NCBI GenBank assembly: GCA_017631385.1
Contig: JAGBTH010000068.1
Location: 1 to 51,022 of the forward strand
Origin: Kiritimatiellia bacterium
Lineage (GTDB): Bacteria; Verrucomicrobiota; Kiritimatiellia; RFP12; UBA1067
DNA: 51,022 nucleotides
Reading direction: 5' to 3'
A program made the translations under genes and the position numbers. The notes under the pieces were generated by a model that had not been told where the DNA came from, made no database searches, and saw nothing but the letters and a program-made list of their open reading frames with translations. Every line of letters starts with the position of its first letter. Positions within the stretch are counted from its first letter, which is position 1. Shown one piece after another: positions 1-51,022 of the stretch.

Positions 1-716
1 GGCTGAGGAATATCCTTAATATCCTTATCGGGAAGACCGAGCGAACGGCGCATCTCAATCTGGAGGTCGATAGTCTTCTCGACTTCTTCGTGAGCGCGCT
101 TCAACGCGGCTACAAAATCCTCATCACTGATTTCGGCGGCCGAGCCCTCCATCATAAGGAACTTACCGCGAAGACCCGCGTAAAGAAGATCGATATCACT
201 CTTAGCCTTCTGATCATGGGTAGGGTTAATTACCCACTCGCCATTTACGCGACCGATGCGTACGCACCCGATAGGACCCATAAAGGGAATCTCGGAGATG
301 TGAAGCGCGGCGGAAGCGGCGTTTACAGCGAGGAAGTCGCCCTCACGCGTTCCGTCGGTCTGAATTAAGGTAGAGTTAACCTGAACATCGTTGTAATATC
401 CGTCGGGGAAGAGCGGACGGATGGGGCGATCGCACATACGAGCTGTAAGAATCTCCTTGCTCGTCGGACGTGCTTCACGCTTAAAGAAGCCGCCCGGGAA
501 TTTACCCGCGGCGTAAAACTTCTCGCGATACTCACACTGCAGCGGGAAGAAGTCAATCCCTTCGCGCGGCGTGTCAGTATTCGTGACCGCCGTGAAGACG
601 GTCGTATCACCGTACGATACGGTGACGGCTCCAGCGGCCTGCTGCGCTAGAAGCCCAGTCTCTATTACGAGGTCCGTCCCCGCAATATTGACCTTGAACT
701 GTTTTGTACCTTGCAT
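1..716 (-). CDS. pnp: Polyribonucleotide nucleotidyltransferase (PNPase), 5' part; runs off window edge
   Basis: Manual translation from ATG at 716: MQGTKQFKVNIAGTDLVIETGLLAQQAAGAVTVSYGDTTV...DFFPLQCEYREKFYAAGKFPGGFFKREARP...RMCDRPIRPLFP; lies directly downstream of rpsO. Confidence 0.97.
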   Translation of the reverse strand, partial: MQGTKQFKVNIAGTDLVIETGLLAQQAAGAVTVSYGDTTVFTAVTNTDTPREGIDFFPLQCEYREKFYAAGKFPGGFFKREARPTSKEILTARMCDRPIRPLFPDGYYNDVQVNSTLIQTDGTREGDFLAVNAASAALHISEIPFMGPIGCVRIGRVNGEWVINPTHDQKAKSDIDLLYAGLRGKFLMMEGSAAEISDEDFVAALKRAHEEVEKTIDLQIEMRRSLGLPDKDIKDIPQ

Positions 717-760
717 TATTTTTACTTTTACTGTTTGTCAATCGTCTGACAACGCGTCTA

Positions 761-1021
761 TTAGCGGCGAAGGCCGAGACGCTTGATGAGCTCCTTGTAG
801 CTCTCTTCGTTCTCGCGCTTGAGGTAGTCGAGGAGGTTACGACGGTTCTGAACCTTACGGAGAAGACCATGACGCGAGCTGTGGTCCTTCTTATTAGCCT
901 TGAGGTGAGCGGTGAGAGCTTCGATCTGCTTCGTAAGAACAGCGACCTGAACTTCGCAAGATCCGGTGTCACGGTCATGGCGCTGATATTCGTTACGGAT
1001 GGCGGCTTTGTCGAGCTTCAT
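761..1021 (-). CDS. rpsO: 30S ribosomal protein S15
   Basis: [16 protein letters not shown]...[16 protein letters not shown]...LGLRR; start moved to ATG at 1021 (86 aa); rpsO-pnp synteny. Confidence 0.98.
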
Positions 1022-1070
1022 TGTTTTTATCTTTCTTTTTTGGCGTTCTTGAAGTCTTTTTACTTCTTGA

Positions 1071-1186
1071 ACTTCCACGACCGGGAAGTATAATCCACGC
1101 CAAACTCCACCATGGAGCTAAAGAGCCTTCTAATAACGAAGAGCCCGCGGCAGGGATAACCTCCTGAGACAGTCGCAGGTTTGGCG
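1071..1186 (-). promoter_or_regulatory. Structured 5' leader of rpsO (candidate S15 autoregulatory RNA)
   Basis: Inverted repeat CGCCAAAC (1098-1105)/GTTTGGCG (1179-1186) enclosing several short stems; extra hairpin at 1071-1089. Confidence 0.5.
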
Positions 1187-1189
1187 CAT

Positions 1190-1219
1190 ATTATACCAAA
1201 TCAGCCCCACTAAACGCAA
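1190..1219 (-). promoter_or_regulatory. Sigma70-type promoter for rpsO-pnp
   Basis: TTGCGT-N18-TATAAT with extended -10 (TGgTATAAT). Confidence 0.7.
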
Positions 1220-1410
1220 GCACCTAACTATTCACTGGGAGAAAAGCGCGATGCGGCGCATATTATGCGAAAATGATGCGCATCATGTTGGTAAACGCTT
1301 TAATGGCGCGGAATTTCACTTAGCTTGCGCGAAATTAGTGCCCAAAATGCGACCATTGTGCATAGTGAAAGACAAATCCAACTTCTTGTTATAAGGCGGC
1401 AGAAATTCGG

Positions 1411-2256
1411 CTATGCGAATATAGCGCGGCAATAGATACCGCTTGGGCAAGATAAACCCTTACCTTCGAGCAGCATTTCACCTGTTTCCAACTTAGCCGT
1501 AGGGAATAGCTGACCTAAAATATTTTCGGCCACTTTACATGACAAGCCTGGTGTATGTGATGAAAATAATACGAATGACGGCTTTTCTGAAAGTAAATCC
1601 TTAACTAACGAAAGCGTTTCTTTTAAATCACGCTCTATTTTATACATTTCGCCCGAAGCACCGCGCCCAAATGTTGGAGGATCAAGAATTATACCGTCAT
1701 ACTTACGACCGCGGCGAATTTCGCGCTTCATAAATTTATGGGCATCGTCGGTTATCCAACGAATTGGAGAATCTGATAATCCGTTAAGCGCGGCATTTTC
1801 TCTCGCCCACTCTACCATACCTCGCGATGCATCCAAGTGGCACGCCTCAGCTCCGCCAAGCGCAGCTGCCATAGTAGAGCCGCCAGAATACGCGAATAGA
1901 TTTAAAACCTTAAGCTTAGTTCCGCCGCGCTTAGCGCTATCATCTTCGACCTTGGAGCGAATCCACTTCCATTGAGCACGTTGCTCGGGGAATATACCTA
2001 AATGTCCAAAATCCGTTCCGCCTAACTTAAATTTTACGCCAGCTGTTTCAATGCGCCACTCTTTAGGAAGATTCGTTCGCCCATGCCAACGATTACCCTC
2101 TTCACGATCAAATGACGCGTCAGCTGAGCGCCATTGAGACTCTGGTAAACTCGGTCTCCACATCGCCTGAGAACATGGGCGAGCGAGCACGTACTTACCA
2201 AAGCGCTCTAACTTACGACCGTCACCTGAATCTAGAAGCTCATAATCATCTTTCAT
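1411..2256 (-). CDS. Class I SAM-dependent methyltransferase (RlmI/RlmK-like)
   Basis: YELLDSGDGRKLERFG, VLNLFAYSGG SAM motif, ILDPPTFG. Confidence 0.88.
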   Translation of the reverse strand: MKDDYELLDSGDGRKLERFGKYVLARPCSQAMWRPSLPESQWRSADASFDREEGNRWHGRTNLPKEWRIETAGVKFKLGGTDFGHLGIFPEQRAQWKWIRSKVEDDSAKRGGTKLKVLNLFAYSGGSTMAAALGGAEACHLDASRGMVEWARENAALNGLSDSPIRWITDDAHKFMKREIRRGRKYDGIILDPPTFGRGASGEMYKIERDLKETLSLVKDLLSEKPSFVLFSSHTPGLSCKVAENILGQLFPTAKLETGEMLLEGKGLSCPSGIYCRAIFA

Positions 2257-2258
2257 TC

Positions 2259-4019
2259 TTAGCGTCCTATCTTTTTATCAAAATCTACATTAACTGTAAC
2301 TTTAGGTAAAAACCCATTCTTAGATTTGGCTCTGTCTAATTCTTCAGCCTTATCTGAATCATACCACCAATATGTAAGCACACCTTCCTCATTACTATAA
2401 CGGGATAAAACTGTATCTGGCATACCGAATTTATTCCAATAAATCAACCTTTTAGCCGATATATTCCAGAGAAACGCATAAGGATGCTGATCTGTAATGA
2501 GTTTATCAATTTTACGATATACGTCATTTCGCTCGGTGATCGACATCATCGACTTCTCGGCAGCTATCAGTCGATCTACTTCATCAGATTTAAATCCAGG
2601 GTAATTACCGCTTTGCTTTCGGTCAGCTTCGCTGGATAACCACAACAATTCTGGATTTCGAAAGACCGACGCTCCCATCGCAGCCCAGGTCATCTGGTAA
2701 TTAAACTCGTCCATATCCTTCATCCAATTAGCAAAATCCTTACGAACTATATTCATCTTAACGCCAACGCTCTTAAGCGCGGCATAAAATGGAACGAGTA
2801 TTTTATCATCAGATGGCGAGCGCGAAAGAAAATTAAACTCTAGGGGACGATCATTTTTCTCAAGGACTCCCGACTTTTCATTTAAAATAAAACCAGCCTC
2901 CTTTAATAACTTCTTCGCACCTTCGGGATCAAAAAGCACCAATTCATTTAAACAAGGATTTTCATCATCATATAAATCGCCAAAAAACGAATTCTGCATA
3001 AAATACTCATTATACATCATCGTTCTATTCATCATCACCCTATCAATCAACTTAGCCATGGCCTTACGAACCCTGACATCATCAAATGGGAACTCACGCA
3101 TATTCATCATAAAGCCCTGATACCCAATCGGCTCATGATTAGTTACGCGTCGCTTTAAAAGCCAATTTCGATCAAACTCTTTACCCTTAGCAGCTTTAGC
3201 CCATAATCTAGCCGCATAGACAGGGTATACATCTAGCATATTCTTTTTTAGCGCGGCGTATCCATTCTCGTTATCAACATAATAACGCATTACGATCTTA
3301 TCAAAATTATATATATGTTTACATGATGGAAAATCCTTTTTCCACCAAGTCTTTACGCGCGAATATTCCGTCTCAACCTGTTCTTCAATTCGCGAAACAT
3401 AATACGGGCCACCGACTGGCGCATTTAGAAAATCCAACTTGTTAAAATCGCAATCCTTAAACGCATGGCGCGGCAAAACCCAAAAAGTTCCGCAACTTAG
3501 AATATCTCGCCAATTGCGTGCTGAGTTACCTTTTTTACGAAAGCGAATCATTAAAGGACGCTCTGAAGTAGCATCTAAAATTTCAGGACTGTTAAAGTCG
3601 CCTAAAATCATCTTCCATGGTCCCGTATCGCTCTTAGGATCAATAAGAGTATCGAACGTCCACTTTACATCTAGCGCGCTTACGCCCTTACCGTCAGACC
3701 ATGTAGCTCTATCATCAATAACGAATGTAAATTCACGCCCATCATCCGAAATACTCCATTTCTTCGCCAGCGACGGCACAAAATCCATCGTTTCGGAATC
3801 AGTTGAAATAAGCGGGAAATACATCAACGAAAACATCATCGACGTATAACTATTATTGTCGATGTAAGCATTAAGGCTCTTAGGCGCGCTCGCTCCATAA
3901 AAGCGCACGCGCCCGCCCTTTTTAGCATAAATCGAAGCGACCGGATCGGGCTTATCGACCCAATCCGGTTGAGGATACCATGTAAGTGCCGCGAAAAATA
4001 TCGCCGCAAAAAACGTCAT
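2259..4019 (-). CDS. ABC transporter solute-binding protein, family 5 (YejA-like)
   Basis: [44 protein letters not shown] motifs. Confidence 0.85.
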
Positions 4020-5239
4020 AAAACGCCTTTAAATCTCTCGATCGCCTCAAGGACATTCTCGCGAGAATTGAACGACGAGATACGTATATACCCTTCGCCA
4101 GCCGCGCCAAAACCAGCGCCAGGCGTAGTAACGACATTCGCTTCTTTAAGGAGCTTATCGAAAATCTCCCAGCTGCCGCCCTTCGCATCAACCCAAAGAT
4201 AAGGCGAGTCGCCGCCGCCAGTTACGCGATAACCGAAAGACTCTAAAGCCTCCTTCATTAAACGGCCGTTCTCAAGATAAAAATCAATCGTCTTACGGCA
4301 CTGCTCACGACCTTCGGGCGAATAAATCGCCTCAGCGCCGCGCTGAGTAATGTAGCTAGCACCATTAAACTTCGTGGTCTGACGACGCATCCACATAGGA
4401 CGAAGCTCTACGCTCGAGCCATCGGCAGCGTAAGCTACTAAATCCTTAGGAACTACGGTATAACCGCAACGAATGCCTGTAAAGCCGGCCGTCTTAGAAT
4501 AGCTGCGGAACTCAATCGCACACTTCTTAGCGCCCTCGCACTCGTAAATCGAGTGAGGAATGCTAGGATTGCGGATAAAAGCTTCGTAGGCCGCGTCAAA
4601 AAGAATAAGAGCCTTATTAGCATTAGCCCAATCTACCCAAGCTTGGAGCTGCTCTTTAGTAGCGACAGCGCCAGTAGGATTATTAGGATAGCAAAGATAA
4701 ACGATATCGCACCCGTTAGCTGACTCAGGCGAAGGAACAAAACCATTAGAAGCATCGCACGTTAAATACGTGAGGTTAGCATAACGACCATTCTCATTAA
4801 CGCCTGTACGACCAGCCATTACATTCGTATCAACATATACGGGATAAACGGGATCACCTACCGCGATCTTAACATCATCGCCAAAAAGCTCCTGAATATT
4901 ACCGCAGTCGCACTTAGCACCGTCAGAAATAGAGATTTCGCCAGCTGAAATATCAACGCCGCGCTCCGCGAAATCGATCGCCGCGACCTTCTCGCGAAGG
5001 AACGCATACCCCTGCTCAGGACCATAACCATAAAACGACTCGCGCTTAGAGACATCATCAACAGCCTTATGCATAGCCTCAATAATCGCAGGAGCGAGAG
5101 GCTCGGTAACATCGCCGATACCAAGACGAATAATCTTAGCGTTGGGATTAGCGGCCTGATGAGCGCTTACTCGATGAGCAATCTCAGTAAAAAGGTAGCT
5201 AGCCTTAATTTTTGAATAATTTTCGTTTACGTGAAGCAT
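4016..5239 (-). CDS. dapL: LL-diaminopimelate aminotransferase
   Basis: [47 protein letters not shown] (PLP lysine). Confidence 0.96.
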
Positions 5240-5259
5240 AGTTATTTTTCTCCTATCTA

Positions 5260-6795
5260 TTAATCTTCGTTATCTGAAATTCTAGGCATAAAGCCCTCAA
5301 TCGCGGCAATCATCACGAAAAAGAGCGATAATACCGCCGGGCTGCGCAATGGACAATCGGCCATTGAGTGTAGTAAGGTCGAACACATCGCGAGCAAGAG
5401 ACAAAAAGCGCTGGCAGGAAGTGCGAAAATGGCGATTGGACGCGGAGGTCTTTTAGATTTTTTAGTAAACGCCGCTGAAACCACTAATAATTTCCACTTT
5501 TGGAAAATAGGCTTTAAAAGTAATACAATCATAAATACAAGCAAGAGAAAACCTATTAGACCGTGTTCAGCTAAAAACTGAAGAAAATCATTATGAACAT
5601 TAATACCGCCAACAACCTGGAGCTTTTCGAAATCTTCATCAGTCATTTTATCAATACTAAGATGTTTGTAACCCCAACCGCCACAGCCAAACAACAAATT
5701 ATCAAGCCATACATCCTTAGCGACTCTAAAGTGATATTGCTCTTTACCAGAAAGTCGATCTAAAACCGCATTGCTGTTAAGAGTGGAAATCTCTTTATTA
5801 AAGTCACCCGCCTCTATTATTTTATCGCTATTCGACATTACAAGGAAGAAGAATAAGGCTATCAAAACAATAGCAAAAATATTTAGCGCTACTAACTTAA
5901 CACGCTTAAGACGATCAACTTTAGCTAAAATACTTATAAACGAATGAACAAAAAAGATTAGTGCTAAAAGCGAAACTAAAACAATCGCTGCGCGAGATAA
6001 TGTCATATACGCTGAAAAGAAGAAGACTATCGCAGGTATTAAAAAGTAATGCTTTTTCCAAAAAACTGCTCGACCTACAGACGCGCCCTCAGAAACACTT
6101 TCCGAATATACTATCTCATTGTAATTTCTTCTCCAAAGAGCAACTGATATGGCGAACAGAGTAACAAAATAGTCCCCAGCCATATTAGGATAGCCAAATG
6201 TAGAGAAGAAATAGACTTTATCACCCCACTTTTCTTCACTCCCCCAAAGCGGAGCGCTGGCATCTGTAACATATTGAAGAAGTCCTATCGCGCTTAACGC
6301 TAACCCATTCCAAACTATCAGCTCAAGTACCTTGCGCTTACCACGCTTTAGTAGAGAATGTTTAACAGCTAACATCGCGGTAAGAGCCGAGAAGAACCAA
6401 ATAGTAACATTTAAATGCTCCATCGTATTTACACAGTAAGGCAAAAACGGGAAAGGCGGCGATTGTTGCTTACCATCGAAATGGATCTCAGGATAATCAC
6501 ATGTTGGGCATAACCCCACATTCTTAAATGGTATAACCAATAATATTAAAAACGCGACTACTAGCCAAACTAAAGGATCTTTTTTCATCTGCCGCCAAAC
6601 TCTATGACGCGCATCAAAGGTAGACTCGCCTGAATAACGCTGAGGAAAGCAAATCATTAACTCACACATCAATACTACCAACCAAGGAATCGTTGGCAAT
6701 AATTCAGACGCTACAGTACCGCCATAAAGCCATGCAAAAGTAGAACAAAGTACTGCAACACCTATAACCGCAGCATTATTATAAAGAAAGCGCAT
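5260..6795 (-). CDS. O-antigen ligase-like (WaaL/Wzy_C) membrane protein
   Basis: Multi-TM; [47 protein letters not shown]. Confidence 0.8.
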
Positions 6796-7849
6796 ATTCT
6801 ATTACCTTTCCAACGGCGTCGTGCTCGGAAACTTTACCGACACTTTCACCCTTTACATAAAGTATAAATTCACCATCACCACCGCAAAGCGCGATATCGG
6901 CATTTTTAGCTTCGCCTGGGCCATTAACCGCACAGCCCATAACAGCTACATGAGGCAACTTAATACCATCTTTAGCGAGAGTTTCTAAAGCTATTTCAAC
7001 TTGAGAAGCTACATGCATTAAATCAACTTTAGTGCGCCCGCAAGTCGGGCACGATGTTATCGCGGGGCCCGGTTCGCGCAAAGAAAGCGAGCGTAAAATC
7101 TCCATTCCTACGCGCACTTCCTTTTCGGGGCGCGCAGTTAGCGAAACACGTACTGTATCGCCAATCCCCTCTGATAATAATATCCCTAACGCTACAGAAT
7201 TACGAACTGCCCCGGGTAGGAACGTACCAGCTTCAGTAACTCCTAAGTGAAGCGGACAGTCGGTCGTCTCAGCTAAAATACGATAAACTTCTATCGTTTC
7301 AGCTACATTAGACGCCTTAGCGCTAATAACAACATCATTAAAGCCCTCATCCTCTAAGAGCTTTAGATGGCGCATAGCAGACTTAACCAACAATGGCGCT
7401 CTACGCTCACCCGCGGCGACTTCGGCGGCTAAGTCGCGCTCCAACGACCCCGCGTTAACGCCAATACGAATCGGGATACCCTTAGATTTCGCCGCGCGAG
7501 CGACGGCTTGAACATTCTCTTTAGAGCCGATATTACCAGGATTAAGCCTAAGCGCATCAGCACCCGCTTCAATCGCGGCTAATGCGCAGCGATAATCAAA
7601 ATGAATATCAGCTACCATCGCAATAGGCGAAGACTTTTTAACCTCGCCAAAAACCTTCGCAGCTTCAATATCAGGAACAGTAAGACGAATGATATCACAC
7701 CCAACAGCAGCACACGCGGCGATTTGCTCAGATAATTTCGCCGCATCGTGAGGATCGACGTTACACATCGTCTGGACGCTCACAGGAGCGCCCCCGCCGA
7801 CTTGAACTGAGCCGACTTTTACTACTCTAGTATCACTTCGCCTGAACAT
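6779..7849 (-). CDS. ispG: 4-hydroxy-3-methylbut-2-en-1-yl diphosphate synthase
   Basis: VADIHFDY, RLNPGNIG, RIGVNAGSL, HLGVTEAG, SCPTCGRT, VMGCAVNGPGEA. Confidence 0.98.
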   Translation of the reverse strand: MFRRSDTRVVKVGSVQVGGGAPVSVQTMCNVDPHDAAKLSEQIAACAAVGCDIIRLTVPDIEAAKVFGEVKKSSPIAMVADIHFDYRCALAAIEAGADALRLNPGNIGSKENVQAVARAAKSKGIPIRIGVNAGSLERDLAAEVAAGERRAPLLVKSAMRHLKLLEDEGFNDVVISAKASNVAETIEVYRILAETTDCPLHLGVTEAGTFLPGAVRNSVALGILLSEGIGDTVRVSLTARPEKEVRVGMEILRSLSLREPGPAITSCPTCGRTKVDLMHVASQVEIALETLAKDGIKLPHVAVMGCAVNGPGEAKNADIALCGGDGEFILYVKGESVGKVSEHDAVGKVIEYALSL

Positions 7850-9014
7850 TACTATCGCTAGATGAAACTTCTAACTCGCTGATCTTATCTTGGTTGGAGG
7901 ATTTTTCTCTAATTTCGCCAAATTCAACCTTTTTCGCGAGCGAGCCCGTTCCAAGGCGCCAAAAATCACGCGCGACCAAGAATAGCATAAGCGCCATAAG
8001 AACATACATAAAGAATGTCGAAATTACCGCTATAAACTTCTCAGGTAAACGCCTACGAAAGATTATGGCAATTAAAGAGAAAAGAATAAGACCACCATCT
8101 AAAACCGGAATCGGCAAAAGATTCATTACTGCTAAGTTAGTGTTGATAAAGCGCAAAAACCCTAACCCGTCCCACATATCATTTCGGATCGAAACATAAG
8201 TACCCTTAGCGATCATGACTGGTCCGCCTATCGCCTTACCAGTAGCCTTAGCCTCTTTCGGAGTAACGAGACCCTTAAGCGCACGAAATACGGAGCCCGC
8301 GTCCCACATCACCTGATCAACAATCCCGCGTTTAGGCATCCACATCGCGTAGCGCGCGCATTGATTAGTCTCAGAAACAGCTCCTATATACGCTACACCG
8401 TTCTCCTTAACCTCGGGAGTGATTTTTAAAGTGATTTCAGCATTGTCGCGACGGACGACAAAATCAGTTTCGCGGTTAGCGGCGAACTGAACCTCCGTCG
8501 TCATATCGCTCCAACTCTCAATAGAGTTACCGCCGATACTTACAACTTCATCACCTTCGATAAGTCCGCCCTTTTCAGCCGCGCCGCCAGCTACAATACC
8601 ACCAATTTTAGCAGGTATCGTACCAAAACGCGCATTAGGCGCAAAATAAAGAATGGTCGCGATGATAAAAGCGAGAACAACATTCATTAAGGGGCCTGCG
8701 AGAGCTACAACAAAATCTTTCCAAGGCGGCATTACCGTTTTCTTTTTATCGGCTCCACCCTCAAGAATCTTAGTCCCCTCAGGATCAGCATCAGGAATCG
8801 ATACATAACCACCAAGTGGAATTGAACTTATGCGATACTCAACCCCCTTATAAGTCTTTTTCCAAATAGCTGGCCCAAAACCAATTGAAAAACGCTCTAC
8901 TCTATAGCCTAACTTAAGCGCGGCTATAAAGTGACCGAATTCATGTATCGCTATTGAAAGCGAAAAGAGTAGAACACAAAGAATTATATAACCAATTGTT
9001 ACAAGTATTTCCAT
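7833..9014 (-). CDS. rseP: RIP metalloprotease RseP (M50 with PDZ domain)
   Basis: HEFGH, FSIGFGP, AGPLMN, NLLPIPVLDGG; dxr-rseP-ispG synteny. Confidence 0.95.
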   Translation of the reverse strand: MEILVTIGYIILCVLLFSLSIAIHEFGHFIAALKLGYRVERFSIGFGPAIWKKTYKGVEYRISSIPLGGYVSIPDADPEGTKILEGGADKKKTVMPPWKDFVVALAGPLMNVVLAFIIATILYFAPNARFGTIPAKIGGIVAGGAAEKGGLIEGDEVVSIGGNSIESWSDMTTEVQFAANRETDFVVRRDNAEITLKITPEVKENGVAYIGAVSETNQCARYAMWMPKRGIVDQVMWDAGSVFRALKGLVTPKEAKATGKAIGGPVMIAKGTYVSIRNDMWDGLGFLRFINTNLAVMNLLPIPVLDGGLILFSLIAIIFRRRLPEKFIAVISTFFMYVLMALMLFLVARDFWRLGTGSLAKKVEFGEIREKSSNQDKISELEVSSSDSNVQAK

Positions 9015-9023
9015 TTTTACCTC

Positions 9024-10184
9024 TTAATTTTTCGAAAGTTCAGCTCTAGCCCACTTATCAGCCTCTAAAACAGCTTCAAGCGAATCACATTTCATCTTTG
9101 GAGCCTTTGATAGACACCTCTCTAGCGACTTAGCTATATCCATATAGCCTATCGAGCCTTTTAAAAATTGTTCAACAGCCCACTCATCGGCTGACGCGAG
9201 AATCGCGGGAGCGCACCCACCTAAATTACACGCCTCGCGAACAAGGTTAAGGCAAGGAAAGCGCTTAGGATCGGGCGCTCTAAATGTAAGTGAGCCTAAA
9301 CGCGCTAAATCTAGCTCCTCTCGCTCAGCCTTAATGCGATTAGGATGGGTTAAAGCATATTGAATCGCAACTCTCATATCAGGCGGCGAGAGTTGAGCGA
9401 GCGTAGCCCCGTCGACAAAAGTGACTAAACTGTGAACGATTGATTCAGGATGAACTACAATATCAATCTTATCGATTGGTACATTAAATAGCCATCTAGC
9501 TTCAATCATCTCAAAGCCCTTATTCATCATCGTTGATGAATCAATAGTAACTTTAGGCCCCATCTTCCAACGCGGGTGATTAAGAGCCTGAGCTACAGTA
9601 ACTGTAGATAAATCATCGGGTTTATCGAGAAACGGTCCGCCGGAAGCTGTAAGAATGAGTTTTTTTATGGGGGAAGAGGGAATTGGGAAGAGGGAAGGTA
9701 TCCCCCGAGCGAAGCGAGTCGCCGAAGGCGATGCACTAGCAGGGGTGGGAAGAGGGAATTGAGAAGAGGTGTGTGGGAGGCATTGGAAGATGGCGGAATG
9801 TTCACTATCTACAGGGAGAAACTTCACGCCCTTTTTCGCCGCGGCCGTAGTTACGAGCTCACCCGCCATAACCATAACCTCTTTAGTCGCGAGCGCAATA
9901 TCCATCCCCTTTTCAATCGCCAAAAGCGTAGGCGCTAACCCGCTTAAACCAACTGTCGAAACTAAACAAATATCAGCCTCATTCTCACTTACAGCTCTAA
10001 TAGCCGCATCTTCGCCAACATAAGCCTTAGCGCCAAGAACATTAGCGACAGCCTCACACTGAACCTTATTCCTAAGCGCGGCAACAGCTACAACCTCGAA
10101 TGATTCTGGATTAGAAGTAATGACATCGACGGCATTCATACCAATCGAGCCAGTAACTCCTAGAATTATAACTTTTTTCGACAT
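9024..10184 (-). CDS. dxr: 1-deoxy-D-xylulose-5-phosphate reductoisomerase, with a low-complexity in-frame insertion
   Basis: ILGVTGSIG, PVDSEHSAIFQ, LTASGGPF, HPRWKMGPKVTIDSSTMMNKG. Confidence 0.97.
   Translation of the reverse strand: MSKKVIILGVTGSIGMNAVDVITSNPESFEVVAVAALRNKVQCEAVANVLGAKAYVGEDAAIRAVSENEADICLVSTVGLSGLAPTLLAIEKGMDIALATKEVMVMAGELVTTAAAKKGVKFLPVDSEHSAIFQCLPHTSSQFPLPTPASASPSATRFARGIPSLFPIPSSPIKKLILTASGGPFLDKPDDLSTVTVAQALNHPRWKMGPKVTIDSSTMMNKGFEMIEARWLFNVPIDKIDIVVHPESIVHSLVTFVDGATLAQLSPPDMRVAIQYALTHPNRIKAEREELDLARLGSLTFRAPDPKRFPCLNLVREACNLGGCAPAILASADEWAVEQFLKGSIGYMDIAKSLERCLSKAPKMKCDSLEAVLEADKWARAELSKN
9669..9776. repeat. Heptamer tandem repeats flanking a GAA-hairpin palindromic core, in frame within dxr
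   Basis: GGGAAGA/GGGAATT/GGGAAGA/GGGAAGG, then core (CCCCGAGCGAAGCGAGTCGCCGAAGGCGA...GGGG), then GGGAAGA/GGGAATT/GAGAAGA. Confidence 0.8.
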
Positions 10185-10191
10185 TTGATAT

Positions 10192-10200
10192 ATTATATCA
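10192..10200 (-). promoter_or_regulatory. Extended -10 promoter immediately upstream of dxr (probable leaderless mRNA)
   Basis: TGATATAAT 7 nt before the ATG at 10184; no SD. Confidence 0.55.
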
Positions 10201-10231
10201 AAAATTTAAAAGTTAGGGGTATATTAGCTAA

Positions 10232-11320
10232 CTAGCGAATCTTTAAGAAAAGTATAAGAAGTATTGGCATTACTACTAATTGTAATAATATAAAGCGCAA
10301 TAAAACCTGGGCGTTAGTCCAACCAAGATTCTTTTTACAATGATCATGTAGCGGAAAGCGGATTTTGCGAATTGCAGCGTCTTCACCTATATCCATGCCT
10401 ATTTTCTTAGCTATTCTTAAAAGAACTAACTTACCGAGCCCGCCGCCGCCATTAACAAGAACTATGGGAGATAGCGCAATAATTAAAAACGGATTCCCTA
10501 CTATTAAAACAGCTGTCGCGACTAAAATACCTAAAAATCGACTGCCGGCATCGCCCATCAAAATCTTAGAAGGCTCTGCATTAAACCAGAGATATCCGCC
10601 AAATGCCCCGGCTACAACCATAAGTACTATAGCCCATGAAGCAGCACCGGGATTACACGGGATTAAAAGATAATCGGCTACTGGCTTATAACCGATAATA
10701 AGATATAACAATACTGAAAGTATTAAAAGAGTAATAATCGTTAGAGACCCCGCTAAACCATCAACACCATCTGAGCAGTTTGTCGCATTCATAGTAAACC
10801 ACAATAAAAACGCTGCACATGGGATATAAAGCCAAAATGGAACGAGAAAGATCTCTTTAGTAAAGGGAATCCAAACCCCCATCACACCAGATTCAGAATG
10901 ACCGAAAAAGAGAAATGTAGCTATCGCAATTGATACTACCGCATCTAAAAGACCCTTTTTAAGCTCTCCCCAAGGAATTTGGGAGCGATCATCTAAATAC
11001 CCAAAAAGCATCGCCACATAAATGGTAAGAACACTAAGCGAATCCCAAAGCGAGAGAGGCGCGAAAAGTATCATAACCGGTAATGCAATTAGAGTTACTA
11101 TAAGCCCCGCGCCTGTCGGTTTACCGGCCGACTTCATGCCGTCTTTACCTAATATCGCCTTACCATGATCACGCGGCAAAAACTGCCAAAATCGCGGCAA
11201 AAGAACGATAGATAAAAATGCAGCCAAGAAAGCCCCTATTGAAATCAAAAACAAATGTGACTGAAAAAGACGAAAAGGTCCCCATTGCTGGGTAAGATGT
11301 TCAGCTATATAATAAAGCAT
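10232..11320 (-). CDS. mraY: Phospho-N-acetylmuramoyl-pentapeptide transferase
   Basis: GKPTGAG, GYLDD, NATNCSDGVDGLAG, WFNAEPSKILMGDAGS, PLHDH. Confidence 0.92.
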   Translation of the reverse strand: MLYYIAEHLTQQWGPFRLFQSHLFLISIGAFLAAFLSIVLLPRFWQFLPRDHGKAILGKDGMKSAGKPTGAGLIVTLIALPVMILFAPLSLWDSLSVLTIYVAMLFGYLDDRSQIPWGELKKGLLDAVVSIAIATFLFFGHSESGVMGVWIPFTKEIFLVPFWLYIPCAAFLLWFTMNATNCSDGVDGLAGSLTIITLLILSVLLYLIIGYKPVADYLLIPCNPGAASWAIVLMVVAGAFGGYLWFNAEPSKILMGDAGSRFLGILVATAVLIVGNPFLIIALSPIVLVNGGGGLGKLVLLRIAKKIGMDIGEDAAIRKIRFPLHDHCKKNLGWTNAQVLLRFILLQLVVMPILLILFLKIR

Positions 11321-11424
11321 TATAAATTTCTTTCTCTATACGTACTTATATATGATAATTTCTATTGGGCACGTATGGTATCATAATTAATATTTACAGT
11401 CAATCAATATAAAGCCCAAAATCA

Positions 11425-12168
11425 TCAATAAAAGACTTTCCAAAGAAAAAGTCCTCTAGGAGGAGCTGTTTCTACCCTGGCTGTGCGAGGATTCGCCGCG
11501 TCTAAAAGCTCTTTAACAGCCTCTGGCTTTTCATTACCCTTACCTACTGAAAGTAAAAAACCGGCCATCGAACGAACCTGTTTATAAAGAAAACCATCGC
11601 CCTTTACAATTAAAACATATTTATGACCTGATTTTTTTACTTCACAACTAAAAATATTACGAACTGTTGTTTCTAGCTCTCGATTTGGATTCGCCGCGAA
11701 GGATACGAAATCATGACGACCGACAAAATACGAAGCCGCCTTCTTCATAGCCTCTAAATTAAGCGGTCTATGACAATATATCCAATAAGGAACTAAATGG
11801 GGCGGCATTATATCATCTTGATAAATATGGTACCGATATTCCTTACCCTTCGCCGAAAGCCTCGCATCAAAATCCTCCTTAGCGTAAGACGCCTTAAGAA
11901 TGCGTACCGCCTCTGGTAAACGCGAATTCATCGCCTTAATAAGATTTTTAGGAGGTATAGGCTTAGTAAGATGAAAATGAGCTACAAAACCTTTAGCGTG
12001 AACGCCCGCATCTGTGCGAGAGCTCCCGAATACTCTAACTGGTCCACGCTCAAGATACTGAAGAGCCTCCTCTACAACTTGCTGAATACCAAGAGCGTTT
12101 TCCTGGTACTGCCAACCAGAATAAGCTGTACCATCATAAGCAATTATAACTTTATACTTGCGCTTCAC
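11425..12168 (-). CDS. truA: tRNA pseudouridine(38-40) synthase
   Basis: AYDGTAYSGWQ, SRTDAGVHA, FDAR, GFLYKQVR, TAPPRGLFL. Confidence 0.97.
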   Translation of the reverse strand: MKRKYKVIIAYDGTAYSGWQYQENALGIQQVVEEALQYLERGPVRVFGSSRTDAGVHAKGFVAHFHLTKPIPPKNLIKAMNSRLPEAVRILKASYAKEDFDARLSAKGKEYRYHIYQDDIMPPHLVPYWIYCHRPLNLEAMKKAASYFVGRHDFVSFAANPNRELETTVRNIFSCEVKKSGHKYVLIVKGDGFLYKQVRSMAGFLLSVGKGNEKPEAVKELLDAANPRTARVETAPPRGLFLWKVFY

Positions 12169-12222
12169 TTTTTATTCCCCGAAATCTTCTTATTTTTAAT
12201 AATTAAATGATATTCTAGTAAT

Positions 12223-13329
12223 TTATTCACTTTTAGCTAATGCGACTCTATTACCCGGGCAAAACCTAACCCGCCCTTTAAGCCTTAGGGCCATCGTAAG
12301 TGAATTTATCTTAGCAGCCGAAAACCCAGTTTTAGTAGTTAATAAATCAATAGAAACAGGCTCTTCGCTAATATTACGCATTAAAATAGATTCTTCTATA
12401 TTAAAAGGCGGCGCTACTAATGATTTATCATCATTTTTAGCCTTAGATACTTCTTCACTATTATTATCATCATCTTTTTGAAGAGCGCTTCGACCAAAAA
12501 AGTCCCCCATTTCTTCTTCGACATCGCGCGCATTACGAATTAATCTCGCGCCATCACGTATAAGCTTTAGGCAACCTGCCGACGCTCTGCTATCTACACG
12601 ACCTGGTAGCGCCATTACTGTTCTGCCTAGCTCAGCCGCTAAAGATGTCGTAATTAATGTTCCGCTCTTTAGTGGCGCCTCTATCGCTATTACCCCCTTA
12701 GCGAGCGCGGCTACGATCCTGTTACGCTGAGGGAAGGTATGTTCGTCGGCTGGACGGCCAAACGGGAACTCGCTAATTACAGCGCCACCTTTCGCAATCA
12801 TTTCACGGGCCAATTCTCGGTTTTCGTCAGGATAAAACATATCAAGAGCCGAACCTAATACTCCAACAGTAACGCCCGAAGCATCTAAAGCGCCGCGGTG
12901 CGACGCGGCATCAATACCCAACGCTAAGCCTGAAATGATTACCCAACCATTAGACGCTAATGAAAACGCGAGCTTAGCCGCTTCACTGCGACCATACTCT
13001 GTAGAACGCCGCGTCCCCACCATCGCTATAGCTGGACGCAAAAGCGCCTTAACATTTCCCTTAACATATATTGCTAGAGGATGGGCGCGCATTTCTCTAA
13101 ATACTAAGGGATAATCCTCGTCAGCAGGAGTTAAGATTTGAACACCATATTTCTTCGCTAACTTTAATTCTCGCTCCCAATCGATAACTCCCGGCGTGCG
13201 CCCCACTTTATTAGGGTAATTCTCCCAAGCGTTAGCGACCGAACCAAACTCAGAGACAAGTTTCGAAAGCTTAACGGAACCTACGCCTTCTACCAAGTTA
13301 AACGCAATATAAGCTTCTTTTTCAGTCAT
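12223..13329 (-). CDS. dprA: DNA-processing protein DprA
   Basis: AMVGTRR, ISGLALGIDAASHRGAL, FPQRNRIV, SGTLIT, C-terminal wHTH. Confidence 0.95.
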   Translation of the reverse strand: MTEKEAYIAFNLVEGVGSVKLSKLVSEFGSVANAWENYPNKVGRTPGVIDWERELKLAKKYGVQILTPADEDYPLVFREMRAHPLAIYVKGNVKALLRPAIAMVGTRRSTEYGRSEAAKLAFSLASNGWVIISGLALGIDAASHRGALDASGVTVGVLGSALDMFYPDENRELAREMIAKGGAVISEFPFGRPADEHTFPQRNRIVAALAKGVIAIEAPLKSGTLITTSLAAELGRTVMALPGRVDSRASAGCLKLIRDGARLIRNARDVEEEMGDFFGRSALQKDDDNNSEEVSKAKNDDKSLVAPPFNIEESILMRNISEEPVSIDLLTTKTGFSAAKINSLTMALRLKGRVRFCPGNRVALAKSE

Positions 13330-13341
13330 TAAAATTCCCTA

Positions 13342-13371
13342 TTGCAATCTGCATCAATTTTTTGATATAAT
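13342..13371 (+). promoter_or_regulatory. Promoter of tRNA-Glu
   Basis: TTGCAA-N18-TATAAT with TG extension. Confidence 0.7.
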
Positions 13372-13388
13372 ATCTGCCAGTTGATTAA

Positions 13389-13463
13389 GGCCCCATCGTC
13401 TATCGGATAGGACACAAGCTTTTCATGCTTGGTAGAGGAGTTCGACTCTCCTTGGGGCTGCCA
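13389..13463 (+). tRNA. tRNA-Glu(UUC)
   Basis: GGCCCCA acceptor stem, anticodon arm CAAGC-TTTTCAT-GCTTG, T arm AGGAG-TTCGACT-CTCCT, encoded CCA. Confidence 0.96.
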
Positions 13464-13465
13464 TT

Positions 13466-13494
13466 AAAAAAAGAGGCTTTCGCCTCTTTTTTTG
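13466..13494. terminator. Bidirectional intrinsic terminator
   Basis: AAAAAAAGAGGC-TTTC-GCCTCTTTTTTT between convergent tRNA-Glu and the TPR gene. Confidence 0.9.
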
Positions 13495-13504
13495 TTTTAT
13501 CTCC

Positions 13505-14884
13505 TTATCGATTCTTAAGTTTCTGAGCTACGCTCAACATTCTCTCTGACAAGTCAGCGAAGCCAACGTCAGTTGAATATACGTCTTTATAATACTGATA
13601 CGCCTTATCTAAATCACCAGCGTTCTCAGCGCAAAGACCTAACTGATAAACAACCATCTTCTTTAAATCATCCATCGTAGGAATAGCATCACGCGCGGTT
13701 TCAAGCTGCATAACAGCCATATCCGACTGACCCTTCATCAAGAAGCACATCGCTAAATAATAAAGCGCCCAGAGACGATCTTTAGGACTGCGCTGCGCCA
13801 ACTGAAGATGCTCAAGAGCTTCGTCATAATATTCGTTCTGGTAATACAAAACGCCCAACTCATAACGAAGATGCAAATCATTAGGATAGCGCTCTACGCG
13901 AGAAGCTAAATCGTCAAAAACGAACTGATTTTTCTCATTCGTCAACTCTATAACAGAATTCTCATCACCAGCCTGACGATACTGTTCAATAAGCTGGTCA
14001 TAATACTGAGTCTGAGTCTGCGAAAGCATACGATCGAGTTCAGGATCCATCGAACCGCAAATTTCTAATGCTTCCTGAAGACAATTAATAGCCTCCTCAA
14101 AACGCTTACCCTGAATATAAAGTCGAGCGAGAGCTCGGCGGAAGTTCATATTCTTAGGCTCATTAGCGATCTGAGCTAGCTTCTCGGCTATAAGCGCTTC
14201 GGCATCATCACCAGTAACAACCGCCTTATTAGCCTGATCGAGTTTCTTAGCCTGCTCTTTATTAGCAATAAGATTCTGGAATCCGCCCTTCTTTCCTGCC
14301 GTTTCAACCCAACCAGAATTCATCGTCGCCTGAGCTTCGCAATTCTTAAGAAGCTGCATTACCTGCTGATCACCAGGCTTGATTTCTGAAAGCTTTCTAT
14401 AAACATCACATGCCTTAACCCAGTTCTTCGACATCTGATAATAAGTCGCAACCCTCATAAGAAGTTCAGGGTCTTTATTACCCCCTTCATACGCAGCCTC
14501 AACTGATATAGCGGCATGATCTGGCTTACCAGCAGCTTCAGCAGCCTTAACAGCTACTTCAATATTATCGCCGTCTAAAGGATTCTTACAAAGAAGCTTC
14601 TCGGCCTCAGCCATAGCCTTCAGAGCTTCACCCTTTTTAACAAGACCTAAAATCTTCTGGCGATCTACCATATACCCTAACTTCGCGCCAAAACCAGCCT
14701 TACCATTAGTGCGAAAGTTAAGAACCTGAGCTGTGCGCAAAAGTTTACGCGCTTCTAGGACATCAGGAGCCGCCGAGACAGCCTCCATTAACATATCAAC
14801 AGCTAGTTCATACTTGCGAGACTCGAGCGCCTGGCGCCCGCGATTCATAAAATTCTGAGCTTTTTGAGCTAAATCTACAGCCAT
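13505..14884 (-). CDS. Tetratricopeptide repeat protein
   Basis: Repeated helical TPR-like units (YPNDLHLRYELGVLYY, YYLAMCF, YQLGLCAENAGDLDKAYQYY). Confidence 0.85.
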   Translation of the reverse strand: MAVDLAQKAQNFMNRGRQALESRKYELAVDMLMEAVSAAPDVLEARKLLRTAQVLNFRTNGKAGFGAKLGYMVDRQKILGLVKKGEALKAMAEAEKLLCKNPLDGDNIEVAVKAAEAAGKPDHAAISVEAAYEGGNKDPELLMRVATYYQMSKNWVKACDVYRKLSEIKPGDQQVMQLLKNCEAQATMNSGWVETAGKKGGFQNLIANKEQAKKLDQANKAVVTGDDAEALIAEKLAQIANEPKNMNFRRALARLYIQGKRFEEAINCLQEALEICGSMDPELDRMLSQTQTQYYDQLIEQYRQAGDENSVIELTNEKNQFVFDDLASRVERYPNDLHLRYELGVLYYQNEYYDEALEHLQLAQRSPKDRLWALYYLAMCFLMKGQSDMAVMQLETARDAIPTMDDLKKMVVYQLGLCAENAGDLDKAYQYYKDVYSTDVGFADLSERMLSVAQKLKNR

Positions 14885-14908
14885 GATAAAACCTCGTCAA
14901 TTTATTAT

Positions 14909-15214
14909 TTAGGGAGTAACTGCAAGACGATCGTCATTGGAATCTTCGCAGATACCGTTAGTCTTATAAGTTTTAAGCATAAAATGAGTTGCCGTCGAAA
15001 TAACGCCATCTATCGTCGAAAGATCCTGCGCTACAAACGATGCAACATCTTGGAGGCTGTTACCTTTTACAAAGACTAAAAGGTCATACCCGCCCGACAT
15101 TAAAAAGCAAGCTTCGACCTGAGCGAAAGAAGATACTTTTTGGGCGATTTTACCAAAACCGCATTCACGCTGAGGTGTTATTTTAAGCTCAATTACTGCA
15201 CGTACTTCGTTCAT
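14909..15214 (-). CDS. Stand-alone Lrp/AsnC ligand-binding (RAM) domain protein
   Basis: IELKITPQRECGF, LMSGGYDLLV, STATHFMLK; no N-terminal HTH. Confidence 0.8.
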   Translation of the reverse strand: MNEVRAVIELKITPQRECGFGKIAQKVSSFAQVEACFLMSGGYDLLVFVKGNSLQDVASFVAQDLSTIDGVISTATHFMLKTYKTNGICEDSNDDRLAVTP

Positions 15215-15223
15215 AAGTTCTCC

Positions 15224-15739
15224 TTACTCCCATTTTAGATTTAACGCATCGTCTACAATTTGTGCGGCGATGTCTTCGGCTAAACGACCACTAGCATTAC
15301 GCTGTAAAGTCAAAATATCATTATCGCCATAAAATGTCGTACGACCGACATATTTACGATTATTTACAATAACCTTACCAGATTTCTTATCGATAAAACT
15401 GACTGTCGCTTCAGCTGTAAAACGTCTCTCTATACGACGGTTAGTATGATCACGATTACTCGAATTAACCCTCGCTAAACCAGTCGAAGAGATAATACCT
15501 TGGATTTCAAGAGCGCAATTTTCGGGCGTTGAAATCTTAAACGTACCTTCGCGCTGAAACTCTCTTAAAACCTGCCTAGCTAAAACATTACCTAACTCAG
15601 TCACTTCGCTGTCATTGCGAAAAACCGGAACGAATACAGTACGCTTATCTTCAGGTACATCACTCGTCCATTTATAAGTCGCGCAACCGGCAGAAAGCCC
15701 CAAGACAGTTAGCGCGAATAGATACTTTAATACATTCAT
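15224..15739 (-). CDS. lptE: LptE-like LPS assembly lipoprotein
   Basis: Lipobox SAGC, TVFVPVFRN, C-terminal LAEDIAAQIVD; adjacent to a bamD-like gene. Confidence 0.7.
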   Translation of the reverse strand: MNVLKYLFALTVLGLSAGCATYKWTSDVPEDKRTVFVPVFRNDSEVTELGNVLARQVLREFQREGTFKISTPENCALEIQGIISSTGLARVNSSNRDHTNRRIERRFTAEATVSFIDKKSGKVIVNNRKYVGRTTFYGDNDILTLQRNASGRLAEDIAAQIVDDALNLKWE

Positions 15740-16767
15740 TTAGACTCCTTAGCCGATGATGTTGATTTAAGTTGTTCAAGACGCTCGCGAACTTTCTGAG
15801 CGTATGAACTAGCTGGATAATCTCTCAAAAATCTCTCGTACGCGTTAATTGTTCCGCGGCGCTTACGCGTAATCGAATCATAGAATACGGCCGCCTCATA
15901 CGCCTCTTTCTCTACTATAGCATAAGCCTCAGCTCTCCACTTTTGAAATTCTGCTCGAATATCTGCATCTTCGGCTAGCCTAATGGCCATATCTAAAAAT
16001 GAAACAGTGTTAAGGCCTCTATCTCTATTATATTCATGAGACCTTAAAAGAATCATTCTTAATTCAGCCTCTTTATAAAGAGCTGCTTTAGCTTGATTTG
16101 AAGATGAATAACGGTTTCTAATTACCTTACAAACTTCAATAGCCTCAGCATATTCCTCTTCATCAATTCGCAACTCCACGATAGAATACATAGCCTCTGG
16201 CGCGAAATATGCGCCAGGAGCGCGGCGAACGACCCCTTCAAACGCACAACGAACATCAGCTGTATTAGCGAACTTAAAAAAGATAATCCGCTTACCATCC
16301 TCGCGCATTTTTTTAGCGGTCTCATACATTTTAGCAATAGCCTTATCATAATCACAATCCGAGGAATAAAAATCAACGAGATACTTATACTCCTCAAGCG
16401 CATTTATAGGATCGTTAATTTTATATAAGTATGTATCGGCTAAATCTTCTTGAGCCTTTACAGCTTCAGGCGACAGGGGAAATTTAGCAACAAGCGCATT
16501 ATAAGCATTAATAGCAGCTCCATACGCGCCGTCCGTAACATATTCGCGCGCTAACGCCAATTGCTTCGCAGGATCATCAGACTTAGCCTTACGCCACCAT
16601 AAGAAGCTAGGCGTTTTACGCTCTTGAGGTAAAACGTTAGATTCGCTATCAAACCCTGGATAAGCATCACTCGCATAATGCGTACCGGGACCAGGAGTCA
16701 CAGCGAGTGAACACAAACTCGCTAATGAAACTAAAATATATAAAAGGAATATTTTTTTAAACATCAT
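15736..16767 (-). CDS. bamD: Outer membrane assembly factor BamD-like TPR protein
   Basis: Signal peptide; TPR repeats with FP.SPEA and YP.SSYA motifs; AYEAAVFY. Confidence 0.7.
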   Translation of the reverse strand: MMFKKIFLLYILVSLASLCSLAVTPGPGTHYASDAYPGFDSESNVLPQERKTPSFLWWRKAKSDDPAKQLALAREYVTDGAYGAAINAYNALVAKFPLSPEAVKAQEDLADTYLYKINDPINALEEYKYLVDFYSSDCDYDKAIAKMYETAKKMREDGKRIIFFKFANTADVRCAFEGVVRRAPGAYFAPEAMYSIVELRIDEEEYAEAIEVCKVIRNRYSSSNQAKAALYKEAELRMILLRSHEYNRDRGLNTVSFLDMAIRLAEDADIRAEFQKWRAEAYAIVEKEAYEAAVFYDSITRKRRGTINAYERFLRDYPASSYAQKVRERLEQLKSTSSAKESK

Positions 16768-16841
16768 AGAAATATTATACCATATTACTCGCTATCGCGT
16801 CCTATATTTCTTAAAATATGAATCTAGTTATAAAAACCTTT

Positions 16842-18050
16842 TTACCAATGTCGCGTAGATCCTACAATGCCATCGCTAAACGTAACATTAACCCAAAAAA
16901 GTAACGCCTCCTTAGGAACTTCAACAGAAAGCGCATCATTTAGAAATGGGATTGATTTCGTCTCATATTTGCGTTTAGACCAAACCTTATCTGAAGATAC
17001 AGTATAAATTAACTCAGCTCGTACTGCCTTACGACCAAAGCTATTCCACTTAACCGAAAGTTTTCGCCCATCAAGATTAGTCGAAAACTCAGGTAAAGCT
17101 GGTTTACCAAATGCAAAGTGATCCGCAAAAGCAGTAATTTCGACCGGATCACCAGGCGGCGCATGACCATGCGGCATTCGTACACGCACCGCTAAACGCG
17201 GAGCATTCGGCATTAAATCGTAACCACGTTGCAAAGAATCAAGGGGAAAAAAGTAATCATTCGACCCTGTTGCCCACAAAACAGGCATCTTAACAAATGG
17301 TAGAAAATTTTTCGCATCCCATAATTCATCCCAACGCTCACCTGTTTTACCTAGGCTCTTAAGTTGCTCAGACCATACGGAATGATCTCTAAGAAACGCG
17401 CTAGCATAAACTGGGGCTGCAAAGGCAAAACGATCATCAATACCAGCTACGCACGACGCTAAGTAACCTCCCCATGAAATGCCAGTAAGTCCTATTCTTT
17501 GAGGATCAACCTCAGGTAGTGAACGTAAAAACGAATGCGAGCGAATAACCGTCGAAATAGCATGAAACGACCATTGATCCTTAATCGGATCATTAGCTAA
17601 CGGAAAAACACTCTCGCCCCACCCAGGAGGACCTGAATATTTATGACGAAGCATCCCCCCTAACGCCTTCGACGCCTTAGGGAATCCTCCGCATGTATCC
17701 ATCGCTATCGCGGCATATCCGCGCTTAACCCAAAGCTTAACCCACGACGAAAAGGCTGTTCCGCCTCCGCCATGGATTAGAACAATACCAGGTACGCGAT
17801 TAGTGGGCGAGGATCCCTTAGGTAGAGCCCACCAAGCGAAAAAGCGAGTACGAACGCCCTTATAAACTTCGCCTTCTATAACGACAGATTTAACACCATC
17901 GGGATTACTTTCATTTATCTCATAGGTCTTCGGCGTAGTCCACATAGATGGCTCTTCTCGCCAAAGCGCCGCACTCCTATTAATATCGGCAACGGCCGAG
18001 ACCATCGCTAAAGCAAAAAAAATGCTACCAATTAAAAACTTCAACTTCAT
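16842..18050 (-). CDS. Secreted alpha/beta hydrolase (acetylxylan esterase-like)
   Basis: Signal peptide, LIHGGGG, VDPQRIGLTGISWGG nucleophile elbow, GSNDYFF, HGH. Confidence 0.8.
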   Translation of the reverse strand: MKLKFLIGSIFFALAMVSAVADINRSAALWREEPSMWTTPKTYEINESNPDGVKSVVIEGEVYKGVRTRFFAWWALPKGSSPTNRVPGIVLIHGGGGTAFSSWVKLWVKRGYAAIAMDTCGGFPKASKALGGMLRHKYSGPPGWGESVFPLANDPIKDQWSFHAISTVIRSHSFLRSLPEVDPQRIGLTGISWGGYLASCVAGIDDRFAFAAPVYASAFLRDHSVWSEQLKSLGKTGERWDELWDAKNFLPFVKMPVLWATGSNDYFFPLDSLQRGYDLMPNAPRLAVRVRMPHGHAPPGDPVEITAFADHFAFGKPALPEFSTNLDGRKLSVKWNSFGRKAVRAELIYTVSSDKVWSKRKYETKSIPFLNDALSVEVPKEALLFWVNVTFSDGIVGSTRHW

Positions 18051-18083
18051 TGTGCCACAATCATCTATAAAAGATGTATCTTT

Positions 18084-18458
18084 TTAAAAGAAAATAGAAT
18101 TCGCGCGTTTGCAAAGTTGAATTGGAACTCCCCACGGATCGCGCAACATCGCCATGTGAAACTGAGGATTATCGATATTAAGCTGCTCTAATGTAGCGCC
18201 CGCTTCAACGAGTCTCTCGGCATCACGCTTTACATCTTCCGAAACAAACGCAATATGAAGCGTCATCGAATTTAATTTCGCATACTCAGGCGCCTTAGGG
18301 GTTTCGCCAGTACGATAAATCTCAAGCCCCATTATACCCGAATCATCAAGAATAAAAGCGCTACCAGGCTTAGAACGTCGAAAGCCTAGATTACGACACC
18401 ACCATTCAATGAATTTATCTGGTTCAGCGACATCAAAAGCGATATGTTCGAGTTTCAT
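18084..18458 (-). CDS. VOC/glyoxalase family protein
   Basis: LEHIAFDV, LHIAFVSEDV, MLRDPWGVPIQL. Confidence 0.88.
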   Translation of the reverse strand: MKLEHIAFDVAEPDKFIEWWCRNLGFRRSKPGSAFILDDSGIMGLEIYRTGETPKAPEYAKLNSMTLHIAFVSEDVKRDAERLVEAGATLEQLNIDNPQFHMAMLRDPWGVPIQLCKRANSIFF

Positions 18459-18474
18459 ATTTGCTCCTTTCTAG

Positions 18475-18515
18475 AAAAATTAAGCGCGACGCAGCCCATT
18501 AAGGCCTCGTCGCGC
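18475..18515 (-). terminator. Probable intrinsic terminator after infA-yebC
   Basis: GCGCGACG...CGTCGCGC stem (18484-18515) followed on the - strand by TTAATTTTT. Confidence 0.6.
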
Positions 18516-18536
18516 CAATCGTCTAATCTAATTAAA

Positions 18537-19301
18537 TTAGGCCTCCGCAGCGAGCGCGGCGTCAACCTCGTCGGTCGTCTCCATATTATTGTAGACGTCC
18601 TGAACGTCCTCGAGATCTTCGAGCATATCGACGAACTTCTGGACAGCCTTAGCAGTAGCAACATCGCTGACTACCGCAGGCTGATTGGCTACGAGACCAA
18701 CATTGGAATTCTCTTCGTCAACGACGATACCAGCGCCCTTAACAGCTTCGAGAACAGCCGTAAAGTCATTAGGCTGGCACTTAACCGTAAAGCCGCCATC
18801 CTCAGAAAGAACGTCCTCAGCACCAGCTTCGAGAGCAACTTCCATAACCTTATCTTCGGTAATGCCGTCGGCCGCAGGAATCATAATCTGACCCATACGA
18901 TCAAAGAGACGGGAAGCAGCGCCCTGCTTAGCAAATTCAAGACCATTCTTCTTAAAGACGTTACCAACTTCAGCGGCAGCGCGGTTCTTATTATCAGTAA
19001 GAACGTTAACTACGAAAGCAACAGCGCCCTTAATACCCTCGTAAGAAGCGGGAACGAGAACCTCAGCCTCGATTTCACCCGTACCCTTCTTGATAGCGCG
19101 CTCAATGTTGTCGTTAGGCATCTGAGCAGCCTTAGCCTTCGCAATGAGAGTACGAAGAGTGGGGTTATTGGCGGGATCGCCGCCCTTCGCCTTTACGACG
19201 ATGGTGATTTCTTTACCAAGCTTCGAGAAGATTTTACCTTTTCTCGCATCCGCCGCGCCCTTCGCGCGCTTAATTGTCGCCCAGTGACTATGACCTGACA
19301 T
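18537..19301 (-). CDS. yebC: YebC/PmpR family protein
   Basis: MSGHSHWATIKRAKG, GGDPANNPTLR, NIERAIKKG, TDNKNR, EDVQDVYNN. Confidence 0.96.
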   Translation of the reverse strand: MSGHSHWATIKRAKGAADARKGKIFSKLGKEITIVVKAKGGDPANNPTLRTLIAKAKAAQMPNDNIERAIKKGTGEIEAEVLVPASYEGIKGAVAFVVNVLTDNKNRAAAEVGNVFKKNGLEFAKQGAASRLFDRMGQIMIPAADGITEDKVMEVALEAGAEDVLSEDGGFTVKCQPNDFTAVLEAVKGAGIVVDEENSNVGLVANQPAVVSDVATAKAVQKFVDMLEDLEDVQDVYNNMETTDEVDAALAAEA

Positions 19302-19353
19302 GTTGTAGACTCCGTTTCGCTTTTGTTGTTAAGTAATAAGTTAGTAGGCTTTA

Positions 19354-19581
19354 TCAGACCTTATGACGGTACGTGATACGACCCTTGCCTAAATCGTAAG
19401 GTGAAATCTCGACGGTAACTTTATCGCCAATCGCGATCTTAATAAAAAACTTGCGCATCTTACCTGAGATGTGCGCAAGAATTTCATGCCCGTTTTCGAG
19501 CTGAACTTTATACATAGTAGCGGGTAGAACCTTAGTTACAACACCCGTTACTTCGATCGCTTGATCTTCTTCTTTAGCCAT
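19354..19581 (-). CDS. infA: Translation initiation factor IF-1
   Basis: [16 protein letters not shown]...[21 protein letters not shown]. Confidence 0.98.
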
Positions 19582-19613
19582 TCGATTTACCTTAATTTGC
19601 CAATAATGTTAAT

Positions 19614-19642
19614 AGTTTATCAAATTTACTGCTGAATATCAA
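19614..19642 (-). promoter_or_regulatory. Possible promoter for infA-yebC
   Basis: TTGATA-N17-TAAACT with TG extension. Confidence 0.45.
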
Positions 19643-19647
19643 CTCGC

Positions 19648-20124
19648 TTAAGATTTTTTTGGACATTTAGCATAAAACTCTTTTACGCCGAAATGATGCC
19701 AAGCATCTAGTTTAGCCCTAAAGCCGTCCCCCGAGATAACTAAAATGCCCTTTTTCTCCCACTTAGAAGCATCTACACTCTTTATATCTGAATATGAATA
19801 ACGTTTAGAGGCGACAACAAATCCCTCGTCATCAAACTCAAATTTAAAGAGAGAGACAACTAGAAGATGAAGCCCAACGCCAGTTGCCGCTAATAACGCG
19901 AAGAGCGTAAACAAGCGCTGGGTCTCAATTTTTTGGGCCTTGAAAGACTTAAGATCAACTTTATCATGAGGTTCAGATTTTTCTATCGAAACATATAAAT
20001 CACGTTCATTCGTTCGTGGATAACGAATGAACGCGTCAAAACCGAACCAGCCACCAAGAACCACGAAGACAACTAATGAAAAAAGATGTCTAAGTAGAAA
20101 TTCCTTATTGATCTTAAGCTTCAC
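19648..20124 (-). CDS. Hypothetical two-TM membrane protein
   Basis: GTG start, two hydrophobic segments, fits the operon between pyrF and infA. Confidence 0.7.
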   Translation of the reverse strand: MKLKINKEFLLRHLFSLVVFVVLGGWFGFDAFIRYPRTNERDLYVSIEKSEPHDKVDLKSFKAQKIETQRLFTLFALLAATGVGLHLLVVSLFKFEFDDEGFVVASKRYSYSDIKSVDASKWEKKGILVISGDGFRAKLDAWHHFGVKEFYAKCPKKS

Positions 20125-20138
20125 TACCTAACCCTTTC

Positions 20139-20843
20139 TTAGAGAGCGACCGAAGCCATCTCATCAAGAATAGCGCGAGCTGCCGCGACAGGATCGGCCG
20201 CTGCGAGAATCGGACGACCAACTACGAGGTGGGTAGCTCCATCACGAACAGCATCGGCAGGCGTAGCGACGCGCTTCTGGTCGCCGACCGCCGCGCCGAC
20301 CGGACGAACACCGGGAGTAACGAATATCGTTCCTGCGCGGAGTGACTTCGAAAGAACACCAACTTCCTTAGGGCTGCATACAAGACCATTCGCACCGCTC
20401 GCTACGGCGAGATACGCGGCTGAACGAACCTGCTCAGCAGGTGTACGAGAGAGAATACCGACATCCTTCAAATCAGCCTCATCAAGCGAAGTAAGAACGG
20501 TAACTGCGAGAATCTTAGGAGCTGCCTCCCCGAATTCAGCAGCAGCATCTGCCGCGGCCTTAATCATCGCGTTACCGCCAATCGAATGAATCGTCATAAG
20601 ATCAACGCCGAGCTTACCGCCAGAGCGAACGGCGCGCTCTACAGTGCGAGGAATGTCATGGAATTTAAGGTCGAGAAATACCTTTTTACCAAGATCCTTC
20701 ACAGCCTTTACAACATCAGGACCTTCAGCCGTAAAAAGCTCAAGGCCAATCTTGTAAAAGCCAACGGCATCACCAATATCTTTAATTTTAGCGACAGCCT
20801 CTTCGCGTGTCTGGACATCAAGAGCAACAATTAATTCCGCCAT
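20139..20843 (-). CDS. pyrF: Orotidine-5'-phosphate decarboxylase
   Basis: LIVALD, FLDLKFHDIPRTV, VTVLTSLD, VTPGVRP, DQKRVATP, VVGRPI. Confidence 0.98.
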   Translation of the reverse strand: MAELIVALDVQTREEAVAKIKDIGDAVGFYKIGLELFTAEGPDVVKAVKDLGKKVFLDLKFHDIPRTVERAVRSGGKLGVDLMTIHSIGGNAMIKAAADAAAEFGEAAPKILAVTVLTSLDEADLKDVGILSRTPAEQVRSAAYLAVASGANGLVCSPKEVGVLSKSLRAGTIFVTPGVRPVGAAVGDQKRVATPADAVRDGATHLVVGRPILAAADPVAAARAILDEMASVAL

Positions 20844-20873
20844 AAGATTTATCTCCTAATTTTGTATTATAAA

Positions 20874-21701
20874 TTATTTACCAACTGCAGCATCAACAAC
20901 AGCCTTAAGAGCAGAAGTATCTACTGATTCAATCGTACCCGAATCTACCGCCATGGCAAACGCGGGGTCTATCGGAAGTGCAGCAGTCGCGGCAATACCA
21001 TGAGCCGCGGCGAGCGCGCCAGAGCCATCACCGCCAAAAATTCTATGCTCCTTACCGCAATCAGGGCACTTAAATACACTCATATTCTCAACCATACCGA
21101 GAACTGGAACCTTCATCATTTCGGCCATGCGAATCGCCTTCTCGACGATAAGCGAGACGAGATCCTGAGGCGAGGTGACGACGACCACGCCGCTAATAGG
21201 AAGCGACTGAAAAACCGTTAATGGAACATCGCCCGTCCCCGGGGGCATATCAACGAACATTACATCAACATCGCCCCACGAAACATCGCTCCAGAACTGC
21301 TTTACCGCGCCCGCGATTACAGGCCCGCGCCATACGACGGGATCCTTAGGATTTTCAACGAGAAGATTAAGGGACATCATACCAATACCGCCCTGACTGC
21401 GACAGGGAAGAACCCCGACGCCGTCGCTCTTGGCACGCTCAGTAACGCCGAACGCCGTTGGAATCGAAGGCCCCGTTATATCAGCATCTAAAATCGCAGT
21501 CTTAAGCCCGCGGCGAGATGCTTCAACGGCGAGAAGTTCGGTTACAAGGCTCTTTCCGACGCCGCCCTTACCGCTCATAACAGCGATAACGCGCTTTACG
21601 TTAGACCTATCGTTCATAGGAGCTCTAAAATCGTGCTCCCCATTGCATTTACCTTCTTTTTTTGATGCACAATCAGCGCAATTATGACTACATTCGCTCA
21701 T
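20874..21701 (-). CDS. apbC: Mrp/NBP35 (ApbC) Fe-S cluster carrier ATPase
   Basis: N-terminal Cys cluster, SGKGGVGKS, WRGP, DMPPGTGD, ENMS..CPDC. Confidence 0.93.
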   Translation of the reverse strand: MSECSHNCADCASKKEGKCNGEHDFRAPMNDRSNVKRVIAVMSGKGGVGKSLVTELLAVEASRRGLKTAILDADITGPSIPTAFGVTERAKSDGVGVLPCRSQGGIGMMSLNLLVENPKDPVVWRGPVIAGAVKQFWSDVSWGDVDVMFVDMPPGTGDVPLTVFQSLPISGVVVVTSPQDLVSLIVEKAIRMAEMMKVPVLGMVENMSVFKCPDCGKEHRIFGGDGSGALAAAHGIAATAALPIDPAFAMAVDSGTIESVDTSALKAVVDAAVGK

Positions 21702-21713
21702 TTCTAATACCCT

Positions 21714-21965
21714 TTAATACATCTTTTCGTATTCACCTTTAGAAACTTTTTTAAGGCAGTTAAATCCAGCGCGTTTAGCGCGATAGTGTAAATCTGTTTT
21801 TGAATGCGAAAGCCCAGGCGCGCAGATTACGCGATATATTTCGGCATTGCAATCAGGACACTTCTCAAGTTTAGCTTCCGAAAGACTCTGAGTTATATCA
21901 AAACCATTAGCGCATTTCGCACACCCCTTAGCCGGGTCTTTAGCCTCATAACGGTAAAGCGGCAT
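21714..21965 (-). CDS. FmdB-type zinc-ribbon protein
   Basis: MPLYRYE...CAKC...F...CPDC; start moved to ATG at 21965. Confidence 0.85.
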   Translation of the reverse strand: MPLYRYEAKDPAKGCAKCANGFDITQSLSEAKLEKCPDCNAEIYRVICAPGLSHSKTDLHYRAKRAGFNCLKKVSKGEYEKMY

Positions 21966-21966
21966 T

Positions 21967-22401
21967 TTAATTAGCCCCTTTCGCTGCGAAATATTCAAGA
22001 GCTGCTGAATATGAATTAAAACCCATCCCCGAAAAAGTCTTCTCAGCTACCATGCCAATAAAAGAAAACTTACGAAATTCTTCGCGCTCTTTAGGCTCCG
22101 TTAAATGAACCTCGGCTACCGGCAAATTAACCGCCTTAAGCGCATCGAGAATCGCGACTGAAGTATGAGTGTAGCCGGCGGCATTGATGACGATCGCATC
22201 GTACCAGCCTCGCGCCGCGTGAATTAGCTCTATTAAAACCCCTTCGTGATTAGACTGATGAATATCAACTTCAACGCCTAATTCAGAAGCCGACTTTCGA
22301 CAAAACTCAACTAAATCCTGGTAAGTAGCGTTGCCATAAAGTTCTGGCTCGCGCGTACCAAGCAAGTTAAGATTCGGGCCGTTAATAATTATAATCTTCA
22401 C
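21967..22401 (-). CDS. aroQ: Type II 3-dehydroquinate dehydratase
   Basis: NGPNLNLLGTREPELYG, QSNHEG, INAAGYTHTSVAILDA, EVHL. Confidence 0.97.
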   Translation of the reverse strand: MKIIIINGPNLNLLGTREPELYGNATYQDLVEFCRKSASELGVEVDIHQSNHEGVLIELIHAARGWYDAIVINAAGYTHTSVAILDALKAVNLPVAEVHLTEPKEREEFRKFSFIGMVAEKTFSGMGFNSYSAALEYFAAKGAN

Positions 22402-23426
22402 TTTGCGTCAATCTTAGCTTTAAGTTCTTTAACTTCGGCTTTAAGCTTAGAGAGCATCTTAGGCAGAAGAACTCGGCCTCCAAAATCCTTCATAGGCTCA
22501 GCCGGCGTTCCAAGAACATATTTAACCGACCCATCAAGCGACTGAGGAACTCCCGCTTGAGGCCCGACTTGAACACCGTCCGCTATCTTAATGTGGCCAG
22601 AAATACCAGCCTGAGCCCAAATAAGGCAGCCATAACCAATCTCAGTAGAGCCGGCGATACCACTTTGGGCGATAAGACCAGAATAACCCTTAACCTTTAC
22701 ATTATGACCAATTTGAACGAGATTATCAATCTTGGTCATGGGACCTATGTATGTTCGCCCGATTCTCGCACGATCAATCGTAGTATTAGAGCCAATTTCA
22801 ACACCGTCGCCAATCTCAACGATACCGAGCTGAGGGATCTTCTCAATAAATATCGAGCCGTCTTCGCGCCGTCCATTATTAAAGCCATATCCATCGCCAC
22901 CGAGTCTAACGCCGCAATGAATTATACATTCAGCGCCAACTACCGTACCCTCACGAAGAGTAACCTGGGGGTAGATATGCGTTTTAGCGCCCACCTTACA
23001 ACCCTCGCCAATAAAGACCTGAGCTTCGATAATAGCGCCGTCGCCAATTAAAGAACCCTTTTCGATTACAGTAAAAGCCCCAACGTGAACGTCATTACCT
23101 AATTTTACCGAAGGGTCAACTACCGCCGTAGGATGAACGCCCGGCGCACGAACCGGCTCAGGTGGCGCGAACAACTTCGCCGCCGTCATACACGCGAGAT
23201 TAGGATCGTCTACGCGAATAACAGAGCACTTAACTTCGCTATCCCAATCCTTGGGTAAAAGAACTGCCGACGCCTGAGTCGACGCAACTAGCTTTACGTG
23301 CTTAGGGTCTTTACAAAAGCTTAAATCGCCCTTACGAGCTTCTTCTAAGCCTCCACAAGCATAAAGCTCAACATCCTCACCTTCGAGAATGCCGCCAACC
23401 ATCGACGCTATTTCGCTAGCTTTCAT
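22398..23426 (-). CDS. lpxD: UDP-3-O-(3-hydroxyacyl)glucosamine N-acyltransferase
   Basis: Hexapeptide repeats, GGDGYGF, KIPQLG, TTIDRA, KIDNLVQIGHN. Confidence 0.96.
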   Translation of the reverse strand: MKASEIASMVGGILEGEDVELYACGGLEEARKGDLSFCKDPKHVKLVASTQASAVLLPKDWDSEVKCSVIRVDDPNLACMTAAKLFAPPEPVRAPGVHPTAVVDPSVKLGNDVHVGAFTVIEKGSLIGDGAIIEAQVFIGEGCKVGAKTHIYPQVTLREGTVVGAECIIHCGVRLGGDGYGFNNGRREDGSIFIEKIPQLGIVEIGDGVEIGSNTTIDRARIGRTYIGPMTKIDNLVQIGHNVKVKGYSGLIAQSGIAGSTEIGYGCLIWAQAGISGHIKIADGVQVGPQAGVPQSLDGSVKYVLGTPAEPMKDFGGRVLLPKMLSKLKAEVKELKAKIDAK

Positions 23427-23428
23427 TT

Positions 23429-23977
23429 TTAGTCCCTCTTAGCTTTGGCTGGATCAACGCCCATTTCTTTTAAAACCGCGTCAGTTACGTTAAAAGAATC
23501 CTTAGAATATAAGGCCGCCGATGAATCAATTACGAGATCATAATCATTCTTATCTGCAAACTTAGAAATGCGCTTTTTAAGATCATCTGACTGAGCCTTA
23601 AGAAGACCAGCTTCGAGCTGAGCCAATTCCTGCTGACTACGCATCATTTCAGCGCGAACCTTCTGTTGCTGCTGCATATAACGATTTTCAATTTCGCGAA
23701 GAGCCATTTCAGCGTCATCTTTAGCTTTCTTGGAAGACATTGGATTTCGAAGTGTTTCTGCATGCTTTTTGCCTTCTTCTTGAATTGCTGCAAGCTCCTT
23801 ATTCATATCTTCAAGCTTCTTGCGAAGGTCCTTCTCTGTATTTAAGAGAAGAGTCTTATTAGTATCATAAGCTGGATGATTCTTCACGAGAATAACCATA
23901 TCAACTGTCGCGACTTTAATGGCTAAAGCAGCGACTGACACGCTAGCGACACAAAGAGCTATTAACAACTTTTTCAT
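23429..23977 (-). CDS. skp: OmpH/Skp periplasmic chaperone
   Basis: Start moved to ATG at 23977 (MKKLLIALC signal peptide), KVATVDM, coiled coil, YDLVID, NVTDAVL; bamA-skp-lpxD synteny. Confidence 0.88.
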   Translation of the reverse strand: MKKLLIALCVASVSVAALAIKVATVDMVILVKNHPAYDTNKTLLLNTEKDLRKKLEDMNKELAAIQEEGKKHAETLRNPMSSKKAKDDAEMALREIENRYMQQQQKVRAEMMRSQQELAQLEAGLLKAQSDDLKKRISKFADKNDYDLVIDSSAALYSKDSFNVTDAVLKEMGVDPAKAKRD

Positions 23978-23999
23978 TTTAACACCTTTCTTTTTTATA

Positions 24000-26384
24000 T
24001 TAGAAATCATATCCAATAGTGAAGCTGAATACTTCTTCTTCAGCTTCATCTGGCTTCTTAATGGGCGCGGCGAAATCAATACGAATCGGGAACGATGGAA
24101 TATCAATTCTAAATCCAACGCCAGCTGTCCATGCAAAATTATCGCTAAAATCAAAATCGAATTCATCCTCACCGACAGCGCCCATATCGGAGAATACAGC
24201 TATACGTAAATACTTTACAATCGGCACTGTATATTCGGCGTTTAAGCAGAAGAGCGTCTGACCACCCCAAGGCATATAATCGCCGCCACCATCTTTATTA
24301 CGCGAAACCATAGGTGAGACATGACGGTATTCAATACCGCGAATAGACTTAGGTCCGCCTAAGAAAAGTCGATTATAAATCGGTACTTCATCTGAAAGCG
24401 CATCGATAGTCTCAGCTCTTAACGCGAGCATAAGAACATGATTATATTCCTTAAACAAATGGAAATAATTACGATGGTTAAACCCGAGACGCCAATATTC
24501 ATTATCACCACTGGCCAAATCGAAGAAAATACGCGAGCGCGTTCCGCTCTTAGGCGTGCGGAAATTATCTAACTGAGTACGGCTCCAATAAAATCTAGCT
24601 ACAGCTTCAAACGCGTCCCCGTACTTATCATCTTCACCGCCTGGTTCTGCAAGCGAGACTTTCTTACCATTTTTATACCAATAACCATCTTCCATCTCAT
24701 CGAGCTGAATTAATTCAGCTAAAAGCGCGACACCAAAACGACCAAACGCCTGAGTGTGCTTAAGCCCCTTCCATGGCATCCACATAAGAACTGGATAATC
24801 CAGCGAAACCGATCCGCCAGTACGAATTACATCATACTCATCATACCAACGTTGACGACGATACGCCTGAACAGTCAACTCAAGCGCGCGATCCATAAAC
24901 CAAGGCTCAGATACTTCAGCTTCGTATGTCTGAATTCGGGGACCGACCTGCGCATAAAGACGACCCTTCTGACCACCGCCGCGGAAAAGCTTACTAGGCG
25001 CAAAAAGATCGAAATTCGACTGATTAACTTCACCAGAAACATAAACCGAATCTACGGAGCTAGCGCCAACGCCAAAGTTGAATCGACCTGTATTTTTTAA
25101 TTCGTCTACCTCAAAAACCAAATCCCTATACTCAGAGCCATCAGGCGCCTTACCGCGCCCAGAATCCCTAAGCTTATAATTAACGCGGCTAAAGTAATAA
25201 AGGCTCTCAAGACGCTTTTTACTGTTTTCGGCGCGGTCTGCGAGCATTTTATCACCTGGATCTAATTCAATTTCGCGGCGGATTACCTTATCCTTAGTGT
25301 ACTCATTACCCTCGACAACAACTCTGTCAATAACGACTGGCACACCTTCTACTACATCATAAATGATATCAACGACACTAGAATCATCAACTCTAGGTAT
25401 GCGCTTAATATCAACTCTCGATTCAGCTAAGCCTAAATCACCAGAGCCAATAGTAACCGATATGCGCTTAGCCGCCTCATCTAAAATCTTAGCTCCAGCG
25501 ACCGAACCTTCAGCGGGCAACTTACTCTTCTCAAAAACATCCTGAATCGAATAACGCGTAACGCCCGTAATCTTCTGAGTGCCAATCTTATATAAAGCGC
25601 CTTCATTTACCTCAAAAATAAGAGCGTCAACGACCCCTACAGAATTATGAACATACTTAGGATACGACACCTTTACATCAAGATAGCCAAGATCCATATA
25701 ATAAAGCTTAATCTTCTCAACAGCTTGGGCTAAATCATCCTGTGTTATGGGTTTTTCCATAAACCAAGCTCTCGGATCCCAAAATGGCAACACACCAATA
25801 GCCTTACGCAATTCAGATGGGTCTACATTTTCAACTCCAGTAAAATCGTACGTTTTAATTTTAACCAGCGCCCCCTCTTCGACAACAAATGTTACATTGC
25901 AATTATTGCCGCCAGGGATCATCTTTGTAACTGGAATGACCCTAGCATTAGGATAATGTTTTTTAACATAATAATCACGAACCTTTTGAGCCGCTTCAGC
26001 TAATTCGCCCTCGCTATAAAGCGTACCGTCTTTAAGACCGGATTCTGTAAATATCTTAGATTCGCCAAACTCTTTATTACCTTCTACTTTTAACGGTGAT
26101 TGAAAGCGAACCTTGCGATAAACGCTAAAAACAAGCTCTACCCCATCAGCAACGCGCACCGCTTCGGCTTTCACATCTTGATACTCGCCAGAAGTTTTAA
26201 GAGATGTAACATCACTCGTAAGCGTTGCAGGATCATACTCCGAGCCCACTTTAGAAACGCAACGAGCGAGTACAGAGCTTGATTCGCCGCCAAAACCGTC
26301 AAGGACTTTAACCTTTACATTTGTAATTTTAGCTCCATACGCGCTAACGCTAAGAAGCAAGAGTAAGAATACTATTTTTTTCAT
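24000..26384 (-). CDS. bamA: Outer membrane protein assembly factor BamA
   Basis: POTRA domains (GNEYTKDKVIRRE), GGGQK, FLGGPKSIRG, C-terminal FSFTIGYDF. Confidence 0.95.
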   Translation of the reverse strand: MKKIVFLLLLLSVSAYGAKITNVKVKVLDGFGGESSSVLARCVSKVGSEYDPATLTSDVTSLKTSGEYQDVKAEAVRVADGVELVFSVYRKVRFQSPLKVEGNKEFGESKIFTESGLKDGTLYSEGELAEAAQKVRDYYVKKHYPNARVIPVTKMIPGGNNCNVTFVVEEGALVKIKTYDFTGVENVDPSELRKAIGVLPFWDPRAWFMEKPITQDDLAQAVEKIKLYYMDLGYLDVKVSYPKYVHNSVGVVDALIFEVNEGALYKIGTQKITGVTRYSIQDVFEKSKLPAEGSVAGAKILDEAAKRISVTIGSGDLGLAESRVDIKRIPRVDDSSVVDIIYDVVEGVPVVIDRVVVEGNEYTKDKVIRREIELDPGDKMLADRAENSKKRLESLYYFSRVNYKLRDSGRGKAPDGSEYRDLVFEVDELKNTGRFNFGVGASSVDSVYVSGEVNQSNFDLFAPSKLFRGGGQKGRLYAQVGPRIQTYEAEVSEPWFMDRALELTVQAYRRQRWYDEYDVIRTGGSVSLDYPVLMWMPWKGLKHTQAFGRFGVALLAELIQLDEMEDGYWYKNGKKVSLAEPGGEDDKYGDAFEAVARFYWSRTQLDNFRTPKSGTRSRIFFDLASGDNEYWRLGFNHRNYFHLFKEYNHVLMLALRAETIDALSDEVPIYNRLFLGGPKSIRGIEYRHVSPMVSRNKDGGGDYMPWGGQTLFCLNAEYTVPIVKYLRIAVFSDMGAVGEDEFDFDFSDNFAWTAGVGFRIDIPSFPIRIDFAAPIKKPDEAEEEVFSFTIGYDF

Positions 26385-26405
26385 AATTGTAATATTCTAC
26401 CAAAT

Positions 26406-27542
26406 TTATCTCTCAGAGGAAACAGCCAAAAACTCCTTCATAACCTTCTTTAAAGCTTCTCTATCAGGAACTTCTTCATCTGTAAATTTACCAAGGCTAG
26501 TCGGAAAAACGATTGTCTCGGAACCCTTCGACAACCTCCAGGCATCAAGACCAAAAAGAATATTATCAGCCTGCGAAAGAAGGTGGTGACTATGATCTAG
26601 CCCTTCTAAAGCCCCACAATCAGCTAACGCCCTACAAACTAACTCCTGATCAGACTCCTTCATAAGACGCTTCTCAACAGCATAAGCACAATCAATACAA
26701 ATACCGATAGGTACCGCATAACCATGAGGCAACTTATAACCACTCATCGATTCAAGACGATTCGCACTCCAAAGAGCGAAATCTGTAGCGCCCTTCTTAA
26801 CGCGAGACTCTACCGCTGCGATAAGAATTTCTTTAAACACCTTTAAATCGCGGTTTTTAAGCTTTTCAACTACCTTAGCGAACTTCTTCATAAGCGAAGA
26901 ATCCTTAACAGCAGCATGTCGTACAATTTCGCCTAAACCGCCGCACCATACACCATCTAATACTGTAGAAGCGAAAGCTACATCAATTACAACGCTATCA
27001 GGAATACACGGAACGCGCAGAGCATCTTTAACACTCTGATAATCTATAGCCGCCATCTCTGCATACGCGGCATCAACCATCGCCGCGGGCGTCGTAGGAA
27101 CGCGAACTAACTTTACTCCGCCGCGCGCCTGAGATGCGACATACCCCGCTATATCTAGCGTAGCCCCGCCTCCTAACGCTATAACTATATCATTAGCCCC
27201 GATTTTAGAGTCTACCATAGACGCAACAAGCGTCATAACGCTTTGAAAATTATCAGACTTATTCTTCTCGCCCCCGCTTAAAACAACTGGAGCCGAGGCC
27301 ATCTTTACACCATATCTCTGAAAATACTTGCCAATTCTAGTTCCAAGCGACTGAGTCTTTTGGACTACATTCTGATCAGCTACTAAAAGTACATTAGGAG
27401 TTTCAGACTGAGCGAGCGAGCGAAGAATATCCGAAAACGCCGCATTATCCTCAGCGAATAAATCATCAACAAAGTTAACCGTGTAACTCTTTTTAATTTC
27501 ACATTCTATTTGAATAGAATTCTTATCACGTGCCTTAGCCAT
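26406..27542 (-). CDS. 3-dehydroquinate synthase-like protein with degenerate active site
   Basis: GGEKNK, ALGGGATLD, VPTT, GEIVR, HGYAV recognisable; several catalytic and metal residues replaced. Confidence 0.8.
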   Translation of the reverse strand: MAKARDKNSIQIECEIKKSYTVNFVDDLFAEDNAAFSDILRSLAQSETPNVLLVADQNVVQKTQSLGTRIGKYFQRYGVKMASAPVVLSGGEKNKSDNFQSVMTLVASMVDSKIGANDIVIALGGGATLDIAGYVASQARGGVKLVRVPTTPAAMVDAAYAEMAAIDYQSVKDALRVPCIPDSVVIDVAFASTVLDGVWCGGLGEIVRHAAVKDSSLMKKFAKVVEKLKNRDLKVFKEILIAAVESRVKKGATDFALWSANRLESMSGYKLPHGYAVPIGICIDCAYAVEKRLMKESDQELVCRALADCGALEGLDHSHHLLSQADNILFGLDAWRLSKGSETIVFPTSLGKFTDEEVPDREALKKVMKEFLAVSSER

Positions 27543-27573
27543 ATTATAACTTTCTCTTTCTTGAAACTAAATT

Positions 27574-29244
27574 TTACTTTTTCGCCGCACTCGCCAAAAG
27601 TTCTTTAGCGTGCTCACCAACAATTGGCATCGACGCCTCGCCACCGAGCATACGAGCAATTTCCTTAACGCGCTCCTTATCAACGACCTCTTTAATAGCC
27701 GTTAAAGTTCGCCCACCGACAACTGATTTCGAAACTACTAAATGCCGCGAAGCGAAAACAGCGCTCTGGGGTAAATGAGTAATCGCGATTACCTGGCGCT
27801 TTGAGCCTATAAGTCGCATTTTCTCACCGACCTGCCGAGCGACTTCGCCACCGACATTAGCATCAATCTCATCAAAAATAACAGTATCAGCCCCATCATT
27901 AAGCGCGAGTACGCTCTTTAGCGCTAACATAACGCGCGCTATTTCGCCAGAGCTCGCGATTTCGGCGAGTGGTTTCGCGCTCTCGCCGAGATTAGGCTCG
28001 AACATATAACAAACCTTCTCGCACCCGCCACTAGTAGGCTCAGTTTTCTCGAAATCGACATAAAACTTAGCCTTTAAAAACCCAAGATCGCGGAGCTGGC
28101 GCGTAACTAATCTAGAAAGTTTCTCACCCGCCATACTGCGCTCTTTAGAAAGTTTAGCGCCAACCTTTTTTACAGTCTCAAGCGCCGCGCTCTCAGCTTT
28201 ACGAAGTTGAGCGAGTTTAACATCAAACCCTTCAATCGAATCTAATCTCTCGCGTTTAGCCGATAAAACCGCCAAAAGCGCTTCAACTGTATTCTCGCCA
28301 TTTTTAAGGTACTTACGCTTAAGACGATTAATTATCGACAATCTCGCATCAAGCTCTTCTAATTCAGCTGGATCAGCATCGATTTTCGTCATCGCATCGG
28401 CGATTGCTCGCGAAAGCTCTTGAATCTTAATGGTCGCATCTTCAGCTTCATTAGCCCAATCGTCAGATTCTTTAAAATACTTTTTAAGACGATTAAATTT
28501 AGGCTGCAAAGAAATAAGACGCTCAGCTACGCCATTATCCCCACCTAAAACATCAGCTATGGAACTGGCGATTTCGACAATTTCTTCGGCATGAGCAGCA
28601 GCGGCATGACGCTCCTCAATTTCATCATCTTCTATCGTAAGTCTAGCCGCCTCTAACTCACCAACCTGATAACGAAGAAGATCTAATTCATCTTCTGACG
28701 CCGTAGACGAAAGTAGCGAATCTATCTCAGAGCGTTTCGCAGCTAACTCTCTCCACGCCTTAGAATATTCTTCTAAATCAATCTTGGCGCTCTTATCGAG
28801 CGTATGACGTTGAAATGATTCTTCTAATAAACTCTGATTAGCGCGAGCGCCATGAATATCTACTAAAACTCTAGCTAAATTTTTAAGTGTAGTTAAAGTA
28901 GTTCTCGAATCATTGACCCATACCTTACCGGCGCCAGAGCCAGAAAGTACGCGGCGAATAATAAGCTCGCCATCTTCACAATTAGGTAGCCCCGCATCAG
29001 ACAAAACAGAATTCACCAAGTCGCGCTTCTCGCCGACCTCAAATTCCGCTTCGATACGGGAATTCTCTTCACCATCACGAACAGAAGAAGCATCAGACCT
29101 GGCGCCTAAAGCTAGCCCAATAGCGCCCATAATAACGCTTTTACCAGATCCTGTCTCGCCCGTCAAAACATTAAGCCCAGGAGCGAAATCAACTTCTGCC
29201 TTTTCAATAATGGCAAGATTCGAAATAGAAAGCCGAGTAATCAT
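27574..29244 (-). CDS. recN: DNA repair protein RecN
   Basis: LTGETGSGKS, DIHG, ASSGEIARVMLALK, FDEIDANVGG, ITHLPQ, EIARMLGG. Confidence 0.97.
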   Translation of the reverse strand: MITRLSISNLAIIEKAEVDFAPGLNVLTGETGSGKSVIMGAIGLALGARSDASSVRDGEENSRIEAEFEVGEKRDLVNSVLSDAGLPNCEDGELIIRRVLSGSGAGKVWVNDSRTTLTTLKNLARVLVDIHGARANQSLLEESFQRHTLDKSAKIDLEEYSKAWRELAAKRSEIDSLLSSTASEDELDLLRYQVGELEAARLTIEDDEIEERHAAAAHAEEIVEIASSIADVLGGDNGVAERLISLQPKFNRLKKYFKESDDWANEAEDATIKIQELSRAIADAMTKIDADPAELEELDARLSIINRLKRKYLKNGENTVEALLAVLSAKRERLDSIEGFDVKLAQLRKAESAALETVKKVGAKLSKERSMAGEKLSRLVTRQLRDLGFLKAKFYVDFEKTEPTSGGCEKVCYMFEPNLGESAKPLAEIASSGEIARVMLALKSVLALNDGADTVIFDEIDANVGGEVARQVGEKMRLIGSKRQVIAITHLPQSAVFASRHLVVSKSVVGGRTLTAIKEVVDKERVKEIARMLGGEASMPIVGEHAKELLASAAKK

Positions 29245-29262
29245 TCACCAACACACACACAA

Positions 29263-29336
29263 TGGAGCGGGCGATGGGAATCGAACCCACGTAAGAAGCT
29301 TAGGAAGCTCCTATTCTGCCATTGAATTACGCCCGC
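29263..29336 (-). tRNA. tRNA with tRNA-Gly body and CCU anticodon (nominally Arg-AGG)
   Basis: GCGGGCGTAATTCAATGGCAGAATAGGAGCTTCCTAAGCTTCTTACGTGGGTTCGATTCCCATCGCCCGCTCCA; loop TT-CCT-AA; U73 discriminator. Confidence 0.92.
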
Positions 29337-29349
29337 GGGGAAACTTAAT

Positions 29350-29441
29350 TGGCGGAGAGAGAGGGATTCGAACCCCCGATACCCTTGCGGGTATGCATGA
29401 TTTCGAGTCATGTGCATTCAACCAGGCTCTGCCATCTCTCC
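29350..29441 (-). tRNA. tRNA-Ser(CGA)
   Basis: GGAGAGA acceptor, CATGA-CTCGAAA-TCATG anticodon arm, long variable arm ATACCC-GCAA-GGGTAT, G73, CCA. Confidence 0.96.
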
Positions 29442-29456
29442 ATGCAAGTGGCGAAT

Positions 29457-29486
29457 ATGATACCAAAACTCCCCCCTAAAAGTCAA
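29457..29486 (-). promoter_or_regulatory. Promoter for tRNA-Ser, tRNA(CCU) and probably recN
   Basis: TTGACT-N18-TATCAT with TG extension. Confidence 0.7.
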
Positions 29487-29504
29487 TACCCCCGACTAAC
29501 TAGA

Positions 29505-31718
29505 TTATGCCGTAATCGATAATAATCCCGAAAGCGATGTGCGGCGCTCGCGAACAGTATTCGTTTGGATCGCCTTATCTACCGCGTATGGAACTCCAAT
29601 AACCAAAACAAGTTTTTTGCCGCGCGTTATCGCTGTATATAGCAGATTTCGCTGAAGCATAACATAATGCTGAGTATGAACTATTACCACTACTGCAGGA
29701 TATTCACTACCTTGGGACTTATGAATCGTTGTAGCGTAAGCTAAAACCAGCTCGTCCAAATCGCCCGCATCATAACTAACTGGCCTACCATCAAATGAAA
29801 CTACCATCTTTCGGTCTAGGGGATCAACCGACTTAACAAATCCTGTATCGCCATTATAAACATCCTTATCGTAATTATTCCTAAGCTGCATTACTCTATC
29901 GCCAACCCGGAACGCTCCTCCAGCCCGAATTATCGCATCGCCCTTAGGATTAAGAGCCTTTTGAAGCTCAAAATTCAGATTCTCTGTCCCTAAAAGATTA
30001 CGTCGCATCGGCGTTAACACTTGGATATCCTCTAATGGTTTTAGACCGAACTTACGCGGGATGCGCTCTGTCATAAACTCTATCGCCCTTTTGACGCATA
30101 TCTCAGCGTCTTCGCAGCGTACAAAATAGAAATCACTATCACCTGAAGCGATTTCGAAAGGTAAGCCTTGATTTACATTATGAGCGTTGCGAACTATTAA
30201 GCCCGATACATCTTGACGAAAGATTAAATCCAACTTCGTTGACGCAATTGCGCCTGATGAGATAAAATCTCCTAGTACACTACCAGGTCCAACGCTCGGC
30301 AGCTGATCTGTATCGCCAACCCATACTACAGACGCACCATCGGGAATCGCCGATAATAAATTAGCCGCCAGTTTAATATCAATCATCGAAGTCTCATCAA
30401 AAATAAAGACATCACCCTCATACCTATTACTTTCATCGAAAGTAAAACGATTCGTTACAGGATTCCACTTTAAAAGCCTATGAATCGTCTGGGCTTCAAC
30501 ACCGACTGATTCTGTCATGCGCTTAGCCGCGCGACCTGTGGGAGCTGCGAGTACGACTTTAAGATTTCGTCTTTTATAAACCTCGACTAGCGCTCTAACT
30601 ATCGTAGTTTTACCAACACCAGGGCCACCTGTAATTATAGAAAACTTATTTTCTAAACACCGCTTTAGTGCGAGTGATTGGGCTGAGGCCAGATTAAACC
30701 CCGCTTTTGACTGCCACCATTCTAAAGCTTTATCAGCATCTATCGGCTTAAACGATGAAGGCGCAGCGAGAATGCGACGAACATTTTTAGCTACTTTACA
30801 TTCGGAGGCATAAATATGCCTTAAGCAAATCTTCCTTACTCCACCTTCTACATCCGCAGGTAGCGCTACTATACGCGAGGCTGTAATTTCATCTTCTAAA
30901 GCTGACGAGAGAATCTCAGTCGCTATTCCCGTAAGCTCGTTCGCATGCAAGAGTAGATCATTCTCATAAGTCCAGCAATGCCCCGCGTCTTCAGCCTCAG
31001 TTTCGAGCGTATACGATATTGTCGCGCGTGCGCGCAATGGCGAATCAGACGGAATACCAACCGAAAGAGCAATTTTATCGGCTGTAGCGAAGCCAATCCC
31101 CCAAATATCGCGGCACAACTGATAAGGATCACCCTTTATTATCGCTATTGCGTCTGGACCGTATTTACGCACAATTTTAGTCATTTTAGCGACGCTAATA
31201 CCATACGTCTGACCAAAAATCATACTCTCACGCATCGTTTCGTTGGCATGCCAACTCTTTCGAATCTGCTCTATTTTAGATCGACCTAATTTAGGAACTT
31301 CTGAAAGCCTCGCGGATTGATGCGATAAAACATAAAGCGTATCTTCACCAAATTTAGAAACTATGCGTTTAGCTAAAACCTTACCAATACCCTTAATAAG
31401 GCCTGAGGCTAAGTACCGTTCAATACCAACTAATGATTTAGGCGCCACGCACACTATTTCATCAGCCTTAAACTGACGACCGTGAACCTTATCCGAAACC
31501 CAACGCCCCTTAGCGGAAACTTCCTCTCCCTCCCACGCAGCTTGAGTTTTACCAACTATCGTAATCTCGCGCGCTCTAGCAAGTTCAAACTCCGAGGGAG
31601 GCTCTACATGAAGAACCGTATATCCATTCTCTTCGTTACGATAAACGACGCTTTTAATTACGCCGCCTACCGTTTCGAGCTCTTCTGTATTACCGCTATC
31701 TTTTGGAGTCGACGCCAT
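29505..31718 (-). CDS. recD2: ATP-dependent RecD2-like DNA helicase
   Basis: HGRQF, YLASGLIKGIG, ITGGPGVGKTT, APTGRAAKR, TIHRLL, TIHKSQGSEY, RNLLYTAITR. Confidence 0.95.
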   Translation of the reverse strand: MASTPKDSGNTEELETVGGVIKSVVYRNEENGYTVLHVEPPSEFELARAREITIVGKTQAAWEGEEVSAKGRWVSDKVHGRQFKADEIVCVAPKSLVGIERYLASGLIKGIGKVLAKRIVSKFGEDTLYVLSHQSARLSEVPKLGRSKIEQIRKSWHANETMRESMIFGQTYGISVAKMTKIVRKYGPDAIAIIKGDPYQLCRDIWGIGFATADKIALSVGIPSDSPLRARATISYTLETEAEDAGHCWTYENDLLLHANELTGIATEILSSALEDEITASRIVALPADVEGGVRKICLRHIYASECKVAKNVRRILAAPSSFKPIDADKALEWWQSKAGFNLASAQSLALKRCLENKFSIITGGPGVGKTTIVRALVEVYKRRNLKVVLAAPTGRAAKRMTESVGVEAQTIHRLLKWNPVTNRFTFDESNRYEGDVFIFDETSMIDIKLAANLLSAIPDGASVVWVGDTDQLPSVGPGSVLGDFISSGAIASTKLDLIFRQDVSGLIVRNAHNVNQGLPFEIASGDSDFYFVRCEDAEICVKRAIEFMTERIPRKFGLKPLEDIQVLTPMRRNLLGTENLNFELQKALNPKGDAIIRAGGAFRVGDRVMQLRNNYDKDVYNGDTGFVKSVDPLDRKMVVSFDGRPVSYDAGDLDELVLAYATTIHKSQGSEYPAVVVIVHTQHYVMLQRNLLYTAITRGKKLVLVIGVPYAVDKAIQTNTVRERRTSLSGLLSITA

Positions 31719-34234
31719 TATTGAGCTACGATAATATTCTTACCCTTAGTCAAAACCTGCTTAAAGCCCTTATACTCAAATTCTCCCTCCACAGGAGTAT
31801 AAACTTCACCAGAGACTTTATCGCCATTAAACTTAAGATCTACCTTAACCCATCCGTTCGGATGAGGGTGGCTCGATTTAATTTCGCTGAGGCTGCCTGG
31901 ATTAGGCACTATACAAACCTTCTTAAAAAATGCCGCGCCTGATTTTATGCCGGCGAGTCCCGTTTGCATAAACCAAATAGGATGAGCTCCCCAAGCATGA
32001 CAATCACTACGAGATTCAATATTCTCGTTCTCGGGCTTTTCAAGTAAGGTTGTAACACCTAAATCAATATACCCGCGCCACATATCAAGGCGCTTTAAGA
32101 ATAAATCGGCTCGACCCATCTTAAAGTACGCCTCAAAGAGGTAATATGAAAAATATACTGTACAGCGCGAAAGATCGTTATCTTCAATAAGGTGCTTAAA
32201 CGCCCTCTCACGCTTATCTTCAGGTAAGACATCTCCAATAATCGCTAAAGCCTGAGCGTGCTCCGAGAAATACTTCATAGCGGGTGTATCAGAAAGAAGC
32301 CCACGCTTTTCACACCAGAATTTTTCAACAATCTTCTTTTTTAACTTTTCACACTTATTAAGCCAATACTGAGCTTGAAGATCGTTACCAAATGCCATTT
32401 CGACATTCGCAGCCGACTGCATCGCCAATACCCAAAATAAATTCATCTCAATACTCATTCCAAAACCGAAACGACTATCGGGAGCCGTACCCTGATTAGG
32501 CCAATCGACAGCCCAATCCATAAAGCTCCAACCAGGAAGATTTTGTAAAAGCCCTTCGTTATTTTCGTAATACTCTACACCCGACATAGACTTACGCATT
32601 CCAGGGATACGCGCTCTTAACCACTCGTAATCTGAACCGTGAGCTAAATAATCACCATACATAAGTAAATAGCAAAGCGTATAGGTATACGACTCTTGAA
32701 TGCCGCGCGTCGGAAAATTCATCGGGCATGAACCATCATCGCGGGTAGCGAGCTCAAATATTTCAATCGCACGCTTAATAATTCTATCGTCACGCGACAT
32801 CGCCGCTAAAACCAAAAGCTCAACACGAGAATCACCAGGATACATCTGCTGCTCATAATAAGGACAGTCAAAAAGCATTTCATGACAACACATCTGCATC
32901 GCTCTGGCGCAAATCTTACGGATCTCAGCGAATCGCGCGTCAGCCTTAGCCTCGAATGTGCTTTCAAGCTCAACAGGATAGCGCGACTCTATTAAATGCA
33001 TATCCTTTAATACAAGATCCTCGCCTAGTGTCTCAATATCAATACGACACCAGCGTCCACACCTAAACCATGGTGACGAAAATTCACCTTCCTCACCATC
33101 TGAAATAAAGTCATCGCCATATCCTTCAAGAAACTTACCAATAATCTCGGATCGATTAGCCTTTCGCCTTTTATCAGCTGAGCGTGCCGACTCCGTCCAA
33201 GTCCAAGCGACACGAGCGCCCTTAGCGCCCTTCATTCTAAGAATAGGATATGCGCATGTATAAACACCTAAATCTACAGCAAGCTGAAGTTTAGTATTAG
33301 CGGGAATAATAAGTTCACCACCATTTTTAAAGAACTTATTAAATTTCTCAACGAGAGAATCTTCCATCTCAGCTTTTGTAAAAATATGTTCCTCGCGCCA
33401 TTTAGTTGTACGAGCTACAGCTTTTACAGTTCCGACGGATATCTTATCTTCTGTCTGATCGGGGAGCTGAGTAGGATAAAGCATCCACCCGCCCATTCTA
33501 AGACCCCACATATCAGGACCAGTCCACTTTACAGGTTTACGAACAACAGCTGTCGTAGACCATTTTTCAGGATTAACAGCGTATGGCCCGCGCCCTGTAA
33601 TTTCGAATTGAGAGCCAGTACCCCATACTTTATTAGCGAATCCAATTGGTTTTATACCATCTATCCAGCCTACCTGCCATACTCCCTTACCAGTAGTAAG
33701 CTTAGCATCATACACACCTTCAGCCTTAAGCGCAAATCCGCCGCGATGTGAAAGCTGGGCGAGAGGCCCGTGATCGCCAGTCTTCCAAACAACAGCCTCT
33801 ATAATATGTTTACCTGGCTTTAAATCTTTAATTCGATAAGTCTGATACTGCCAATTCTCAACTGCCGCGCGATTGGGCCCACGTGCTACAAATTGACCAT
33901 CAATCGTAAGATAAAATCTCTCGTCAGCTGAAACATCAAAACTAAGCTCCCCGTCGCCTTGAGCAACCTCAAACTCATTTTTAAACTTCAAAAACTTTAC
34001 CTTACCCTTAGCAACACTTTTAGAGTGAGGTGTCTCATCACCCTTTTCAGTAAGCCCGTTATCACCAGAAATCCAAAGCCAAGCGGCTTCATCAATCGGC
34101 TGAATTCGAATTACATTCGTATTACCTCTCGTAACACGCGCAGGACGGAATACACGCTCAATTTCTAACGAATGAGCAGTATACGTAAAAGCAAATAAGA
34201 ATATTATCGTAAAAAATAAGCAGTTTCTTTTCAT
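31718..34234 (-). CDS. Secreted alpha-L-rhamnosidase-like glycoside hydrolase (GH78-like)
   Basis: Signal peptide, VSADERF, DCPYYEQQMYPGD, FMDW, RSDCHAWGAHP. Confidence 0.85.
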   Translation of the reverse strand: MKRNCLFFTIIFLFAFTYTAHSLEIERVFRPARVTRGNTNVIRIQPIDEAAWLWISGDNGLTEKGDETPHSKSVAKGKVKFLKFKNEFEVAQGDGELSFDVSADERFYLTIDGQFVARGPNRAAVENWQYQTYRIKDLKPGKHIIEAVVWKTGDHGPLAQLSHRGGFALKAEGVYDAKLTTGKGVWQVGWIDGIKPIGFANKVWGTGSQFEITGRGPYAVNPEKWSTTAVVRKPVKWTGPDMWGLRMGGWMLYPTQLPDQTEDKISVGTVKAVARTTKWREEHIFTKAEMEDSLVEKFNKFFKNGGELIIPANTKLQLAVDLGVYTCAYPILRMKGAKGARVAWTWTESARSADKRRKANRSEIIGKFLEGYGDDFISDGEEGEFSSPWFRCGRWCRIDIETLGEDLVLKDMHLIESRYPVELESTFEAKADARFAEIRKICARAMQMCCHEMLFDCPYYEQQMYPGDSRVELLVLAAMSRDDRIIKRAIEIFELATRDDGSCPMNFPTRGIQESYTYTLCYLLMYGDYLAHGSDYEWLRARIPGMRKSMSGVEYYENNEGLLQNLPGWSFMDWAVDWPNQGTAPDSRFGFGMSIEMNLFWVLAMQSAANVEMAFGNDLQAQYWLNKCEKLKKKIVEKFWCEKRGLLSDTPAMKYFSEHAQALAIIGDVLPEDKRERAFKHLIEDNDLSRCTVYFSYYLFEAYFKMGRADLFLKRLDMWRGYIDLGVTTLLEKPENENIESRSDCHAWGAHPIWFMQTGLAGIKSGAAFFKKVCIVPNPGSLSEIKSSHPHPNGWVKVDLKFNGDKVSGEVYTPVEGEFEYKGFKQVLTKGKNIIVAQ

Positions 34235-34260
34235 AATTATATTATATCATAATAAAAATA

Positions 34261-34866
34261 CTAATCACGAACAGCCGGGTTTAAATAAACCGGCAATGGC
34301 TCAGAGACAAGAAACGATGGATTAGCTAGTGCCGCGGCCGCTAGAGCTGATGCCGTAGGGCATACTCCACCAGCATAATCAGAGCCAAACGTTTCCTTTA
34401 AAAGCGATTCTATTCGAGCTGCATCGGGAGTTACCACTTTAACTCCAATGGGAACTCTTAAATGCAGCATCTCTCCATCAACCTGAAAAATATTTGTAAC
34501 GAGTTTAGGTCCATCAAATAAAGCAACCCAGTACTTACCTCTTCTAGCGTCTCCAACGACAGCCAAAGGCCCTTCAGTTGGCGCGAAAGCACACGGCGAG
34601 GGAAGTCCCTTAACAGTGCAAGCCGATCCTATTGCATAACCCTGAGCGAAGGCTAACGCCGCCCTTATGCCGGCGAAGGAGCCTGGGCCTGTCCCCACGA
34701 CAATACCATCAAGCGAAGCATCAGCTAAAAAAGCACGAACTTCACTCACCCACGCGCCACTATTAATCCCGACTGAATTAAGCTCCGCGCTGGCAACTAC
34801 GACTCCATCTTTAACTAAAGCTAAAGATCCTTTATCGGTTGAACGATCTATAAAAAGCGTATTCAT
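34261..34866 (-). CDS. tsaB: tRNA threonylcarbamoyladenosine biosynthesis protein TsaB
   Basis: LFIDRST, VGTGPGSFAGIR, DARRG, PLPVY. Confidence 0.9.
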   Translation of the reverse strand: MNTLFIDRSTDKGSLALVKDGVVVASAELNSVGINSGAWVSEVRAFLADASLDGIVVGTGPGSFAGIRAALAFAQGYAIGSACTVKGLPSPCAFAPTEGPLAVVGDARRGKYWVALFDGPKLVTNIFQVDGEMLHLRVPIGVKVVTPDAARIESLLKETFGSDYAGGVCPTASALAAAALANPSFLVSEPLPVYLNPAVRD

Positions 34867-36365
34867 TTTTTTAAAACCCTATAATACTTCTCGTGACCAT
34901 AAGGAAAATCGTTAGGTATATAATTACCAACCCGTGAATTTACAAGAGTATAATTCCTGGTAATGTGGGTATATATCCAAGGACAATCCTCTCTTAATAT
35001 CTCCTGACAACGATGCCAATGCTTAATGCGATCTTCTTTATTTAACGCCGCCATAGCCTTATCATATTCTAAATCGTATTCAGGATTATCATAGCATGAA
35101 CGATTAGAACCTGGACTTTTATTTTTAGAATGAAAAAGTTGAAGAAAATTCTCAGGATCTGGATAATCAGCAACCCACGCCATCATATAAAGCTGAACAT
35201 TACCCTTATTAACCGAATTAAGAAATGCATGCCAAGTCTGAAATTTAAGTTCAATTTTCACGCCTATTTTAGCGAAAAAACTCGCCACTAATTCACCTGC
35301 TTCACGACTATCCTGAGTAGGTCGCCCAATAGAAAGAGAAATTTGAAGACTGCGACCTGTAGTTGGATCAATACCATCGGGATAACCAGCCTCTTTAAGG
35401 AGTTTTCTAGCTTTTTCTAGATTAAAGGAATACTCGAACGGCGTTGTAAGACATCCTTCGACAGTTGGAGGCACAGGCCCTGTTATTTCGCAAATACTAT
35501 TATTATAAAAGAGCTTCCACCTAGGAAAATCAAATGCACATGATAAAGCCTGCCGCAATTTTTTATTCTTACCTAAAACAGGATCATTCATATTCATCCC
35601 GATATAACGAACCTCATTAGCGGGAGCTCCTCCACAAAGTCTGATGCCGCGAGCTTCAAGCGAGGGGTGAAGACGCCCTTCTTCATTCATTACAGAACTC
35701 CAATTATCACGGGCGATTTCACCTAAAATGTCAATTTCACCATTTAAAAACATTAACCATTGAGTAGAGACATCTCCTACAACTATATATCGCACTTCAT
35801 TAAACGCATTTAAGCCGCCATCCTCTGAAAGCGCCCACCCACGCCAATCAGGATTACGTTCAAAAACAAGCTCGTAATTACGCCACCATGATTTTAATTT
35901 ATATGGACCAGTTGACTCATCGTTCTTACCCTGAATCGCACAATACGCCATCGTCAACATCCATGGAAAAACATGTTGCTTATCTTTAAGATGAATCTTA
36001 AAAGACCGCTCATCCGTAACGATAACATCATCTACATTCTTCATCGTCCAAGAGCCTGGGGATGGATTATCTCGATCTCTCAGCCTATCAATACTGCGCT
36101 TTACATCGTATGCAGTAAGAGATGTCGACGAAACCATTTTAAAACTATATGTTAAGCCATCAGATGATAGATTTACCAATTCGCACACACCAGACTTGGT
36201 TTTATAAGGTCTTGCGCTGTAATCAATCTCAAGAGGCGTATCATATAATAATTGAACAGCGTGGCAATCATACGTCGACTGAGCCTTAACTGGATCGAGA
36301 GAATCAGTTGCTACAAGAGCGCGTGTAAAAGTCACGGCCAAAAAGGCAGCTACCGAAAAAGTCAT
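34863..36365 (-). CDS. ABC transporter solute-binding protein, family 5 (oligopeptide-type)
   Basis: SLDP, TGPYKL, NKKLRQALS, WVADYPDPENFLQLF, EDCPWI. Confidence 0.85.
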   Translation of the reverse strand: MTFSVAAFLAVTFTRALVATDSLDPVKAQSTYDCHAVQLLYDTPLEIDYSARPYKTKSGVCELVNLSSDGLTYSFKMVSSTSLTAYDVKRSIDRLRDRDNPSPGSWTMKNVDDVIVTDERSFKIHLKDKQHVFPWMLTMAYCAIQGKNDESTGPYKLKSWWRNYELVFERNPDWRGWALSEDGGLNAFNEVRYIVVGDVSTQWLMFLNGEIDILGEIARDNWSSVMNEEGRLHPSLEARGIRLCGGAPANEVRYIGMNMNDPVLGKNKKLRQALSCAFDFPRWKLFYNNSICEITGPVPPTVEGCLTTPFEYSFNLEKARKLLKEAGYPDGIDPTTGRSLQISLSIGRPTQDSREAGELVASFFAKIGVKIELKFQTWHAFLNSVNKGNVQLYMMAWVADYPDPENFLQLFHSKNKSPGSNRSCYDNPEYDLEYDKAMAALNKEDRIKHWHRCQEILREDCPWIYTHITRNYTLVNSRVGNYIPNDFPYGHEKYYRVLKK

Positions 36366-36694
36366 TTCCGAATCTCCAAATAAACCTCAAGCCTCTTAGG
36401 AGCACCCGGTAAAAGTAGAAGAGTACGTTTTACGGCAGCGAGTTTAGAACGTAGCGTAAAAAGCGCAGGAGCGCTTTTTACGTAAAGAAAAAGCTTATTG
36501 CCTTCGCGGCGACCTGGCGTCGCTCCAAAATTAGGAAAAAGCTCATTCCATTTATCCTTTAAACAGTCGAAAAAAGAATCAGGAACATACGATAAATTCT
36601 TAATCGACGCTTCTACTGCAGAAGCAAATGAAGTGTGTAGCCCGCGCTTTTCAGGCTCAATCGGTCGCCAATTCACTCCATTTTCAAAAGCCAC
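36362..36694 (-). CDS. Small hypothetical protein, possibly DUF721/DciA-like
   Basis: Pattern W.ELF...ATP....NKLFLYVKSAP resembles DUF721; overlaps or abuts both neighbours. Confidence 0.55.
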   Translation of the reverse strand: MAFENGVNWRPIEPEKRGLHTSFASAVEASIKNLSYVPDSFFDCLKDKWNELFPNFGATPGRREGNKLFLYVKSAPALFTLRSKLAAVKRTLLLLPGAPKRLEVYLEIRK

Positions 36695-37837
36695 TTAATT
36701 TTCGCTCGCTTTCATCTGAAGCCAAGACTCAATAAACTGCTGAATATTACCATCCATAACGCCATTTACATCGCTCGTTTCAGTTTCGGTTCTTAGATCC
36801 TTGACCATAGTATAAGGACAGAAGACATAAGAGCGAATCTGACTACCCCAACCATTCTCAGACTTAGCGCCATAAAAACGATCCATCTCAGCCTTCTTCT
36901 GATCTTCATAATATTCATAAAGCTGAGCACGAAGCATGTTCATCGCCTTCTCTTTATTCATGTGCTGAGAGCGCTCCTTCTGACATGCCACCACTATACC
37001 AGTCGGCAAGTGAGTAAGACGAACGGCGGAGTCAGTCTTATTAACGTGCTGACCACCAGCACCACCGGCACGATAAGTATCAATGCGAAGATCTTCGTCT
37101 TTTATCTCAACGTCAATATCGTCATTAATTTCTGCGACGGTCTCCATCGAAGCGAATGATGTCTGGCGGCGCTTATTCGCGTCAAATGGCGAAATTCTAA
37201 CAAGACGATGAATGCCGCGTTCAGCCTTAAGCATACCGAACGCATAAGAGCCCTCGACGCGGAAGTAGACATCCTTATAGCCAGCTTCTTCACCAACCTG
37301 GACATCGTATTCTTCAACTTTCCAACCTTGACTCTCGGCATAGCGCTGATACATTCGATAAAGCATCGCGACCCAGTCACACGCTTCAGTGCCGCCTTGA
37401 CCAGCATGAAGCTTAACGAATACATTGCACTGGTCGAATTTACCGCCGAGCAAAGACTGCATTCTAAGCTTAGAGAAATACTGATCCGCTTTATCGCATT
37501 CACTAAGAGTATCTTTAAAAGCTATCTGCTGAGCCTCACCTTCTTCCATTTCGGCGAGCTCAAACATTACTTGGGCATCTTCAATCGTTTTTAAAAGAGA
37601 GTCGTAGGGAACAGTATAGGCTCTTTCAGCATTTGTCGCGGCAATAACTTCGCGAGCTTTATTCTGATTGTTCCAAAAGTCACCCTGGGCTTGAAGATCT
37701 TCAAGTTTAGCTAAGTTAGCCCTGCGCTCATCAATCTTAATATATGAGGCCATATCGTCAGAATTCTTTTTAAGCTCAGCAAGACGCTGACGAACTTCTT
37801 CAGACTCGATCAATTTAACTTTTACTTCTTCAGCCAT
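36695..37837 (-). CDS. prfB: Peptide chain release factor 2, encoded without a frameshift
   Basis: GGTEACDW, HRLVRISPFD (SPF), GGAGGQHVNKTDSAVR, WGSQIRSYV; single uninterrupted ORF. Confidence 0.97.
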   Translation of the reverse strand: MAEEVKVKLIESEEVRQRLAELKKNSDDMASYIKIDERRANLAKLEDLQAQGDFWNNQNKAREVIAATNAERAYTVPYDSLLKTIEDAQVMFELAEMEEGEAQQIAFKDTLSECDKADQYFSKLRMQSLLGGKFDQCNVFVKLHAGQGGTEACDWVAMLYRMYQRYAESQGWKVEEYDVQVGEEAGYKDVYFRVEGSYAFGMLKAERGIHRLVRISPFDANKRRQTSFASMETVAEINDDIDVEIKDEDLRIDTYRAGGAGGQHVNKTDSAVRLTHLPTGIVVACQKERSQHMNKEKAMNMLRAQLYEYYEDQKKAEMDRFYGAKSENGWGSQIRSYVFCPYTMVKDLRTETETSDVNGVMDGNIQQFIESWLQMKASEN

Positions 37838-37857
37838 AAAACACCTCTATTAATTAA

Positions 37858-37897
37858 AATAAAGAAATCGCCCCTACTAAGAGGCGATTTCTTTTAT
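37858..37897 (-). terminator. Intrinsic terminator after secDF
   Basis: AAAGAAATCGCC-loop-GGCGATTTCTTT (37861-37894). Confidence 0.85.
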
Positions 37898-37909
37898 ACA
37901 AAGTCTTAT

Positions 37910-40462
37910 TTACTTGACTTCTTTAACATCCTCATCATTAAACGAAGGACGCTTATTACGATACCACCACATCATCACGGGAGTTGCAATGAATACCGAC
38001 GAATAGGTACCTGCTATAATACCGAAGAGCATCGTAAGAGCGAAGTCGTAAATCGAACCATCGACAAAGATGAAGAGCACCGCGACAGTGAAGAACGTTG
38101 TCAAAGACGTAATGAAGGTACGACCAAGGCAAGAGTTAATCGCCGCGTTACAAACATCCTTCAAAGGTGTACGTGAATCGCGCTTGAGAATTTCGCGAAT
38201 ACGGTCAAATACAACGACTGTATCGTTAATTGAGTATCCGATAATCGTCAAGAGAGCCGTAACTACAATAAGCGAAACCTGACGACCACAGAGCGAGAAA
38301 AGACCAAGAGCGATAAACGCGTCGTGAGCGAGCGCAACAATACCACCGAGACCAAAGCCAAAACGGAATCTGAAACCGATGTAAATCAAAATCGCAATAA
38401 GCGAGAAGATTACAGCCTTAGTTCCAGACGATCTCAAATCGTTACCGACCGTAGGACCGATCTGATCGCAGCTCTTAAGCTCGAGCTCTAAGCCCTTGAG
38501 AGCTTCGGAGCTATCGATAAGCTTCTTAATCTGAGATTCGGTATCACCCTTATCAACACCAGTCTTAATAGAGAGAATGCTGCCATTATCACCAGTCTGA
38601 ATGAGCGCGGCATTGTCGAACGAATTAATCGCCTTGCGAATCTCACCGACATTAGCCTCACCCGCCTTAACATCATAAACGATAGAAGTACCACCAGTTA
38701 AATCTACAGCAAGCACGCTCGTAGGCTTAGTAAATACTCTATAGGTAAACAAGCCAAGCGTAGCAACGATAATAACAGCCGAAATAATTACGCACTTCTT
38801 ACCTAACGATACAAAGTCAAAATTAGGATTCTTAAAGAATTGAACCATCTTAAAGGGCTTAGTGCGGTTAGGATCGGTCGTGTGATCGAAAACAAGACGC
38901 GTAACAACAATAGCGGTAAACATCGAAATAACGACACCGCCCGTAAGCATAATAGCGAAACCACGAACAGGACCCGTACCGACAACATAAAGGATAATAC
39001 CAGTTAAGATCGTCGTAATATTAGAGTCGACGATCGCAGTGAAAGCCTTAGCATAACCAGCGCTGACGGCCTTACCCGCAGTAGCACCACGAGCAAACTC
39101 CTCGCGAATGCGTTCGTAAATAAGAACGTTAGCGTCGACAGCCATACCGAGAGTAAGAACGAGACCAGCAATACCAGGCATCGTCAATACAGGAAGCTGG
39201 AACTGACCAGTAGCGCCCTCAACATTATCAACGAAAACACCGAGGAGGCTCGCTACTAAGAAAAGCGATACGGGCAAGAGGAATACATCGAGGAAGAGCG
39301 CGATATTCGCAACAAAACCAGCACCCCAATAATAAAACACCATAAATATCGCTACGAGAAGGAATCCGATCGACGCGGCGTAAATACCAGAGTTAATCGC
39401 ATCTGTACCAACGGTAGCAGCAACCTCAGATGTAGCAGCTATCTTAAGAGGAGCTGGAAGAGCGCCGATATTAAGGTCATTAGCGAGCGTCATAGCCTCT
39501 TCTAAGCTAAAATTACCGGTAATCTGACCATTAGCACCAATAGCATCGTTAATGACAGGTGAAGAAATCAACTCACCATCAAGAATAATCGCAAGCTGAC
39601 GACCAATATTGTTACCAGTAAGCTTACGGAACTTAGCTGGCAAGCCATCCTTATCCTTCAACTTAAAATCAATAACATATCCGCCAGCGAGATTATCCGA
39701 AGATACCGCTCTAGCAGAATCAAGATCCTCACCTTTAAGGCGAATCTTCTTCTCTACGAAGCGACCGATATATTTAGCGTTTTTACGGCCATTGGCATCA
39801 ATAACAAAGGGATTACTCTCATCACGCTGGAAGATAAACTTAACATCGCGCTGAATCGAGCGATCCTTAATACCGAACTTAGCCAATTCAGCTAAATAAT
39901 TGGCGTTAGTAGAAACAGTTAAAAAATCAGCAGCTTTAACAAAGCCACCGTCAACGCGTCTATAGCCCTTAGGAGCTGATTCATTAAGCTCAAGATCATT
40001 TAAAAGATCTCTTTCGCGCATATAAACAAAGCGGAATTCAAGAGACGACATTTCGCTAAGACGCTCACGAGCCGCGTCAGAAGCCTCCTTCCTAGCGCCG
40101 GGCAACTCAACGATAAATCTAGGAGATTCGTCATTCTTAACAGGCTGAATAACAGGCTCGTTAGTACCCATAGCATCAACACGACGACGAATAATCTCAA
40201 CAATACGATCCTCGCTATCGTTAAGAACCTCAGCCTCACGCTTATTAAGCTCTTCAGCGCTGAGATTAGGCGACTCATCGAGAAGATTCGCTTTTAAACG
40301 GTCTCTATCGACCTCAAGCGTAAAACGAGTACCACCAGCGAGATCAAGGCCTAAGCGAACCTTCTCCTTAGGAGGCATTACAAGATAAACCGAACCTACA
40401 GCTAGAATAAGCAGCACAAGCCACTTCCAGATGTTCTTAATAAACAAGGATTCCTTTGACAT
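37910..40462 (-). CDS. secDF: Fused protein translocase subunit SecDF
   Basis: LGLDLAGG, LAIILDG, GMAVDANVLIYERIREE, VDLTGG, GYSINDTVVVFDRIRE, GTYSSVFIATP. Confidence 0.97.
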   Translation of the reverse strand: MSKESLFIKNIWKWLVLLILAVGSVYLVMPPKEKVRLGLDLAGGTRFTLEVDRDRLKANLLDESPNLSAEELNKREAEVLNDSEDRIVEIIRRRVDAMGTNEPVIQPVKNDESPRFIVELPGARKEASDAARERLSEMSSLEFRFVYMRERDLLNDLELNESAPKGYRRVDGGFVKAADFLTVSTNANYLAELAKFGIKDRSIQRDVKFIFQRDESNPFVIDANGRKNAKYIGRFVEKKIRLKGEDLDSARAVSSDNLAGGYVIDFKLKDKDGLPAKFRKLTGNNIGRQLAIILDGELISSPVINDAIGANGQITGNFSLEEAMTLANDLNIGALPAPLKIAATSEVAATVGTDAINSGIYAASIGFLLVAIFMVFYYWGAGFVANIALFLDVFLLPVSLFLVASLLGVFVDNVEGATGQFQLPVLTMPGIAGLVLTLGMAVDANVLIYERIREEFARGATAGKAVSAGYAKAFTAIVDSNITTILTGIILYVVGTGPVRGFAIMLTGGVVISMFTAIVVTRLVFDHTTDPNRTKPFKMVQFFKNPNFDFVSLGKKCVIISAVIIVATLGLFTYRVFTKPTSVLAVDLTGGTSIVYDVKAGEANVGEIRKAINSFDNAALIQTGDNGSILSIKTGVDKGDTESQIKKLIDSSEALKGLELELKSCDQIGPTVGNDLRSSGTKAVIFSLIAILIYIGFRFRFGFGLGGIVALAHDAFIALGLFSLCGRQVSLIVVTALLTIIGYSINDTVVVFDRIREILKRDSRTPLKDVCNAAINSCLGRTFITSLTTFFTVAVLFIFVDGSIYDFALTMLFGIIAGTYSSVFIATPVMMWWYRNKRPSFNDEDVKEVK

Positions 40463-40503
40463 TTTTTTATTTCCTATTTGTCGTTATAACAATATATCTT
40501 CTT

Positions 40504-40533
40504 ATTATATCACAACTCACCCTTTAAAGTCCA
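40504..40533 (-). promoter_or_regulatory. Probable promoter of secDF
   Basis: TGGACT-N18-TATAAT with TG extension. Confidence 0.55.
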
Positions 40534-40713
40534 CAGAATCGCCAAGATTTTTAATTAGTGCGCACCTCTCATCGTCGAGCTCGTGAGGGGGTAAAACGAT
40601 GGGATTTTATTTCATTTGAAATTAGAGCACATTTTTAACCAAATTTTAACCCTAAAAAATATTTTCGTTCCACAAAAAAAAATAAATTTATTTTTAAAGA
40701 AACCCTCTCCTTA

Positions 40714-41970
40714 TTACTCTGCCTTAAACTCTATCGTCATCACGTTACCACTAATACTTTCATTAATTATGATAAATTTCCCTTCCGATGGTCGTGATCC
40801 GTTAGTCAAAGCGACATTCTTATCCCGAACAAGCGTTTTAATATTTCTGCGAATCCAAGCTGAAGCTTCTGACGACTGACCTTCGACAAAACGCACCGAC
40901 ATAGTTCCTATTCTATTATGCGAATTATATTCCAAAGAAATAGGCTTTAAAGTTAATACAGCCGCACTACCGTTTAAACGAAGACCATCTCGTTTAAAGC
41001 CCGAAAACGACACCTGGAGCGATGCGATATCTGCCGAAGGGAACGCATCAACATAATCCTCTTTAAGAGATTTGGCAAAATCCTGCAAGACCTTCTGCCA
41101 CGCTTTCTTGAAATCCGCCGGATTCTTAACAAGCTCAAGTTCAAAAGCATATGAGAAATTGTTATTGGAATCGCGGTCAAGTCGGACAATATTGTGCTTA
41201 GGAGCCGTAGAAACATCCGCCGTCTTCTTCTTTAACATGGCATCTATCTTGCCGGAATCTTCCAATTCTTTTAATTTAACAGCAAGACCATAAGCGAGAG
41301 ATCTTTGCTCAAGCCCTGTGGAAAAATCAGGACCTTTAAAACTGCCAAGTGCAGCAGATCCATATGCCTCATGTCCATCACCCAAAACTCCTTTATTTTG
41401 ATTATATATTTCACTTACGAATGGATAAGTCATTGTCATAGTTTGAGTGTGTTGACTAAAAACACAGTGTCCTTCGACAGCAGGCGAATCGGTATGCCAC
41501 AACAATGGAGATGGGAATAAATGAGAAGTTGCACGATCACCAACATTCAAAATCTCAAAGGAAGCGTGTACATTCTCAATGCCTTCAATCTCAATTACAC
41601 ATTCATATATCGCTTCTTGTTTTTGTGTATGGGGAATTATCTGTAAACTAAATAGCGACAATAAAAACGATCCAAACTGTGATGTAGAATGAAAATCTCC
41701 ATTTTTTAATCTAGCACGAAGCACAATAGGAATACCACCTTCTACTCTGAATACATTTGGCTGATGCTCCGAAAGAAACTTCCAATTCGTTTCTATTGCC
41801 TGCGTACCTTCTCCTTGATAACCACAAACAAGACTATAACGTTGACGCGTTGAAATATTTGAGCCAAGATTTTTAACCTTCGCGACCGAAGAATCTCGTA
41901 CACTTTCTGTAATACATCCTGAAATACAAACAAGTACAAGAGGACTGATAATTTTAACTATGCTTTTCAT
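40714..41970 (-). CDS. Array lipoprotein type A (unknown family)
   Basis: Lipobox ISGC; QPNVF..GIP; hydrophobic hairpin; LAYGLAVKLKELEDSG; shared C-terminal domain ending IEFKAE. Confidence 0.85.
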   Translation of the reverse strand: MKSIVKIISPLVLVCISGCITESVRDSSVAKVKNLGSNISTRQRYSLVCGYQGEGTQAIETNWKFLSEHQPNVFRVEGGIPIVLRARLKNGDFHSTSQFGSFLLSLFSLQIIPHTQKQEAIYECVIEIEGIENVHASFEILNVGDRATSHLFPSPLLWHTDSPAVEGHCVFSQHTQTMTMTYPFVSEIYNQNKGVLGDGHEAYGSAALGSFKGPDFSTGLEQRSLAYGLAVKLKELEDSGKIDAMLKKKTADVSTAPKHNIVRLDRDSNNNFSYAFELELVKNPADFKKAWQKVLQDFAKSLKEDYVDAFPSADIASLQVSFSGFKRDGLRLNGSAAVLTLKPISLEYNSHNRIGTMSVRFVEGQSSEASAWIRRNIKTLVRDKNVALTNGSRPSEGKFIIINESISGNVMTIEFKAE

Positions 41971-41985
41971 CGTTAACTCCTTTAT

Positions 41986-43212
41986 TTATTCTATTGTAAA
42001 CGAAACTTCGAGGACACCATCCTTCATCTCTTCTCGTTCAGAGAAAAAGCGGCCCTCCTTCGGCACGGCATCACCCATGACTTCAATATTGCTCTTTCGG
42101 GCAAGGTCGCCAATATTGCGTCTGATCCATCGCCGTACATCTTCAAACTGTCCGTTTTGAACACGGACACGGATAATGCCTTTTCTTGTGCGGGAATCAT
42201 ACGAAAGAGATTCGGGAGAAATCGAGAGAACTGCCACGCGACCACTTACAGTTCCTGCTTTCAATGTATAATCCGTAAAATCAATCTCTAATGTACGAGG
42301 ATTAATGTCAGGATGCAACGAAGCGTAATGTGTTCTTATAGCAGAGCGGAAAACGCTGCGAACAACACTGTAATCTGCAAATGTTATGCCTTCACCACCT
42401 TTTCGCCGCAACGCAAACACATACGAAAAATCCTTCCCCTGTTCGGCTTCACATCGTGTGATCTCAAACGGCGACCCTTGTTTATTCTTATCTACCGAGA
42501 CCTGAACGCCACGACGTGCGGCATCATCATCAATAATCTTCTGGACCGTCGCCAAGATATCAGTCATCGCTATCCCCACTCGCGCCTTTGCCACAAGATT
42601 TTGATTGATCAACCCCAACTGTTCAGCCTCCTTGAGTTTAACTGCTATTCCGTATGCCGATGCCTTTTCATGCAACTCCACAATTTGCAAATAATGCAAA
42701 GAATTCATATCGTAATTGAATGAATAAAACTTGCCCGTAGATGGGAAACATGATTTCATATCACTAAAATGAACCATTCCGGCGAAAAGCGGAATTAGTG
42801 AAGAAGCCATATCATCGTAAACACAAACATCAAATGAGAAAATCTCTTTTGACTCAATAGAAACTGAAGTTCGCTGATGATAATGAGCAGTAGTGAAAGA
42901 AGGAAATACACCAATCGTCATAAGAGAAAACATCCTAGATAGTGATCCTGATTTCTTGTGATAAATTTTTTTATTCGTAATCACTATCGGTATGCCATCA
43001 TCCGAAAATACATCTGGCTGATATTCTTGCAATCTATCCCCCTGAGACCTTCCATACAAATCTTTTTCTTCCGAAACAACCCGATAACGGTACTTTGTCG
43101 AAACCTTTTCTCCATAATCTTGAACATTTGCCGATGCCGCCATACGCCCGTATCGGCACCCCACAAGCAGCGACATCACACTGACAACGAGAATGTATAA
43201 TTTTCTGGCCAT
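41986..43212 (-). CDS. Array lipoprotein type B (unknown family)
   Basis: Lipobox LVGC; YQPDVFSDDGIP; MTIGVFP; AYGIAVKLKEAE; ends VSFTIE. Confidence 0.85.
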   Translation of the reverse strand: MARKLYILVVSVMSLLVGCRYGRMAASANVQDYGEKVSTKYRYRVVSEEKDLYGRSQGDRLQEYQPDVFSDDGIPIVITNKKIYHKKSGSLSRMFSLMTIGVFPSFTTAHYHQRTSVSIESKEIFSFDVCVYDDMASSLIPLFAGMVHFSDMKSCFPSTGKFYSFNYDMNSLHYLQIVELHEKASAYGIAVKLKEAEQLGLINQNLVAKARVGIAMTDILATVQKIIDDDAARRGVQVSVDKNKQGSPFEITRCEAEQGKDFSYVFALRRKGGEGITFADYSVVRSVFRSAIRTHYASLHPDINPRTLEIDFTDYTLKAGTVSGRVAVLSISPESLSYDSRTRKGIIRVRVQNGQFEDVRRWIRRNIGDLARKSNIEVMGDAVPKEGRFFSEREEMKDGVLEVSFTIE

Positions 43213-43215
43213 TGC

Positions 43216-44394
43216 CTACTCCACTCTGAATGAAATTTCGAGCATTCCACCGTTCAACTTCTCGCCTTCGAGATAAAACACTGCGGACGGAGGTATGGTT
43301 TTCGCATCAAGCGCGATGTTTTTATCTCTTGCGATCGACTCGATGTTCTTTCTTGCATATTTCCTTGCATCTTCAAACTGATTTTCCCCAATCCTTATCC
43401 GCATAACGCCCCTTCGACGATGAGAATCGTATTCCAATGATGCAACGGAGAAGGTTAAAGCGACCGCGTTTCCTACCACCCTCCCGTTCTGCAAAGAGAA
43501 CTTCGGAAAATCAATGACAACCGATCTGGAAACATCAGGAAAGGATAATAGATAATCTTCACGAATCATTGCCCTTAAAATCTTTTTCAATTCCCGCGAT
43601 TCACGTACTGCAACACTGCCGCTGTCACGGCGTTTCAGAGCGAATGAATAACGGTAAGCGCAATCATCATTCTTCTCAAACTCTACAATCTCATATTTGT
43701 CACTCACCGAATTTTGAAACGTCTCATTTCTATCTGCATGCTTATTATTCGCCTCTGCAATCAAACCGTTATCTTCCATCTTTTTCAACAATGCCGCGAT
43801 AGCGTATGCCTTCAATTCTATTCCTTCATCACGAGAGAAGCTATCACCAGCTCCAATCTCTTGAATAAAGCTATACTCCTTCAATTCTTTTGGAGCAGAT
43901 GCATTGCCTCTATAGAACAAATATGATATCGGAGTGTTAGCAATCGCATGTCGCCGCTGCCAATACTCATCATACTCTATATGTGCATCTGGATTATTCT
44001 GAACTTCTATAGTATTACGGCATGACCTTTCACCACCGCCAAAGCCGGGAATCGTACAAAGAGTAAAAGCCGATAAAGGAGCATAGTCAAAGCGATCTCT
44101 TTTAAGCTCCTTCCATTTAAGCACAAAAGGGACACCATCATCCGAAAAAACACCTGGCTGAAATCGCTTTAAATTTTCATTCGTAAACTGCAATTCATAC
44201 GTACTACCAGACATCACATCCACATTGGCCGTTTCTGCTTTGTGCTTCGCGTCAACCAATGTATAACGATTACGAGTAGTAATCGGCTTTATTCCTCCCT
44301 CGACAGAAACAAAATAAGCCCTACGCTCATGCACGCATCCAGCAATGCAAGATAAGAAAACAGAAAAAAGAATAAAAGCAGAAAAAGGCTTCAT
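43216..44394 (-). CDS. Array lipoprotein type C (unknown family)
   Basis: Start moved to ATG at 44394; lipobox IAGC; FQPGVFSDDGVP; FTLCTIP; AYAIAALLKKME; ends ISFRVE. Confidence 0.85.
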   Translation of the reverse strand: MKPFSAFILFSVFLSCIAGCVHERRAYFVSVEGGIKPITTRNRYTLVDAKHKAETANVDVMSGSTYELQFTNENLKRFQPGVFSDDGVPFVLKWKELKRDRFDYAPLSAFTLCTIPGFGGGERSCRNTIEVQNNPDAHIEYDEYWQRRHAIANTPISYLFYRGNASAPKELKEYSFIQEIGAGDSFSRDEGIELKAYAIAALLKKMEDNGLIAEANNKHADRNETFQNSVSDKYEIVEFEKNDDCAYRYSFALKRRDSGSVAVRESRELKKILRAMIREDYLLSFPDVSRSVVIDFPKFSLQNGRVVGNAVALTFSVASLEYDSHRRRGVMRIRIGENQFEDARKYARKNIESIARDKNIALDAKTIPPSAVFYLEGEKLNGGMLEISFRVE

Positions 44395-44460
44395 TATAGT
44401 TTTATCTTTCTTTGGATACCTTTTCACACAACCTTACCAGTTTTTAAATTATAGACAGCA
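44394..44460 (-). pseudogene. Remnant of the 3' end of the LpoB-like gene
   Basis: Reads AVYNLKTGKVV*KGIQRKIKL* versus AVYNLKTGKVVWEGIQRKINL* at 48176-48242. Confidence 0.88.
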
Positions 44461-44479
44461 TTGCGAAACTCTCTCTTTA

Positions 44480-45730
44480 TCATTCTGCCTTAAACTCTAT
44501 CGTCATCACATTACCATTAATTTTTTCATTAATTATGATAAACTTCCCTTCCAATGGTCGTGATCCGTTAGTTAAAGCGACATTCTTATCTCGAACAAGC
44601 GTTTTAATATTTCTGCGAATCCAAACTGAAGCTTCTGACGACTGACCTTTGACAAAACGCACCGACATAGTTCCTATTCTATTATGCGAATTATATTCAA
44701 AAGAAATAGGCTTTAAAGTTAATACTGCCGCACTACCACTTAAACGGAGCCCATCTCGTTTAAAACCAGAGAACAACACTTCGAGAGATGCGATATCTGC
44801 CGAAGGGAACGCATCAATATAATCCTCTTTAAGCGATTTTGCAAATTCTTGCAAGACACCTCGGAATGCATTCTTTAAATCTACAGGATTTTCAGCAAGC
44901 TCTAATTCGAAGGAGTATGAAAAACTCTTATTGGTATCACGATCAAGACGAATAATGCTGTGCTTAGGAGCAGTTGATATATCCGCAGCCTTCTTTTTTA
45001 ACATGGCATCTATCTTACCAGAATCTTCTAGCTCCTTTAGCTTAACAGCAATACCATAGGCTAAAGCACGCTGGGTCAAACCACTTTGAACGATATGACG
45101 CGGAGCATGCATTGAGATTAAACTTGCTGATACATTCTCTCCTAATACACCTTGATTCTCCCGATATAATTCATTTCCATTATATGCAACATAAAATGTA
45201 TTCTGACAAAAAGCACGGTATCCATCTATCGAAGAAGTTCCTCTAGAAACTAACAAAGATGTTGGGACAAAATAAGTTCTAGCCCCAGAGGAGAAACTAC
45301 CAACTGTAAACGAGTGAATATCATCTGCAACACCATCAAACTCAAATGCACATTGATGTTTATGTCCACTACTACCGACTCCTATCGGAGGAATCATGGC
45401 CGCACTGCAAAGTTGAAAAATCCAATTAAAAATACCCACCCACGATCCCCCGATTCCTCCACAACCAAAATGTCGCACACGAAGCGAAATGGGTATGCCA
45501 TCCCTTGAAAAAACTTTAGGTTGATAATTTGCAAAAACGTTACCATCAAAATCAATATTTTCTGACGATTCACCTTCATACGCACACGTAACGCGATATT
45601 TATGACGCGTTGACACTTCTGGGCCTATATCTGGCACCATAGCAATTGCGCTTTCTCTGATATGTTCATTCACACACCCTGTAATAGCTACAAATACGGG
45701 GATAATTATTATCTTATATACAGCATTCAT
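44480..45730 (-). CDS. Array lipoprotein type A' (paralog of 40714..41970)
   Basis: Lipobox ITGC; C-terminal ~190 aa very similar to A; divergent N-terminal half. Confidence 0.85.
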   Translation of the reverse strand: MNAVYKIIIIPVFVAITGCVNEHIRESAIAMVPDIGPEVSTRHKYRVTCAYEGESSENIDFDGNVFANYQPKVFSRDGIPISLRVRHFGCGGIGGSWVGIFNWIFQLCSAAMIPPIGVGSSGHKHQCAFEFDGVADDIHSFTVGSFSSGARTYFVPTSLLVSRGTSSIDGYRAFCQNTFYVAYNGNELYRENQGVLGENVSASLISMHAPRHIVQSGLTQRALAYGIAVKLKELEDSGKIDAMLKKKAADISTAPKHSIIRLDRDTNKSFSYSFELELAENPVDLKNAFRGVLQEFAKSLKEDYIDAFPSADIASLEVLFSGFKRDGLRLSGSAAVLTLKPISFEYNSHNRIGTMSVRFVKGQSSEASVWIRRNIKTLVRDKNVALTNGSRPLEGKFIIINEKINGNVMTIEFKAE

Positions 45731-45743
45731 TATTATTCCTTAA

Positions 45744-46976
45744 TTATTCTATTGAAAATAAAACTTCAAGAACACCATCCCTCATCTCTTCGCGTTCCGA
45801 GAAGAAGCGACCATTCTTCGGGATGGCATCACCTACAACATCAACATTGCTCTTTCGAGCGAGATCTCCGAGATTACATCTAATCCATCGACGAGCAGCT
45901 TCCAACTGACCATCTCTGATTCGCACACGAATAGCACCTTTTCTAGTACGAGAATCATACGATAGCGATTCTGAAGAAATCGAGAGAACTATTACGCGCC
46001 CACTCACAATCCCTGCCTTCAACGAATAATCTGTAAAATCAATTTCTAAAGTTCGAGGATTGATATCAGGATGTAGCGAAGAATAATGCGTTCTAATAGC
46101 AGAGCGAAAAACACTACGTACGACACTGAAATCAGAAAAAGTTATTGCGCCGCCCCCTTTACGCCGCAATGAAAAAGCATAAGAAAAATCCTTTCCTTGA
46201 TCTGGCTCACATCTAATGATCTCAAATGGAGACTCTTGATTACTCTTATCTGCCGAAACTGAAACTCCACGCCGTGCGGCGTCATCATCAATTATTTTCT
46301 GCACTGTCGATAAAATATCTGTCATCGCAACTCCTACTCGGGCTTTCGCTACAAGATTTCCATCAATTAGACCAGATTCTTCAGCTTCTTTAAGTTTACT
46401 TGCTATTCCATAAGCTAAAACCTCTTTATATATATCATTCACAGCAATACTTTTAGATTCCAAATTATAAGAAACACTAAAATCCTTACTCTTAGAAAAA
46501 CACGATTCGCCATTATCACAAAGAACTAAAATACGAGAAACAATCGGCATAAAAGACCACCACTCTTTTTTAGTTATACAAACTTGTGCCGAGGTTATTT
46601 CCTTTGCCCCAATTGAAATCGTCTGGCTCTTATGAGAGTGTACGGTCTCAGAATATGGAAATAGATTATATGTACACACCGAAATCAAACCAAGCAAACT
46701 ATCAGGGCCTCCCGACTTCTTACGTAAAACCGTTTTATTAGTAATCACTATCGGTACGCCATCATTAGAAAATACATTAGGCTGATACGATTGTAGCTTT
46801 TCCCCCAAAGTATCTCCATAGTAATCTTTTTCTTCAAAGACAATTTTATAACGATATTTCGTTGAAACTTTATCTCCTAAATCTTGAACATTCGCAGAGG
46901 CTACAATTCGACCAGAGATACACCCTGCTAACATTGCCGTTATACTAAAAAAAACAAAAAATATTTTTATTTTCAT
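45744..46976 (-). CDS. Array lipoprotein type B' (paralog of 41986..43212)
   Basis: Lipobox LAGC; shares ASANVQD.G.KVSTKYRY and the C-terminal half with B. Confidence 0.85.
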   Translation of the reverse strand: MKIKIFFVFFSITAMLAGCISGRIVASANVQDLGDKVSTKYRYKIVFEEKDYYGDTLGEKLQSYQPNVFSNDGVPIVITNKTVLRKKSGGPDSLLGLISVCTYNLFPYSETVHSHKSQTISIGAKEITSAQVCITKKEWWSFMPIVSRILVLCDNGESCFSKSKDFSVSYNLESKSIAVNDIYKEVLAYGIASKLKEAEESGLIDGNLVAKARVGVAMTDILSTVQKIIDDDAARRGVSVSADKSNQESPFEIIRCEPDQGKDFSYAFSLRRKGGGAITFSDFSVVRSVFRSAIRTHYSSLHPDINPRTLEIDFTDYSLKAGIVSGRVIVLSISSESLSYDSRTRKGAIRVRIRDGQLEAARRWIRCNLGDLARKSNVDVVGDAIPKNGRFFSEREEMRDGVLEVLFSIE

Positions 46977-46979
46977 AAT

Positions 46980-48176
46980 TTATTCTACCCTAAATAAAAT
47001 TTCGAGAGTACTACCATCTAACTTTTCTCCCTCAAGATAATATACTGCCGTTGGAGGTATTTTATTCGCCTCAAGCGCAATATTTTTATCTCGTGCGAGA
47101 AATGCTATATTTTTTCTCACATATTTTCTAGCATCTTCAAACTGATTTTCGCCAATACTTACGCGCATTAATCCGGCACGCTTATGAGGATCATACTCCA
47201 AAGATACAACCGAAAACGTCAACGCAACAGCCTCACCAGCGACTGTACCATTTTGGAATGAGAATTTAGAGAAATCAATAACTACTGAATGTGATACATC
47301 AGGAAATGAAGCAAGATAATCATCACGAATCATCGCCCTTAAAATCTTTTTCAATTCACGAGATTCTCGCACCGTAATACTATTACCATCACGACGCTTC
47401 AAATTAAATGCATATCGGTAATTACAGTCTTGTTTCTTATTAAAATCAATAATATCATATCTTTCACTCACTGAGTTTTGAAGAACTTCATTCCGATCTG
47501 CGTATTTATTATTTGATTCTAAAATTAAACCCTCATCTTCCATTTTTTTCAATAGTGCTGCTATAGCATAAGCCTTCAATTCTATTCCACTATCAATCTT
47601 ATAGCTACCCCCGCTCTCATATTCTTGAACACGACTATATTTAGCCAATCCTTTAGGAACTGAAGCGTCCCCCCGATAAAACAAATATGATATCGGCGTA
47701 TTCGCGATAACCGATCGATATTGACAATACTCGTCATACTCAGTACGCGCATCTGGATTGCCAATCACCTCTATTAAATTACGCCACGAACTTTCACCAC
47801 CTCCAATAATCGGAATTGTAACAAATGTTATTGCAGAAAGAAAATTATAAGCAATATCAAAATCATTATATGACTGACTTCTTTTAATTCCCGAACTCCT
47901 AAGTACAAATGGAATACCATCGCTAGAAAAAACATTTGGCTGAAATCGCTTTAAACTTTCATTTGTAAATTGTAATTTATATGTACTACCCGACATTACA
48001 TCTACATTAGCTGTTTCAGCCTTGTGCTTCGCGTCAACCAATGTATAGCGATTACGAGTAACTACTGGCTTTATTCCGCCTTCAACTGAGACGAAATGAG
48101 CTACTCGCTTATGCTCACAGCCCAAAATACACAAACTAACGAAGAATAATCGGAAGAAGGCTAAAAATATCTTCAT
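46980..48176 (-). CDS. Array lipoprotein type C' (paralog of 43216..44394)
   Basis: Start moved to ATG at 48176 (TAATG overlap with upstream stop); lipobox ILGC; TRNRYTLVDAKHKAETANVDVMSGSTY identical to C. Confidence 0.85.
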   Translation of the reverse strand: MKIFLAFFRLFFVSLCILGCEHKRVAHFVSVEGGIKPVVTRNRYTLVDAKHKAETANVDVMSGSTYKLQFTNESLKRFQPNVFSSDGIPFVLRSSGIKRSQSYNDFDIAYNFLSAITFVTIPIIGGGESSWRNLIEVIGNPDARTEYDEYCQYRSVIANTPISYLFYRGDASVPKGLAKYSRVQEYESGGSYKIDSGIELKAYAIAALLKKMEDEGLILESNNKYADRNEVLQNSVSERYDIIDFNKKQDCNYRYAFNLKRRDGNSITVRESRELKKILRAMIRDDYLASFPDVSHSVVIDFSKFSFQNGTVAGEAVALTFSVVSLEYDPHKRAGLMRVSIGENQFEDARKYVRKNIAFLARDKNIALEANKIPPTAVYYLEGEKLDGSTLEILFRVE

Positions 48177-48733
48177 TACAGATTGATCTTTCTTTGGATG
48201 CCTTCCCACACAACCTTACCTGTTTTTAAATTATAGACAGCAAGGCGTAGTTGATAAGTTAACTGTCCTTGGGAGATAAACGACTCGCGAATATCACCCG
48301 ACACTATAAAGTCAGGCGCATCATGGCCACCTACTGCATTCATTAATGCCGAGACGTTCTCGATGCCGCCATCAGCACCCCAGACAATCCGGGAGAGCAT
48401 CATATCCGCCGCGTTATCATCCTTAACCTCGAAAATACCAGTATCGAACAATGCCACTCGCACAAGATCATCCACAGCGCGACCCATCGAACGCACTTCG
48501 GCTCTAGGTGTTTTATTTGCTATCGGAGACTGACAAACAATCGGCATCGCACCTTTAGCCGTTTTAACTGCATTATAATTTTTAGTAAATTGAGGGTGTC
48601 GGCGCATATTCTCCATTAACATCTGAACCGAGGTTTCCAGATCGCACCTCTCAGAAGGCGGAGCTGAAACGCAACCGCCCAAGACATAACTCGCTACCAA
48701 CGCTGTAACCGTAATAATTATCTTATTTTTCAT
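48176..48733 (-). CDS. LpoB/CsgG-fold-like lipoprotein
   Basis: Start moved to ATG at 48733; lipobox LGGC; IANKT, APDFIVSGDI, YQLRLAVYNLKTGKVVW as in LpoB-like proteins. Confidence 0.7.
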   Translation of the reverse strand: MKNKIIITVTALVASYVLGGCVSAPPSERCDLETSVQMLMENMRRHPQFTKNYNAVKTAKGAMPIVCQSPIANKTPRAEVRSMGRAVDDLVRVALFDTGIFEVKDDNAADMMLSRIVWGADGGIENVSALMNAVGGHDAPDFIVSGDIRESFISQGQLTYQLRLAVYNLKTGKVVWEGIQRKINL

Positions 48734-48743
48734 ATTTTTCTCC

Positions 48744-50180
48744 TTAATATTCGAATTTTGTATTATCATCTGAAATAAACTTCTCTAACGCAGAAAACTG
48801 CTTTATTATACTATCGGCGATATCAGAATCAGCTCGTTTAGCTATCTCTAATGTTTTTCTTATATAGGGTAAAATTGGTCGGCACAACATCTTCCGAATC
48901 TTAATTATTTTGTCCGAAGAAATATCTTTATCCTTAAGAGACTGCAATGCATTTTCTAACGCCAAGGTTTTATCATTTAATTTCCTTATTGATTTCTCAT
49001 ACTTAATTTGCCACTTTCTCCATCTCGTTTTTTTCTCGGCCTCAATAGCGTTACCTCGTGCAACAATCCCTCTTAATCCAGTCACTTGAGTATTCGCTCC
49101 TGATATATTTATTGGCGTTTCAGATAATTCTACACACTCCTCCAATGTGGAATTAAATTCTTTATAAGCTAAAATTATCTCCTGTACATATTGATCAAAT
49201 TGCGATAGATCTACGGCGTGCCCATTCACGCCAAAATTACCATCTTTACTGGATGCATTTTGTGCTGACTGTCTATTTTCTTTAGGGGGCACTATGTCAA
49301 TTGCATCAGATTCAACACAGACAAGCCCTTTATCTTTCCACATATCACTAAAAGTAGTTGGAAAATCCTCCACCTGCTTTTTCGTCATCCTCTTACCAGT
49401 CTGACCATCAACAATATAAAAACGCCCATCAGAATCCGATTCAAACAAAATTCCTGCGTATTTATATTGATTATTTTTTTCATGCGGAACAATATCGACT
49501 TCTCGATGAGAAGGATATTCAAAACAAAGTTGAACAATACGCCCAATCATTTCAGAGGGAAACCAACTCGGCAAAACACCTTTTCTTTTTATCTCTTCTG
49601 TAACCTCTTCTATGACCATTCCCAGCCATTTGTAATTATCTCCAAGATTTCTCGTCCCTAGTTTTTCATCCAATATTATTTTTCCATCCTTTTTATCATA
49701 CACAACTTCATCTCCACTATGTGTTGTATATTTAAAAACTTTTCCTCCAATCAATTTCACTATATCATTTACGATTCCTACACCTTCACCTCCAGGAGAA
49801 ATCTTCACCCAGTCATCAATAATATTTGAAGGTTCGTGATAAAGATCCCAAGAATACTCCTCCCAATTATTTAAATAGCCCTTCTCTTTTCCTAACTTCA
49901 TTTCTTCCAACGTAGCAGGCTTAAGAGCCGCTATATCACGGCCTAAATGTTTTGTTAGCTCAAATGGAAATTTGCCACACACCAAAACAGAAATAGCTTT
50001 TAGGTCCTCCCACGAGCCAGACCAAATCTCTGGAGAATCATTTTCCGTACATCTTGACATAAGTGGACCATTATGAATATATCCACTATCTTTGTTCGAA
50101 ACGGGGCAATACCGAGATTCTGAATACACAATATGTGTAGCAAACAACACACCGAGAATTAAAACGATTTTGTTTTTCAT
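48744..50180 (-). CDS. Secreted hypothetical protein with a possible polymorphic-toxin-like central domain and a helical C-terminus
   Basis: Signal peptide MKNKIVLILGVLFATHIVYS; YH...K...G.EVVYD..G...GT.N...H..DI.P motif; overlaps the upstream stop. Confidence 0.7.
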   Translation of the reverse strand: MKNKIVLILGVLFATHIVYSESRYCPVSNKDSGYIHNGPLMSRCTENDSPEIWSGSWEDLKAISVLVCGKFPFELTKHLGRDIAALKPATLEEMKLGKEKGYLNNWEEYSWDLYHEPSNIIDDWVKISPGGEGVGIVNDIVKLIGGKVFKYTTHSGDEVVYDKKDGKIILDEKLGTRNLGDNYKWLGMVIEEVTEEIKRKGVLPSWFPSEMIGRIVQLCFEYPSHREVDIVPHEKNNQYKYAGILFESDSDGRFYIVDGQTGKRMTKKQVEDFPTTFSDMWKDKGLVCVESDAIDIVPPKENRQSAQNASSKDGNFGVNGHAVDLSQFDQYVQEIILAYKEFNSTLEECVELSETPINISGANTQVTGLRGIVARGNAIEAEKKTRWRKWQIKYEKSIRKLNDKTLALENALQSLKDKDISSDKIIKIRKMLCRPILPYIRKTLEIAKRADSDIADSIIKQFSALEKFISDDNTKFEY

Positions 50181-51022
50181 TTCGCAACCCCTTTCCTCTC
50201 AAATCTTACGTTGCATCGCGCGTCGTCGGAAATAGAAAATTCCACTATCTCAAACTTTTCAAAGGAGACGTTTAATCCGTCTTTTTTCGCTTGCTTCTTT
50301 ACAAGCTCTTCAAAATTATCCCGAATGTATTTATTAGCACTCTTAAATGAGCCGCTTAAAATTTCAACGATCAATACACCCGTTTCAGCTTTTTCATCGT
50401 ATTCAAGCGCGACGACTCTCACGCGCACAGGCTCGACTATCAGACGAAACACCTCATTCGTAACAACAGCTCCGACAAGCGGCGTAACCGGCTCCATCGC
50501 AGGGACAGATGGCACCTCTTCTACCACAGATGTTGGTATCGTTATTCTTTTTCTTTCCGTCTTTTTACTTTCTACGGTCTTTTCGCTTGAAGAACTTATT
50601 TGCCGCGCCCTCCGACCTTTCTGCATCCGCCGACGCACACGCGAATAGGAGAATCCTGTTTCTTCCGCCAATGACACATCCCGGTCGATACTGACACCTT
50701 CTTTCACGGCGCCCTTAATGACCGTAAAAGCATTGGGGACAGCCATCGTCACGCGTTGGCGACGACTTCCCGTCACAATACCGTTACCGACCTGCGCCGC
50801 GAAATCCGCCGCGCGGAATTCTTTCCTGTGGTCTGATGCATTGAGTATTCTTGCCGAAAAAGCAAGTCCGCCCTCGCAAACGACATCAGAGAACAAATCT
50901 TCCTCCATCGCACCGTAACGCCAAGTGTTGGAGCTTCTTATTGTTGATTCACTTCCCATTTCTGTAAGCGTTTCTATATGAGAACTGACGAGTCTTATAG
51001 CATTTGTACCTCTCAACTCCGA
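50177..51022 (-). CDS. Hypothetical protein (5'-partial) ending in the array's shared C-terminal domain
   Basis: Frame is open to the window edge; C-terminus VVALEYDEKAETGVLIVEILSGSFKSANKYIRDNFEELV...VRFE resembles the array C-termini. Confidence 0.75.
   Translation of the reverse strand, partial: SELRGTNAIRLVSSHIETLTEMGSESTIRSSNTWRYGAMEEDLFSDVVCEGGLAFSARILNASDHRKEFRAADFAAQVGNGIVTGSRRQRVTMAVPNAFTVIKGAVKEGVSIDRDVSLAEETGFSYSRVRRRMQKGRRARQISSSSEKTVESKKTERKRITIPTSVVEEVPSVPAMEPVTPLVGAVVTNEVFRLIVEPVRVRVVALEYDEKAETGVLIVEILSGSFKSANKYIRDNFEELVKKQAKKDGLNVSFEKFEIVEFSISDDARCNVRFERKGVAK

Follow-up and report, generated by a model that had tools for sequence, protein, structure and literature searches.

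A glycine-type tRNA gene with an arginine anticodon in a Kiritimatiellia metagenome bin: rare strain mutation or assembly error

Introduction

When a tRNA gene read from a metagenome bin pairs the body of one isotype with the anticodon of another, does it report a decoding system, a mutation, or a mistake? The question is raised by one gene in a Kiritimatiellia genome (GenBank assembly GCA_017631385.1), on a contig of 51,022 nucleotides that was analyzed over its whole length and is referred to below as the window (contig C69). There, a tRNA that resembles tRNA-Gly(CCC) carries the anticodon CCU, which is complementary to the arginine codon AGG. The original prediction, drawn from the DNA letters of the window, offered four readings: a natural missense suppressor that makes AGG decoding ambiguous, a glycine tRNA recruited to arginine, a tRNA that needs editing at position 36, and a single-base variant or assembly error. 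It also held that a CCC anticodon in all close relatives would mark the CCU form as a private mutation or an error. The genome in question is a 74%-complete metagenome bin of 2.02 Mb in 183 contigs, with 44% G+C.

Results

ARAGORN labels the gene at 29263-29336, on the minus strand, as a 74-nt tRNA-Arg with anticodon cct. The Rfam tRNA family (RF00005; gathering score 29) matches it with 63 bits (E 2e-13), and the cloverleaf folds at −28.1 kcal/mol (z −3.35), a value that none of 200 shuffles equaled. Reading the sequence together with the Rfam alignment gives an acceptor stem with G1-C72, C2-G71 and G3-C70, discriminator U73, and an encoded CCA. The D loop has 7 nt (AAUGGCA), with C following G18G19 at position 20; the anticodon loop is UUCCUAA, and the variable loop has 4 nt. 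These calls confirm the cloverleaf, acceptor pairs, discriminator, D loop and anticodon loop described in the original prediction, and the likeness it had noted to tRNA-Gly(CCC) of the Escherichia coli glyU type was borne out in complete E. coli genomes at 86.5% identity over all 74 bases. The features of the locus are as follows.

29263..29336, minus strand: tRNA gene with a glycine-type body and anticodon CCU (ARAGORN and Rfam; 73 of 74 bases as in tRNA-Gly(CCC) of 16 relatives)
29302, minus-strand gene, A on the plus strand: private base, U36 of the window tRNA; G (C36) in every aligned relative
29337..29349, minus strand: 13-nt spacer from tRNA-Ser to the glycine-type tRNA; its length varies from 1 to 23 nt among relatives
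29350..29441, minus strand: tRNA-Ser(CGA), first gene of the tRNA pair (ARAGORN; Rfam 55.3 bits)
29457..29486, minus strand: sigma-70-like promoter, TTGACT-18-TATCAT with a TG extension, upstream of tRNA-Ser (10 of 12 matches)
27574..29244, minus strand: 556-aa open reading frame (ORF), putative recN as labeled in the original prediction (tblastn matches in relatives' loci around the same tRNA)

Sub-threshold Rfam matches also overlap both tRNAs, at 29281-29449 and 29353-29404, with sX4 scoring 35 bits (gathering score 70) and a plastid psbI-rps4 UTR family 37.5 bits (gathering score 68). Scoring so far under their gathering scores, sX4 and the two plastid UTR families that overlap the tRNAs are most likely tRNA look-alikes.

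Which synthetase such a molecule should attract can be read against published identity elements. As given in the excerpted text of PMC9976931, bacterial GlyRS relies on U73, G1-C72, C2-G71, C35 and C36, while for bacterial ArgRS A20 is the strongest element, followed by C35, U/G36 and A/G73; Table 1 of the same source also lists U73 for some bacterial cases. The glycine and arginine elements that the original prediction had named agree with this excerpt. By such charging and decoding rules, which come from E. coli and Thermus and may not hold in this phylum, the window tRNA has the bacterial glycine traits U73, G1-C72, C2-G71, G3-C70 and C35, with U36 where C36 is expected. Among the arginine traits, it has C35 and one of the two bases accepted at position 36, while position 20 is C instead of A and the discriminator is U73 instead of A or G. 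What results is a glycine tRNA body joined to an anticodon complementary to an Arg codon, as in a missense suppressor.

The gene sits in a recognizable setting. At the promoter upstream of tRNA-Ser that the original prediction had proposed, a sigma-70-like site is present; the number of such sites is about that of shuffles (1 found against a shuffle mean of 0.8). Visual inspection places a TTGAC −35 box and a TA...T −10 box at the same position before tRNA-Ser in the 15 relatives with the Ser-Gly pair. Downstream, the putative recN ORF starts 18 nt past the 3' end of the window tRNA on the same strand, with a (TG)5 run in between. This junction is also present in a relative's locus (L011), and in the nearest relatives the same ORF follows tRNA-Gly(CCC). 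No terminator-like site was found in 29150-29600; tRNA-Ser, the glycine-type tRNA and the putative recN ORF may be co-transcribed.

We searched 40 related genomes (24 from the same genus and 16 from other families of the order) with the 74-nt tRNA and obtained a match in 36. From each of 29 genomes the top match, full-length in 27 cases and partial in 2, was taken as the ortholog; the top matches of G010, G017, G023, G026, G030, G031 and G040, at most 84% identical, were left out of the count. Three matches of about 80% identity, checked in other genomes, are tRNA-Gly(UCC) genes adjoining tRNA-Leu(CAA). In the alignment, the anticodon is CCC in 29 of 29 orthologs from gut Kiritimatiellia and CCU in none. 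Sixteen orthologs, two of them from another family, match the window tRNA at all of the other 73 bases. In more distant orthologs, T-stem pairs co-vary, as expected for a tRNA under selection. tRNA-Ser(CGA) directly precedes the gene in 15 of the 27 full-length loci, as in the window, and in 14 of these 15 relatives all 92 of its bases are identical to the window's. The window gene is therefore the ordinary tRNA-Gly(CCC) of its lineage, the second gene of a conserved tRNA-Ser(CGA)/tRNA-Gly(CCC) pair with a sigma-70-type promoter. A single transition is private to it, with U replacing C36 (G to A on the plus strand at 29302), and occurs in this assembly alone. With every ortholog reading CCC, the comparison gave the outcome that the original prediction had tied to a private mutation or an error.

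Wider scans extended this picture. The query was an exact 51-nt stretch of the window spanning the anticodon, and its CCC counterpart was taken from a relative's locus (L002). The CCU stretch had no exact match among one genome each of 185,579 species and none in JGI metagenome contigs, whereas the CCC form had at least 120 matches in the species genomes and at least 120 in the metagenome contigs. Among the matches listed, genomes with the CCC stretch are mostly Kiritimatiellia (under the older labels Verrucomicrobiota/Lentisphaerae) from rumen and gut samples. In E. coli, 5,411 of 5,426 complete genomes have a tRNA-Gly that is 86.5% identical to the window tRNA. A CCU variant would score 87.8% there and rank first; none appeared, as the best 12 of 5411 reach at most 86.7%, and both sequences inspected are CCC. 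The CCU form is private to one assembly, and such alleles are rare in a species as well sampled as E. coli. In one complete E. coli genome (locus L168:31-104), the anticodon stem of tRNA-Gly(CCC) differs by a C-to-T change from that of another strain, so finished genomes do contain single-base variants of this tRNA.

We also looked for a second sighting of the strain itself. No conspecific contig was found among 285 other loci (289 less 4 from the same genome), whose flank identity to the window reaches only about 68-82%, with about 75% for long matches spanning putative recN. Conspecific contigs may exist outside the loci compared, as both collections held at least 120 matches.

The remaining tRNAs of the genome bear directly on what AGG means. 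Its tRNA-Arg genes have the anticodons ACG, CCG and UCU, together with a canonical 77-nt tRNA-Arg(CCU) on another contig (C76) that has A20 and A73. All four have A20, and their discriminator is A73 or G73; orthologs of the canonical tRNA-Arg(CCU) read CCU in 11 of 11 relatives' loci. The inventory suggested by the original prediction thus shows tRNA-Arg(CCU) and tRNA-Arg(UCU) to be present, and no other tRNA-Gly(CCC) to be assembled. Searched against the rest of its own genome, the window tRNA had no match at E ≤ 0.001 and so resembles none of the genome's Arg tRNAs.

Codons in the window tell the same story. When 17 AGG codons from five window genes were compared with relatives, Arg occupied 58.6% of 203 aligned cells and Gly 5 of 203. 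The Arg share at other Arg codons in the same comparison was 66.8% for CGT and 36.9% for AGA, and since AGG behaves like these codons, it still means Arg. Four minus-strand AGG codons that had been cited for this purpose are indeed AGG in the contexts LRLNPG, FDARL, QRNRI and TIHRL (putative IspG, TruA, DprA and RecD2), and AGG columns align with Arg, which upholds the earlier claim that AGG is still Arg in the window. Across 801 long ORFs, AGG occurs 4.0 times and GGG 8.95 times per 1000 codons, a normal use of AGG.

Against this background, we consider it highly improbable that the tRNA reflects an evolved decoding change, whether AGG is read fully or ambiguously as Gly or the glycine tRNA was taken over as an additional tRNA-Arg(CCU). 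In favor of such a change are the anticodon and the lack of a second assembled tRNA-Gly(CCC), and nothing else. The CCC anticodon of all 29 orthologs, Arg-aligned AGG columns, normal AGG use and the intact canonical tRNA-Arg(CCU) and tRNA-Arg(UCU) all argue against it, as does the failure of the window tRNA to match anything else in its own genome. Reassignment of AGG to Gly is contradicted by the Arg and Gly shares at AGG, the retained Arg tRNAs and the absence of CCU from the relatives compared (0 of 29). Recruitment to arginine, one of the four readings proposed, is likewise not supported: the window tRNA lacks the A20 and the A/G73 found in all four Arg tRNAs of a genome that already has tRNA-Arg(CCU) and tRNA-Arg(UCU). 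We give almost no credence to RNA editing, in which U36 would be converted to C and a normal tRNA-Gly(CCC) restored. Identity-changing anticodon editing is known in marsupial mitochondria, and we know of no description of U-to-C editing of bacterial tRNAs. Every relative encodes C36 directly, so no editing system is expected in this lineage, and the proposal of editing at position 36 is not supported.

The glycine side of the inventory is thinner. The bin's only other Gly tRNA, Gly-UCC, lies on a 3.4-kb contig (C5; locus L155, 1-3438), which means that neither tRNA-Gly(UCC) nor tRNA-Gly(GCC) of the host itself is assembled. This contig holds nine tRNA genes (Leu-UAG, Tyr, Ala-UGC, Arg-ACG, Glu-CUC, Glu-UUC, Gly-UCC, Asn and Met) and a doubtful ARAGORN tmRNA call. 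The array was found in none of 25 relatives, in which a single Leu tRNA alone matches at about 80%, and its matches in a phage collection are tRNA-sized only; the contig resembles a tRNA array of phage type, or else a contaminant from binning. A search of the 74%-complete bin for PF02091, the family of GlyQ (alpha subunit of tetrameric GlyRS), gave no match. The organism may use a dimeric GlyRS, or the GlyQ gene may be unassembled.

Whether the base at 29302 is real was examined in Logan contigs, rather than raw reads, of four public runs (X1, X2, X4 and X5). The best runs, X1 and X2, held a 0.89 share of the sampled words of the stretch, and none was complete. Over 1,881 flanking bases (28300-29292 and 29413-30300), the contigs of X1 and X2 show 0 differences from the window, at a depth of 6-9. 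In all four runs, the contigs end at 29292 and 29413, which lie 30 bases inside each tRNA, as would follow from sequence common to many organisms. Position 29302 is covered in four of four runs by G only, at a depth of 52-122, and A occurs in no contig; these contigs break within the tRNA and are not tied to the strain. The G in the runs is from more abundant relatives that share the tRNA. Rare variants are lost from assembled contigs, and those of X1 and X2 also lack the spacer of the strain itself. The strain's path through the region was thus dropped, which makes the absence of A uninformative.

Two readings of the base then have to be weighed. That A is a real allele of the sampled strain seems to us an evenly balanced proposition. 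It is favored by the exact consensus nearby in X1 and X2, and by the reasoning that an allele absent from all relatives must come from the strain's own reads. The competing reading, to which we assign somewhat less than an even chance, is a sequencing or consensus error: the true sequence would be CCC, and A would have been introduced while a low-coverage bin was assembled through a tRNA common to co-resident species. Such an error would account for a gene that is one base away from 16 otherwise identical orthologs and for the lack of any independent CCU sighting in two collections that each hold at least 120 CCC matches. The disparity in depth between the strain and those sharing its tRNA implies that assembly graphs tangle here; the bin is incomplete and fragmented, and G-to-A is a common type of error. 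All four runs that hold the flanks have only G at the position, but the lack of A in their contigs carries no weight for the reason given above. The error reading must also contend with the faultless flanks and with a neighboring tRNA-Ser that has no private change. On shared paths, moreover, an assembler would be expected to pick the abundant G unless the strain's reads show A. Of the four readings first proposed, a single-base variant or assembly error is the only one to survive the uniform CCC of 29 relatives and the absence of CCU matches elsewhere.

Discussion

Taken together, our results describe either a rare mutation in one strain or a mistake of assembly, and no new genetic code or decoding system. 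If the base is real, the likely behavior of the tRNA can be sketched from identity elements. A tRNA with U36 would no longer read GGG and would pair with AGG instead, leaving GGG to tRNA-Gly(UCC), which is present in relatives and not assembled in this bin. Having lost C36, a glycine identity element, it would be expected to be a poor substrate for GlyRS, and ArgRS would hardly charge it because C20 and U73 replace A20 and A/G73. The mutant tRNA would then be mostly uncharged and would compete with the canonical tRNA-Arg(CCU), with a small insertion of Gly at AGG. The U36-A37 step should presumably also make the window tRNA a substrate for t6A37 modification.

On this analysis, the window tRNA would be a tRNA-Gly crippled by its mutation and, at the same time, a weak missense suppressor of the Arg-to-Gly kind, a transient and mildly harmful strain mutation rather than an evolved decoding device, and we see the case for this description as neither stronger nor weaker than the case against it. 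The natural missense suppressor of the original prediction is accordingly possible as a private strain allele and untenable as a lineage feature, CCU being found in 0 of 29 relatives. A stronger version, in which the only tRNA-Gly(CCC) gene of a wild strain reads AGG and inserts Gly at a measurable share of these codons, which number about 4 per 1000, appears unlikely. If true, it would give the E. coli glycine missense suppressors a natural counterpart and would imply proteome-wide Arg-to-Gly noise, perhaps with a mutator-like phenotype.

Either origin of the base would be instructive. A real U36 would be a natural, non-laboratory case of a glycine tRNA turned into a missense suppressor of an Arg codon, and would bear in a small way on the amount of mistranslation that wild bacteria can live with and on how tRNA anticodon shifts begin. 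An erroneous U36 would mark tRNA genes shared across a community as sites at which a single wrong base in a metagenome bin can look like an oddity of the genetic code. Mismatches between isotype and anticodon in metagenome bins call for a check at the level of reads before any interpretation.

Comparison with known systems

Several known tRNAs combine one identity's body with a foreign anticodon. The E. coli mutator alleles mutA and mutC are anticodon mutants of the glycine tRNA genes glyV and glyW; they read Asp codons and cause Gly misincorporation at a low level, and are reportedly the subject of a 1997 paper by Murphy and Humayun. The window tRNA resembles them more loosely, as a glycine tRNA with a single anticodon change through which Gly would be misincorporated at the codons of another amino acid, those of Asp in the case of mutA and mutC.

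Natural mistranslating tRNAs offer a second comparison. In the excerpted account of PMC10404621, a bacterial tRNA-Pro family with Ala, Thr or Asn anticodons pairs with ProRSx, and excerpts of PMC11415595 describe human tRNA-Ser and tRNA-Ala anticodon variants as natural mistranslating tRNAs. The window tRNA shares with both, as these excerpts present them, the body of one identity and the anticodon of another. The tRNAs in those accounts are conserved across species or segregate in many individuals, whereas the window variant is private to one assembly. As excerpted, they are also served by a dedicated synthetase, in the bacterial case, or by anticodon-blind synthetases; GlyRS, in contrast, reads the anticodon, and no partner enzyme is evident for the window tRNA.

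The trpA36 suppressors of E. coli come nearer. According to the excerpted part of PMC11212642, anticodon-mutant glycine tRNAs insert Gly at the Arg codon AGA of trpA36 and are poorer acceptors of Gly than the wild type by up to four orders of magnitude. As in those mutants, so far as the excerpt describes them, the anticodon of the window tRNA is changed at position 36, pairs with an AGR Arg codon and accompanies an intact glycine acceptor stem, and poor charging would be expected because C36 is a GlyRS identity element. Unlike the suppressors, which came out of laboratory selection and have been shown to insert Gly, the window tRNA is an unselected single observation in a metagenome bin, known from its sequence alone. 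A further comparison is with the ordinary tRNA-Gly(CCC) of gut Kiritimatiellia, of the glyU type, with which it shares 73 of 74 bases, the tRNA-Ser(CGA) partner and the promoter layout, and from which it differs in having U36 rather than C36.

What the first reader, a model, noticed from the sequence alone, without database searches (positions are those of the whole stretch)
40714..51022. Unrecognised multi-lipoprotein system: six paralogous lipoproteins with variable N-terminal halves, co-encoded with an LpoB/CsgG-like lipoprotein and a secreted protein
Seen: nine tightly spaced, co-directional genes. In transcription order they are a partial ORF, a 478-aa secreted protein, an LpoB-like lipoprotein, then C'-B'-A'-C-B-A. 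All six ~400-aa proteins share a lipobox (xxGC), a TxxRY motif, a QPxVF(S)xxG(I/V)P motif, a hydrophobic segment ending in (I/F)P (FSLQIIP, MTIGVFP, FTLCTIP), an AY(G/A)(I/L)AxxLKxxExxG helix and two C-terminal alpha/beta domains ending F-x-x-E. Within each pair the C-terminal half is conserved, while roughly residues 90-220 diverge strongly. I recognise no named family. Inference: a hetero-oligomeric outer-membrane or surface complex with a diversifying membrane-associated module (adhesin, pore or receptor), or an immunity-type array paired with the upstream secreted protein.
Basis: partly seen in the sequence, partly recalled or inferred. Interest (0 to 1): 0.82.

Follow-up and report, generated by a model that had tools for sequence, protein, structure and literature searches.

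The report
Modular lipoprotein family beside LpoB-like gene
Six neighbouring lipoprotein genes of an uncultured gut bacterium are a duplicated trio from an unnamed protein family that shares one tail domain and usually sits next to an LpoB-like cell-envelope gene; what the family does is unknown.

Summary
Nine co-directional, tightly packed minus-strand genes run: partial ORF, 478-aa secreted protein, LpoB-like lipoprotein, then C'-B'-A'-C-B-A. The six ~400-aa lipoproteins are three old paralogue types in a ~3.77-kb unit duplicated in tandem. A related strain in an independent DNA run carries only one unit.

None of the six matches Pfam, NCBIfam, PADLOC, PHROGs or any solved structure by sequence. 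An AlphaFold2 model of B (pLDDT 86) shows:
- an alpha/beta N-domain, only weakly like CsgG or LptE;
- a helical hairpin;
- a ~170-aa C-terminal domain (CTD).

The CTD defines an unnamed family of 484 clusters at 50% identity. In the listed matches it always lies at the protein's end, and it is fused to varied N-terminal modules: this N-domain, LysM, thioredoxin-like and Sel1. In 16 of 23 loci its genes lie beside an LpoB-like lipoprotein and/or a PEGA-domain protein. Named relatives are Kiritimatiellae MAGs.

My best reading (confidence 0.4) is that these are accessory envelope lipoproteins docked through the CTD onto an LpoB-like/PEGA scaffold. Binding and location are inferred, not shown. 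A pore, a surface-antigen role and an immunity array remain open but are less supported. This is a new family-level finding of moderate interest.

The parts
50177..51022 (-). 3' part (281 codons) of a gene cut by the contig end. It encodes a diverged copy of the family's C-terminal domain. Full-length homologues are 498-509 aa and carry a non-lipoprotein signal-like N-terminus.
   Evidence: CTD profile 6.3e-38. Homologues are L069:793-2322 and L086:295-1791, both preceded by a PEGA-protein gene.
48744..50180 (-). 478-aa protein with a signal-peptide-like N-terminus. Its ~300-aa N-terminal region is conserved across the family, and the C-terminal tail is a helical bundle that varies across the family.
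   Evidence: No Pfam, NCBIfam, PADLOC or PHROGs match. AlphaFold2 pLDDT is 61.5. Foldseek gives nothing below E 0.3.
48176..48769 (-). 197-aa LpoB-like lipoprotein, a diverged paralogue type. Its stop region overlaps the start of C'.
   Evidence: PF13036 at 38.1 bits. TIGR02722 at 40.4 bits, below its cut-off of 110.55. A profile of its relatives hits solved LpoB chains 2mii and 4q6l at E 1e-6 to 4e-5.
46980..48209 (-). C' lipoprotein (409 aa): signal and lipobox, variable N-domain, helix, CTD.
45744..46976 (-). B' lipoprotein (410 aa).
44480..45730 (-). A' lipoprotein (416 aa).
44375..44465 (.). Boundary of the duplicated unit. This stretch is 84% identical to 48157-48247. The part upstream of C's start (about 44428-44465) therefore matches the 3' end of the LpoB-like gene, so the duplication carried a remnant of that gene.
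   Evidence: repeat family D6.
43216..44427 (-). C lipoprotein (403 aa).
41986..43212 (-). B lipoprotein (408 aa), the copy that was modelled. N-domain residues 19-166, helical hairpin 173-233, CTD 249-408.
   Evidence: pLDDT 86.3, pTM 0.75.
40714..41970 (-). A lipoprotein (418 aa), the last gene of the cluster. A SecDF gene follows after about 250 nt.

Best explanation
The locus is the downstream part of an operon in an uncultured gut bacterium. Its closest named relatives are Kiritimatiellae MAGs. The operon is an accessory branch of an LpoB-type envelope lipoprotein cluster.

The six ~400-aa genes are three old paralogue types (C, B, A) in a ~3.77-kb unit that was duplicated in tandem. The copy number differs between strains. 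Each protein has four parts:
- a lipoprotein signal;
- a ~150-aa alpha/beta N-domain whose middle evolves fast;
- a helical hairpin;
- an unnamed ~170-aa C-terminal domain (CTD).

The CTD is the constant module of a wider family that carries many different N-terminal modules. Its genes usually sit beside an LpoB-like lipoprotein and a PEGA-domain protein.

I infer that the CTD is a docking domain. It would tether variable, periplasm-facing modules to an LpoB-like/PEGA scaffold under the outer membrane, close to peptidoglycan. I also infer that A, B and C act together as non-redundant subunits.

Shown: gene order, paralogy, the duplication, the domain layout, the range of the family, and the neighbourhood link. 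Inferred: the binding, the cellular location and the role.
For: Family range. A CTD profile finds 484 representative clusters at E<=1e-3 (193 at E<=1e-30) among 1.84 billion proteins. In all 150 listed rows the match ends within 9 residues of the protein's end.

Modularity. Of the 143 best new representatives, 81 carry the same N-domain and 62 do not. Among those 62, Pfam finds LysM in 2, thioredoxin-like in 1 and lipocalin-like in 1. Sel1 repeats, and LysM plus a lipocalin-like domain, occur in locus proteins. LysM and thioredoxin-like modules fit a periplasmic, peptidoglycan-facing place; this step rests on general knowledge of those domains.

Neighbourhood. In 16 of 23 loci, an LpoB-like gene and/or a PEGA-protein gene lies in the same fetched stretch as the CTD gene(s) (PEGA is PF08308). 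Among the 18 CTD-bearing genomes of the genus, 10 have the LpoB-like match on the same contig within about 6 kb.

Same order elsewhere. G016 has LpoB-like, PEGA protein, a 461-aa relative of the 478-aa protein, LpoB-like, C, B, A. L086 has PEGA protein, a homologue of the partial ORF, then a relative of the 478-aa protein.

Fusions. The N-terminal part of the PEGA protein is fused to an LpoB-like domain in L059:3204-4493 and L067:4351-5445. This links those two partners.

Old paralogue types. A, B and C form separate clades, each holding both window copies and the G016 copy, with support 99-100.

Copy-number variation. A DNA contig of run X5 joins 41299 to 45473, which gives a single unit. A contig of run X2 bridges the junction between the two units at 44279-44698.

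Constraint. dN/dS is 0.05-0.23 in the C-terminal half and 0.23-0.70 in residues 90-205.
Against: - No binding was measured or predicted.
- The PEGA gene is not seen in the window's genome. That genome is 74% complete and the contig ends inside the cluster.
- In 7 of 23 loci, no LpoB-like or PEGA gene lies in the visible flank. One of these (L062) had 17 kb fetched.
- Several features are more typical of surface or conflict genes than of a housekeeping scaffold: fast evolution of the N-domain, lower G+C (0.36-0.40 against 0.43-0.46 in most of the window), patchy occurrence (18 of 117 genomes of the genus; 3 of 301 in a draw from the class), and strain-level copy-number change.
- The role of LpoB-like proteins outside Gammaproteobacteria is not established.
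- The loci come from related genomes, so the counts are not independent.
Confidence: 0.4

Rival explanations
1. The proteins are surface-exposed, rapidly diversifying lipoproteins: adhesins, nutrient or glycan binders, antigenic variants, or phage-receptor decoys. The conserved CTD would serve export or anchoring, and the LpoB-like/PEGA proteins would be the platform.
For: - The middle of the N-domain is hypervariable (16-33% identity between A/A' and B/B') while the C-terminal half is 70-100% identical.
- dN/dS is higher there, at 0.23-0.70.
- G+C is lower than in most of the window.
- Occurrence is patchy.
- Copy number differs between strains.
- The organism lives in animal guts, according to the records of the runs that hold it.
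Against: - dN/dS stays below 1 and dS is near saturation, so positive selection is not shown.
- Family members carry LysM and thioredoxin-like modules, which usually act in the periplasm.
- No known surface-export signal or translocon was recognised.
- No related gene was found on viral contigs.
Confidence: 0.2
2. The six lipoproteins are an immunity array against the upstream 478-aa secreted protein, read as a polymorphic toxin with a conserved N-terminal part and swappable C-terminal tails.
For: - Across 29 aligned relatives, the 478-aa family has a conserved ~300-aa N-terminal region and very different C-terminal tails.
- Tandem arrays of diverging paralogues downstream of a secreted protein resemble toxin-immunity loci. 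This resemblance is recalled, not tested.
Against: - The 478-aa family was found in 2 of 117 genomes of the genus, against 18 of 117 for the CTD. Most CTD arrays therefore lack it.
- The gene directly after it is the conserved LpoB-like gene (78% identical in G016), not a variable one.
- L087 has two tandem genes of the 478-aa family with no CTD or LpoB-like neighbour.
- No toxin domain was found by Pfam, NCBIfam, PADLOC or Foldseek.
- A, B and C are conserved as three lineages rather than turning over.
Confidence: 0.1
3. The N-domains form a CsgG-like or PelC-like oligomeric ring or pore in the outer membrane, built from A, B and C. This would be a secretion channel for the 478-aa protein or for a polymer.
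For: - The best Foldseek matches of the B model are CsgG in its pre-pore form (E 0.011), LptE chains (E 0.018-0.07, target TM 0.41-0.50), PelC and TraT. All of these are outer-membrane lipoproteins, and several form rings.
- A CsgG-named phage protein appears again in the viral library at E 0.022.
- The model has long paired strands at residues 105-119 and 122-138.
Against: - All matches lie above E 0.001, and query TM is 0.11-0.21.
- No Pfam match at E<=1 to CsgG, LptE or any related family, and none at E<=0.1 in any of the 56 family members.
- A profile-profile comparison with the LpoB-like family aligns only the signal peptides.
- The putative hairpin region is the least conserved part of the protein.
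- No segment looks like a membrane span.
Confidence: 0.07

Closest known systems
LpoB, the outer-membrane lipoprotein activator of PBP1B (Pfam PF13036; solved chains 2mii, 4q6l)
   Same: The 197-aa protein passes the Pfam cut-off. A profile of its relatives hits solved LpoB chains at E 1e-6 to 4e-5. It has a lipobox. Canonical copies in the same genus score 123.5 bits and lie beside a DUF1425 (YcfL-family) lipoprotein gene. This gene pairing is also known in Escherichia coli (recalled).
   Different: - The window's copy is a diverged paralogue: 38 bits, far below the NCBIfam equivalog cut-off.
- Only about 10 residues lie between the lipid-bearing Cys and the start of the domain match. The long linker of E. 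coli LpoB is recalled, not tested here.
- No UB2H domain (PF14814) above its cut-off was found in 5 genomes of the genus.
- The six paralogues themselves are not LpoB-like by profile comparison.
Outer-membrane lipoproteins with the CsgG / LptE / PelC / TraT type of alpha/beta fold
   Same: They are lipoproteins of similar domain size, and they are the best, though weak, structural matches of the N-domain.
   Different: - There is no sequence-family match.
- TM scores are below or at the edge of what counts as the same fold.
- These known families lack the helical hairpin and the CTD.
- No LptD-like or curli genes were seen in the cluster.
Paralogous lipoprotein families that share one conserved domain and vary the rest (for example Slam-dependent surface lipoproteins; recalled, not tested)
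   Same: A conserved C-terminal module is joined to variable N-terminal modules. The genes form tandem arrays and diversify quickly.
   Different: No sequence or fold relation was found to any of them. The CTD here is a ~170-aa alpha/beta domain, not a beta-barrel. The partner genes are LpoB-like and PEGA, not a Slam-type translocon.
Polymorphic toxin-immunity loci
   Same: A secreted protein with variable C-terminal tails is followed by an array of related small-to-medium genes.
   Different: The array occurs mostly without the secreted protein. No toxin domain was recognised. The adjacent gene is conserved rather than co-varying.

Membership tests
LpoB (PF13036 / TIGR02722), for the 197-aa protein | Match to the Pfam family above its gathering score | tested here: met
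   38.1 bits against a cut-off of 22.3, residues 43-191. The same match was found in the genome search.
LpoB (PF13036 / TIGR02722), for the 197-aa protein | Match to the NCBIfam equivalog model above its cut-off | tested here: not met
   40.4 bits against a cut-off of 110.55.
LpoB (PF13036 / TIGR02722), for the 197-aa protein | A cognate PBP1B with a UB2H docking domain in the same genome (this feature is recalled from the E. coli system) | tested here: inconclusive
   PF14814 was above its cut-off in 0 of 5 genomes. Three sub-threshold matches (17-19 bits) lie in open frames of 1031-1073 aa.
CsgG curli channel, for the six paralogues | Sequence match to the family | tested here: not met
   No Pfam match at E<=1 for the six proteins, and none at E<=0.1 in 56 family members.
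CsgG curli channel, for the six paralogues | Same fold | tested here: inconclusive
   Foldseek E 0.011, TM 0.21 (query) and 0.33 (target), rmsd 9 A. The VIA-align libraries were not available.
CsgG curli channel, for the six paralogues | Oligomeric ring with transmembrane hairpins | not testable with these tools
   No multimer model of the paralogues was made. No hydrophobic span is present.
LptE, for the six paralogues | Sequence match, or the same fold | tested here: inconclusive
   No Pfam match. Foldseek E 0.018-0.07 with target TM 0.41-0.50.
Polymorphic toxin with an immunity array | Array genes occur together with the toxin gene | tested here: not met
   The 478-aa family is in 2 of 117 genomes of the genus, the CTD family in 18 of 117.
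Polymorphic toxin with an immunity array | A recognisable toxin domain in the variable C-terminal part | tested here: not met
   No match in Pfam, NCBIfam, PADLOC, PHROGs or solved structures. The model is of low confidence.
Anti-phage defence system or phage gene | Match to PADLOC or PHROGs models, or presence on viral contigs | tested here: not met
   0 of 9 proteins match. No relative was found on viral contigs.

The most novel reading that the evidence does not exclude
A, B and C, together with the LpoB-like and PEGA proteins, build a previously unseen hetero-oligomeric outer-membrane lipoprotein machine in PVC-group bacteria. Its conserved C-terminal domains would form the assembly core. 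Its fast-evolving CsgG/LptE-like modules would form an exchangeable pore or surface-display face, possibly handling the co-encoded 478-aa secreted protein. The invariant F-x-x-E at the very C-terminus would be the assembly or recognition signal.
Probability: 0.1. Interest if true: 0.8.

Novelty: new variant of a known kind. Interest (0 to 1): 0.45.

Why it matters
The finding defines an unnamed protein domain family with hundreds of sequence clusters. It also reveals a recurrent gene partnership (LpoB-like lipoprotein, PEGA-domain protein, CTD lipoproteins) in gut Kiritimatiellae, a group with few cultured members and an almost unstudied cell envelope. If the CTD is a docking module, the family would show how one envelope scaffold recruits interchangeable periplasmic functions. 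It would also give a handle on what LpoB-type proteins do outside Gammaproteobacteria. The hypervariable N-domain and the strain-level copy-number change make the locus a candidate marker of strain-level adaptation in ruminant guts. As it stands, this is a family-level discovery without a known function.

Tried and rejected
- Complex prediction of the LpoB-like domain (residues 34-197) with the CTD of B, each with its own alignment, gave no verdict (score 0.00, mark 0.32). It counts neither for nor against binding.
- The AlphaFold2 model of the 478-aa protein was poor (pLDDT 61.5). Its Foldseek search gave only generic helical bundles at E>=0.3.
- Foldseek of the B model against viral structures gave nothing below E 0.014.
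- The protein atlas gave only unnamed lipoprotein clusters at score 0.87, and weak leads at 0.81-0.83 (DUF8095, DUF4410, a neuraminyllactose-binding hemagglutinin family), for the whole protein. It gave nothing for the CTD alone.
- Profile searches of solved structures found nothing for the whole family, for the CTD (best E 0.71) or for the 478-aa family (best E 0.84).
- The promoter and terminator scans found no more sites than shuffled sequence.
- RNA-library contigs (runs X18 and X19, one study) cover parts of the cluster at 90-99% likeness. One of them spans the A'/B' boundary (45624-46166). The tool warns that DNA can be present in such libraries and that contigs cannot show transcription, so I treat this as a hint only.
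- Parts of the stretch without RNA cover say nothing.
- I considered a diversity-generating retroelement as the source of the variable region and did not test it. The divergence there (identity down to 16%, with gaps) is far beyond adenine-only changes.
- Literature searches found no description of this system. The searches were 'PEGA domain'+'LpoB' (0 papers), 'PEGA domain'+'lipoprotein' (9 listed, none on this), 'LpoB-like' (1, unrelated), 'YcfL'+'LpoB' (7, all enterobacterial or unrelated by title and abstract), 'Kiritimatiellota'+'lipoproteins' (0) and 'Kiritimatiellae'+'lipoprotein' (24 hold the terms, 10 listed, those on blood lipoproteins or unrelated by title and abstract). Of one preprint (10.1101/2020.04.01.020958) I read a single passage, which only lists PEGA among the domains of DGR targets.

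Full report
WHAT IS THERE

The window is a whole 51,022-base contig (C69) of a genome bin of 2.02 Mb in 183 contigs, 74% complete. On the minus strand between 51022 and 40714, one search lists nine ORFs:
- 50177-51022, a frame open at the contig end (281 codons);
- 48744-50180, a 478-aa protein with a signal-peptide-like start;
- 48176-48769, a 197-aa lipoprotein;
- six ORFs of 403-418 aa at 46980-48209 (C'), 45744-46976 (B'), 44480-45730 (A'), 43216-44427 (C), 41986-43212 (B) and 40714-41970 (A).

Neighbouring ORFs overlap by up to 34 nt or are at most 52 nt apart. The next genes downstream are ordinary housekeeping genes: a fused SecDF, a peptide chain release factor, a solute-binding protein, a RecD2-type helicase, BamA and LpxD. 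G+C in the cluster is 0.36-0.40, against 0.43-0.46 in most of the window.

Identities are 58% (A/A'), about 64% (B/B') and about 71% (C/C'). Between the three types identity is 26-28%.

For A/A', identity is 16-30% over residues 91-207 and 86-100% over residues 295-418. For B/B' it is 30-33% against 70-93%. C/C' is milder.

Direct repeats spaced 3758-3782 nt apart show a tandem duplication of a C-B-A unit. The stretch just upstream of C's start (about 44428-44465, within repeat 44375-44465) is 84% identical to the 3' end of the LpoB-like gene (within 48157-48247), so the duplicated unit began inside that gene.

An independent DNA run (X5) holds a 3,987-nt contig that joins 41299 to 45473. That strain therefore has a single unit, with a hybrid A gene. 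A contig of run X2 bridges the junction between the two units at 44279-44698 with 2 differences. The array is real, and its copy number varies between strains.

SIGNALS AND MEMBRANE SEGMENTS

No signal-peptide predictor was available. All six proteins have [IVL]-x-G-C after a hydrophobic stretch. A stricter pattern that I wrote from memory matched four of them, plus the LpoB-like protein.

NO NAMED FAMILY

None of the six proteins, nor the 478-aa protein, nor the partial ORF, matches:
- Pfam or NCBIfam at a meaningful level;
- PADLOC or PHROGs;
- any solved structure by profile search.

Scanning 56 family members one by one against Pfam gave nothing consistent. The 197-aa protein matches PF13036 (LpoB) at 38.1 bits, above the cut-off. 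It stays far below the NCBIfam equivalog cut-off. A profile of its relatives hits solved LpoB chains at E 1e-6 to 4e-5.

STRUCTURE

An AlphaFold2 model of B, built with 56 aligned relatives, has pLDDT 86.3 and pTM 0.75. It shows:
- an alpha/beta N-domain (strands 19-28, 74-88, 105-119, 122-138 and 161-166; helices 57-64, 90-98 and 141-147);
- a helical hairpin (173-198 and 204-233);
- a C-terminal region of two alpha/beta sub-domains (249-318 and 321-408).

Foldseek against the PDB gave no match below E 0.001. The best matches were CsgG in its pre-pore form (E 0.011; TM 0.21/0.33), LptE chains (E 0.018-0.07; target TM 0.41-0.50), PelC, TraT and HpaA. All of these are outer-membrane lipoproteins with a related alpha/beta fold, so the resemblance is a lead and not an assignment. 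A profile-profile comparison between the six-protein family and the LpoB-like family aligned only the signal peptides. The fast-evolving stretch (residues about 90-205) covers the helix and the long strand pair of the N-domain.

THE WIDER FAMILY

A word-indexed search with B found 66 unnamed proteins with no precomputed Pfam domain.

I built a profile of the last ~172 residues from 23 window and locus proteins (A3). Searched against 1.84 billion representatives, it found 484 clusters at E<=1e-3 and 193 at E<=1e-30. In all 150 listed rows the match ends within 9 residues of the protein's end, in proteins of 136-574 aa.

Of the 143 new representatives, 81 carry the same N-domain and 62 do not; some of those 62 are fragments. 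Among the 62, Pfam finds LysM in 2, thioredoxin-like domains in 1 and a lipocalin-like domain in 1. Locus proteins add LysM plus a lipocalin-like domain (485 aa) and Sel1 repeats (391 aa).

The C-terminal domain is therefore a module shared by lipoproteins with varied heads. The family ends in a nearly invariant F-x-x-E at the very C-terminus. I cannot explain this.

WHERE IT OCCURS

The five loci found in the named genome collection carry these record titles: Kiritimatiellae or Kiritimatiellia MAGs (3), 'uncultured Verrucomicrobia bacterium' (1) and an unnamed rumen-type bin (1). Three of the titles name gut sites of sheep and goat.

- In the window's genus, 18 of 117 genomes have the CTD (8 of the 32 good-quality ones).
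- In an even draw from the class, 3 of 301 genomes have it, the window's own genome included.
- No relative was found on viral contigs.
- The runs that hold the stretch are animal gut metagenomes by their records. Four runs of one study hold half or more of the sampled words.

NEIGHBOURHOOD

I mapped ORFs in 23 loci that hold a CTD gene. In 16 of them, an LpoB-like gene and/or a gene for a ~340-590-aa protein with a PEGA domain (PF08308) lies in the same stretch:
- both genes in 12 loci;
- PEGA only in 2 (L068, L069);
- LpoB-like only in 2 (L024 and the window, which ends there).

Seven loci (L060, L061, L062, L064, L070, L071, L075) show neither. Most of these are short contigs or CTD genes at a contig end, but L062 had 17 kb fetched. 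The loci come from related genomes and are not independent.

The number of CTD genes per locus is 1, 2, 3, 5 or 6 (plus the diverged partial ORF here).

Two loci confirm the window's gene order. G016 has LpoB-like, PEGA protein, a 461-aa relative of the 478-aa protein (35% identical), LpoB-like (78%), C (68%), B (79%) and A (56-58%). A metagenome contig (L086) has the PEGA-protein end, a 498-aa homologue of the partial ORF, and a relative of the 478-aa protein. The window's operon therefore most likely starts with a PEGA-protein gene beyond the contig end. None was found elsewhere in this incomplete genome.

Two proteins fuse the N-terminal part of the PEGA protein to an LpoB-like domain (L059:3204-4493 and L067:4351-5445).

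The LpoB-like family is more common than the CTD: 68 of 117 genomes of the genus have it. In genomes without the CTD, the cluster reads: 125-aa protein, PEGA protein, ~440-480-aa lipoprotein with a weak TPR signal, DUF1425 (YcfL-family) lipoprotein, canonical LpoB at 123.5 bits.

CTD genes thus occur in two settings. In some loci they lie upstream of this canonical cluster (for example L063, L065, L066, L074, L076). In others they lie directly after a diverged LpoB-like paralogue (the window, G016, L057, L058, L024, L067, L072).

RELATIONS AMONG THE SIX

A maximum-likelihood tree of 31 CTDs puts A, B and C in three separate clades, each with support 99-100. Each clade holds both window copies and the G016 copy; the A clade also holds a fourth row, from L060. 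Matches covering fewer than 140 profile positions were left out of that tree. The three types are old and have been kept side by side, which argues for different roles rather than redundancy.

dN/dS (Nei-Gojobori) is 0.05-0.23 in the C-terminal half and 0.23-0.70 in residues 90-205. dS is near or beyond saturation in most comparisons, so positive selection is neither shown nor excluded. For A/A', dS is lower in the C-terminal half (0.56) than in the N-terminal parts (1.3-1.5). This hints at gene conversion or a mosaic origin.

THE 478-AA PROTEIN

Its 32 relatives share a ~300-aa N-terminal region with invariant W, G, P, Y, D, K and T positions. Their C-terminal tails are quite different from one another: helical bundles in some, Cys-rich in others. 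The window's tail is nearly identical to that of the G016 protein, although the two N-terminal regions differ. This would fit a tail that docks to this particular cluster, but that is only an inference. The family was found in 2 of 117 genomes of the genus. In L087 it occurs as a tandem pair with no CTD or LpoB-like neighbour. Its model was poor, and no fold match emerged.

HOW IT MOST LIKELY WORKS

I commit to the following, at confidence 0.4. The CTD is a docking or assembly domain. Through it, lipid-anchored proteins with interchangeable heads are held on an LpoB-like/PEGA scaffold at the inner face of the outer membrane, close to peptidoglycan. In this organism the heads are three specialised, fast-evolving alpha/beta domains that act together.

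The support is comparative: constant tail with variable head, a constant pair of neighbours, fusions between those neighbours, and heads such as LysM and thioredoxin-like domains that usually work in the periplasm. The binding itself, the location and any link to peptidoglycan synthesis are inferred. The one complex prediction I could run gave no verdict (see Tried and rejected).

Rivals:
- surface-exposed variable lipoproteins (0.2);
- an immunity array for the 478-aa protein (0.1);
- a CsgG-like ring or pore (0.07).

The remaining probability covers functions I have not thought of.

COMPARISON AND NOVELTY

- The 197-aa protein is a member of the Pfam LpoB family, but it is not shown to be a functional equivalent of E. 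coli LpoB.
- The six paralogues belong to no described family. The nearest known things are outer-membrane lipoproteins of the CsgG/LptE type (weak fold resemblance only) and, in concept, lipoprotein families with a shared C-terminal module.
- Six literature searches found no description of the family or of the PEGA/LpoB-like partnership.
- I rate it a new variant of a known kind: an LpoB-type envelope cluster with a new modular partner family.
- Interest is moderate. It is a solid domain-family and gene-neighbourhood discovery in a little-studied phylum, with no function yet.

Noticed in passing
L081:4992-8810 (also L082 and L084): Genomes of the genus that lack the CTD family carry a conserved five-gene cluster: a 125-aa protein, a PEGA-domain protein, a ~440-480-aa lipoprotein with a weak TPR signal, a DUF1425 (YcfL-family) lipoprotein, and a canonical LpoB (123.5 bits).
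   Followed up: partly
L059:3204-4493 and L067:4351-5445: Single open frames fuse the N-terminal region of the PEGA-protein family to an LpoB-like domain.
   Followed up: partly
window 41299 / 45473: A contig of DNA run X5 joins these two places, skipping 4173 bases with 143 other letters in between. A related strain therefore has one C-B-A unit with a hybrid A gene.
   Followed up: partly
window 40714-41350 versus 44480-45100: For the A/A' pair, dS is 0.56 in the C-terminal half against 1.3-1.5 in the rest. This suggests gene conversion or a mosaic origin.
   Followed up: no
L087:3489-6488: Two tandem genes of the 478-aa protein family (345 and 587 aa) lie next to a Sel1-like gene on a metagenome contig, with no LpoB-like or CTD gene in the flanks.
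   Followed up: no
G412:C73:7923-8138, G353:C1:38829-38954, G383:C32:11672-11803: Sub-threshold UB2H (PF14814) matches of 17-19 bits lie inside open frames of 1031-1073 aa. These may be class A penicillin-binding proteins.
   Followed up: no
window 22398-40462: Envelope and housekeeping genes lie directly downstream of the cluster: a fused SecDF (850 aa), a release factor, a family-5 solute-binding protein, a rhamnosidase-like glycosidase, a RecD2 helicase, an SMC/RecN-like ATPase, BamA (Omp85 with POTRA domains) and LpxD.
   Followed up: partly
C-terminus of all family members (for example window 40717-40728): The family ends in a nearly invariant F-x-x-E, with the glutamate as the last residue. 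No explanation was found.
   Followed up: no
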